A DNA stretch of 36,167 nucleotides from a virus (lineage: Duplodnaviria; Caudoviricetes). Made by a program: the position numbers and the translations under genes. Positions within the stretch are counted from its first letter, which is position 1. Every line of letters starts with the position of its first letter. Of the stretch, positions 1 to 36,167 are shown piece after piece. The stretch spans positions 1 to 36,167 of the IMG/VR virus record IMGVR_UViG_3300030410_000026; one strand, 5' to 3'. The notes beneath the pieces are model-generated. The model saw only the letters and a list, made by a program, of their open reading frames with translations, had not been told where the DNA came from and searched no databases.

Positions 1-128
1 TCTATTTTAATATCCACTTTGCCATTCTTTGGTTCCCAAAATGGGTAACCGTCTAAACCAGGTCCGTAGCATCTAACACATTTTAAATATGGAAGAACGT
101 TTTTACAATTAGAACAACCATTACCCAT
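1..128 (-). CDS. partial small Cys-rich protein (MGNGCSNCKNVLPYLKCVRC...), runs off the window
   Basis: ATG overlaps the stop of the 128..436 gene (TAATG); frame open to base 1; two CxxC motifs. Confidence 0.5.
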   Translation of the reverse strand, partial: MGNGCSNCKNVLPYLKCVRCYGPGLDGYPFWEPKNGKVDIKI

Positions 129-436
129 TAATAATCCCTCCCGTTATTGTTTTGCATCTGTACTTTTGCTTGCCCCCAAACCATTCGAGTATGTGTTACT
201 ATATTTAGAAGGATGTTGTATCTATCCCTAGCCCGTTCTTTGTACGCTGTGTCCTTTACTGTGTCCTCCATGCGCTTAGTTTCAAAAACTATATTTGACC
301 ACCGGTCGGCTAGTCCTAACGCTATTTGGGATAGCTTATATGCTGTTGTCTTATCCTCTTCTACTAGGTTCATGTACTCGGCTATAAACTTGTCGTATTG
401 GACCTCGTCTTTGGCAAAATACTTCTCGAAAATCAT
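128..436 (-). CDS. hypothetical phage protein
   Basis: 102-aa ORF coupled to the upstream gene by stop/start overlap. Confidence 0.7.
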   Translation of the reverse strand: MIFEKYFAKDEVQYDKFIAEYMNLVEEDKTTAYKLSQIALGLADRWSNIVFETKRMEDTVKDTAYKERARDRYNILLNIVTHTRMVWGQAKVQMQNNNGRDY

Positions 437-927
437 TAAAACACATCCTTTTTTATATGCTGATTATAATATTTTATATGCAGATCATAATAGGTTACCC
501 CTACTGCGACAGCTGACCAAATGTCACGGCTTACCCCATAGAACCATCCTTTGCTATCCTTCTTCCCCACGGGTCCGAATCTATCAATTAAAGCTTGGCG
601 AATATTTTTATCCTTTGCTTTCATGCTGCCACATAGATTTATTTTTTCTTCTCTCCTATAGATGTAATTAGTTTCTTTACCCATCATTAATGCCCTTTCT
701 TTAAATCTTCCAATCCATATACACGTTTCAAATATTGATGTTCCGACTGCTGCCATACCCATATTAGCTATCATTTCAATCACTACATATTTTTGTAGTT
801 GTGCTTGAACTCCAACAATATCAATTAAATCCTCATTATCTATTTTCCCAAATGTTACAGGTTTTAAATTTTCATTTAATATTACAAACCCTGACTGAAT
901 GTTTCCTGGATCTATACTTAAAATCAC
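436..927 (-). CDS. RuvC-like Holliday junction resolvase
   Basis: N-terminal ILSIDPG, VVIE, C-terminal DIWSAVAV: RNase H-fold RuvC pattern. Confidence 0.75.
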   Translation of the reverse strand: MILSIDPGNIQSGFVILNENLKPVTFGKIDNEDLIDIVGVQAQLQKYVVIEMIANMGMAAVGTSIFETCIWIGRFKERALMMGKETNYIYRREEKINLCGSMKAKDKNIRQALIDRFGPVGKKDSKGWFYGVSRDIWSAVAVGVTYYDLHIKYYNQHIKKDVF

Positions 928-1331
928 TTTAAATAGCCTCCTACAAAAAATCTAATGCAATTTTCGCCTGAACTCTTTATTACATCCCCGACAAACTCCC
1001 ATTTAAGAAGTCCTTTTTGCATTGCCTTTTCTAAATCTTTTTCTTTTATGTTCACAATTTGCACGATTTCTTTTATGTTGTAATATCTCTTACTCTCGAA
1101 TTTTGTAATATACATTTTTTGCAATCCTTTTTGAAGTAATCTATTGTACCCTGGCGATGTTTCTGTTTTACCGTGGCACTTTTTGCAGAGCCAATAAATG
1201 TTTCTCTCACAATTTTCCAGCAGCTTCATTTCTGAAACTTTAATTACGTGATGAGGACTTCCTGTATCTCCGCACCACTCGTGACATAGGAAGCAACAAT
1301 TGCCAGCCTTTTCTTTTATCCTCTCTCTCAA
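924..1331 (-). CDS. HNH endonuclease-like protein
   Basis: CxxC...HHVIK...N..WLCKKCHGK pattern. Confidence 0.65.
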   Translation of the reverse strand: MRERIKEKAGNCCFLCHEWCGDTGSPHHVIKVSEMKLLENCERNIYWLCKKCHGKTETSPGYNRLLQKGLQKMYITKFESKRYYNIKEIVQIVNIKEKDLEKAMQKGLLKWEFVGDVIKSSGENCIRFFVGGYLK

Positions 1332-1431
1332 TCCTCTATCCGTTATCTTTCTCTCCTTTCGTGTTTATTTCTCATTTTGTGGAATCAAAGGGCAGATTAA
1401 TGCCCTCTTTCATATTTATTTGATATGTCAG

Positions 1432-1623
1432 CTATCGAATTAACAGTTCTAAAAATTTGACAGCTATTTTATTAGCTTGATCGTGTTCAATGTCTGAATT
1501 GTCCATGATAGCACAGGCTAAATTGCTTTGCCATGAGTAATACCAACTTCCCTCTTTCTTGTCAGATTTTAGTTCTTCGATTATTGTTTCCATAGCTAAT
1601 TGTACAGTGGTTTTTTCTCCCAT
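1432..1623 (-). CDS. hypothetical protein
   Basis: 63-aa ORF with AAGGAG RBS. Confidence 0.7.
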   Translation of the reverse strand: MGEKTTVQLAMETIIEELKSDKKEGSWYYSWQSNLACAIMDNSDIEHDQANKIAVKFLELLIR

Positions 1624-1641
1624 GATTTTCTCCTTTTATTT

Positions 1642-1821
1642 TTATTTGTTAGTTATTTCAAATTCATATCCAAGAAAAGATTCTGTAATCCCATCTTCTA
1701 TGTCTATCATTTCAACATTAAATCCTTCTTCAATAATTAACATTTTAAATATTTTATTTTGTATTTCATCCCAACGTTCCTTTGGAACATTTGTTATATT
1801 TATTCTTAATCCTCGTTCCAT
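1642..1821 (-). CDS. hypothetical 59-aa protein (MERGLRINIT...FEITNK)
   Basis: Read by hand; AAGGAG RBS; fills the gap between neighbours. Confidence 0.65.
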   Translation of the reverse strand: MERGLRINITNVPKERWDEIQNKIFKMLIIEEGFNVEMIDIEDGITESFLGYEFEITNK

Positions 1822-1825
1822 TTTG

Positions 1826-2062
1826 TTACTCCTTTTCAGATTTTATAAATCTTTCTATGCTCATTCCCCATCCAGCTTGCCATGCAATAATAACTGCTAG
1901 AAAAGCATATATAAACTTACTAAATGTATGATTAGCAGTAAATCCTAAAAACATTATCCATATGCATACGGCTATTTGTGGATAAAATATAAAAGGCTTA
2001 ATGCAATCTGTTATATCTCCCTGTTTTGGTCTACCACTTATTATTTTAAAAAACTTATTCAT
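1826..2062 (-). CDS. small membrane protein
   Basis: 78 aa with two hydrophobic segments; AAGGAG RBS. Confidence 0.65.
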   Translation of the reverse strand: MNKFFKIISGRPKQGDITDCIKPFIFYPQIAVCIWIMFLGFTANHTFSKFIYAFLAVIIAWQAGWGMSIERFIKSEKE

Positions 2063-2075
2063 ACTTCGCTCTCCT

Positions 2076-2471
2076 TTAAAAAGGTACTTCTATTTCGTCC
2101 GCTGGTTCCATATCTGCGTGTTCTGTCTGATTGGTATTCTCGGTATGCTCTGTTTCTTTTTTATCGAGGAATTGTACTTCATCTGCAATAACCTCTGTAA
2201 CATACCGTTTCGTGCCGTCTTTTGCTTCATAATTTCTTACTTGTATTCTCCCCGATATTCCAATCAGTGAGCCTTTCTTTGTATACTGAACTACTAATTC
2301 TGCCGTTTTATTCCATGAAACAACGGGTATGAAGTCAGCTTCTTTAGTTCCGTCTTTCTTTTTCATTCTATCCACGGCAACTACAAATGTTGTTGTGGCA
2401 ACCCCAGTACCAGGCAAATATTTAATTTCCGGATCTCTTACGATTCTTCCGATAATTACAGTTTTATTCAT
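2076..2471 (-). CDS. ssb: single-stranded DNA-binding protein
   Basis: MNKTVIIGRIVRDPE, ADFIPVVSW, KKGSLIGISGRIQVRNY, acidic tail ending EVPF. Confidence 0.95.
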   Translation of the reverse strand: MNKTVIIGRIVRDPEIKYLPGTGVATTTFVVAVDRMKKKDGTKEADFIPVVSWNKTAELVVQYTKKGSLIGISGRIQVRNYEAKDGTKRYVTEVIADEVQFLDKKETEHTENTNQTEHADMEPADEIEVPF

Positions 2472-2498
2472 TTTTCACCTATCCTTTTATTTATTTTT

Positions 2499-2867
2499 CT
2501 AAAACAATTTCCCATGTTTATAAGGTCTTTGAGCGTTAATTCCCATTTTCTTAATAATTTCATACTCTAGGTCTATGCCTAAGCCACCAGATAGGTCCAT
2601 AACTCTAATTACTATGTCTGCAAGTTCTTCTCTAAAATTATCATTATCATTTTTTCTAAGTGCTTCCATAGCTTCAGATACTTCACCGACTATTAGCATT
2701 AATCTTGTGCTTATAGCATTGCTATATAGTGGTTTAAGCTTTTTATCAACAAAATTATCATCATATATAGCATCGTCAAGCATGTCTGTAATCATTTTAT
2801 AATCATCCCAGAACCCGTGTTTTACTGCATTTTCATGCGCTCTATCGACTAACTCATTAATATTCAT
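2499..2867 (-). CDS. MazG-like NTP pyrophosphohydrolase
   Basis: LIVGEVSEAMEALRK...EELADIVIRVMDL...KKMGINAQRPYKHGK. Confidence 0.85.
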   Translation of the reverse strand: MNINELVDRAHENAVKHGFWDDYKMITDMLDDAIYDDNFVDKKLKPLYSNAISTRLMLIVGEVSEAMEALRKNDNDNFREELADIVIRVMDLSGGLGIDLEYEIIKKMGINAQRPYKHGKLF

Positions 2868-2891
2868 TATGCTACCTCCGTTGTATTATTG

Positions 2892-3197
2892 TTAAACATT
2901 TCCTTTTTCACTTGCGATTATATTTAATACTTTTTCAATGCCTTCATCAGTCAGCCATGCACTGCCTAGAGAAGTTCCAACCTCTACATACCCTTTATCA
3001 TCAAACTTGCTTAATACATACCATAGCCTTTTATTATTATATAATTTTTGACCTTCTATAATTTCTTTAGGCGTTTTATACCCTAAAGGTTTAAAAAAGT
3101 TTTCGAAGGTTAAAATATCTTCTAGTTTTTCATCAATAGGTTTCTTTAAATGTTCTTTATACAATTCTTTTAATAGCCATGCCTCATCAATTTTCAT
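2892..3197 (-). CDS. hypothetical protein
   Basis: 101-aa ORF, GGGGGA RBS. Confidence 0.65.
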   Translation of the reverse strand: MKIDEAWLLKELYKEHLKKPIDEKLEDILTFENFFKPLGYKTPKEIIEGQKLYNNKRLWYVLSKFDDKGYVEVGTSLGSAWLTDEGIEKVLNIIASEKGNV

Positions 3198-3209
3198 TTA
3201 ATCCCCCTT

Positions 3210-3524
3210 TTAAAAATAGTTGCCTGCCCTCAACATATTTGAAGTGCAACATAACCTTGTTAATAGTCTTGTTAAATCCCTCATTGCCCTTTCACTTTCT
3301 AGTTTTTTACTGCTATTCTTCTTAATTATCATTTCTTTGATTTCTTCGATTGTATTGTTTTTAATTAATTTCTCGACATCATACATTAAGATTATATCTA
3401 AGGTTTCATCATCAAAACCATACTTAACTCTAAGCCCTTCTCGCCTTACTTCTATGTCAATTCCGCCTACGTGCTTAACTAAATAATATAATCTTGTATG
3501 GATTCCATAAGTTATATATTTCAT
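3210..3524 (-). CDS. hypothetical protein
   Basis: 104-aa ORF with RBS, in operon orientation. Confidence 0.6.
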   Translation of the reverse strand: MKYITYGIHTRLYYLVKHVGGIDIEVRREGLRVKYGFDDETLDIILMYDVEKLIKNNTIEEIKEMIIKKNSSKKLESERAMRDLTRLLTRLCCTSNMLRAGNYF

Positions 3525-3558
3525 TCCCTTTCTTTCCCCCTATTTTATATAGCAATTT

Positions 3559-4155
3559 TCACGCTACTACCTCAATATCATTTTCTTTTGCTTTTATTAT
3601 TAGGTCCCTCATACACATATCTACTTTATTTTTACAAGCCCAATCGCATAATTCAATTTTGGTTACTTTATTTTCTAATCCTTTAAAACACATTTTTGGC
3701 TTTACTATTCTGACTTTATAATGTTCCATTCTTTCTTTATGCACTCTTTTTTCTTTCGCCTTTTCTAAAACTTTAAGCCTATATGCATCTTTAACTTTTG
3801 CTTTTACCGATTCTCTGCTTTCTACTATCTGCTCATATCTTTCTGGATTGTTTTCTTTTAATATTTTTATATTTTTTCTTAAAGTTAAAGTGCTAATGTG
3901 GTATTTCTCCGCTATATTTTTTAGTGTAACGCACTCGCTGTAATCTTTAAACCATTTGTCTAAAATTTCAGGGGAAGTTGATTTTATTTTAATAACTTTA
4001 TGGTCCTGATAGTATTTTTTACTTAATTCCCTGTTGCCTACAAAGTCATCAAATATTTTGTGGACTGTTAGCAAATCTTTATCCCCTATTAGCATTGTTT
4101 CAATTTTATTAATTATGGTTTCTAAATCCTCATCACTGATCTTTGCCGTTCTCAT
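3559..4155 (-). CDS. hypothetical protein, possible HTH
   Basis: 198 aa; TLKNIAEKYHISTLTLRKNI resembles an HTH. Confidence 0.6.
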   Translation of the reverse strand: MRTAKISDEDLETIINKIETMLIGDKDLLTVHKIFDDFVGNRELSKKYYQDHKVIKIKSTSPEILDKWFKDYSECVTLKNIAEKYHISTLTLRKNIKILKENNPERYEQIVESRESVKAKVKDAYRLKVLEKAKEKRVHKERMEHYKVRIVKPKMCFKGLENKVTKIELCDWACKNKVDMCMRDLIIKAKENDIEVVA

Positions 4156-4346
4156 CTTTCTACCCTCTGCCTTTCTATAACCTTTCTAAGTTTATCGTTC
4201 ATTCTGTCGTTTATTTCCTGTTCTTTTTCTTCTTCCTGTCTGCTTTGTTCCCCACAGATGAGAGCCACGCATACAATCAGTACAACCAAACCTGCTGTAA
4301 TCGCCAATGCTGTCAAAAACAAAGATAAAATATTAGATGTTGACAT
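4152..4346 (-). CDS. small membrane protein
   Basis: N-terminal hydrophobic helix, charged tail. Confidence 0.65.
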   Translation of the reverse strand: MSTSNILSLFLTALAITAGLVVLIVCVALICGEQSRQEEEKEQEINDRMNDKLRKVIERQRVER

Positions 4347-4348
4347 TT

Positions 4349-4915
4349 TTATTCCCCCCGCTTTGATTTTTCTAAGAGTTCAGGATTCTTATGTTTTCTA
4401 AACTTGTCACCACGATATTTAAAAATGTGTTTTCCAACATAATTGCGTTTGCCTTGGCAACATAAAACAATGCATCCTTGACTTAACCCTGTAAATTTAA
4501 CTGCTTGTTTAACGGATTCAAACATCATTTCAAATTCATTATTGCGGTTAGCCATTATTATTGGCGTTGTAAATCTTTCAGCATTTTCTCTGTCGCCTTT
4601 AGTTCTATTTGCATACCACGTAAGCATTTGAATATTGTCTTTTGAGTAACTTTTATCAGGGTTTATTCTGTCAATACTAGGTTTATAATAATATTGGTAC
4701 CCACTATTCTCCCAACTATGAAAAATTTTTAAAAAGTTTTCATCATTTAAAAATTTATTATGAAATTCTTTAAGAGTAAAATTAGGGAGTGGTTTAATGT
4801 TTTTTCTACACCTTTCAATCATTTTTGAATATAAATTGGTAAGTACCCCTTTAGAGGTTTTCCTATATCTTTGAGTATTTATTTGTGAATTATCCTTCGT
4901 ATTTGTTTCCAACAA
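4349..4915 (-). CDS. HNH/NUMOD1-type homing endonuclease-like protein, ending in a YopX-like tail
   Basis: SIDRINPDKSYSKDNIQMLTWYANRTK (HNH-like); FESVKQAVKFTGLSQGCIVLCCQGKR..VGKHIFKY (NUMOD1-like); ends NPELLEK; start codon uncertain. Confidence 0.75.
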   Translation of the reverse strand: MLETNTKDNSQINTQRYRKTSKGVLTNLYSKMIERCRKNIKPLPNFTLKEFHNKFLNDENFLKIFHSWENSGYQYYYKPSIDRINPDKSYSKDNIQMLTWYANRTKGDRENAERFTTPIIMANRNNEFEMMFESVKQAVKFTGLSQGCIVLCCQGKRNYVGKHIFKYRGDKFRKHKNPELLEKSKRGE

Positions 4916-5264
4916 CTACACCCCCGTGTTCCTCTAATACCTCAAACAATGGCTTTTGAGTAGTTATTTTATGTCCCTGCTGAATTGGTTCACAAACCCA
5001 TGCGCCAACTTCATTATTCCAAACAACTAAATACTCAAATTGTCCAGCTTGTAATTTATCAGATTCGTAAATTTCTTTTTTAACTTTGCTATCATCTTTC
5101 TTCCCTGTATATTGCATAAATATTAATTTTTCCATTATTCCGATTTGTTTACTTTTAGTATCATATTCAAATTGTGCATATGCATTAAACCAATCAATTA
5201 AGTCTCTGCATATACACATTCCTTTAGTTTTTTTATCCCATGCTCTAAATTTAATATTTCTCAT
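4890..5264 (-). CDS. YopX family protein (C-terminus truncated)
   Basis: MRNIKFRAWDK...MQYTGKKD...EIYESD...VVVGNKYE; start placed after GGGGGG RBS. Confidence 0.85.
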   Translation of the reverse strand: MRNIKFRAWDKKTKGMCICRDLIDWFNAYAQFEYDTKSKQIGIMEKLIFMQYTGKKDDSKVKKEIYESDKLQAGQFEYLVVWNNEVGAWVCEPIQQGHKITTQKPLFEVLEEHGGVVVGNKYEG

Positions 5265-5286
5265 TTTTATACCCCCCATAATTTTT

Positions 5287-5547
5287 CTAAGACTTTAAAA
5301 ATTCATCACAAAATTTATCTACTTCCGTATAAATAAATATAACTGGAATAATATCAAGGATATATTTACAACTTTTTTCTACTTCTAGTTTGAATGTTAC
5401 TTCTTTTACCTCGCTGTTTGAAAGATTTTCAACTTCTAAATCGTCTCTATAGCAAACTTCATCATCATCGCTTATCGTTTCGCCGACTTTTTTTATATAG
5501 AATGTTTCTGAATCTTTTGCAACCTCTAAAAACTCTGAAAGCTTCAT
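5287..5547 (-). CDS. hypothetical protein
   Basis: 86-aa acidic ORF with GGGGGA RBS. Confidence 0.65.
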   Translation of the reverse strand: MKLSEFLEVAKDSETFYIKKVGETISDDDEVCYRDDLEVENLSNSEVKEVTFKLEVEKSCKYILDIIPVIFIYTEVDKFCDEFLKS

Positions 5548-5596
5548 TCTATTCCCCCTTTTATAAATTTAATGTGAACTCAACTTGAAATGTGGC

Positions 5597-6184
5597 TTAA
5601 TCATTTCTTACTAATTGTCTTACTTCTTGATAACTCAGATTATATCTTTCACATATTCCATAAATGCCATTTAACATATCTAGGTATTTATTGTGGTTCT
5701 CTATTGATTGCTTCTCATATTTTGTTACTTGGGTTTTAAGTCTGTCTATATACTTGCTATCACAAGTTCTAATAAATTTTTCATTTTCTCTGTATAATGA
5801 ACGAATCATAGAATTTTTTAATACTTGCTCGTCAATACCTAGTATTTGTTTTTTTGCTCTTTTCGCACAACAATTGCCTAAATAAACACCAATGTGGTTT
5901 GGTATTTCTTCTTTTACTTGCTCATAAAGTTCTTTAGTCAGCACATAATAATTAAAATGACCTATAAAGGTGTTATGAGCTTTGCTATGGAAATCAGGCT
6001 TCGATATTTTTATTTCAAAACACCGCCATATACCTTTGGTATCATAAGTCATATAGTCTACTCTCTCATTCCCGAACCAACCTATTGTTACTTCAAAACA
6101 CCCAAATACACCCTGCTTATTAGTCCCATTCCATATTTCTTTTTCGAGCTTTGTGGTCAATTCTGTTTTTGCTATATTCTTCAC
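5597..6184 (-). CDS. PD-(D/E)xK nuclease-like (MmcB-like) protein
   Basis: EVTIG...RVDYMTY...FEIKISKPDF motif. Confidence 0.65.
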   Translation of the reverse strand: MKNIAKTELTTKLEKEIWNGTNKQGVFGCFEVTIGWFGNERVDYMTYDTKGIWRCFEIKISKPDFHSKAHNTFIGHFNYYVLTKELYEQVKEEIPNHIGVYLGNCCAKRAKKQILGIDEQVLKNSMIRSLYRENEKFIRTCDSKYIDRLKTQVTKYEKQSIENHNKYLDMLNGIYGICERYNLSYQEVRQLVRND

Positions 6185-6537
6185 CTTCTTTCATTAGCAT
6201 TAATATCAGGATCTCCCTTTGTTTTTACATTAATTAACTCACCATTTCTATAAACAAATACCTCCATGTTTGCCTTTATAGTCCAATTCAACTCTTGTAT
6301 GCAGCCCCTACTATTTTCCCAATTCCCACTTAGAATTAATGCATCACAGGTTAATAAAAGCTTCTTGCAGATTTTCATTGCTCTTTTTTCGTTATCTGTT
6401 ACGTTTGGCAAAATCGTTAACGGGTTGATAACTTGGATCCCTTTGTAATACAGTTCTAATTCAGTTCCCATGGATTTTAAAATATTATTTTCTATACTCT
6501 GGTACGGCGATGCTAAGTAATATAAAGGCTTATTCAT
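6181..6537 (-). CDS. DUF4406 / nucleoside deoxyribosyltransferase-fold protein
   Basis: YYLASPY...VINPL...LLTCDALILSGNWENSRGCIQE. Confidence 0.75.
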   Translation of the reverse strand: MNKPLYYLASPYQSIENNILKSMGTELELYYKGIQVINPLTILPNVTDNEKRAMKICKKLLLTCDALILSGNWENSRGCIQELNWTIKANMEVFVYRNGELINVKTKGDPDINANERR

Positions 6538-6734
6538 CTTTTTTCACAAGCTTGCAACTGATTATAAATAACTCTGCAACTATTAACCAAAGTGCTATCA
6601 TTATTAATATTTCATATGTTCCCATTCTCTTGTCTCCTTTTTACCCCCGATTTGATACTCTGTGGTCAATTATTATCTTGTAAAGGTGTATTTACTCTAC
6701 CAACTTTTAAATTGCCTCTATGACCTCTCATTTC

Positions 6735-6995
6735 TCATTTTGAGGAACTGCCAGATAAAAAAGAATATTTCCTTTTTGTTGCTTCTCCACCTCGAATATT
6801 TCTAATTTCTTTATTATGCTCTGTTACTTTTCTAACTTCTAAATATAATTGTGGGTAACACTCTTGCAATTTCTTAGTCATGTGCTTATGAATTGCACTT
6901 TTAGAATAACCAAATTCCTTTGCTGCTTGTCTGATGGTTGCCTTGTTTTCTAAGATATATAATGCTTCTTTTTTAATTATTTCATTGTTACACAT
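6735..6995 (-). CDS. spoIIID: SpoIIID-like sporulation transcription factor
   Basis: YILENKATIRQAAKEFGYSKSAIHK...NKEIRNIRGGEATKRKY closely matches SpoIIID as I recall it. Confidence 0.9.
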   Translation of the reverse strand: MCNNEIIKKEALYILENKATIRQAAKEFGYSKSAIHKHMTKKLQECYPQLYLEVRKVTEHNKEIRNIRGGEATKRKYSFLSGSSSK

Positions 6996-7600
6996 TTCAT
7001 ATCTCCTTTCTCAACTTTAAATTCTATAACCCATACCCAAACGTTCTCATCCCAATTTCCATATAACTTATCCCATATATATCTAAACCCTTTTGTATAC
7101 CCTAATTGTTTTTCTGTAAATAATTCTCTTGCATCAGGTCTTACGCCTTCAGCCTTAGCTTCATCTTCTGTAATATCCTGTATTCTTTCAACCCTTACAT
7201 CAGTTACTTTTAAAAATATTCTTGCAGCAAACCTTGGCATATGAATCGAAGGTCTCCAATTTAAACCTAAATCTTTAAATAATTCTTTTGATTCTCTCTC
7301 TGAATAATTAGCTTTATAGTAAATATCTTCAGGTGTTATATCATCCTGGCACCATGTTTCTCTTACATAGAGAATATCGCCAACTTGATAAGGCAGTTTA
7401 TAAAACTTTTCTCCAAATTCTAACCCAAAGTATCCTCTACAACTAATATCTCCCTTAGGTGTAAATGCAGTATATCCAAACTCTGGCTTAAAGTTTTGTT
7501 TTTGTTCAGGTATATAACCTTTAAATATCCTTCTTGTACTTGTTTTCTTGCCACTTAAAATAGCTTTAACCATCTCTTGATTAAATAGAATCCCTTTCAT
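6977..7600 (-). CDS. ASCH-like domain phage protein
   Basis: MKGILFNQEMVKAILSGKKTSTRR, GDILYVRETW, WRPSIHMPR, WVWVIEF. Confidence 0.75.
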   Translation of the reverse strand: MKGILFNQEMVKAILSGKKTSTRRIFKGYIPEQKQNFKPEFGYTAFTPKGDISCRGYFGLEFGEKFYKLPYQVGDILYVRETWCQDDITPEDIYYKANYSERESKELFKDLGLNWRPSIHMPRFAARIFLKVTDVRVERIQDITEDEAKAEGVRPDARELFTEKQLGYTKGFRYIWDKLYGNWDENVWVWVIEFKVEKGDMKCVTMK

Positions 7601-7646
7601 TCGAACCCTCCCCATAATTCTTTTTCGTTAATTTCTCTTGCTTTAT

Positions 7647-7820
7647 TTATTCAATTCTTTCTTTGTCACATTCTATTGTTTCAAAATAAGTTACTAGCCC
7701 TTCCTGCATTTGCATAAAATCCATATTCTTTATTTTTTCAATAAATTCTTTTCTTCCATCTAAATTTAATTTATAAAAGCAGTCATGTTTAAGTGCCGAA
7801 TATAGTTCTTCCCAGCTCAT
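7647..7820 (-). CDS. hypothetical 57-aa protein
   Basis: Read by hand (MSWEELYSALK...KERIE); GGGGGT RBS. Confidence 0.55.
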   Translation of the reverse strand: MSWEELYSALKHDCFYKLNLDGRKEFIEKIKNMDFMQMQEGLVTYFETIECDKERIE

Positions 7821-7822
7821 AT

Positions 7823-9121
7823 TTATACCCCCTTATCGGTTATTTTTTGGTATTCAGGTTTCCAACCTAATTTCACTACGCCGCATCTTCCCCCTCTTTG
7901 TTTAGCAATATTGCATTCAATCATGTTTTTAAAATCAGTGTCTTTGTTGTAATACTCGTCACGATATAAGAGTATTACTGCATCTGCATTTTCTTCAACC
8001 CCACCGCTATCTTTTAAATCACTTAGCAAAGGTCTTTTGTCAGGTCTTGCTTCGCACCCTCGGTTTAATTGTGATAAAATTATAACTGGTATATTAAATT
8101 CCTTAGATAAGTTTTTAAGCTCTATACATAAATTAGTTACTTGTTCATGTGAATTATCTCCCATGCCTTTTTTATTCATTAGCCCTATATAATCAATTAC
8201 TAATAAGTCTAAATTCCCTTGAAGTTGTGTTTTTTTACATTGAGCCTTTATAGCATTAATGTGAATGTTTGGCTTGCAATTGGTAATACATTTTTGGGAA
8301 GCAATATTTGATGCCTTAACTCCTATTAAACCCCATTCATCATCATTCATTTTGCCACGTTCGATTTTTGTACTATCTATGAAAGAAGTCATAGCCAACC
8401 GTCTTAATCCTAATTCTTCCGCAGGCATTTCCAAACTATAATAAAGTACATTTTTATCTTTGCTTACATTTTGGCATATGTTTAAAGCAAGTGCTGATTT
8501 ACACATTCCCGGTCTACCTGCCACTACGTATAGTTTTTGTTTCTGCAATCCATTAATAGCAAAATCTAAAGTCTTTAATCCAGTTTCAATACCAGTAATA
8601 CCGCCACCATTTTCATAGTTAGTTTGTATTTGTTCTAGTGTCATTGACATTACTTGGCTATCTGTTAGTAGGTCGTTTTGGTATTTATCGAGCATTTTCA
8701 AACTTTCACTCTCTAATGAATTAATAATCTCGTTTGATTTTTGCGTTCCATTTTGCAATTCTTCTAAAGTTCTTTCCATTATGTTATTTAGTTTTCTTAT
8801 ATTCGATTTTTCCTTTACTATTATTGCATGATCTTTAACCTTAGAATTAAAGCTGTAAGCACCCAGTAACTCGCTTATATAGGTAATACCTCCTATATCA
8901 CTTAAAACGCCTTGTAATGAATTAACTAAGGTCATTAAATCAATTGATGTCCTTGCAGCATAAAGCTTTTTCATATGTGTATAGATTATTTTATTAGCTG
9001 TTTTATAAAAATCATTAGGTTCGATTATATCTATAACGTCACATATAGTGTCATTCTTATTTAATATTGCACCTAAAATATTATTTTCAGCTTCTATATT
9101 GAACATTCTTGATGTTTCCAT
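7823..9121 (-). CDS. dnaB: replicative DNA helicase (DnaB family)
   Basis: EAENNILG, GRPGMCKS, YSLEM, IDYIGLM, LSQLNR, RPLLSDLKDSGGVEENAD; start at METSRMF after GGAGGA. Confidence 0.95.
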   Translation of the reverse strand: METSRMFNIEAENNILGAILNKNDTICDVIDIIEPNDFYKTANKIIYTHMKKLYAARTSIDLMTLVNSLQGVLSDIGGITYISELLGAYSFNSKVKDHAIIVKEKSNIRKLNNIMERTLEELQNGTQKSNEIINSLESESLKMLDKYQNDLLTDSQVMSMTLEQIQTNYENGGGITGIETGLKTLDFAINGLQKQKLYVVAGRPGMCKSALALNICQNVSKDKNVLYYSLEMPAEELGLRRLAMTSFIDSTKIERGKMNDDEWGLIGVKASNIASQKCITNCKPNIHINAIKAQCKKTQLQGNLDLLVIDYIGLMNKKGMGDNSHEQVTNLCIELKNLSKEFNIPVIILSQLNRGCEARPDKRPLLSDLKDSGGVEENADAVILLYRDEYYNKDTDFKNMIECNIAKQRGGRCGVVKLGWKPEYQKITDKGV

Positions 9122-9122
9122 A

Positions 9123-10016
9123 TCATTCCTCCAATCCAGTAAAATCAAAATTATTAGAATTAGAAGTTTGGTTAACATTGTTATTTTTATTGTTATAGTT
9201 ACCCTCTATTATTTTTTGAAGGTTGGCGGGTTTGAATATCCAATCAAAACAGCAGCCTTTCCAACTCCCTTCTCTGCCACTTAGAAAATCGCTTTTATTA
9301 ACCACATTAAATAAATTCTGAAAATATCCAATATTAGGGTTGCCTTTCCATCTTGTATTAATTATTTTTTTTCTATTATCTTCAATAGATTTTATCTTAG
9401 GTAACATAATACAAGTTGAATTAAATAAATCTAAAATTTGTTTATATGGTGTTGGTTCTACCGACAAGATATTCTTATTAACATTATTAGAACATTCTTT
9501 ATCATTCTTGTTTATATTGTCGGGTGTTCGTTGCTCCCTTGTTGCTCCCGCAAGGTTTTCGTTGTCGGGTTCGTCGTTGCCCTCGTAATTCTTTAAGTTT
9601 TGGTAAATCTCGTAGTTATCTATGTTGACGAGCAAGCCTTGCGTTGCTCTCGTCGTCGTTATCATTGTTGCTCCCGTGCCACCTTCGTATGAGGTCGCGT
9701 ACGGTTTACGGTAATTATTTCCATTTGGCTCTCTAAGCCACTCTAGCACCTGAAATATTTGGTCTTTGCTTGGTGTTACTTTTCTATATCCTATGTGCCA
9801 TGAACATTTTTCCATAATCTCTGGAATTGAGATTCTTAATTGCCCTCTCTTTAATAATTTGTAATCTTTGTGTTGTGCTTTAGATAATATAAATATCCAA
9901 ACTTTTAAATATAATGGTGGCTTACTCCATATCCCACTTTCTATAATTTTTCTTGATAGAAGGATACAACCACCTGTTATTTTATGATCACACATTGTTT
10001 CACCTTCTAGCCCCAT
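9123..10016 (-). CDS. phage replication initiator (replisome organiser)
   Basis: N-terminal GCILLSRKI...IWSKP; C-terminal FDWIFKPANLQKIIEGNY; directly upstream of the helicase; start may be 9995. Confidence 0.8.
   Translation of the reverse strand: MGLEGETMCDHKITGGCILLSRKIIESGIWSKPPLYLKVWIFILSKAQHKDYKLLKRGQLRISIPEIMEKCSWHIGYRKVTPSKDQIFQVLEWLREPNGNNYRKPYATSYEGGTGATMITTTRATQGLLVNIDNYEIYQNLKNYEGNDEPDNENLAGATREQRTPDNINKNDKECSNNVNKNILSVEPTPYKQILDLFNSTCIMLPKIKSIEDNRKKIINTRWKGNPNIGYFQNLFNVVNKSDFLSGREGSWKGCCFDWIFKPANLQKIIEGNYNNKNNNVNQTSNSNNFDFTGLEE
9517..9676. repeat. iteron-like repeats inside the initiator gene (putative lytic origin)
   Basis: GTTGCTCCCT 9530, GTTGCTCCCG 9541 and 9667, GTTGCCCTCG 9576, GTTGCTCTCG 9643; TTGTCGGGT at 9517 and 9562; GC-rich patch in AT-rich DNA. 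Confidence 0.65.
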
Positions 10017-10019
10017 TTA

Positions 10020-10163
10020 CTATTTGGCTTCCTCCTTACTCACTTCTTTAGCTTTCTTTTCCCAGTATCTAATATCGGCAAGTTTTTTCTCGTCTTTGTG
10101 TGCAAGTCTGTATTTTTTGTTATATTCGTATCTTAAATCTTTTGCTAATTTAGATAGCCCCAT
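10020..10163 (-). CDS. small basic 47-aa protein (MGLSKLAKDLRYEY...RYWEKKAKE)
   Basis: Read by hand; AAGGAGG RBS; TATAAT upstream. Confidence 0.65.
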   Translation of the reverse strand: MGLSKLAKDLRYEYNKKYRLAHKDEKKLADIRYWEKKAKEVSKEEAK

Positions 10164-10529
10164 CTTTCTATCCTCCTTATGTTTTCTACTTTCTTTTATT
10201 ATATGCTTAATTCTAAGAATTACTACTCCTTTTGAGAAATATTTTCTTGTTTTGGGAAATTAGTTTTTACCTCTTTTGAATTTCTTAATCATCATTCTCG
10301 AAGCGCTCTCAAATTTATAATCGTTAGCTGCTTTCGATGTACTCCTTATGGATTCTTCTTTGAGCCGTTTTATACGTTTTCTTTTTTCGAGCATTTCATA
10401 AGTAAAAATTGCCTTTTCGTGGTTATCCATTTTGATACCTCTTTTCTTTGTTTTGAGGAACTTTACTACATGGTAATATGATTGTGCCTATTTTATATAA
10501 AAGTGTCTGTATGGTACTTTAAACTTGCT

Positions 10530-10558
10530 AAAAAGGAAGGGTAGATACTAACTACCCT
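10530..10558 (-). terminator. intrinsic terminator after the recombination operon
   Basis: GGGTAG/CTACCC stem followed by a pyrimidine/T run on the minus strand. Confidence 0.5.
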
Positions 10559-10564
10559 ATTAAA

Positions 10565-10768
10565 TTATTTTTTCACTCCACAATGAGAGCAATAAGACTC
10601 TTGAACCGTAAATTTAATAACTTTTTCAGCAATATTGCCAGTTTTTGCAATATGTTTATAATGCCCCTCCCATTCACCACTTAAATCATGGAAATAATCT
10701 ATTTTCTTGCCCTCTTTTTCATAATGTTTTCTTAGCTCGTCTTTGATTCGTTCTATGCAATCACACAT
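10565..10768 (-). CDS. small Cys-containing protein
   Basis: MCDC...YCSHCG. Confidence 0.65.
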   Translation of the reverse strand: MCDCIERIKDELRKHYEKEGKKIDYFHDLSGEWEGHYKHIAKTGNIAEKVIKFTVQESYCSHCGVKK

Positions 10769-11655
10769 TATTTTTTACCTTCTTTAACTTCAAACGGTGT
10801 GCCTGCGAACTCGTCTTTGGCTTCCGGTTCTTCTTTCATTTCTTCAAAATCTACATCATTTGCTCCGTTGTCTACATAATCAACGCTGTTAGAATCAAAA
10901 TCTTTGTCCATAATATTATCTTTAATAACTGCTTGATCTGCTTCGATTGCCCTCTGCATTTCAATAGATAACATTCCATATTTGCTAAGCAGAAGTTTAA
11001 GAACTGTCTTAGTTGCCATTGCGTCAAAATCTGTGGTCCACTTACTAGACTTTACTACCCATTCTTTGTTACTCTTGTAAGTTTGCGAATATTTTTTAGC
11101 GTGTTTTTCTAATTGCTCAATAGTCATATATAAAGATTTTTCGTAACCGTTTAATAGCCTAAAATAAGCTATATAACCAATAACTTTATCTGATGCAACT
11201 TCCTCGTTATTTAGTTCTACTTCTCCGGTTAACCTATTTACGTGCTTAATTTCTCCTTCGTATACCTCTGTAGCATTAATTGTTTTGTATTGCCCTGTTC
11301 TCATAGCTAACTGGACGAATCCGCGCCATCCCACGATCATTTGTGCCTTCTTTACAAACTTATCTCCAATCTTAGTATTAAAAGGGACTAAGTACGCATA
11401 CCCCAAATTAGGATCTATCGGTAAATCTAAAGTAGCTGCAACTACTGCGCTGGAAATAATAGACTGTGGTTCAACTCCTGCTAAGGCTTGGTTATTGCTA
11501 ACATTAATTATCGAAGCCATAAACCCTACAGCTTTTTTACCTAGTATCTCATCAAATCTTTTTTTATAATTAATGTCATTAAGCAGCCCTTTTACTGTTG
11601 CTATTTGTTTTTGATTCGTTACTTTTTCTATTGCTCCTGTTCCATTTACATTCAT
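10768..11655 (-). CDS. recT: RecT family ssDNA-annealing recombinase
   Basis: AATLDLPIDPNLGYAYLVPF, GWRGFVQLAMRTGQY, HAKKYS, FDAMATKTVLK. Confidence 0.92.
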   Translation of the reverse strand: MNVNGTGAIEKVTNQKQIATVKGLLNDINYKKRFDEILGKKAVGFMASIINVSNNQALAGVEPQSIISSAVVAATLDLPIDPNLGYAYLVPFNTKIGDKFVKKAQMIVGWRGFVQLAMRTGQYKTINATEVYEGEIKHVNRLTGEVELNNEEVASDKVIGYIAYFRLLNGYEKSLYMTIEQLEKHAKKYSQTYKSNKEWVVKSSKWTTDFDAMATKTVLKLLLSKYGMLSIEMQRAIEADQAVIKDNIMDKDFDSNSVDYVDNGANDVDFEEMKEEPEAKDEFAGTPFEVKEGKK

Positions 11656-11658
11656 AGT

Positions 11659-12234
11659 TTATACTCCTTTTTCATATTTATTTTTTAATGTTTTACGTGA
11701 ATCTCTAAGTAGACTGCTAATATAACTCTGGCTCATTTCTAATTCTTCGCCTACTTCATATTGATTTTTCTCTCCGAAGTAAAATAGATTCAAAGCTTTT
11801 TTCTGGGTAGGTTTAAGATTGCTAATAATTGTCTTTAATTCTTTAATTGTGATATCATCTATAGACGTTTCTGCATAATCTTTTTCGTCACTTAAAGCAT
11901 CTTCTTGTTTTACAGAATGTCCATCGTTATTTATCCAGATGATATCTTCAAGACTTCTTTCGTTTTTAATCTTCTTTACTTTTCTCAAATACATTAGAAT
12001 TTCATTGTTGATTACAGTTGCGAGGAAGGTCATAAAAAAGTTACCAGTTTCAATTTTGTATGAATTAAAGGCTTTTACTAAACCAACGTTTGCAGATTGT
12101 ACTAATTCATCTATATCTTCACCAGTTTTTAAAAATCCCCAGGCAGTTTTAAAAATATACTTTTTAAATTGCTCATAAACTTCGTTACAATCCATTTCTC
12201 TTATTTCATCTTTCATTTTTATTAACTTTCTCAT
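11659..12234 (-). CDS. sigma-70 family sporulation-type sigma factor (sigE/sigK-like)
   Basis: DELVQSANVGLVKAFNSY, NNEILMYLRK (region 2.4 like SigE/SigK), QYEVGEELEMSQSYIS (region 4.2); start after GGGAGG. Confidence 0.85.
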   Translation of the reverse strand: MRKLIKMKDEIREMDCNEVYEQFKKYIFKTAWGFLKTGEDIDELVQSANVGLVKAFNSYKIETGNFFMTFLATVINNEILMYLRKVKKIKNERSLEDIIWINNDGHSVKQEDALSDEKDYAETSIDDITIKELKTIISNLKPTQKKALNLFYFGEKNQYEVGEELEMSQSYISSLLRDSRKTLKNKYEKGV

Positions 12235-12253
12235 GCTTTCCCTCCCTGTAGAA

Positions 12254-12520
12254 TTACTCTTCTGGCATTTCATAAACTAAGTAGTCTGCATCAAGTCTCT
12301 TAATATTCGTTACAAGGGTAGGCGCTGCTTTTAATAGTTCAATATTTTTTATCCTATCTTGAATTTCGTTTAATACTTCGGTTGCTCTTTCGCTATTTGG
12401 ATAGACACCCAACACTATAAAATCATCACCAGCAAATGTATAAATACCGCATCTGTCTGCTTGAACCCTATTGCAATTAATTAATTCTGTCTTATCTTGG
12501 CTTCTGATCCATATTCTCAT
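12254..12520 (-). CDS. hypothetical phage protein
   Basis: MRIWIRSQDK...LGVYPNSERATEVLNEI...YEMPEE, a recurrent Firmicutes phage family as I recall it. Confidence 0.7.
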   Translation of the reverse strand: MRIWIRSQDKTELINCNRVQADRCGIYTFAGDDFIVLGVYPNSERATEVLNEIQDRIKNIELLKAAPTLVTNIKRLDADYLVYEMPEE

Positions 12521-12521
12521 T

Positions 12522-12812
12522 TTATTTTCCCTCGCTTTCTTTTAATTTGAAGTAATCTTTCCAAAAATCTTCTTTCTTTTTTCTTATCCATCTGTCCTCT
12601 TCATAATCCTTAATTTTTGCTAATACTTCTTTACCACATTCATTGCAATATGCCTGATTTAAAATAGGGATTAAAATAATGTCGTTATACCCTATTAAAT
12701 CTTTGAGACATTTATCACAAATTGGAAAACCGTTATCTGAATACTTAATTAGGTCCATAAAGTTAATTTTTAGAAAGCCTATGCCAATTTTATTTCTATA
12801 AAACTTAGCCAT
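12522..12812 (-). CDS. Zn-finger-like protein
   Basis: CDKC...CNEC. Confidence 0.7.
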   Translation of the reverse strand: MAKFYRNKIGIGFLKINFMDLIKYSDNGFPICDKCLKDLIGYNDIILIPILNQAYCNECGKEVLAKIKDYEEDRWIRKKKEDFWKDYFKLKESEGK

Positions 12813-12962
12813 TTATTTTCCCTCGCTTTCTTTCATAAATTTAAACATTCCCTCTGCGTGATAGTCAGAAAGTATTTGTTTCCTTATAAATTCAGTTTTC
12901 TTGTAATAATTTGGGAAGTCTGATAAAATCAATGCCTTGACTGTTGCTTTATTCGTTATCAT
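12813..12962 (-). CDS. hypothetical 49-aa protein
   Basis: Read by hand (MITNKATV...KESEGK); ATGA overlap. Confidence 0.6.
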   Translation of the reverse strand: MITNKATVKALILSDFPNYYKKTEFIRKQILSDYHAEGMFKFMKESEGK

Positions 12963-13138
12963 TCTTCTACCTCAAATTCTTCTAAGTAGTTCTCATAAGC
13001 CTTATCGCAACAACAACCTTCACACATTATTGGTTCTCCCCCGTAACAGTGCACCCCTCTGCCCTCTTCGGGTATTGGACAATATTCACATAATTCTTCT
13101 GAATCAATTTCCTTAAATGTTTTTGCTTTATTTGTCAT
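12959..13138 (-). CDS. small Cys-rich protein
   Basis: CEYC...HC...CEGCCC; start MTNK at ATGA overlap. Confidence 0.65.
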   Translation of the reverse strand: MTNKAKTFKEIDSEELCEYCPIPEEGRGVHCYGGEPIMCEGCCCDKAYENYLEEFEVEE

Positions 13139-13470
13139 TCTTCTACTAGCCATTTGCCGTTTAGAATTGTCTTAGCATCATCATCGTGATAACCATACAA
13201 AGCTTCCAATACTTCCGTTAGAAAATAATAGTGGCTCCATGTATCAGGTTTAAATCTCTTACCGCTATTAACCGCTTCCATAAAGCTTACAGGCTTTTGG
13301 ACTAATTCCCACACATCTTCTAAATAAAAACGTCTTGCGAATCCACTTGAACCTATGATTAATAAAGAATCATTATTTGTAACGGCTAATTTACAATCTT
13401 TACCTTTAAATCTTAACTTTCTGTTTTCTTCAAGCATTTTCATAACTTCTGAATTTTTATATGTTTTCAT
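13135..13470 (-). CDS. hypothetical phage protein
   Basis: 111 aa; WELVQKPVSFMEAVNSGKR. Confidence 0.7.
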   Translation of the reverse strand: MKTYKNSEVMKMLEENRKLRFKGKDCKLAVTNNDSLLIIGSSGFARRFYLEDVWELVQKPVSFMEAVNSGKRFKPDTWSHYYFLTEVLEALYGYHDDDAKTILNGKWLVEE

Positions 13471-13490
13471 TTTTATTACCCCTCTCTTTT

Positions 13491-14423
13491 TTAATAAACC
13501 CTCATTTGTCTGGAACTGCTCTCTTTGACCGTGAAAGATTTCTTATGAATAGTTTTCCAGGTTACTTTATGTTCTCCGATAGTGCCTACCTCTGCTGTTC
13601 CCATTCGTACCATAAATTTTTGTTTTATCATATCTACTTTTGTTTTTATTTCTTTTTCGTCGGCTGTTAAGTTTTTATACTCGGTGTAATCTGCTTCAAG
13701 TTCCGACATATCGACGGTATTCCCTGCTGTTTCTTCTGGATATCGAAAGGAGAGAGCCTCCGTATCTGCTGCTATCCCAATTACAAGTGGCTCAACTTCT
13801 TTTAAAACATTATTTTCCCAAAAATCCTTTGCTTTGGTTACTAAAACTCGTATAAATTCCTCATTTCGTGGAACAAATTCCCATGCTAAAGTCTTGCCAA
13901 TTAAATAAGCGAGTAATGTATATTGAAGTCCTGAAACATACATATAAAATTGAACTTGTGCATAATAAGAATCTGGTATATTGTCGTCTACCCATTCTTT
14001 TCTCATCATTTCACTTGCTGTTTTTATTTCTAGTATTCCTACGCCTTTACCTTTTAAAGTAACGATACCGTCAATATTAGCAAGGCAGCACGGCGTTTCT
14101 ATTGACCTCATCATGTACGGGTATTCTTCTACTATTATTTCTTCTTTAGTTCTTATAGCATACTCTGTACTTAGCCATTCACGTATTACAGGTTCTAATC
14201 TCTTGCCGTATTCTGTGTGAATATTACCCTCAAATGGTTTCCCTTCCCCTATTTTATCTAAGTAGAGCGATAAAGGAGATTTATATTTGTTTAATCCAAG
14301 GAGTGCGCCTACTTCACTACCTCCGATTCCTAAAGTACGATTTTTCTTCCATTGTTCTTCGGTTATTTCTTTCGTGCTAGCTGTTATGACATATTTACCT
14401 GATAACATTTTTATTTCATCCAT
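13491..14423 (-). CDS. YqaJ-type (lambda Exo-like) exonuclease
   Basis: RTLGIGGSEVG, ANIDG, LEIKTA, YYAQVQFYM; likely partner of RecT. Confidence 0.92.
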   Translation of the reverse strand: MDEIKMLSGKYVITASTKEITEEQWKKNRTLGIGGSEVGALLGLNKYKSPLSLYLDKIGEGKPFEGNIHTEYGKRLEPVIREWLSTEYAIRTKEEIIVEEYPYMMRSIETPCCLANIDGIVTLKGKGVGILEIKTASEMMRKEWVDDNIPDSYYAQVQFYMYVSGLQYTLLAYLIGKTLAWEFVPRNEEFIRVLVTKAKDFWENNVLKEVEPLVIGIAADTEALSFRYPEETAGNTVDMSELEADYTEYKNLTADEKEIKTKVDMIKQKFMVRMGTAEVGTIGEHKVTWKTIHKKSFTVKESSSRQMRVY

Positions 14424-14426
14424 GGG

Positions 14427-16115
14427 CTATCCTCGCTTTTCTATGGTTATTTTATTATTTTCTGTATTAGATACAATTGTTATAAAATATTGATACTGAT
14501 CTTCTGACATTTCCTTTTCAAGTATTTTTTGTGATTCTCCATCTAGACATTCGTACTTATCGATGCACAAAATTTTGAGCTCCCCGCATTGTGCCTTTGC
14601 AATTTTCATAGCCAGAGTTAATTTTTCGCCGTCAGAAAGTCCATCTATTAAGGTGTCGTTAATTCTTATCATACCTTTTTCATCTACGCTAATACCTTCT
14701 ACTGGCATTTTAGCAGTCTTTAATAATTCGCTTGGTAATGTTCTTGCCTTATCAACTCTTGCCGTTAGGACCCCTGCCTCTATTTCTTTATTGGAGAGCT
14801 TGTTATCTCTAATGTCAATCATATTGTCCCATTGTCTTAGATAACTCTGCATACTTGCTACTTCATCAGCTTCTACTTGCAGAGGCTCTGTGTCGGTAGT
14901 TTCTGCAACTTTTAAATATTCTATAGCTTTTCCTAGTCTTAAATTAGCTTTTTCAATTTCTACTGCTTTTTTAGTTTCTACTGCTTTTATAGCTTGGCTT
15001 TCAATTTCATCGAGTGAAATCAATTCTTGTTGCTTTGTGGCTATTTTAGTTTCTTGGAGTTGAATAGTGTCTTTTTCAGTTTCCTTTGATTCTGATATTA
15101 CTAATTTTATTTGCTCATCCCTAGCTTCGAGTTCAATTTTTAAATCCTTTCTTTTCTTGTCAAATTCTTTTTCTAGTTCATTTAAGGATTGCTGGTAACT
15201 TGCATAGCTCCTACTGATATTGTTTTCTTGCTTAACATCAAAACCTGTTAGTGCTGACTTTGATTTTTCAATTTTAGATTTGCTTAAATCAACTATGTCT
15301 TTAATGTCTTGCCTTTGGTCTTTGTATTTCATTTGCGTTCTGGATTTTTCACTTTCTGCATTTGCTTCGATGGTGTCAACTTGGCTTTTAATGTTTTCCT
15401 TAAGCGACTTAGCCTCTTTAATATATCCGTTAATCTTTTGAGCCTCGCTTACTTTGTTGTAATATTCTTGTACTTTCTTATCTCTCCAAATTTCTCCATC
15501 ATAATCAACTGGCATATCCTTTTTAATCACTTGTATCTGCGTTTTAAGCTCTCTAATCCTTCTGTTGACTTCTTCTCTGTCTTTGTAATATTTAAGCTCT
15601 ATAGCCTTTAAAACCATTAGAATATGTTGGTTGAAATCTATGTCGGATGTGAGTTCCCCGAACCAATTAACTATGTTGTCTTTACTCCATTCAATTTGTA
15701 ACATATTTAAAATCGACTTTGTTTGTTCCTGAACTGATGAATTTACCCAATCGACAGGTCTAAAAATATCTCCGTTTATAAAGTCTTTTAAATACTTTTC
15801 TGTTGAAGAAATCCCCTCTTCCCCTTTTCTTAATTTAAAGTAGGAAGCTTTATCGCTTCTTATCCTTCTATCTATTTCTAAGCCCTCATCGGTTTCCAAA
15901 AACAACGTAGCTTCGGTTTCGCCATGCTTTATAGTTTCTATCCTCCGGTCTTTGTTGGTGAATAGCTTTTCGATTCCTTCTAGGATTGTACTTTTGCCTA
16001 TTCCTTTAGGACCTTTTATAATGTTGATCTTCCCTGGTTCGAGTTCTAACTCATTTACACCGATATAATTTTTAATACGTATTAATTTAATTTGCAATTG
16101 TTTTTCCCCCTTCAT
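14427..16115 (-). CDS. SMC/Rad50-like coiled-coil ATPase
   Basis: Walker A GPKGIGKST, long coiled coil, LSDGEK signature, LCIDKYE Walker B. Confidence 0.85.
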   Translation of the reverse strand: MKGEKQLQIKLIRIKNYIGVNELELEPGKINIIKGPKGIGKSTILEGIEKLFTNKDRRIETIKHGETEATLFLETDEGLEIDRRIRSDKASYFKLRKGEEGISSTEKYLKDFINGDIFRPVDWVNSSVQEQTKSILNMLQIEWSKDNIVNWFGELTSDIDFNQHILMVLKAIELKYYKDREEVNRRIRELKTQIQVIKKDMPVDYDGEIWRDKKVQEYYNKVSEAQKINGYIKEAKSLKENIKSQVDTIEANAESEKSRTQMKYKDQRQDIKDIVDLSKSKIEKSKSALTGFDVKQENNISRSYASYQQSLNELEKEFDKKRKDLKIELEARDEQIKLVISESKETEKDTIQLQETKIATKQQELISLDEIESQAIKAVETKKAVEIEKANLRLGKAIEYLKVAETTDTEPLQVEADEVASMQSYLRQWDNMIDIRDNKLSNKEIEAGVLTARVDKARTLPSELLKTAKMPVEGISVDEKGMIRINDTLIDGLSDGEKLTLAMKIAKAQCGELKILCIDKYECLDGESQKILEKEMSEDQYQYFITIVSNTENNKITIEKRG

Positions 16116-16317
16116 ATTTTCCTTCTATTTCAAAATTTTGTAGTAGGTCTCCTACTTGTAGTTTTTCTTGATGAAATACAAAAACATTTAAATATAAAAA
16201 ACCATCATCGCCCATAACGCAGCCACACTTGAAACATTCTTTTAATAATTGATTTGCTAACCTGATAACCTTTTCTTGTGAAGTTTCTTTAACTTTCAAA
16301 ATCCTTTGTTTTTTCAA
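16087..16317 (-). CDS. hypothetical protein
   Basis: TTG start after GGGGAGGG; shorter than the track ORF. Confidence 0.5.
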   Translation of the reverse strand: MKKQRILKVKETSQEKVIRLANQLLKECFKCGCVMGDDGFLYLNVFVFHQEKLQVGDLLQNFEIEGKYEGGKTIAN

Positions 16318-16495
16318 CTTTACCCTCCCCTTTCTTGCTCGGCGTATTTGCCATTTCCCACGTGTTAATATCATCTTTCATGTCTAAGAATGTTGAGTTC
16401 ACTTTCCGATCGTAAATTACGTCTTGAATTGCCTTATACCATAGTCCCGCATTATTCTCACTTTCAAATATTATTACCTTGCCTGTAAGTTCCAT
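16289..16495 (-). CDS. hypothetical protein
   Basis: 68 aa, GGGAGG RBS. Confidence 0.6.
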   Translation of the reverse strand: MELTGKVIIFESENNAGLWYKAIQDVIYDRKVNSTFLDMKDDINTWEMANTPSKKGEGKVEKTKDFES

Positions 16496-16543
16496 TAAAA
16501 CAACCCTCCCCTTTTTTAATGTAGATTATTATTGTAATGTTCA

Positions 16544-16915
16544 TTAACCTTTAATAGCTTCAAGTGATAAATCAACAGCCCATTTATTACCACAATTATC
16601 ACATTCTAAGTTTAATTTTTGTTTAGTATCATCAAATTCGTATTCACTATGATTACATTTTTTACACTTAGGGCAATCTAACAAGTCTGTATTTTGTAAA
16701 TCATCATCTAAATTACTTAATTCTGTTTCTGTTTTGTCAGTATACAAATCCATGAATACAAGGCATCTTTCGTCTAAATAATAATTATCAAAATCTCCCT
16801 CGTATGTTCCAACTTCATTGTTGCAACTACTACCAATTGGAATAATCCCACCACAATATGCACATCTGTGTAATTTCCTAGTTTTCTTTATCTTTTTACT
16901 TTCCCAAAAACTCAT
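16544..16915 (-). CDS. Zn-finger protein between two dif-like sites
   Basis: KTRKLHRCAYCG, CPKC, CDNC. Confidence 0.75.
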   Translation of the reverse strand: MSFWESKKIKKTRKLHRCAYCGGIIPIGSSCNNEVGTYEGDFDNYYLDERCLVFMDLYTDKTETELSNLDDDLQNTDLLDCPKCKKCNHSEYEFDDTKQKLNLECDNCGNKWAVDLSLEAIKG

Positions 16916-16956
16916 AATCTTATTATCTCCTTTCGCATTATATTCAAAATATGTCT

Positions 16957-17154
16957 TTACTCCCCCTTTATAATTACATCTGTAGTCACATTAAAAAACT
17001 CTGATAACTTTAAAATCTCTTTCATTGTAAATTGTGATTTTCCATTTTCTTTATTTACGTAACACGTTGTTGTAATACCTAATATTTTCGCTACATCTTT
17101 TTGTAATAATTCTCGCTTTGCTCTTAATACTTTTAAACTAAATACTTTTCCCAA
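16957..17154 (-). CDS. Cro-like XRE HTH regulator
   Basis: 65-aa HTH, divergent from the repressor, first gene of the lytic operon. Confidence 0.85.
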   Translation of the reverse strand: MGKVFSLKVLRAKRELLQKDVAKILGITTTCYVNKENGKSQFTMKEILKLSEFFNVTTDVIIKGE

Positions 17155-17200
17155 ATTGTAGCCCTCCTTCTCTTAAATTGAAATATTTCTTTATACTTAT

Positions 17201-17229
17201 ATTTTATTCCTCAAAGTGAGGAATTGCAA
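17201..17229 (-). promoter_or_regulatory. lytic sigma-A promoter with a palindromic operator in its spacer
   Basis: Minus strand TTGCAA-17 nt-TAAAAT; inverted repeat ATTCCTCA-aag-TGAGGAAT at 17206-17224. Confidence 0.75.
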
Positions 17230-17373
17230 GCATTTTATTAAATATTATTGAAAATAATTCTTTTATAATTTATCTCATATAATAAATATTTGTTCCCAAA
17301 TCGTGAAATGTAGTATATGATAAAAGAAATATATGTATATATTAAATATACAATTAAAAATGGAGGAATTAAT

Positions 17374-17739
17374 ATGGATGTTGGGAAAAAATTAAGACTA
17401 ATGAGATATAAAAGAGAATTAACTCTTAAGGATGTAGAAAAAATGTTTGCTGCTGTCAATATTAAGGTACCGTATAATACTTTAAGCGCGTATGAGACAA
17501 ATATACGTGAGCCTTCTTTTGATAAACTTGGGATGTTTGCAAAGTTTTACAATGTCCCGGTTGGTTATTTTTTCGGGGATAAAATAAGTAAAAAATCTAT
17601 AACAGATGAATTATTAGATAGACTTATAGACGATAATATTATTACTTCCTCAAATAAAATAAGTGAAGAAATATCTGATGTAATTTTAAATACAGCTAAA
17701 GCAGATTTACAATTAAGACTTATGAGGGCAGAAAACTAA
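17374..17739 (+). CDS. CI-like XRE repressor (no S24 peptidase domain visible)
   Basis: GGAGG RBS; LRLMRYKRELTLKDV...LSAYETNIREPSFDKL. Confidence 0.85.
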   Translation: MDVGKKLRLMRYKRELTLKDVEKMFAAVNIKVPYNTLSAYETNIREPSFDKLGMFAKFYNVPVGYFFGDKISKKSITDELLDRLIDDNIITSSNKISEEISDVILNTAKADLQLRLMRAEN

Positions 17740-18071
17740 ATCTCTGCTCTTTTCTTTTTATTAGCTACCCATAATGAATCGTTTTCTCTAACAAGTTCTT
17801 CAATTCTTTTATGCAGTGCTTTTTCTCTTTCGATTGAGCCTTCCATATTTTTTATAATAACCTGGGTATAGCAATCTTGCACAATACGGCTTAAATGTTC
17901 TTCTTCTGGAATATCCTCTACAAATTCAAGTAGGTCAGTAAGAGCACTTTTAAATGTTTCACGATTCTTTAAACTAGAATTTTCAGGCTTAAGTATTATT
18001 TTAAGACATTTAATTTCCCTCGTGTAGTTGTCTATTAACCCTGTAATGTACCCTATCAATTCTTTTTTCAA
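17736..18071 (-). CDS. hypothetical protein, convergent with the repressor
   Basis: 111 aa, AAGGGGA RBS, C-terminal coiled coil. Confidence 0.6.
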   Translation of the reverse strand: MKKELIGYITGLIDNYTREIKCLKIILKPENSSLKNRETFKSALTDLLEFVEDIPEEEHLSRIVQDCYTQVIIKNMEGSIEREKALHKRIEELVRENDSLWVANKKKRAEI

Positions 18072-18264
18072 TTTTTAATCCCCCTTTTTTATTTCCTGTA
18101 TTTTTAATATAATTACACAATACATGAAATAATTACTAAATGCAATAGTTTTTAAGTAACTTTGGTAATATTTTTTTATTATTATGCATAGACTTAAAAA
18201 GTAGAGAATGGTATCATGGAATAATGCTAAGAATAAGAAAAAAGTGTAATAAGGAGAATTAACC

Positions 18265-18582
18265 ATGAACGGAAAAGAAATTGAAAGGCATAGATTAGAA
18301 CATAGGCTATCACAAAGAGAAATTTCAGAGGTTGTGGGATGTACGCCGAAAACCATTGGTAATTGGGAAAATAGTGTGGGAAGTCCTAACCCTATTCAAG
18401 TAGAGAAACTAAGAAAGCTATTTGGATTAGATATAGAGAACGAGGTTAAAAGCTTTACCGTAAAATTAGTGCAACAACTTTTAGACGACAAAATAATAGA
18501 TGATGCAAATACAATACCCCAAGAGATTATTGATATGATAATCGCAGCCTTAAAACTAGATATAAAAAACAGCACTAAATAG
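18265..18582 (+). CDS. second XRE HTH regulator, paralogue of 17374..17739
   Basis: LSQREISEVVGCTPKTIGNWEN; C-terminal LLDDKII...IIDMII like the first repressor. Confidence 0.85.
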   Translation: MNGKEIERHRLEHRLSQREISEVVGCTPKTIGNWENSVGSPNPIQVEKLRKLFGLDIENEVKSFTVKLVQQLLDDKIIDDANTIPQEIIDMIIAALKLDIKNSTK

Positions 18583-18598
18583 TTTGTGCTGTTTTTTT
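18564..18598. terminator. bidirectional intrinsic terminator
   Basis: AAAAAACAGCAC-10 nt-GTGCTGTTTTTT. Confidence 0.7.
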
Positions 18599-18691
18599 CA
18601 TTTGACCTATTAAATCTTTAATGTTTATTTTAGACAAGTCTATTTTGTACCTCGTTTTTAATTCCTGTATTTTCCTTTGTAGATTTTTCAC
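18575..18691 (-). CDS. 38-aa basic peptide under a LexA box (candidate antirepressor)
   Basis: GAGGGGTGA RBS, GTG start, MKNLQRKIQELKTRYKIDLSKINIKDLIGQMKKTAQTI. Confidence 0.55.
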   Translation of the reverse strand: MKNLQRKIQELKTRYKIDLSKINIKDLIGQMKKTAQTI

Positions 18692-18711
18692 GTTATCACC
18701 CCTCGATTAGA

Positions 18712-18753
18712 AGTATATTCCTTTATGTAAACAATTACAAGAACATTTGTTCG
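18712..18753 (-). promoter_or_regulatory. sigma-A promoter with a Gram-positive SOS (LexA/DinR) box
   Basis: GAAC-ATTT-GTTC at 18741-18752, next to minus-strand TTGTAA-17-TATACT. Confidence 0.7.
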
Positions 18754-18764
18754 ATTACTTTGCA

Positions 18765-18794
18765 TAAAAAAAGAGCAAAGATTAGTTTGCTCTT
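18765..18794 (-). terminator. terminator closing the small-gene array
   Basis: AAGAGCAAA/TTTGCTCTT stem plus T run on the minus strand. Confidence 0.7.
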
Positions 18795-18819
18795 GGATGG
18801 ATTATATTTGAAATGTGAA

Positions 18820-19083
18820 TTATTCAGTTCCATCTTTTTTAATAATTATTTTAGGAACTGATGTTAAGTATATTTTTTCTAACATTTTTTGAAACGGTTT
18901 TATTGCTTCTCTATATTCTTCTATTATTGCTTTTTCATATCCTGGTCTTGATAACTTTAAACATTCCGTAGCTGTTTTAGGTTGAAGTTTAGATTCATAT
19001 TGCTTACCAATAGATGTAATATACTCCTGTACTTTATTTATTGATTTTTGAGTTTCAAAATCATATTCATGTGTAATTTTCAC
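18820..19083 (-). CDS. hypothetical cassette gene
   Basis: 87 aa, AGGAGG RBS, GTG start. Confidence 0.7.
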   Translation of the reverse strand: MKITHEYDFETQKSINKVQEYITSIGKQYESKLQPKTATECLKLSRPGYEKAIIEEYREAIKPFQKMLEKIYLTSVPKIIIKKDGTE

Positions 19084-19129
19084 TTAATTATTCCTCCTTT
19101 TTAATTCGCCATATTTTTGAATTGTGAAA

Positions 19130-19360
19130 CTATTTATAATCATTACATTGTGGACATCTTGTAGGATTTTCAAATGTTCCAATAAGTTCTTTATTGTATA
19201 ATGTACAGTGCTTATCTTGCTTATAGGGACAATCTAATGCACAACAACCCGTATCCATTGTATCTACTTTTATATTAAATTCACTTATAATTGGACACGC
19301 ACATGTCATTCCTGCTCCACTTACTGCTGGTTTTACTATTTGTCCTCCAGTCTGTTTCAT
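19130..19360 (-). CDS. Cys-rich cassette gene
   Basis: 76 aa, eight Cys. Confidence 0.7.
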   Translation of the reverse strand: MKQTGGQIVKPAVSGAGMTCACPIISEFNIKVDTMDTGCCALDCPYKQDKHCTLYNKELIGTFENPTRCPQCNDYK

Positions 19361-19411
19361 TTTATTACTCCTTTCTTTTATTTCGCATTTTAATCAAACT
19401 CCGTAACACTT

Positions 19412-19635
19412 TTACTTATTACATTCTCCCCTAGCTTCTTCCATAGTAATCCCATCAAAAGCCAATTTTCTACCGCATATAGGGCAATAGTTTATCTCCA
19501 TACTAGCATTACCATCATTAGTTTGCCCGCTAAGCCAATACTCATCATTTTCTAGTGTTATATACAAGTCTACCCAATTACCTTGGACTATTCGCTTTTC
19601 TACCCCCTCTTTGATATTACATATACATTCTTTCT
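19412..19635 (-). pseudogene. cassette gene lacking a start codon ((M)KECICNIKEG...INYCPICGRKL...)
   Basis: Open frame with a YCPxCGRKL motif; its repeat copy reads TTACTAAAGAAA where others read TTACTAAATG. Confidence 0.6.
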
Positions 19636-19648
19636 TTAGTAACCCCCA

Positions 19649-19843
19649 TTATATTCCAAACTTTTCTCCACACCAGCAACAATAATTTTGTGAGCAATCC
19701 AAAACTATCTTTCCACACTCACTACAATAAGGCATTTCGAGTTCAATATTAGACGCCGTAATAGGTATTTCTTTTTTACACGTTTCACAAAATGCTTTTT
19801 CATCACCACAAATATATCTTTTTATCATTTTAAACTTAGCCAT
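19649..19843 (-). CDS. Zn-ribbon cassette gene
   Basis: CETC, CSEC, CCWCG; start MAKFK inside the repeat. Confidence 0.7.
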   Translation of the reverse strand: MAKFKMIKRYICGDEKAFCETCKKEIPITASNIELEMPYCSECGKIVLDCSQNYCCWCGEKFGI

Positions 19844-19873
19844 TTTAATAACTACCCCCATTATATTTAAAAC

Positions 19874-20050
19874 TTATTTTAATATTAATACCTCTGCTTT
19901 TACAATTAACTTCGCCATACATTTCTTGCATAGCCTAAAAGTAGATGTCTGACTATCGCTTAAACCTACTGATATACTAAAAACTTCATCATTTGAATTA
20001 CAGGAAGAACAACAAATATAGTTCTTGCCTACACCTTTAATCTCTATCAT
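19874..20050 (-). CDS. 58-aa Zn-finger-like cassette gene
   Basis: Read by hand: CSSC...LCKKC; GGAGG RBS. Confidence 0.65.
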   Translation of the reverse strand: MIEIKGVGKNYICCSSCNSNDEVFSISVGLSDSQTSTFRLCKKCMAKLIVKAEVLILK

Positions 20051-20086
20051 TTAACTACCTCCATTGTGGGTACTACCACATATCTA

Positions 20087-20326
20087 TTAATCAGTAATTT
20101 TTATAACGCCGTCCTGGATAACTTCGTATACTTTTAATCCACATAAGGTAAGTTCAAACCCATCATCTTCAGTTCTATTCATAACGATTTTACACTGTGT
20201 CTTTAATAGAGCTACTAGGCTTTCACTTATAAATATAGTTTTAGGATTAATGCCTTGATGGTCGCATCTGTAATCATGTATTAGCCTTTGAACAGTTTCG
20301 ATTATGTTACTATCATATTCATTCAT
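20087..20326 (-). CDS. hypothetical cassette gene
   Basis: 79 aa, starts in the repeat. Confidence 0.7.
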   Translation of the reverse strand: MNEYDSNIIETVQRLIHDYRCDHQGINPKTIFISESLVALLKTQCKIVMNRTEDDGFELTLCGLKVYEVIQDGVIKITD

Positions 20327-20349
20327 TTAGTAAGCACCTCCATTATATT

Positions 20350-20598
20350 TCAAACTTTTTTAATAAATTCCCCAATGAAGTCTATATATTCATCTTCCTC
20401 TTCATTAGTTTCTATTTTCTTGGAACTATCAGTATTTAATATCAAACAAGGTTCAATAACCCCGAAAAACCCATAAGTAGATAATTCCACTTGTTCTAGT
20501 TCCTGAATGTTTCCAAATATATTGTTTGAGTTTCTTATAAAAATTTCAGTTCCATCTTCAATTTTAGTAAGTAATTCTCTCAATCTTTCTACTTTCAT
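20350..20598 (-). CDS. hypothetical cassette gene
   Basis: 82 aa, starts in the repeat. Confidence 0.7.
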   Translation of the reverse strand: MKVERLRELLTKIEDGTEIFIRNSNNIFGNIQELEQVELSTYGFFGVIEPCLILNTDSSKKIETNEEEDEYIDFIGEFIKKV

Positions 20599-20620
20599 TT
20601 AGTAAGCACCCCCATTATAT

Positions 20621-20788
20621 TTATTTATTTTCGTTTAATATTTCTAATGCTAAGTTTAACCCAGTTTTTTCACCTAATAGTTCCATCACTTTTAAATCTG
20701 TCAAATTTGAATCTTTCCTATTGTCTATGTGAATTTGAATTAATTCTGCCTTACGTTTTATTTCACTAATAGCTTTCATAATTTTCAT
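20621..20788 (-). CDS. 55-aa cassette gene
   Basis: Read by hand (MKIMKAISEI...LNENK); spans exactly repeat to repeat. Confidence 0.65.
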   Translation of the reverse strand: MKIMKAISEIKRKAELIQIHIDNRKDSNLTDLKVMELLGEKTGLNLALEILNENK

Positions 20789-20820
20789 TTAGTTACTACC
20801 TCCATTATATTTAAAAATAT

Positions 20821-20994
20821 TTATTCTTCTGAAATTCTGCCCTCTTTTCCTAATCTTTGCATAACTTCCAGTAATAATACTCCTACTTTGCATATTTCAT
20901 CATCATTCATCATTGGTATTAATTTATGACTTATTTTTATTAAATCTCTCTTCCTAGCCATTGTACTTTTTACTTTATATATTTCATTTAACAT
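20821..20994 (-). CDS. 57-aa cassette gene
   Basis: Read by hand (MLNEIYKV...RISEE); spans repeat to repeat. Confidence 0.65.
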   Translation of the reverse strand: MLNEIYKVKSTMARKRDLIKISHKLIPMMNDDEICKVGVLLLEVMQRLGKEGRISEE

Positions 20995-21016
20995 TTAGTA
21001 AGCACCCCCATTATAT

Positions 21017-21277
21017 TTAAAAATTTGTGCAATGCCCTGTATTATCTATGTTCAAATGGTGTGTAGTGCATCTATCATCAACGTTATATTCGCACTTAGC
21101 GTTACAAAATATCATTTGCTCAACCTTTTCTCCCTTTAGATATTCCTCTGCATCTCTTATGTCCGAAAAGCTTTTAAACTCCATACCTTGAAATCCTTTT
21201 GTTAAGTCAGAACATTCAGCCCATGTTTCAACTATTACGTTATTTTTTCTACCTTTTTTGATAGCATATAATTTCAT
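21017..21277 (-). CDS. RNase H1 N-terminal (viroplasmin-like) domain plus short Cys motif
   Basis: KLYAIKKGRK...TWAEC...GFQGMEFKSF...AEEYL; C-terminal CNAKCEYN...C. Confidence 0.75.
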   Translation of the reverse strand: MKLYAIKKGRKNNVIVETWAECSDLTKGFQGMEFKSFSDIRDAEEYLKGEKVEQMIFCNAKCEYNVDDRCTTHHLNIDNTGHCTNF

Positions 21278-21306
21278 ATATTTATCCTCCTTGTAATGTT
21301 GCCTAA

Positions 21307-21335
21307 GTTATACCATCTTTGGTATACATTATAAA
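21307..21335 (-). promoter_or_regulatory. putative sigma-A promoter heading the small-gene array
   Basis: TTTATA-17-TATAAC with extended TG; overlaps inverted repeat TATACC/GGTATA. Confidence 0.5.
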
Positions 21336-21514
21336 GGGTAACAGTTTCCGTTACTGTGAGCTAGTTCCTTCAAAAATAGGATAAATCACCCTGCAATTAC
21401 CATATAGCCAAGCTTTAGGCGATATTAACAGTAACAGTTTTCGTTACTGCAATCCAATAAATTGATGGCTACAGTAACAGTTTTCGTTACTGTCAGTAAC
21501 AGTTTTCGTTACTG
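21336..21514. repeat. four 21-bp iterons with inverted arms, CAGTAAC-AGTTTTC-GTTACTG
   Basis: Exact copies at 21429, 21472 and 21494; variant at 21336. Confidence 0.9.
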
Positions 21515-21528
21515 TAAATAATTTTATA

Positions 21529-21978
21529 TTATGTACAGCCTCTTGAGACCCCACGTTTCCATTCATTTTTAATAACAAACTTTTCAGTACCATAATAACT
21601 CCACATATCACTAAATCCATATATATTACATTCTCTTGTTGCGTATCTATACTCAACAACTTTAACAAATCCTAGCTTGATTAAATTGTCTATACTGTTT
21701 TGAAATGTACTCATACCCATCTTTATGGTCCATAGTTGGCTTTCGTCAAGTCCTAAATATTCTTTCTTAGGTATACTTATATTATTTTTATTGCTATTTA
21801 TATAAACATATTTCACGTAATTGGCTGAATATTTTTTAAGCATATATAGATAAAGTTTAATATCATTTCCGCTTAGTTCTCCCCATGCTTTACTTTCCAT
21901 CATGTCAAAATAAATAGCGTCCATTCTCCCACCTTTAGTACTTTGAAATTTTTGGTAGTTTTGTCTCTTTTTCGCCAT
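21529..21978 (-). CDS. winged-HTH Rep-like protein
   Basis: AWGELSGNDIKLYLYM...STFQNSIDNLIKLGFVKV; next to iterons. Confidence 0.6.
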   Translation of the reverse strand: MAKKRQNYQKFQSTKGGRMDAIYFDMMESKAWGELSGNDIKLYLYMLKKYSANYVKYVYINSNKNNISIPKKEYLGLDESQLWTIKMGMSTFQNSIDNLIKLGFVKVVEYRYATRECNIYGFSDMWSYYGTEKFVIKNEWKRGVSRGCT

Positions 21979-22022
21979 ATTATCCCCCTTGTATTTTAGG
22001 GAATAAATGATATACTTACATT

Positions 22023-22085
22023 ATAATTAAAAGTAAATATATAATTCATCCGTTTGCCAGTGTGACCGCACTGGTTTTATTTTTT
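22023..22085 (+). ncRNA. predicted antisense (copy-control) RNA
   Basis: Plus-strand TTGTAT-16-TATACT with extended TG at 21989-22016; CCAGTG/CACTGG hairpin plus T run at 22057-22085; ends approximate. Confidence 0.55.
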
Positions 22086-22238
22086 GCCATCAATCCACTT
22101 ATTCACCTCATCAGCATCGAACCTTACAAGCTTACCAAGTTTCTTAAAAGGTAATCCTTCCTTCCTCCACCTTTCTACTGTTTGCCTTGATACGTTTAAA
22201 TTCTTGGCTACATCATTAGTTGTTAATAACTCATACAT
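22077..22238 (-). CDS. 53-aa excisionase/MerR-like HTH protein (Cop-like)
   Basis: Read by hand: LLTTNDVAKNLNVSRQTVERWRKEGLPFKKLGKLVRFDADEVNKWI; AGGAG RBS; TTGCAA-17-TACTAT upstream. Confidence 0.8.
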   Translation of the reverse strand: MYELLTTNDVAKNLNVSRQTVERWRKEGLPFKKLGKLVRFDADEVNKWIDGKK

Positions 22239-22391
22239 ATAATCACTCCTTATAAACGCATAGTATCACAACGTATACAATGTTGCAATACTATTTCCAA
22301 TGTTCCAACTATTAAACCTTGATTTTATTTGCTTTTTCTATAAATTTGAAATATGGAACTCTTTAATACTCAATTATTAAACTATTTTAAA

Positions 22392-22424
22392 AATAATACT
22401 TTAATAATACTTTAATAATACTTT
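22392..22424. repeat. 3 x 11-bp tandem repeat AATAATACTTT
   Basis: Three exact units; related GTAATACT units at 22990 and 23001. Confidence 0.8.
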
Positions 22425-22428
22425 GGTA

Positions 22429-22968
22429 TTACTTCTTATATTTTGTATAGAACTCGAAAATAGCTAAACTCATTAAGTCTTGTCTTTTTATACCACTGTA
22501 ACTACTACATAACAAATCAAACAATTTATAAATAGGCTCATACACTTTTATAGATTTGGCTGTAATAGTTGTCTGTAATTCCAATGGCAGCGTGTTAATA
22601 TCGAGCTGAGGTATGTCGATTACATTAATATTACTTTTGTAATACTTTAGCATTTCTAATATATCTTCTTTGTGTTCTATGAGTTCCGAAATGTCGTCAT
22701 ACTTTTGTAATTCTATAGTATTACTATAACTTACAGGTGCTCTCCTGGGGCTGATTTGATAAGGTTGTATTACTAAAGTAGTATCTTTGGCATACTGCTT
22801 TGTAATAGCGTTAAAGACATACCCAACCTTTAAAAATCTCTCTCTAACTGTACTTCGACTTATCCCGATCGAGATACATATTGTCGTTAAAGTTTGTGCT
22901 ATTAAATTGCTATTCATATACTCTATTTGTTCATCAATCCCCATGTTGTCAAATTCAAATTTATTCAT
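22429..22968 (-). CDS. plasmid-type DNA-binding protein (HTH plus RHH-like), partition candidate
   Basis: TLTTICISIGISRSTVRERF HTH; C-terminal SIKVY...QDLMSLAIFEF; flanked by TAATAC repeats. Confidence 0.6.
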   Translation of the reverse strand: MNKFEFDNMGIDEQIEYMNSNLIAQTLTTICISIGISRSTVRERFLKVGYVFNAITKQYAKDTTLVIQPYQISPRRAPVSYSNTIELQKYDDISELIEHKEDILEMLKYYKSNINVIDIPQLDINTLPLELQTTITAKSIKVYEPIYKLFDLLCSSYSGIKRQDLMSLAIFEFYTKYKK

Positions 22969-23152
22969 TTTATTTCCCCCTTTTTATTTGTAATACTAAA
23001 GTAATACTTTTATATTACCACGCTATTGGCTTATATGTAAATGAAGAATAGAATGAAATTGCAAGTAAGGTAATGCCTTACAAAAACATGATCAGTGAAC
23101 CCACACTATAAAAGGGAATTTTATTTTAAAAGGCCTGGGATAGAATACATTC

Positions 23153-25519
23153 TTAGCCTTTTTTGTTGCATAAAAAAAGAAGCTTGTTAGGCTCCTTAAA
23201 GGGTAGTTTAGATATAAAACTTGCATAGCCACGAGAATAATAGATTAGATTTAGAGAATTAAACTTTTCCATATCTCTTAAATCTTCAAACTCAAACCCT
23301 ATTAATTTGTTTTCATATCGCTTAAAGTCCTTTTCGCTTGTGCCTGTCATAAACATAAAACTTGCCCCTGCCCCTTCTAATGTATCTATTAATATATCAA
23401 TCTGCCCTGTGTATTGGCATGATAAAATAAACTTGCAACCAAACTTTCTTGTCTGCGGAAGAATTTCATCATCACTAAGCATTTGCATAGCTGTTTTCGT
23501 TTGAAAGATTTCATCAATACATATATGGGTAGGCTTAGGCTGTTTATTCCATTTACCTCTTATCTCTGTAGCAATCCATATTTTAGAGAGTAAAAAAGTA
23601 GTTATAACATTCTTAGAGTGCTTTTTAAAAGCATCTTGTGGCATACGCACAATTATAATTTTGCCCTTTTCAAGTTCTTCGGCAAAATCAATATTACCTT
23701 GTGAACCCCGGTTAAACATATACTTTAATTTAAAATCCTCCCTTAATAAGCTTATTCTATCTAGTATACTGTCTATGTGGTCTATTTTAGTGCCTATTAC
23801 ATACGCTGTAGGCTCTTTAGCAGTTATCTTAGAGTATTCGTCTATGTCATGCAAACCTTTAACCTCGTCCTCTAAAAACGTTGCTTCGTCTATAGTCAAT
23901 TTATTAATATATGCTTCTCTTACCTGAAAATCTTCTAAGCATCTTACAACTTCTTTTAAACTACTTTCCCCTGTGGCGAATACTACATTGGCTGCGGCAC
24001 TTAAATATTTCCGCATACGAGATTGTAATGGTTGTTCGGGATTTATGCTATCTACAAAAGTTAATACTTGCTGTGCTTGACGATTAGTCAACTCTAATTT
24101 ATCAAAAGTGTTCATATTAGGATCTATTTTATATTCATTAAAAGCGAATCCCTGTATGCACTCTGGTTTAGTATAATCTAAAACGATAACATCTTCTTTA
24201 GGCAAATAGTTAATTACTTCTTGCGACATTTCACAATTTTTAATAAAATCTATTATTACGCCTCCCTCTTTTCGAGTATTTACAAACCTATAGTAATTAG
24301 CCATAAAGGTACTTTTGCCACTCCCTTGTGAACCATTTAGTATAAGAGGCAAACTCCCCTTATCATATTTATCTTCTAAATAAGCTTCTTGCCTATCTCC
24401 CTTGCACTTAACTGTACCTAAGGATATATAACCATGGTCTAATTCTTTAGGTACCTGAACTTCGTTAACTTCTGTATGTTTTATCCCTAAACTTCTCATT
24501 AAGTTTCGTCCTGGTTGGCTAATAAAGTTTTGGCACTCGTCCATGCTAAAAGTATTTTCATCTACGTTTTTAAATTTATAGTCCTCTACATCAATAATTC
24601 CATTCGGTTTTACCTTTTTGGATATTAGTTCATTGTCCTCGTCTAAAATTCTAAAAGCTTGGCAAACTACCTGTGCATTATTTTCTTGCCTCGTTTTATC
24701 TACGCTATTAGTAGCAATCATTATTTGTGCATCTATTACAGTGGCTTCTTTTTTCATATTCGTAGAATTACTCAATCTTTTATTAACCTCTAAAATATTT
24801 GAGGTAACAAGCAACTCGCTAAAAACTGTATTAATCTTTTCTTCACTCCCTGTGAAATCTTGGAATACTTTTAAAATACTATTAAAAATATAATTCATAA
24901 AACTTAAAACTGATTTTATTAAGTATTCAGGAGTTTTTTTATCCTTTACGATTATTTGCATATCCTCTATTTTCTTTCGAGTATCAGAATATTTCTTTTG
25001 CCAATTAAACTGTGACTTAGGTAAAAAATTATAAATTAGTGTTACCCTATCATCATCTCTCATTATCTCCATTACTGCTAGGATTGAGTTTAAAGGTTCG
25101 TTACTTTTACGGTCCACTTGCAAACTTAAAGCATCTTCTTTTTTATAATTAAGCTGATAATAAATAGTATTAGTGTTAAAAGATTCTAACTTAGGGACTA
25201 TATTTAATTCTACCTTGCTCCATATTTCTCTAATCTTTTCAATTATGATATTTAAGTAAACTTCGGGTGCAATAAAATAAAAGCTAGTATCTGTTTTCTT
25301 AATGTCTATAACATAGCTTATCTTAAAATTTGTTTCAAAGAAAAGCTTCTTTTGCTCTACCTTTATACGCCTGCTAATTGACTTGTAAGCGTGTTGAATT
25401 GCTTTGACTATATTAGTGCTATTATAGTTTCTCGTTGCCTTATGGGGTGTTATTTGGAGATATACGTACTTTGGCTTAATTAACTGAAAGTATTTATTAA
25501 CTGGCATAGAAATACTCAT
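23153..25519 (-). CDS. VirB4/VirD4/FtsK-HerA superfamily P-loop ATPase
   Basis: GSQGSGKST, VIIDF, HICIDE, RKFG..ILSCQY. Confidence 0.8.
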   Translation of the reverse strand: MSISMPVNKYFQLIKPKYVYLQITPHKATRNYNSTNIVKAIQHAYKSISRRIKVEQKKLFFETNFKISYVIDIKKTDTSFYFIAPEVYLNIIIEKIREIWSKVELNIVPKLESFNTNTIYYQLNYKKEDALSLQVDRKSNEPLNSILAVMEIMRDDDRVTLIYNFLPKSQFNWQKKYSDTRKKIEDMQIIVKDKKTPEYLIKSVLSFMNYIFNSILKVFQDFTGSEEKINTVFSELLVTSNILEVNKRLSNSTNMKKEATVIDAQIMIATNSVDKTRQENNAQVVCQAFRILDEDNELISKKVKPNGIIDVEDYKFKNVDENTFSMDECQNFISQPGRNLMRSLGIKHTEVNEVQVPKELDHGYISLGTVKCKGDRQEAYLEDKYDKGSLPLILNGSQGSGKSTFMANYYRFVNTRKEGGVIIDFIKNCEMSQEVINYLPKEDVIVLDYTKPECIQGFAFNEYKIDPNMNTFDKLELTNRQAQQVLTFVDSINPEQPLQSRMRKYLSAAANVVFATGESSLKEVVRCLEDFQVREAYINKLTIDEATFLEDEVKGLHDIDEYSKITAKEPTAYVIGTKIDHIDSILDRISLLREDFKLKYMFNRGSQGNIDFAEELEKGKIIIVRMPQDAFKKHSKNVITTFLLSKIWIATEIRGKWNKQPKPTHICIDEIFQTKTAMQMLSDDEILPQTRKFGCKFILSCQYTGQIDILIDTLEGAGASFMFMTGTSEKDFKRYENKLIGFEFEDLRDMEKFNSLNLIYYSRGYASFISKLPFKEPNKLLFLCNKKG

Positions 25520-25707
25520 TTGAAAGCACTCCCTAACATTTTTATTAGTGCATATACGGCTATACTCGCAGGAGCATACTTAGCACACCTTTTAAACCCT
25601 ATTGCATAAAATATTAATGAGAATAAAGCTACTGATAAACATACCCAGTAAGATAAGCTACTTATATTTTGCTTAACATAATCTATTGTTTTAAATAAAG
25701 TGACCAT
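25516..25707 (-). CDS. small two-helix membrane protein
   Basis: 63 aa, hydrophobic, ATGA-coupled to the ATPase. Confidence 0.75.
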   Translation of the reverse strand: MVTLFKTIDYVKQNISSLSYWVCLSVALFSLIFYAIGFKRCAKYAPASIAVYALIKMLGSAFK

Positions 25708-25715
25708 AATACCTC

Positions 25716-26099
25716 CTAAAACGAATCTTTAATAGCGTTGAACAAACTAGGGACTAAATACATTGCAGCGAATACAAGTAAATATTTCATTATTATGCTT
25801 AGAATTTTTTTAGAATCTCCGCCAGCTCCGGCGCGAATAGTTTCTACTAAGCACATAATTAATAAGATCCAATATCCCCAACCGCGGATTAAGTTTAAAA
25901 GTGTTCCACCAAGATTATCAATTCCTTTGCCAGCAGCATAAGTTTTTTGTGCATTAAATAATATAGCTAAAAATAATATCGTTGCTTTTTCTGTTGTTTT
26001 TACCATTATGTTACTTGTATAATTTCTAATGTTTTTCCCTCTTTCTAATTGTAAAAATTCAGGAATACTCATTACAGGTTTATAAAAATAATTTGTCAT
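25716..26099 (-). CDS. TrbC/VirB2 pilin-like membrane protein
   Basis: Leader ending TYA-A, then two hydrophobic helices separated by GDSKK. Confidence 0.6.
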   Translation of the reverse strand: MTNYFYKPVMSIPEFLQLERGKNIRNYTSNIMVKTTEKATILFLAILFNAQKTYAAGKGIDNLGGTLLNLIRGWGYWILLIMCLVETIRAGAGGDSKKILSIIMKYLLVFAAMYLVPSLFNAIKDSF

Positions 26100-26158
26100 A
26101 AATTCCCTCCGAATAATTTCTAAAGAAATGGTTATACTATTTGTTAGAGGTGATTATA

Positions 26159-26221
26159 ATGTTATTTGCAATAAGTTTATTCGTCGCAGGTCTTTATATA
26201 TTTGCTAAAATTGTTGAGTAA
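26159..26221 (+). CDS. 20-aa hydrophobic peptide MLFAISLFVAGLYIFAKIVE
   Basis: AGAGGTGA RBS; GAATA...GGTTATACTA promoter-like element upstream. Confidence 0.45.
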   Translation: MLFAISLFVAGLYIFAKIVE

Positions 26222-26327
26222 TCAAATATGAATTACTTGTTAAATATAATAAAATGTAGCACTTTTTTGACTTTGCTGGCATATCTTACTGTACAGACGT
26301 AGCGCAGCAGGAAGCGCAGTAAAGAGT

Positions 26328-26360
26328 GGTTATTTTCCTTCGGGAAGGTAGCCTATTTTT
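26328..26360 (+). terminator. plus-strand terminator with a cUUCGg loop
   Basis: GGTTATTTTCC-TTCG-GGAAGGTAGCC-TATTTTT; the G-U pairs work only on the plus strand. Confidence 0.7.
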
Positions 26361-26502
26361 ATGATCTGCTTTTTTGTATAAATGATATATAATGTTGGAG
26401 TGCTTCTTTTATAAAAGCTGACTTATCGGTATGCCTTAAAACCTCGGTATATATTTTTATTTCCTCAATGTTTTCCTTAAAGCTTACATTTACTTTTGGC
26501 AT
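26359..26502 (-). CDS. 47-aa ribbon-helix-helix-like protein
   Basis: Read by hand: MPKVNVSFKEN...DKSAFIKEALQHY; AAAGGAG RBS. Confidence 0.65.
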   Translation of the reverse strand: MPKVNVSFKENIEEIKIYTEVLRHTDKSAFIKEALQHYISFIQKSRS

Positions 26503-26575
26503 ATGCACTACTCCTTTCTAATTACTTTAATATCTATATATGCAGTAATGCTCAAAATAGTTCCTAAATTTAAGC

Positions 26576-26610
26576 AAAAAAAATAAAGGCAACCAATTAA
26601 GGCTACCTTT
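26576..26610 (-). terminator. terminator after the lysis module
   Basis: AAAGGTAGCC/GGTTGCCTTT plus T run on the minus strand. Confidence 0.65.
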
Positions 26611-26615
26611 TAAAA

Positions 26616-27068
26616 TTATAAAGTTGCTGTAGTAGTTGTGGCAGATGAACTAATATTTGTTATTGGTAAATTTACTACATCTGCTTCGTCTTTTAAAGGA
26701 TTAAACGCAGGTGCTAGTATAGTAGTAAGTTGGCTATTTACTTCGCCTACAATAGATTCCCTGAAATGGTCTATCTCGTCTTGTGTAAGTCCAGGAACCT
26801 TATCTAAAATCAACTTGTCAAACATATCAGCTTTTAGAGTGCCTGCCCCAGGAATAAACTTAAATAACTGTTCCACCTGAAAGTAAATTGCCTTTGCTAT
26901 TGTTAGGTCTGCATTGTACTTGTCTATGCCTGTCTTTGTGATTAAAGCCTGCCTTTTCTTTGTTAAATACAACCCTGCAATACCGATTAGATATGTTGCC
27001 CCAAGCCCTAAAATTGATAGTAATGCACCTATTAATACTTTGTATACCCCTGTTAATAATATATCCAT
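26616..27068 (-). CDS. holin (LL-H-like)
   Basis: N-terminal TM helix; AIYFQVEQ...GTLKADMF...ESIVGEVN; follows the endolysin. Confidence 0.75.
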   Translation of the reverse strand: MDILLTGVYKVLIGALLSILGLGATYLIGIAGLYLTKKRQALITKTGIDKYNADLTIAKAIYFQVEQLFKFIPGAGTLKADMFDKLILDKVPGLTQDEIDHFRESIVGEVNSQLTTILAPAFNPLKDEADVVNLPITNISSSATTTTATL

Positions 27069-27080
27069 TTTACATTCCTC

Positions 27081-27218
27081 CTATTTTATCTTAACCTTTA
27101 CCTTGTGATGTATTGTTGGTTCACAAACAAGTGTAAGCGGGATTTCAGTAAATTCATTTTCTAAATTCACTATATTATTTAGCTTCTTTAATTTTAAATT
27201 AACTTTAACAATGCTCAT
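27081..27218 (-). CDS. 45-aa hypothetical protein
   Basis: Read by hand; TAATG overlap with the endolysin stop. Confidence 0.45.
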   Translation of the reverse strand: MSIVKVNLKLKKLNNIVNLENEFTEIPLTLVCEPTIHHKVKVKIK

Positions 27219-28102
27219 TATCTTAACAACACTTCCCATGTATCTTGATGTACTTCCCCGTTTGTAACTATGCCGTTATCTTTTTGAAGATTGGTTAAAG
27301 CCCCACCAGTTTCAACCCCATAGTCGCTATCACAACCATATTTAGGTAGCTTATACCCCTTAGATACTAAAATCTGTTGGATAACTTTAATAAGAGTAGG
27401 GTATCTTTTATCTAAATATTTTATAATTGGTAAAGCAGACAATGTTAAAGGGCCATAAACCCCATCTACAATTAAATGCGATCCAAGTTTATTTAATGTT
27501 AATTGCAAAAGTGCTATATTATTGTATACTCTCGGTGTCGCTATGCTATTAATAACTGGTGTAACTACTGGAATTGTAACCGGAACATCTTGGCCGGTGA
27601 TACCTCTTATAATCGCATTTGCTAAAGTTGTTGCATTGTACTTGTTGCAATCGCTCTTAGTATCGCAAAAGAAAGGTTCAATTAAAACAGCTACAGCACT
27701 TGTATATTTAAGTACATATAAATTAGGTCTTGGCTTACTACCTCTATTTACAAACCCTAACTTTGCAATCTCTGTGCATATTTTATCAGCATAAGTTTTG
27801 CCTGCGTTGCTAAGATATTCAACCTCGCAACCTTGCGCTACATCTGTCTGGAAAGCATTAACATGACAACTTACAAACAAGTCTACTTTTAAACTATTAG
27901 CATAGTTAACCCTGTAGGCTAAGCTTTGGTCTAAGGTTAAGCCTGGTTGAGTAGGAGTAACGTTATAAACCGTATGTCCTAGCTTCTGTAGCCCTGCTAT
28001 TACAAGAGGTCCATACTCCCTAATAATATTTTCTTCGTTTAGATAACCATTTGCTCCACGGTCTTGTCCTGTACCATGTCCAAAATCTACTCCGATTCGC
28101 AT
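27218..28102 (-). CDS. endolysin: N-acetylmuramoyl-L-alanine amidase (Amidase_3) with PG-binding repeats
   Basis: VDFGHG, DRGANGYLNE, FVSCHVNA, VLIEPFFCD; C-terminal VDGVYGPLT and LQKDNG. Confidence 0.95.
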   Translation of the reverse strand: MRIGVDFGHGTGQDRGANGYLNEENIIREYGPLVIAGLQKLGHTVYNVTPTQPGLTLDQSLAYRVNYANSLKVDLFVSCHVNAFQTDVAQGCEVEYLSNAGKTYADKICTEIAKLGFVNRGSKPRPNLYVLKYTSAVAVLIEPFFCDTKSDCNKYNATTLANAIIRGITGQDVPVTIPVVTPVINSIATPRVYNNIALLQLTLNKLGSHLIVDGVYGPLTLSALPIIKYLDKRYPTLIKVIQQILVSKGYKLPKYGCDSDYGVETGGALTNLQKDNGIVTNGEVHQDTWEVLLR

Positions 28103-28221
28103 TTAATCAACTCCTTTTTCGTATAATCAACACACTTTTCTGGACTATCATTGCACTTTTCGCAATTTCGACCCCTGCCTGTGCAAGTAATATTTTGTTC
28201 CTTTTTCTCCTTAGTAATCAT
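28087..28221 (-). CDS. small Cys-rich protein
   Basis: AAGGAGG RBS before MITKEK. Confidence 0.5.
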   Translation of the reverse strand: MITKEKKEQNITCTGRGRNCEKCNDSPEKCVDYTKKELIKCESE

Positions 28222-28232
28222 ATAATCCTCCT

Positions 28233-28607
28233 TTAATGCGTAACCACATAAGTAATTAACCCAACGCATAAACTAAATAAAGCACCCATTATTAGCGCAG
28301 TTGACCATGTAGGCCTACCTTGATTTACTTCATCTAATTTCTTTAATATCTGTTCGCTCTTAGTGTCCATATTATCCAACTTGTGATTCATCTCCACTTC
28401 AAAACAAGTCTGTTGAGTTTTCAGTATTCCTACTTCAGTTTGCAAAACTGCAATTGCCGTTAACGCTGTATTATTTTCTTTTGCTATTACAACTGCTGCT
28501 GCATTAGCAGCTTCTAGCACTGCCTTTGCTGTTGCTGTCGCTGCCTGTGCTACGATAGCAGCTGTTATTTGTTCCTGTGTCTTTGTTTCTGTGCTCATAT
28601 CTTCCAT
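28233..28607 (-). CDS. XhlA-like lysis-associated membrane protein
   Basis: Coiled coil plus a single C-terminal TM helix; GGAGG RBS before MEDMS. Confidence 0.6.
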   Translation of the reverse strand: MEDMSTETKTQEQITAAIVAQAATATAKAVLEAANAAAVVIAKENNTALTAIAVLQTEVGILKTQQTCFEVEMNHKLDNMDTKSEQILKKLDEVNQGRPTWSTALIMGALFSLCVGLITYVVTH

Positions 28608-28761
28608 TGTCAACCTCCAAATATTTATATTTACAAACAAATAAAAAGAAGGTATTATTTAAAATACCTCCATTCGTGGAGCAAATTAGTAGGGCAATTT
28701 AACTTAATCGTGGTTGCCCTACTTTTATATATAAAAAAGAGCCTACAGAAAAGTAGACTCC

Positions 28762-31700
28762 TTATTTATTGTATGGATTAATTGGGATAGCCTTAGTTGA
28801 AGGTTTAGCGTACTTTTTAGGCACGTACTTAGATTGCTCAACTAAAGGTTCTAGTAGTTTTCTTTGTTCTGCAAGGGATAAATTACTATGTGTAATATTG
28901 GTTACTTTCCTTCTAAATAAAGTAGATTCTTTAGAAATATTATCCTTTAAGTTTGCAGAAATTAATGTAGTAAATTGTGTAGTTGGCATCGATAGTCCTT
29001 GTGCTTGTGTTTGTAAATCTTTTAATTGTAATTTCCTATCATTAATATCCTCAACATTTTTGTAAATATCCTCTGCTTTCTTTCTTAAAGCTGTGGCTTC
29101 ATCGCTCCCATTAGAACTTATTGCTTCTGCCTGGGATATTAACTGTGCTGCTTTTAAATCATCTTTCCCTTTAAGTTTAGCAGCTTCATCTCTTAAAGCT
29201 TTTTCTTTGATTGGATCCCCACTTAAAATTTTACCTATCTGATCTTTAGTATAAGATGAGGATTCGTAATTATCACCGTTCATAGCAGCATTTGTTTCAT
29301 TAGCAACATTAAGTATCTTTTGTCTAAGTTCTCTAATTTTAGTTTGGTCGTTTCCAGCTTCTTTTATTTGTTGGTTATAACCTGATATCGCACTAATCGC
29401 CTCTGTAAACATTCCTTTATGGATTTCTTCTATCGTTAATTCTTTTCCAGGAATATTTTCAAGTTTATTTTTATCGGAACTCGCTTTTGAGATTGCATCA
29501 TAGTTCTCATATAAATCTGTTAGTCCTTGGTTGTTATATAATGAATCTGTGATAAATTTTGAAGTGAATGGGGATGTCAAAACCTCTCCAATGGTTTTAC
29601 CTTGCGTTATCGCTTTTGTATCAAGTGGTTGACCAAATTGTGCGAATACCCCCGTATAACTGTAAACTATATAATCAAATTGTTTTGGGGATAAGTCTAT
29701 ACCGAATTTGTGTAAAAACTCTGCTATTGCCTTAGCTGTTTCGGTAGATTTCTCATCAAATTGTAGATATTTTGAGCCACCACTCATGACCATACTTTGA
29801 GGGACTATATTCCTTCCAGCGAAGTCTTTGTTACCACCCATGGCTATATTAGCAAGAGGTGTCCAAATACCACTTGTTAATGGGTCGAAAAGGAAATTAG
29901 TTAACACAGTGTTAGAAAAGCCTTTAAAAGGGTTCAATTTACCTTCGTTTAATCTTACAAGTCTTTCTGCCAAACTTCCAAATAACACGCCAAATTCACG
30001 TTGTTTTGGCAACCTGATAAATTTTATGCAATACCCATCAGAATCTTTAGGACCCCAAGGATTAGGAAAATTCAAATAAGTATCTTTAACTCTATTATCT
30101 AAGCTTTGGTAGTGTGGGTTATCTTTGTTTACAAGATCCAACAAAAGCGTAGTTGCCGTAATAGCAGCTAATCCTTTAAGTATGGTTTTAAGTGCTGTTC
30201 CAGGGTGTAAAGGGTTGAGTTGTCTAAATACCTTATCAACACCCTGGACAGCAGGATTTAAATAAGGAGAAAAGGAATCTATAGCTTTTGTTATCGCTCC
30301 ATACCTGGCAAAATTCGTGCTAACCTCTGCTGCATTATAAATACCTTGCATTTTGCTCGCATAAGTTCTGCCACCCTTTTTAATTGTAGCCAGGTATTCT
30401 GCGAAACGGGGCACGCTCTCGGTCACGTTATTTAAAGTTCCAAGTGCATCGCTTGCCATTGCAAATTTACTTTTACCGTGTATTATTTGTTTACTATATT
30501 TTTCAAGTTTTTTTGCATCGCTTGCTACGAAATTAGAATGTTCCCCACCTAATGATTTATATTCTTGCCAATCTTTGGCATTACTTATTATTTTGGCAAA
30601 TGCTTCAGCTAATTTTTCAGTGTGCGTCAATGGGCTAACCATAACAACTGAGTTAATATATGAATCCGGAGCATCACGGCTAGCATTAGAAAGTGCGAAT
30701 AGAGGGTTTTTACCCGTTACAACAGATTTAAAAGGACCCGTTACTGATCTAGCTATTTTTTCTACAAGTCCTGTTTCTGAATCTATTAGCCCTCTAAATT
30801 CCTTTAACATTTCTTTGTCGTTAAATTGTATGTCTATAGGCTCTCCTTTTATCATTACCGTAACTATATTATCTGTGTTTTTATGTGTCATTGTTCTATC
30901 GAATTGATCGCCTAAAGTATCTGCAAGCCCTTCAATCCCATCTTCTGATAAGGTTTTATTAATTTCGTCTATTACTGCTTGCCTTGTTGGAACTATTTCA
31001 GCTTTAGACTTCATAGCTTCGGGATTCTTCAAGAGTGTTTCATATAAAGCAACGCCTACTTCATTATTACGTGTCGCTACAACAATTTTTTTAATCATTT
31101 TAACATAACTCTCGAGTGGATCAATAATGTCCTTTGATGATCCTATTGCCTTTTTTATTATGTTACCTTGATTTATGAAACTCTTTTTAGCACTTCCTAC
31201 GCCAGGCTTATTGTCGCTTCTGTAAGTTGGCATATAATGAGGGTACATTTCTTTAAGTGTAGCCATTGTTTCAGGACTAACCATATTCCCATCTACAGCC
31301 CATGCTTGCATAAATTTATCCCAAAAATCTCTATTTTCTTTTGCTTGCTTAGCTAGTTCAGGATATTTATTATTATAAAAATCTACTACTTGTTTTGACA
31401 TAGCCGAAGTATAATCTTTATCAAATACAGGTTTTTGAATTATAACATCGGTTGTCTTTCCATCTTTAGTGACTTGTGTTTTAATATTCATTCTGTCAAT
31501 GTTATGCTGATGAGCCATATAATCATACAATAGCTTATCATAAGTTATAGCATTTCCTTTAAAATCAGTCACTCTTTTCTTAGGTAGCTTTCTATATATA
31601 TCTTGTAATGATTTACCAATATTTTCTCCACCCATATTCGCTAAGTTCTCTTCTATAATCTTTTCTGCCTGGCTTATTGCGTTTACTGCGTTCATGGACA

Positions 31701-34700
31701 TTATTTTGATATTGAAGTTTGCAGGCATATTCTTTGCAAGTGAACTTGCCATAGCAGTGTAATGCAAATGATTAACAAATAGCTTATATGTTTTATGCAA
31801 TATATTTAATGGAGTTTCTTTCTGATACCCCGACACAAATTTTTGAGAAGTTCTTGGCAACTCGTCAAACGGTACTGCCTTTTCTGGTTCTTTAGGAATT
31901 GCAGCCTTAATAGCTGCTTTTTCTAATTTAGCTGCATTGTTTTTAGTATCGCTAAGAATCAGTCGCTGCCTATTTGTTTTATATTCTGATAACAATTGTT
32001 CGAGTTGTGTCGTGCTATAAGGGTTATCGCTAATATTTGTTAAGTATTTTGATTGAAGCGTATCGAGTGACTTTTGGACATCTGGATTATACTTTGAAGT
32101 ATCTTCTTTGACGCTAATAGCTTTTATAACTTGATTTGCGAAAGAGTTTCTATCCTCTAGTTTTACAGGGAAAGCCGTTCCTTTATCTCTCCAAGATTCA
32201 TTATCATTAGAAATAACATCTGTTACGATATTTTGTGAAACTAAATATTTTAATGTAGGTGTATTCATATCGTCTGTTACAATTAATGAACTTATTGATC
32301 CAAACTCTCTCATTCTTCCGCGCAAGTAATCGGTAGCTTTGTTTTTATCATTAAAAACACCGTTAGGGACTTCTTGGATTGCCCTAACTTTCAATTTTGC
32401 ATCTACAAATAAAATAACTTTAGTATTTTTAGTAAGTTGTAATTGTTTTGCTATTTCTGCAAATTTAGTACCACTTGTAATTTTTTGGCCGAGTAAATCA
32501 TTCTCTATTGCAGGAACTAATAATAAGTCTTTACCTAAATTCAGATTTTCTGTAGACACCTGACCGTTATAGCCTATTAAAGCAAATTTATTAGAATTGA
32601 TAACTACGTGTCCTTTGTACCCATTAACACTATGTTTATACTTTAAACTAATATTAATATCTTCTCTACTTGGGGTAGGATCTCCACTTGGATGATTGTG
32701 AAGTAAATAGTAACCGTCTGCTCCTAACCTTGCCATTCTATTTTTCATATCTTTAAATGCGGTATCAGCATCTTTTGAAAATACTTTAACTACATCAGGA
32801 ACTCTCGACGTAATTCCTTCATGCCCTACTATTGTGTCGCCTTTCATATATACGATTCTAAAGGTTTCATAACGTGGATCACGAAATACTTGTGCTACAG
32901 TTGCTACTTCTGCTGGTGAATGAACTATTCTATCTCTTAGGTCAACCCACCCTCTATGAACTAATTGTGCGTTTATAGCTAACCCTTTAATACCTTGTGC
33001 TACGTAATTATTCTTTCCTCTGGCGCTTTGTATATTGTTGTTTTCTTCGGTTTTTTTGAGGTCTTTGTTTGCTTGGATTGTGATTTCTTTGACATTGGGT
33101 TTCCCCTCCTTTAATTTTAAGTTATCAGTTATCCCGTATTGTTTTAATTGGTTTTGCCATCTTTCTTGGCTCGTTCCGTCTGCTGTAACAGGTAATTTGC
33201 TTAACCAATGTTTACTCCAATCATAAGATTTGCCTACGTCAAACCCCTTGTAGTCGTCTTTAACCCATATCCATTTATGATGCCATATTGACTTACTTGT
33301 GTTTGTTTTTGCAATTGCACCATTTGGACTAACCCAAGTTATCTTACCAGGAATAGGTTCCCTTGCTGTATTAAAATCTGGAGATTCGTCAAATCTTACT
33401 CTTTTAGTTTTTGGATCATAAACTAATGAATTGAAATTATAAAATTGATTAGAATTTTTAAAACTATTTAAAGCATCTTGGTAAACTTCTTTAGGAATAA
33501 CATTTGTCGCATAGTCTTTGCTAACATATATTTGACCGCCAATATCTTTACCTACACCATATTTAGAACGTTTTATTATGCTACCTTTTAATGTCTTTAA
33601 TTTCTTCTCTTCAAATATGCCGTAAGGTTTAATACCTTCTTGTACCTTTAGATTATCACTTTTAACCCCTTCTGCAATGATTAGATTGCCCTTTTGAGTA
33701 ACATTTTTAAAATATTGTGAAATTTCAGGAATATATTTCTTAGTTTTGGAATTATTTTGCCAACCTTTAGAAGTTTCTACACCAATGTTCGTTCCGTTGC
33801 CTTCATAAATAAGGAAATATGCCTTGCCATTAGATTTTAATACATTTGCTGCGTTGGCTATAGCCTGTTCTCTTGCATCTATTTCATTAATCACATTTAG
33901 GACATTGTTAATTGTTGCTGTATCTACTTGACCGTTTTCAATATGCCTAATTGAATTTTGATTGAACTCTTCATTACGGTTATATGGATCATAAATATAA
34001 TTAGCAACTCCTTGTGCTTTTAGATATTCGGTTGCATTATCAAACTTTCCCCCACCTATGTCTGCATTAACTGTATTAGGTTCAAACTTTACTCTATTAA
34101 ATGTTGCGGGTAATTTTGAAGCATTAATTGATGTATTCGCCGATGAAATCTTTTGCTGTGGTCCGTTAAATGGAGTTTTATTCTCTAAAAGTATGTTTGG
34201 ATCGCTAGGGTTAAATTCTCCGTTATTTCCTGTCGCTGATTTAATTTGGTTAGGGTTAAAAGCTACATATATTCTTTCACTATGTTGTTTAATGAAATCT
34301 GTTTTATCTAAATATCCAGTTATGTTTTCACCGTTAGCATAGTTATAATCTAACCCTCCATTTTCTTTGTTTTTAACTATTTGATACTGTGTGCCTCTAT
34401 TGGAAGTATAAGTATACTCACCTTTTTTATCAAATTCCCTCCAATCTATTTTTGGTGCATCTTGATGTATAACACCATCATACCCCATTTTTTGAAGTTC
34501 TAATCTTGTAATGTCTGCATATGACATACCACCCGATAAATTATAATTTTCGTAGTTGTTATAAATAGTTTTAGCGACTTCATTAGCCACCTTAATAGGA
34601 GCAGGGTTTTTTATAGCTAAATAGTAGCTCTTAACGTATTTAGGGTCTTCCCATGCAGGAGATGCGTATGATTCATCAGAATTAAACCAAAATCCATTAT

Positions 34701-36167
34701 ATTTCGCATCCGTTTCATCATGTCTTATTTTTGATATGTCGAATGTATTAAAGTCCTCAAGTGATCCATGGAACACTACTAAGGGCTTTCCGTTTTTACC
34801 CACAATTTTACTACCATTAAACCATCTTTTAAACTGTGGTGTGTCTGTTTGTGAAGTAGAATTATACTTTGTAACTGCTTCATTGACTGTATCTGGATAA
34901 AACTTGCTAACAATACTTTTACCCGAGTGTTCAGCAGCGTTAGTTATCTTTCTCTGCCATGCGTTATTATTTGAAGGTGAATAATGCCATCCTTCTGCTT
35001 TTAAAGCTTTTGTTGTTTCAGGCGAAGGCTTTACATCAAAGAATATCTGCGTTCTATCTACACCATAGTTATTAATGATTTTAGCACCATCATAACTAGC
35101 AATATCTTTACTACTTTTAGGCGTTTCTACTTGTTTAACATTATCCTGGGACAAATATTTGATTGCTCTTGTCATGCTTGTTGTTACTTTTTTATCCCAA
35201 TCCAAAAACTCAACCGTTCTATTATGTTCAGTTTCCATTCTTTTCTGATTTCTTGCTACTGGGAAATTAGCAGGTCCGGTTATCCCTGCTGACATAGTTC
35301 TTGCTTTCGCTGAAAGTATTGCATTATATCTTTTCAAATATCCTTCTTTATACATATCCATTTGTTTTAACAATTCTGTTTTCTGAATATCAGTTTTAGC
35401 AAGAGGTAGCAATTTATTATACATTTCAGTCATAGCTTTAACATAATTATCTTGCTCTGATTTAGCTCTTTTTTCAGGGTCAAAACTAATTGCACGGTAA
35501 GCTTCGTTCGCTAATTTATAACTTAAATCATCCTTAGATACAGTACTTAGCCAATCTTTAGAAGTAATTTTAACCTGTTCCTCTTTTCCTTTTAATATAG
35601 CTTTTTTCCTTACTTCTTGCTTTTTAGTTAGAGATAACCCATCAGCTTCCATTTTCCCATAATCTTTTAATATATTTTCTCGTTGTTCTTTTGACCTTTC
35701 TTTATATTTTGCAGCCCAATCTTTAGATGGTTCAGCTTTAGTAATAGCAACTTCTTTAGTCGCTTCTACTGGTTTAGCTTCTACTTTAGGTGGTTCTGTT
35801 TTAGCAACTTCTTTAGTCGCTTCTACTTTTTTTGTCCCTTCTGTTGTTTCTTTTGGATTGCTAATCTCTTTTGCTCCCCGAATGTCTTGGCGTCCCTTGC
35901 TAATGTCATTGCTATGTCTATTTTCTGCCCGTTGGTCATTATTATTACCCCCCAATAAATTTGTTTGGTTTGAATCGGCTACTGCTTTTATATAATTATT
36001 ACCTTCTGCATACTTAATTATTTCGTTTCCTGCCTCTGTGACTGCCATATTTAAAGACATTCCCTCTCTGCCTATCTTCTCTGCATATTTATCTAAAATA
36101 GCATTGATTGGATCTCCACTCTTATTCTTACCTTTATCAATAATTTCTACTGCCATTGATAGGATTA
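28762..36167 (-). CDS. giant polyvalent protein (>2464 aa, probably 5'-truncated)
   Basis: Frame open to the window edge; ART-PolyVal-like, SAM-MTase, JAB/MPN (HNHPSGDPTPSRED) and LPD38-like motifs. Confidence 0.85.
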   Translation of the reverse strand, partial: ILSMAVEIIDKGKNKSGDPINAILDKYAEKIGREGMSLNMAVTEAGNEIIKYAEGNNYIKAVADSNQTNLLGGNNNDQRAENRHSNDISKGRQDIRGAKEISNPKETTEGTKKVEATKEVAKTEPPKVEAKPVEATKEVAITKAEPSKDWAAKYKERSKEQRENILKDYGKMEADGLSLTKKQEVRKKAILKGKEEQVKITSKDWLSTVSKDDLSYKLANEAYRAISFDPEKRAKSEQDNYVKAMTEMYNKLLPLAKTDIQKTELLKQMDMYKEGYLKRYNAILSAKARTMSAGITGPANFPVARNQKRMETEHNRTVEFLDWDKKVTTSMTRAIKYLSQDNVKQVETPKSSKDIASYDGAKIINNYGVDRTQIFFDVKPSPETTKALKAEGWHYSPSNNNAWQRKITNAAEHSGKSIVSKFYPDTVNEAVTKYNSTSQTDTPQFKRWFNGSKIVGKNGKPLVVFHGSLEDFNTFDISKIRHDETDAKYNGFWFNSDESYASPAWEDPKYVKSYYLAIKNPAPIKVANEVAKTIYNNYENYNLSGGMSYADITRLELQKMGYDGVIHQDAPKIDWREFDKKGEYTYTSNRGTQYQIVKNKENGGLDYNYANGENITGYLDKTDFIKQHSERIYVAFNPNQIKSATGNNGEFNPSDPNILLENKTPFNGPQQKISSANTSINASKLPATFNRVKFEPNTVNADIGGGKFDNATEYLKAQGVANYIYDPYNRNEEFNQNSIRHIENGQVDTATINNVLNVINEIDAREQAIANAANVLKSNGKAYFLIYEGNGTNIGVETSKGWQNNSKTKKYIPEISQYFKNVTQKGNLIIAEGVKSDNLKVQEGIKPYGIFEEKKLKTLKGSIIKRSKYGVGKDIGGQIYVSKDYATNVIPKEVYQDALNSFKNSNQFYNFNSLVYDPKTKRVRFDESPDFNTAREPIPGKITWVSPNGAIAKTNTSKSIWHHKWIWVKDDYKGFDVGKSYDWSKHWLSKLPVTADGTSQERWQNQLKQYGITDNLKLKEGKPNVKEITIQANKDLKKTEENNNIQSARGKNNYVAQGIKGLAINAQLVHRGWVDLRDRIVHSPAEVATVAQVFRDPRYETFRIVYMKGDTIVGHEGITSRVPDVVKVFSKDADTAFKDMKNRMARLGADGYYLLHNHPSGDPTPSREDINISLKYKHSVNGYKGHVVINSNKFALIGYNGQVSTENLNLGKDLLLVPAIENDLLGQKITSGTKFAEIAKQLQLTKNTKVILFVDAKLKVRAIQEVPNGVFNDKNKATDYLRGRMREFGSISSLIVTDDMNTPTLKYLVSQNIVTDVISNDNESWRDKGTAFPVKLEDRNSFANQVIKAISVKEDTSKYNPDVQKSLDTLQSKYLTNISDNPYSTTQLEQLLSEYKTNRQRLILSDTKNNAAKLEKAAIKAAIPKEPEKAVPFDELPRTSQKFVSGYQKETPLNILHKTYKLFVNHLHYTAMASSLAKNMPANFNIKIMSMNAVNAISQAEKIIEENLANMGGENIGKSLQDIYRKLPKKRVTDFKGNAITYDKLLYDYMAHQHNIDRMNIKTQVTKDGKTTDVIIQKPVFDKDYTSAMSKQVVDFYNNKYPELAKQAKENRDFWDKFMQAWAVDGNMVSPETMATLKEMYPHYMPTYRSDNKPGVGSAKKSFINQGNIIKKAIGSSKDIIDPLESYVKMIKKIVVATRNNEVGVALYETLLKNPEAMKSKAEIVPTRQAVIDEINKTLSEDGIEGLADTLGDQFDRTMTHKNTDNIVTVMIKGEPIDIQFNDKEMLKEFRGLIDSETGLVEKIARSVTGPFKSVVTGKNPLFALSNASRDAPDSYINSVVMVSPLTHTEKLAEAFAKIISNAKDWQEYKSLGGEHSNFVASDAKKLEKYSKQIIHGKSKFAMASDALGTLNNVTESVPRFAEYLATIKKGGRTYASKMQGIYNAAEVSTNFARYGAITKAIDSFSPYLNPAVQGVDKVFRQLNPLHPGTALKTILKGLAAITATTLLLDLVNKDNPHYQSLDNRVKDTYLNFPNPWGPKDSDGYCIKFIRLPKQREFGVLFGSLAERLVRLNEGKLNPFKGFSNTVLTNFLFDPLTSGIWTPLANIAMGGNKDFAGRNIVPQSMVMSGGSKYLQFDEKSTETAKAIAEFLHKFGIDLSPKQFDYIVYSYTGVFAQFGQPLDTKAITQGKTIGEVLTSPFTSKFITDSLYNNQGLTDLYENYDAISKASSDKNKLENIPGKELTIEEIHKGMFTEAISAISGYNQQIKEAGNDQTKIRELRQKILNVANETNAAMNGDNYESSSYTKDQIGKILSGDPIKEKALRDEAAKLKGKDDLKAAQLISQAEAISSNGSDEATALRKKAEDIYKNVEDINDRKLQLKDLQTQAQGLSMPTTQFTTLISANLKDNISKESTLFRRKVTNITHSNLSLAEQRKLLEPLVEQSKYVPKKYAKPSTKAIPINPYNK

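Follow-up and report, generated by a model that had tools for sequence, protein, structure and literature searches.

What is the element that recurs between consecutive tiny genes of a phage, and could whole genes be exchanged at it? The window, that is the entire 36,167-nucleotide stretch analysed here, belongs to what is likely a temperate clostridial phage, about 28 kb of whose 64.5-kb genome lies outside it. The first-pass annotation had read part of it as an array of single-gene cassettes between one promoter and one terminator, with a related site of dif-like geometry at every junction and a tyrosine recombinase acting on these sites.

A recurring spacer in a run of ten small genes

The ORF list confirmed ten short ORFs, all on the minus strand between 18820 and 21277, and the terminator at 18794-18771 (Table 1). 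The single promoter that had been proposed ahead of them can be read from the letters, but a consensus promoter scan did not call it and its -35 overlaps a box conserved behind the winged-helix gene family. We infer that the palindromic repeats next to it are origin-like, and the 149-aa protein encoded beyond them is likely a winged-helix replication initiator. NCBIfam and PADLOC gave no name to any of the ten array proteins except the RNase H piece, and Rfam returned 0 matches across 16500-23200.

Table 1. Window coordinates of the array, its junctions and the other features discussed
Feature	Position	Strand	Remarks
Conserved upstream flank	22077..22968	-	Xis-like HTH gene (22077-22238); phrog_2727 gene (22429-22968)
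149-aa protein	21529..21978	-	HTH_36/RepA_N-like by features only
Four palindromic CAGTAACG(A/G)AAACTGTTAC repeats	21327..21517	-	end in CCTTTATA...TATACC box
Candidate sigma-A promoter	21307..21335	-	TTTATA-17-TATAAC, with TG; read from sequence
Gene 1	21017..21277	-	86 aa; RNase H1 N-terminal (Cauli_VI) domain, Pfam PF01693, E 3e-13; Cys-rich tail; ordinary leader
Junction copy 1	20992..21019	-	stop-to-start spacer, 28 nt, same as copy 3
Gene 2	20821..20994	-	57 aa; weak phrog_14113 match
Junction copy 2	20786..20823	-	GGAGGT-AGTAACTAA variant; stop 10 nt upstream of core
Gene 3	20621..20788	-	55 aa; without family
Junction copy 3	20596..20623	-	stop-to-start spacer, 28 nt
Gene 4	20350..20598	-	82 aa; without family
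Junction copy 4	20324..20352	-	stop (TGA)-to-start spacer, 29 nt
Gene 5	20087..20326	-	79 aa; without family
Partial copy	20048..20089	-	AATGGAGGT-AGTTAA only; preceded by 5-bp GC hairpin at 20065-20080
Gene 6	19874..20050	-	58 aa; two CxxC; without family
Junction copy 5	19841..19876	-	
Gene 7	19649..19843	-	64 aa; Cys-rich; start set at 19843, downstream of junction RBS
Junction copy 6	19634..19663	-	overlaps stop of 19649-19843; next gene's start codon lost
Gene 8	19412..19633	-	73 open codons, no start codon; 66% to L008, sole array gene common to both
Gene 9	19130..19360	-	76 aa; Cys-rich; ordinary leader, containing 19380 28-mer
Gene 10	18820..19083	-	87 aa; ordinary leader, containing 19103 28-mer
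Array end	18765..18821	-	weak left-half match TTTCAAATATAATC, then intrinsic terminator (9-bp stem, T run)
HTH_3 repressor-like gene	18265..18582	+	convergent; conserved downstream flank, 53% to L008
RecT (10768-11655) and YqaJ/RecE-type exonuclease (13491-14423)	10768..14423	-	Pfam E 8e-46 and 1e-27
Inverted near-copy of junction	9898..9926	+	inside replication-initiator gene (9123-10016, minus strand), codons SKPPLYLKVW

Our analysis uncovered a common TAAATATAATGG(A/G)GGT-spacer-ATG at six junctions plus one partial copy (at 20048, partial as had been noted), far above background. Comparison with shuffled DNA, a check named beforehand, gave five matches at up to 3 mismatches against 0 in 100 shuffles, and ATATAATGG[AG]GGT occurs in six exact copies. 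Compared pairwise, the seven repeat leaders scored 32.9 on average, whereas the window's 46 other gene leaders gave 13.3; none of 5000 random sets of seven leaders came up to 32.9. The repeat is asymmetric, lies in one orientation at the RBS position and is conserved beyond the bases that pair with 16S rRNA; in three of the six full copies it is exactly the stop-to-start spacer. Copies 1 and 3 are identical across 28 nt, whereas 20 of the 21 copy pairs have only 5-19 identical bases in common. That the junction supplies the RBS and start of the next gene holds for the five full copies followed by ATG but fails at gene 8, which has no start codon, since TACTAAAG stands in its junction in place of the TACTAAATG of the others; homologues of gene 8 start MKECIC or MSNKCIC.

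The repeat is not found at every junction. Three of the ten leaders (19360, 19083 and 21277) are without it, scoring like background against the seven (mean 14.2). The three 28-mers reported on the plus strand were located at 18794, 19103 and 19380, but of 50 control gene ends scored with a left-half matrix, 22% equalled or exceeded the 19380 junction and 40% the 19103 junction, and the terminal 18794 site was borderline (2 of 50 controls).

Gene content and limits of homology

Gene content of the array differs between phages while the flanks on both sides are conserved, as seen with the syntenic phage L008. The phrog_2727, xis-like, winged-helix and repressor genes are all retained there, but only one of the ten window array genes is common to both phages, and one of the 20 L008 array ORFs queried matches the window array. 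At this gene, gene 8, DNA homology stops at the last conserved codons, where L008 goes straight on with AATGGAGGTTACTAAATG; L008 is too distant from the window phage for crossovers to be mapped. The L008 leaders have a shorter, drifted TAGGAGGT-type spacer in common (mean score 18.0, against a maximum of 15.6 in 1000 random sets of window leaders).

Two contigs of sequencing run X1 also break at a junction. One carries a gene-8 homologue with intact start and junction, followed upstream by unrelated DNA, and the other corresponds to the window over 38 nt around copy 1, with unrelated sequence on either side; both are single, short (279 and 205 bp) and of low depth, and they are not independent evidence since X1 is the probable source run. 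Apart from the phage itself, X1 matched window positions 1-17300 only in short scattered pieces, and therefore holds no close second phage. Among its assembled contigs none showed a clean excision or a circle of a window gene. Runs X2 and X3 placed nothing on the region, and no close relative with gain or loss of a single gene in this array was found.

The fourth comparison comes from a pair of phages unrelated to the window phage, L061 and L117, which are 99.4-99.9% identical and differ by 90 bp. This difference consists of a single ORF of 21 codons together with its leader; it has ATAATGGAGGT at its boundaries and is cut at the same 11-nt core. The pair also differs nearby by an indel of a 13-bp repeat, so a special site is unnecessary, and the 90-bp indel could be an assembly artefact. 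Homology thus stops at the junction in all four comparisons (L008, the two X1 contigs and L061/L117), and the variable, cassette-like character claimed for the region stands, with the junction as limit of homology; the tyrosine-recombinase platform built upon it is improbable.

The exact repeat was absent from viral contigs and genome contigs, and from all 401 genomes of G003's family at 2 mismatches; a looser pattern of the repeat was not found in three other records. The 16-nt core was present at 118 viral loci, each with one exact copy, and a wide exchange pool is therefore not evident. Seven loci diverging 11 nt past the core (L091 group) were set aside as coding-sequence-like. Another locus, L141, lies on a 4.9-kb fragment; its two core-like copies are at a distance of 242 nt from each other, and it has no array. 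With blastn, the region had no match in phages and one 60-bp match in plasmids, and a 501-bp piece gave short chance-level matches only. Viral-contig searches anchored on the winged-helix protein alone, the repressor or gene 8 revealed no relatives. Gene 8 was absent from the 385 genomes scored (16 further genomes were not scored), and elsewhere had weak matches to three C. difficile phage records only.

How whole genes may be gained and lost

We favor, with a probability of roughly 0.6, a model where the spacer, which runs from stop through RBS to the next start, doubles as a short homology joint at which RecT annealing or replication slippage removes, adds or swaps whole genes. A crossover between any two copies would leave a functional stop, RBS and start, and recombinants would therefore stay expressed. 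Repeated gain and loss would spread and homogenise one spacer along the array, and the spacer would drift between phage lineages. RecT and the YqaJ exonuclease, both encoded in the window, are the candidate recombination machinery, and RecT acting on the repeats, mentioned as an alternative in the first-pass annotation, is a better mechanism than tyrosine-recombinase sites. The minimal pairing segment of Red-beta is put at 23-27 bp in the relevant passage of PMC3945230; the 28-nt identity of copies 1 and 3 exceeds it, whereas the 5-19 identical bases of the other copy pairs fall below it.

Such a model has precedents. In the portions of PMC3029335 and PMC3945230 on boundary sequences and Rad52-like mosaicism, short repeats at module edges serve general recombination, a 29-bp repeat surrounds four genes (LRRHood) and RecT-type proteins tolerate short or diverged homology. 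The window likewise combines a short direct repeat at gene boundaries with a phage-encoded annealing protein and exonuclease, but in the array six single-gene junctions in a row carry the boundary. The PeSL cassettes of T4-type phages are also alike: as described in parts of PMC2839356 and PMC4122927, a repeated intergenic element flanks small orphan genes in a hypervariable region, gain and loss proceed by homologous recombination between copies, and these parts identify no dedicated recombinase. Crossovers lie near the SD, and in mini-circles between Shine-Dalgarno and -10 boxes (PMC2839356, same part). PeSLs, however, are described there as about 100 bp long with a promoter and a stem-loop, so that each cassette brings its own transcription signals, whereas the window array has 28 nt of translation signals only, in one operon; its junction copies have no -35, no extended -10 and no shared hairpin. 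The principle is thus already published for promoter-bearing PeSLs and boundary sequences. The array extends it to a spacer that brings no promoter, found in what is probably a clostridial phage and adjoining an origin-like module; promoter-less stop/SD/start junction arrays were not named in the main texts of the open-access literature searched. It offers a compact case in which phages may turn over many tiny genes of unknown function with no dedicated enzyme, the 28-base spacer being stop, RBS and start at once and a crossover between copies being proposed to keep the operon expressed. With two identical copies and RecT to hand, the array lends itself to testing.

The repeat could instead be a translation signal only, either a spacer for coupling or re-initiation or the site of a translational regulator, spread by gene conversion and having no role in gene turnover. 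We regard this as unlikely. In its favor, the repeat lies exactly on stop, SD and start. The SAS of Cluster K mycobacteriophages, in the sections of PMC3203893 that describe them, are likewise asymmetric, of one orientation, at the RBS position, conserved past 16S pairing and private to one phage group, and a translation role is proposed for them; moreover, 24 of the 118 core loci have the core as a single ordinary leader ahead of an ORF of at least 35 aa. SAS, however, measure 13 bp, are dispersed over the right half of the genome and often occur together with inverted repeats (ESAS), whereas the window copies follow one another at consecutive junctions, take in the stop codon of the gene upstream and coincide with homology boundaries. 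Neither the SAS consensus GGGATAGGAGCCC nor the ESAS inverted repeats are in the window repeat, and the likeness is positional only. Against a purely translational role stand the arrest of homology at the junction in all four comparisons, the copy kept ahead of gene 8 though its start codon is lost, and the 28 identical bases, more than translation needs.

A dedicated site-specific recombinase, encoded by the host or outside the window and acting on an asymmetric ATATAATGG-core site as a gene-capture platform without dif geometry, appears improbable. All copies lie in direct orientation at the edges of single genes, their core is the best preserved part, and the terminal site keeps the weak left half; the 28 kb beyond the window leave room for such a gene. 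Shufflon-type recombinases use asymmetric sites. However, the repeat is built of translation signals and has drifted in L008, and PF00589, PF00239 and PF07508 had no match in the 36-kb window although controls were detected, in agreement with what had been claimed. No integron integrase (PF00589) lies beside the array, where both flanks are other genes.

The dif-like geometry itself was not borne out. Scored against the dif arms given in the first-pass annotation, the three 28-mers matched 11, 13 and 12 of 22 positions, scores equalled or exceeded at 4619, 560 and 1752 window positions (both strands); of the 8 inner ATAA/TTAT bases they kept 5, 2 and 3. The best 28-mer near each of the 10 junctions reached 12-14, and among random places 85% attain 12 and 49% attain 13. 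Inverted 11-bp arms were absent from the junctions, and in a search of five genomes for a host dif pattern backward controls were equally frequent. An Xer/dif or pdif array is not supported, the three 28-mers and the best one near every junction scoring like random window DNA with no conserved inner ATAA/TTAT. attC sites have paired RYYYAAC/GTTRRRY boxes and a single-strand hairpin. Neither was found at the junctions: folded as DNA, the seven with the repeat gave z -1.6 to +1.3, and of 18 folds only the minus strand at 19380 reached z -2.9 (-2.8 kcal/mol). Arrays based on Xer/dif, pdif or attC resemble the window in that small genes unrelated to one another are separated by a recurring element, as treated in parts of PMC9771954 and PMC1914069, and 28 nt is the length of dif by chance; the window differs in having no inverted arms, conserved inner bases, hairpin or recombinase within 36 kb, and in that its repeat is a translation signal. 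The sites that flank pdif modules are inversely oriented, by the title of a study cited in PMC9771954. The array shows no new recombinase system.

Lastly, the perfect TATAAT of all six full copies can hardly make each of them a promoter: the best -35 has 1-4 of 6 bases, the extended -10 TG is in no copy, TATAAT is missing from the L008 junctions, and in the window copies, where it stands 15-16 nt ahead of the ATG, it would start the transcript in or after the SD.

An antisense match to the replication-initiator gene

The junction is also antisense to codons of the replication-initiator gene, a match with p about 1e-3 that was found post hoc and is probably due to chance. Very doubtfully, the junction could be an RNA pairing element against early codons of the lytic initiator mRNA, through which the two transcripts could block each other. 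It is just as doubtful that the spacer is both swap point and antisense device, each added gene adding a copy complementary to a family-conserved stretch of initiator mRNA. If so, prophage-expressed array RNA would damp lytic replication, of its own phage or of a superinfecting relative, and the lytic transcript would in turn mask the RBSs of the array. No antisense pairing of this kind was found in the main texts of the open-access literature searched.

Of 31 bases of copy 1, 27 pair with 9898-9926 in the initiator gene. The match scores 32.6 bits, against 23.5 +/- 1.8 for a shuffle null (0 of 300 as high); none of 18 real control blocks came up to it, and 45 other leaders reached 22.4 bits at most. 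However, only copy 1, with its protein-coding flank, is above the null, the other five full copies scoring 23.6-26.0 bits, and an unrelated initiator homologue scores 32.0 bits. A shorter match was reached by a triplet-shuffle null in 4 of 150 cases and by synonymous redraws in 43 of 2000. The peptide KPP(L/M/H)YLK(V/I)W is conserved throughout the initiator family, as far as a Staphylococcus phage, the homologous-initiator loci have no antisense copies, and the L008 leaders do not match the initiator of the window phage. In favor of pairing, the SD lies within the predicted duplexes, whose energies are -21 to -33 kcal/mol, and the codons AGTAAGC, complementary to GCTTACT in the spacer, are different in the six homologous loci examined.

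Anatomy of the junction repeat

The junction repeat is a real, lineage-private stop/RBS/start element in a hypervariable mini-gene operon. The ten short minus-strand ORFs proposed in the first-pass annotation are present, with a terminator at the end of the array (Table). The motif ATATAATGG[AG]GGT is exact at six junctions and the seventh carries AATGGAGGT only, so that the proposed repeat stands as six exact copies and one partial copy. The claim of one site family at all ten junctions fails at the three distal ones, which are not repeat copies when compared with 50 control gene ends. A 23-nt repeat pattern gave 5 matches at three or fewer mismatches versus 0 in 100 shuffles, and the seven junction leaders had a mean pairwise score of 32.9, compared with 13.3 for 46 other window leaders, a value attained by none of 5000 random sets of seven leaders. 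The stop-to-start anatomy is the main point of the observation: the whole interval is the same 28 bases at 21017/20994 and 20621/20598, and a 29-base variant of this spacer at 20350/20326. The remaining 20 copy pairs have 5-19 identical bases in common. The 19380 and 19103 junctions were equalled or beaten by 22% and 40% of the control gene ends, with 2 of 50 for the terminal 18794 site, a borderline value. Some resemblance exists between the 19103 and 18794 junctions, 1.8% of control pairs being as similar.

At 19635 the T of ATG is missing from the repeat copy, which leaves gene 8 (19412-19636) without its start codon. The frame behind it has 73 open codons and matches proteins starting MKECIC or MSNKCIC, the start having been retained in homologues and lost in the window. 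The source-run contig has the same letters, and no indel is listed there.

Variable gene content and homology edges

The 149-aa gene that lies upstream of the array was made into a profile, which fetched 30 related loci. One of them, L008, is syntenic with the window on both sides, through the phrog_2727 gene (46% over 69 aa), an xis-like gene (79%), the winged-helix gene (46%) and, after about 21 mostly small ORFs, a convergent repressor (53%). A single window array gene out of ten is held in common (gene 8, 66%), with unlike neighbours on both sides. Among the 20 L008 array ORFs queried, one matches the window array and one (YopX-like) weakly matches a window gene outside it. Among its roughly 18 mini-genes, the L008 array (2093-7374) has genes for an HNH nuclease and a DNA methyltransferase as well as the YopX-like gene. 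DNA homology in gene 8 begins at about codon 3 and stops at the GRKL codons; from there L008 continues with AATGGAGGTTACTAAATG, which corresponds to the right part of the repeat in the window. The L008 junction upstream of this gene reads TTAAATATTAGGAGG. The 21 L008 leaders have a shorter TAGGAGGT-type spacer in common (mean 18.0, versus no more than 15.6 in 1000 random sets drawn from window genes rather than L008's own; one of the 21 starts is off by one base). In L009, another of the 30, the same upstream module is followed by a third gene set. The array site is therefore hypervariable, with a junction that drifts from one lineage to another; homogenisation by recombination would fit this better than a fixed enzyme target.

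Breakpoints were also sought in run X1 (labelled glacier metagenome, possibly the source), where six records matched 17000-23500, two of them the phage itself. In record 3 (279 bp, depth 5.8 versus 12.9), the beginning of a gene-8 homologue (13 differences) is joined to three letters that provide a start codon, then to 21 junction-matching bases and, beyond these, to unrelated sequence; the loose end of the record carries a TACCCACAA stretch similar to the GC hairpin of the partial junction. A 38-base stretch of record 5 (205 bp) matches the region of copy 1, with 4 differences and both flanks unrelated, and records 4 and 6 give 33- and 36-base matches. No close second phage is present in X1, and records 3 and 5, single contigs from the probable source run, are therefore from other elements or fragments.

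Across 48 of 64 parts of the viral contig set, the 16-nt core occurs at no fewer than 118 loci (80 with full flanks), each with one exact copy; none of those listed is syntenic with the window. Two, L061 and L117, are 99.4-99.9% identical over 8 kb, unrelated to the window's phage, and differ by a 90-bp segment (L061 reverse 4001-4110 versus L117 4001-4020) that holds a 21-codon ORF with its leader and is bounded by ATAATGGAGGT; a second difference, an indel of 13 bp, falls at another short repeat. The same core acted here as a deletion joint, apparently through short-repeat recombination of a generic kind, or else the indel may be an assembly artefact.

Probable recombination and rival readings of the repeat

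The repeat, its position, the variable gene content and the homology edges are directly established. The repeat is most likely used by general recombination in the mini-gene operon: RecT with YqaJ, or slippage, would cross over between copies, a complete stop, SD and start would survive in the product, genes arriving with a similar leader could join the array, and one spacer would spread through it. Rad52-like recombinases are active on short and on diverged homology according to PMC3945230, which puts minimal homology at 23-27 bp for Red-beta versus 31-34 for RecA; the Red-beta length is reached by the window's 28-bp identical pair and not by other copy pairs. Among published systems the nearest is that of the PeSL (promoter/stem-loop) cassettes of T4-type phages (PMC2839356; PMC4122927), where mini-circles arise from crossovers between SD and -10 boxes (PMC2839356). 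Start-associated sequences (PMC3203893) and boundary sequences (PMC3029335) are similar by position.

An inverted near-copy of the junction lies in the replication-initiator gene, 27 of 31 bases pairing with copy 1. This match scored 32.6 bits; none of 300 shuffles did as well (23.5 +/- 1.8), and the highest score among 18 real control blocks was 27.4. The complementarity is probably due to chance, because the other five full copies score 23.6-26.0 bits and copy 1 owes its excess to its coding flank. The peptide at the match is conserved throughout the initiator family, and a homologue that is unrelated scores 32.0. Under other nulls the match was attained in 4 of 150 draws and in 43 of 2000.

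The dif geometry proposed for three 28-mers at the distal junctions was not borne out. They match 11, 13 and 12 of 22 positions of the first-pass arms (not a clostridial dif), with 5, 2 and 3 of the 8 inner bases retained, and 4619, 560 and 1752 window positions score as well. Around each of the ten junctions, the top-scoring 28-mer inside a 55-nt radius reaches 12-14, scores that random places attain in 85% (12), 49% (13) and 20% (14) of 3000 draws; a dif array was rejected, the 28-mers scoring no better than random window places. Profiles PF00589, PF00239 and PF07508 had no match in the 36-kb record (controls: matches in 14, 13 and 4 of 14 genomes). An integron was rejected with neither attC-like pairing or hairpin at the junctions nor a PF00589 match in the 36 kb.

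The upstream module and the phage

No -35 box was found for the junction TATAAT. Four palindromic repeats lie behind the 149-aa gene, along with a CCTTTATA...TATACC box. Across 25 of the 30 related loci the repeats, where present, are locus-specific; by eye, 14 of the loci have the box in the same orientation and about 8 have it inverted. The -35 proposed for the array promoter falls inside this conserved box, and a single candidate promoter is therefore only plausible. The likeness of the 149-aa protein to HTH_36 and RepA_N clusters is one of features only, with an HTH_36 match in one of 17 members. The module looks like an initiator with its own origin, and may be a second, plasmid-type replicon, given the phage's lytic initiator and DnaB. 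The unnamed, likely winged-helix family (140-185 aa; 714 representatives at E 0.001; loci L002-L031) is found in phages and in island-like elements adjoining integrases (L029). Behind its genes lie direct repeats that are locus-specific and a CCTTTATATATACCAT-like box that is conserved.

The record (36,167 bases) has a completeness estimate of 63%. About 28 kb of the phage genome lies outside it, to judge from X1 contigs of 45,248 and 19,293 bases that contain its sequence and from a contig of 64,557 bases, the longest recorded for one of its proteins. Gene content and the phiCp-D match suggest a clostridial host and a temperate lifestyle.

Coordinates of features in the window
Feature	Position	Description
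SpoIIID homologue and sigma-70-type sigma factor	6735-6995 and 11659-12273	Phage-borne
Inverted near-copy of junction	9898-9926	At codons conserved across the initiator family
Array, ten ORFs	21277 to 18820	Minus strand
Partial junction hairpin	20065-20080	5-bp GC hairpin in place of the repeat's left half
Gene 1	21017-21277	RNase H1 N-terminal nucleic-acid-binding domain fused to Cys-rich tail, without catalytic domain
Winged-helix family gene with the repeats and box behind it	21327-21978	
11-bp-period repeats	22386-22444	Five short repeats, TACTTTAATAA on plus strand, overlapping phrog_2727 gene end
phrog_2727 gene	22429-22968	Related copies of the 11-bp-period repeat inside
ATPase-like protein, 788 aa, phrog_5156	23153-25519	Upstream of array
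Polyvalent protein, 2464 aa	28762-36156	ART-PolyVal, RadC-like JAB and LPD38 domains; adjoins lysis genes
DnaB, replication initiator, RecT, YqaJ exonuclease		Encoded in window
Three HTH repressor-like proteins, endolysin		Encoded in window

The 788-aa protein is common to 119 phage records, mostly Bacillus phages, and is 49.8% identical to a protein of Clostridium phage phiCp-D, where the neighbourhood of the homologue includes ParM, a replication gene and a series of small hypothetical genes. The 11-bp-period repeats are possibly a centromere-like or operator array for the phrog_2727 protein. The 19-nt leader of one early gene (12520) recurs at the next (12812); it ends in AAGAAAGCGAGGGAAAATAAATG and makes up a second junction repeat, smaller than that of the array.

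What the first reader, a model, noticed from the sequence alone, without database searches (positions are those of the whole stretch)
23153..26560. Minimal pilin + membrane protein + VirB4/FtsK-type ATPase module on a phage, with no relaxase or full T4SS
Seen: RHH gene, VirB2/TrbC-like protein, 63-aa membrane protein and 788-aa P-loop ATPase, between the lysis genes and a plasmid-like replicon. No relaxase, VirB6/VirB8 or other conjugation gene is in the window. Established: this ATPase superfamily pumps DNA or protein across membranes, and SpoIIIE does so at the sporulation septum. Inference: a stripped-down translocation device that moves the extrachromosomal prophage into the forespore or across the mother-cell/forespore membranes. 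This fits the sporulation-type promoters nearby and the phage-encoded sigma factor and SpoIIID.
Basis: partly seen in the sequence, partly recalled or inferred. Interest (0 to 1): 0.8.

Follow-up and report, generated by a model that had tools for sequence, protein, structure and literature searches.

The report
Sporulation-wired phage mini-secretion module
A Clostridium phage carries a small conjugation-type motor with two membrane proteins, flanked by conserved promoter motifs of the kinds predicted to be read in the mother cell and in the developing spore, so it likely moves the phage's DNA into the spore, which would explain how phages get trapped in spores.

Summary
Genes confirmed. The ATPase folds like full-length VirB4, not FtsK/SpoIIIE. 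The cassette is homologous to SPP1 genes 31-32, already proposed as a translocon of unknown role (Godinho 2018); this scan met it twice on other DNA. It is not specific to integrase-less prophages: lytic phages (SPP1, SPO1, CP-51), integrating prophages and plain plasmids carry it. Named phage hosts are endospore formers, except one unexamined record.

New here: three unannotated conserved elements. (1) A divergent 20-aa hydrophobic ORF behind a forespore (sigmaF/G-type) promoter: 26 of 53 loci versus 7 of 490 controls; 7 of 12 held-out loci; the only exact match in the window. (2) A weaker mother-cell (sigmaK/E-type) motif at the operon head. (3) A covarying hairpin-terminator unit with its own sigmaE/K-type motif. 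Relatives add ParM/ParR, a Replic_Relax nuclease or an M23 peptidase to the operon.

Best reading (0.45): a mother-cell-made translocator that delivers the element's DNA into the forespore, the peptide marking occupied forespores. Substrate, direction and expression are untested; this version has no relaxase or coupling protein in the 36 of about 64 kb seen. Directly testable in SPP1 or SPO1.

The parts
23153..25519 (-). 788-aa VirB4-type ATPase (SPP1 gp32 homologue), soluble, Walker A 396-403, Walker B 665-670
   Evidence: AlphaFold model pLDDT 86.6; best Foldseek rows are R388 TrwK/VirB4 over the whole length; VIA Z 27.1 to T. pseudethanolicus VirB4; tblastn to SPP1 gene 32
25516..25707 (-). 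63-aa membrane protein (position of SPP1 gp31.2); relatives are sometimes fused to an N-terminal M23 peptidase
   Evidence: Stop codon overlaps the ATPase start; alignment A4; M23 in 7 of 47 members with zinc-binding motifs intact
25716..26099 (-). 127-aa pilin-like protein (position of SPP1 gp31.1): leader, near-invariant Ala at a likely cleavage site, then a hydrophobic helical hairpin
   Evidence: Alignment A3; model helices 60-92 and 96-126; weak TrbC/VirB2 links
26111..26139 (+). Forespore-type (sigmaF/sigmaG) promoter motif, GAATA-N14-GGTTATACTA, divergent from the pilin gene
   Evidence: Only exact match on either strand of the window; 26 of 53 loci within one mismatch against 7 of 490 controls; like mapped C. 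difficile promoters in Table S6
26159..26221 (+). Unannotated 20-aa hydrophobic ORF with a strong ribosome-binding site, antisense to the module
   Evidence: a 17-30 aa hydrophobic ORF at this place in 37 of 53 non-redundant loci, 50 of 70 distinct ones
26259..26360 (+). Conserved non-coding unit: sigmaK/E-type motif (26259-26287), covarying hairpin, intrinsic terminator (26328-26353)
   Evidence: Motif within one mismatch in 35 of 37 loci; stem 91% paired, 21 two-sided changes; terminator; no Rfam match in the window
26359..26502 (-). 47-aa ribbon-helix-helix-like protein; the same family follows ParM-type actin genes in many relatives (ParR-like)
   Evidence: PHROG 18533, unnamed
26535..26563 (-). 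Mother-cell-type (sigmaK) promoter motif at the operon head, one mismatch here; a terminator at 26585-26610 separates it from the lysis genes
   Evidence: Exact in 9 of 45 operon heads against 3 of 389 controls; like Table S7 promoters; terminator

Best explanation
The cassette encodes a VirB4-type motor and two small membrane proteins behind sporulation-type promoter motifs, and likely works as a minimal translocator that is made in the mother cell and would move the phage's DNA into the forespore. Shown: VirB4-like fold, conserved gene order, host range among spore formers, conserved forespore-type motif ahead of a divergent peptide ORF, weaker mother-cell-type motif ahead of the operon, and ParM/ParR, Replic_Relax or M23 genes inside the operon in relatives. 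Inferred: (1) sigmaE/sigmaK transcribes the operon in the mother cell; (2) the pilin-like and 63-aa proteins form a channel in the engulfing membranes, M23 opening septal wall where present; (3) the RHH protein binds the element's DNA and hands it to ParM or to the motor; (4) a copy already in the forespore makes the peptide from its sigmaF/G promoter, which acts as entry exclusion, and its antisense transcript keeps the pump off in that compartment. The result would be a phage-carrying spore instead of loss in the lysing mother cell.
For: Fold. Hosts: 111 of 111, 106 of 107 and 131 of 131 phage records belong to Bacillus, Geobacillus, Lysinibacillus, Brevibacillus, Alicyclobacillus, Clostridium, Terrisporobacter or phage D6E, while the window's RecT finds 97 Streptococcus, 15 Listeria and 11 Enterococcus records among 645. 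Forespore motif: 26 of 53 within one mismatch (11 exact) against 0 of 53 on the module strand, 9 of 2650 shuffles, 7 of 490 other intergenic regions; carriers' ATPases are 36-87% identical, median 46; held-out metagenome loci 7 of 12; also on non-phage or unassigned plasmids of C. sporogenes and C. beijerinckii and in Geobacillus phages GBK2, D6E and TP-84 (0, 1, 2 mismatches). Operon head: sigmaK motif exact in 9 of 45 against 3 of 389; sigmaA motif within one mismatch 0 of 45 against 21 of 389; exact sigmaE motif before SPP1 gene 31. ParM directly upstream of the RHH gene in 20 of 53 loci and inside the operon of SPO1 and CP-51, followed by Replic_Relax. SPO1 forms virospores and CP-51 persists through sporulation (passages). 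SPP1 genes 31.2 and 32 are non-essential (passages).
Against: No relaxase, coupling protein or VirB6/VirB8 gene was found in the window, and Replic_Relax was seen in no clostridial locus. In canonical systems VirB4 is an assembly ATPase rather than the DNA pump (recalled). Integrating prophages carry the module although their chromosomal copy reaches the spore anyway. The forespore motif was not found beside the pilin start of SPO1, CP-51, SP10, LysYB1, PBC1, PBC2, MMB025 or YungSlug and is over one mismatch in 27 of 53 loci. The sigmaK/E signal is modest (within one mismatch 23 of 45 against 42 of 389), and this phage encodes its own SigK/SigE-like sigma factor that could read such motifs. 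Godinho 2018 treats SPP1 genes 31-32 as early genes. The promoter patterns were written after I had seen the training loci, so only the held-out counts are free of that bias.
Confidence: 0.45

Rival explanations
1. Escape from the doomed mother cell: the same machine, switched on in the mother cell, transfers the element's DNA outward to neighbouring cells (sporulation-timed conjugation); the peptide is an exclusion factor for the spore lineage.
For: Pilin-like subunit, active-looking M23 fusions and Replic_Relax in large phages are what transfer through a cell wall needs; the hairpin unit could be a transfer or priming signal.
Against: No coupling protein or VirB6/VirB8 in the loci read; a C. 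sporogenes plasmid typed as already having an MPF_T mating system carries the module separately; a forespore promoter is an odd choice for exclusion between cells.
Confidence: 0.18
2. Poison-antidote or checkpoint: the mother-cell machine exports a protein or permeabilises the forespore, and only forespores that hold the element make the protective peptide, so element-free spores are aborted.
For: Opposite-compartment motifs for machine and peptide; most versions lack any DNA-processing enzyme; presence in integrating prophages and plasmids is compatible.
Against: No conserved effector gene in the operon; ParM/ParR and Replic_Relax point to DNA.
Confidence: 0.15
3. Tether, not pump: RHH, ParM and the membrane-bound ATPase anchor the phage DNA at the pole or polar septum so that it is caught in the forespore at division, or fed through the host's SpoIIIE.
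For: ParM/ParR linkage in 20 of 53 loci and in SPO1 and CP-51; no channel proteins beyond two small ones.
Against: sigmaE/K-type motifs act after septation in B. subtilis and C. difficile; the pilin-like gene is kept in versions without ParM, this window included.
Confidence: 0.12
4. A lytic-cycle or vegetative membrane function (superinfection exclusion, host takeover) read by the phage's own sporulation-like sigma factor; the spore link is incidental.
For: SigK/SigE-like sigma gene in the window; SPP1 genes described as early; a phage sigma was proposed to read sigK-like promoters of SPO1 (passage).
Against: The same motifs occur on plasmids and in small phages such as SPP1 and GBK2; two different sigma classes point in opposite directions; sigmaA motifs are absent from the operon heads; no phage of a non-sporulating Firmicute was found with it.
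Confidence: 0.1

Closest known systems
SPP1 gp31/gp31.1/gp31.2/gp32 (Godinho et al. 2018, PMC6316719; passages read)
   Same: Homologous ATPase (22.5% over 78% of the query), same four-gene order, same divergent short ORF and sigmaE-type motif. The paper proposes a trans-membrane translocon with TrwB/VirB4/FtsK similarity.
   Different: The passages read give no role, substrate or sporulation link and do not list the divergent ORF or the promoter motifs; SPP1 is a lytic Bacillus phage, this is a Clostridium phage of unknown lifestyle.
SPO1 operon 29.1-27.3 and CP-51 gp97-gp90
   Same: Same ATPase family with a pilin-like first gene and small membrane genes.
   Different: Adds ParM (27.9), a ParR-like gene and Replic_Relax (27.3); the forespore motif was not found at the matching place.
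VirB4/TrwK core of conjugative type IV secretion (R388; T. pseudethanolicus VirB4)
   Same: Two-domain ATPase fold; pilin-like gene, small membrane gene, ATPase in virB2-virB3-virB4 order.
   Different: No VirB6, VirB8, coupling protein or relaxase seen; under 17% identity; sporulation-type promoter motifs.
Archaeal Ced DNA import system (CedA, CedA1/A2, CedB; recalled, no call)
   Same: Minimal relaxase-free set of pilin-like proteins plus a VirB4/HerA-type ATPase that moves DNA.
   Different: Chromosomal, DNA-damage induced, has a polytopic VirB6-like CedA that has no counterpart here; homology not tested.
SpoIIIE/FtsK and the FtsK plus replication-initiation cassette of phage Wbeta
   Same: Same ATPase superfamily; Wbeta's cassette sits in the same slot after the lysin.
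   Different: Different motor subfamily (FtsK Z 15.5, 210 residues aligned); my motifs were not found before Wbeta wp20.
phi29 entrapment by parS and Spo0A boxes (as summarised in PMC12991052, passages; details recalled)
   Same: Same outcome proposed: phage genome in the spore.
   Different: Uses host segregation sites; this window has no parS-like site under 3 mismatches and one strict 0A box, and encodes its own motor.

Membership tests
SPP1 gp31-32 module | ATPase homologous to gp32 | tested here: met
   tblastn E 9e-10 over residues 10-627; profile A1 finds gp32
SPP1 gp31-32 module | RHH, pilin-like, membrane gene, ATPase in this order | tested here: met
   RHH profile hits gp31 at E 3e-5
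VirB4 ATPases | C-terminal RecA-like domain with helical insertion and Walker motifs | tested here: met
   Z 27.1, rmsd 3.8, 337 residues to 4ag5; TrwB 23.6 and HerA 23.2 are close behind; motifs
VirB4 ATPases | VirB4-type N-terminal domain, no membrane anchor | tested here: met
   Top nine Foldseek rows are R388 type IV secretion chains aligned over about 900 columns; TrwK 542 residues aligned from 13 to 777, rmsd 11.4, Z 15.6: the domain arrangement differs and the N-terminal domain was not folded alone
VirB4 ATPases | Passes a curated VirB4 sequence model | tested here: not met
   Pfam best hit TrwB_AAD_bind E 0.007, under cut-off; no NCBIfam hit
FtsK/SpoIIIE translocases | FtsK motor fold with alpha and gamma domains and N-terminal membrane domain | tested here: not met
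   No FtsK Pfam hit, no hydrophobic segment, only the shared core aligns (210 residues)
TrbC/VirB2 pilins | Cleaved leader followed by two hydrophobic helices | tested here: met
   Near-invariant Ala55, helices 60-92 and 96-126; cleavage itself inferred
TrbC/VirB2 pilins | Sequence or fold match to the family | tested here: inconclusive
   2 of 53 members hit PF04956, best E 0.012; Atlas set at 0.91 with TrbC on 14% of members; the gene before the ATPase on pNPD7 is annotated TrbC/VirB2; fold searches gave no clear match
Conjugative type IV secretion system | Relaxase, coupling protein, VirB6/VirB8-type channel genes | tested here: inconclusive
   None in the 36-kb window; about 28 kb of the element unseen; Replic_Relax present in SPO1-, Tsamsa- and G-like phages
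sigmaF/sigmaG-dependent promoter | -35 GWATA, 14-15 spacer, G-rich extended -10 | tested here: met
sigmaF/sigmaG-dependent promoter | Start site and sigma dependence in vivo | not testable with these tools
   No RNA run listed
sigmaK/sigmaE-dependent promoter (operon head) | -35 AC or ATA, 16-17 spacer, -10 CATANNNT | tested here: inconclusive
   One mismatch in this window; exact in 9 of 45 heads against 3 of 389 controls
ParMRC partition | ParM actin gene next to the RHH gene | tested here: not met
   Absent here; met in 20 of 53 relatives
Known Rfam RNA | Match at gathering score for the hairpin unit | tested here: not met
   0 matches in the window

The most novel reading that the evidence does not exclude
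Phages and plasmids of endospore formers encode an intracellular conjugation machine: a three-protein type IV core built in the mother cell that injects their DNA into the engulfed forespore, with a forespore-made peptide as entry exclusion. It would be the first dedicated, element-encoded device for virospore formation, shared by SPP1, SPO1, CP-51 and clostridial phage-plasmids.
Probability: 0.4. Interest if true: 0.92.

Novelty: new variant of a known kind. Interest (0 to 1): 0.72.

Why it matters
How phage genomes get into spores is still open: a 2026 paper on SPO1 virospores describes translocation from mother cell to forespore, points to ParM gene 27.9 and names no transport machine in the passages read. 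That gene sits inside this operon. The compartment-type promoter motifs turn an orphan cassette of two model phages into a specific, cheap test in B. subtilis. If true, it explains long-term persistence of lytic phages and plasmids in spore banks and gives a new use of type IV secretion between two compartments of one cell.

Tried and rejected
Sequence search of PDB with the ATPase: no hit; with the pilin profile: nothing meaningful. Pilin fold searches: generic helical hairpins only. Complex prediction of ATPase residues 8-350 with the 63-aa protein: no answer. Genome co-occurrence: ATPase in 4 of 401 genomes of the phylum sample (one being the centre), all 4 with spoIVA, but 327 of 401 have spoIVA, so uninformative. 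PF13814 search of five source genomes: no match, controls silent too, uninformative. No RNA holder listed. sigma-70 scan at chance level, 39 against 37.3. parS and 0A scan unremarkable (parS motif recalled). Folding the window's own hairpin as DNA: z -0.71, not better than shuffles. Three loci from the phylum sample gave mixed promoter results: divergent short ORFs in L124 and L125 (motif 2 mismatches in L125, none at that place in L124), none in L126; Thermoactinomyces and Alicyclobacillus plasmids lack the forespore motif. Type I toxin-antitoxin reading of peptide plus hairpin unit rejected: same strand, no overlap, and the unit lies on the module strand in SPP1, GBK2 and PBC1. No weight matrix was built from the mapped C. 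difficile promoters; short patterns read from the tables were used, which is cruder. Paper searches for a described function returned only Godinho 2018 and general entrapment papers; subscription journals, including the SPO1 genome paper, are not in the library. The single Microcystis phage record was not listed and not examined.
Full report
Observation. The four genes are present as described. The window is the left arm, lysis genes and one giant gene of a phage: RecT, YqaJ, DnaB, SSB, a SigK/SigE-like sigma factor, SpoIIID, an amidase and a 2464-aa polyvalent protein. Nearest named ATPases are from Clostridium tagluense, C. lacusfryxellense and C. estertheticum at 65-73%, so the host is likely a Clostridium. 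Only 36,167 bases are held of an element of about 64.5 kb; absence of a relaxase or integrase is shown for the window alone.

What the proteins are. The ATPase model (pLDDT 86.6) matches R388 TrwK/VirB4 best and over its full length in Foldseek; VIA ranks T. pseudethanolicus VirB4 first (Z 27.1, rmsd 3.8, 337 aligned), then DndH 25.6, TrwB 23.6, HerA 23.2, with FtsK at 15.5. It is VirB4-type, not SpoIIIE-type, and passes no curated model. The 127-aa protein has pilin anatomy, but family evidence is indirect: 2 of 53 relatives hit TrbC weakly, an Atlas cluster set carries TrbC on 14% of members, one plasmid homologue is annotated TrbC/VirB2, and fold searches were inconclusive. The 63-aa protein has no family; 7 of 47 aligned relatives carry an N-terminal M23 peptidase with intact motifs.

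Prior knowledge and range. The ATPase is the homologue of SPP1 gp32. Godinho et al. 2018 (PMC6316719, passages read) already suggest that gp32 with gp31.1/31.2 builds a translocon, report 31.2 and 32 as non-essential, and leave the role open. Two earlier findings of this scan on other DNA reached the same comparison. Three tblastn queries gave 111, 107 and 131 phage records; all are named for endospore-forming genera or are phage D6E (host recalled as Geobacillus), except one Microcystis record that I did not see. A control with the window's RecT shows that Streptococcus, Listeria and Enterococcus phages are reachable. Of 58 plasmid records, 55 are from spore-forming Bacillota; three archaeal ones match 20-45% of the query. 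Carriers include lytic phages, plasmids and prophages with a recombinase beside the ATPase (motif counts 6 and 6 of 53; annotated in D6E, PBC2, MMB025).

New anatomy. I gathered 84 loci, reduced to 53 with a pilin gene at under 90% ATPase identity. First, a 17-30 aa hydrophobic ORF with its own ribosome-binding site points away from the pilin gene in 37 of 53. Ahead of it is GWATA-N14/15-GGNHAWAMTA, the form of mapped C. difficile sigmaF/sigmaG promoters such as spoIIR and spoVT (Saujet 2013, PMC3789822, passages and Table S6 read): within one mismatch in 26 of 53, against 0 of 53 on the other strand, 9 of 2650 shuffles and 7 of 490 other upstream regions. One of the 26 (L060) precedes a longer ORF instead. 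The pattern was written after seeing these loci, so I tested 18 new metagenome loci: after dropping three identical to training loci, two without a pilin hit and one at a contig edge, 7 of 12 matched. It is the only exact match in the whole window. It recurs in GBK2, D6E, TP-84 and on two clostridial plasmids; SPP1 and 0105phi7-2 have the -10 and the peptide with a poor -35; it was not found in SPO1, CP-51, SP10, LysYB1, PBC1, PBC2, MMB025 or YungSlug. Second, the operon head carries a sigmaK-type motif (Table S7 read): exact in 9 of 45 heads against 3 of 389 controls and 6 of 1350 shuffles; one mismatch in this window; no sigmaA motif within one mismatch in 45 heads. SPP1 gene 31 has an exact sigmaE-type motif behind a terminator-like hairpin. 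This signal is weaker and could be read by a phage sigma factor. Third, between peptide and RHH gene lies a unit of about 100 bases with a sigmaE/K-type motif (35 of 37 within one mismatch; 279 of 1110 shuffles; 7 of 37 opposite strand), a hairpin and a terminator. On 21 of the 32 extracted copies (longer or poorly delimited ones left out) the six-pair stem is 91% paired with 21 two-sided changes, 0 of 500 shuffles, far above slid controls; the -10 is invariant there by construction, and related sequences can inflate such counts. The stem begins inside the -10 and uses one G-U pair in all, so it may be a DNA signal or part of the longer peptide transcript and not a small RNA. It is unexplained and not in Rfam.

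Accessory genes. A ParM-type actin gene directly precedes the RHH gene in 20 of 53 loci (20 of 20 confirmed by Pfam ALP_N) and lies inside the operon of SPO1, CP-51 and before it in D6E; a Replic_Relax gene follows the ATPase in SPO1L1, CP-51 and PBC2, and that gene hits 67 phage records, all Bacillus. A profile from four such proteins found no copy in the window or the clostridial loci among 124 searched. Magalie 2026 (PMC12991052, passages) shows SPO1 virospores and singles out ParM gene 27.9; a YungSlug paper (PMC12474458, passages) cites CP-51 as persisting through sporulation; Schwartz 2022 (10.1101/2021.11.12.468384, passages) mentions sigK-like promoters in SPO1 as an unconfirmed target of a phage sigma factor. 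Eichenberger 2004 (PMC517825, passages) supports sigmaE and sigmaK as mother-cell factors with recognition conserved in clostridia.

Mechanism. A phage or plasmid copy left in the mother cell is lost at lysis. A motor made there, with partition, nicking or wall-cutting helpers where present, and a peptide made only in a forespore that already holds the element, fit delivery into the forespore with entry exclusion (0.45). Outward transfer from the mother cell (0.18), a poison-antidote checkpoint (0.15), a tether (0.12) and a lytic-cycle role (0.10) remain. Nothing here shows expression, substrate or direction; the complex prediction gave no answer.

Verdict. The cassette is known but unexplained; the sporulation wiring, the peptide and the hairpin unit were not found in print in eight searches (open-licence library only). 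New variant of a type IV secretion core, categorically new if the intracellular route holds. Interest 0.72, because it makes the route of spore entrapment testable in two model phages.

Noticed in passing
window 28762-36156 (-): 2464-aa polyvalent protein with ART-PolyVal, RadC/JAB, methyltransferase-like and LPD38 domains, directly upstream of the lysis genes.
   Followed up: no
window 21327-21517 and 22374-23027: Four iteron-like repeats downstream of the 149-aa winged-helix ORF, and 11-base-period repeats flanking the 179-aa ORF (PHROG 2727); an excisionase-like HTH gene (22077-22238) lies between, with no integrase in the window. A replicon is plausible but untested.
   Followed up: partly
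window 11659-12273 and 6735-6995 (-): Phage sigma factor closest to SigK/SigE, and a SpoIIID homologue: both mother-cell-type regulators.
   Followed up: partly
L118 1783-7840 (SPO1 genes 29.1-27.3): The whole operon runs against all neighbouring lytic genes and joins pilin-like gene, ParM, ParR-like gene, three small membrane genes, ATPase and Replic_Relax.
   Followed up: partly
L117 3424-5769 (phage Wbeta wp20-wp23): An FtsK/SpoIIIE plus replication-initiation cassette occupies the same post-lysin slot; possibly an analogous device. My promoter motifs were not found before it.
   Followed up: partly
L006-L084, downstream of the ATPase: Many viral contigs end within 1 kb of the ATPase stop codon, which suggests the module often sits at a prophage edge.
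   Followed up: no
L002 19974-22389, L005, L020: The ATPase is in pieces in phage phiCp-D, in one viral contig and in a C. akagii locus, so the module can decay.
   Followed up: no
L068, L075, L078 upstream of the RHH gene: Short iterated repeats around the RHH promoter, candidates for a ParR-type binding site.
   Followed up: no
L123 12814-12987: An Alicyclobacillus plasmid with the module also encodes an H-type small acid-soluble spore protein nearby.
   Followed up: no
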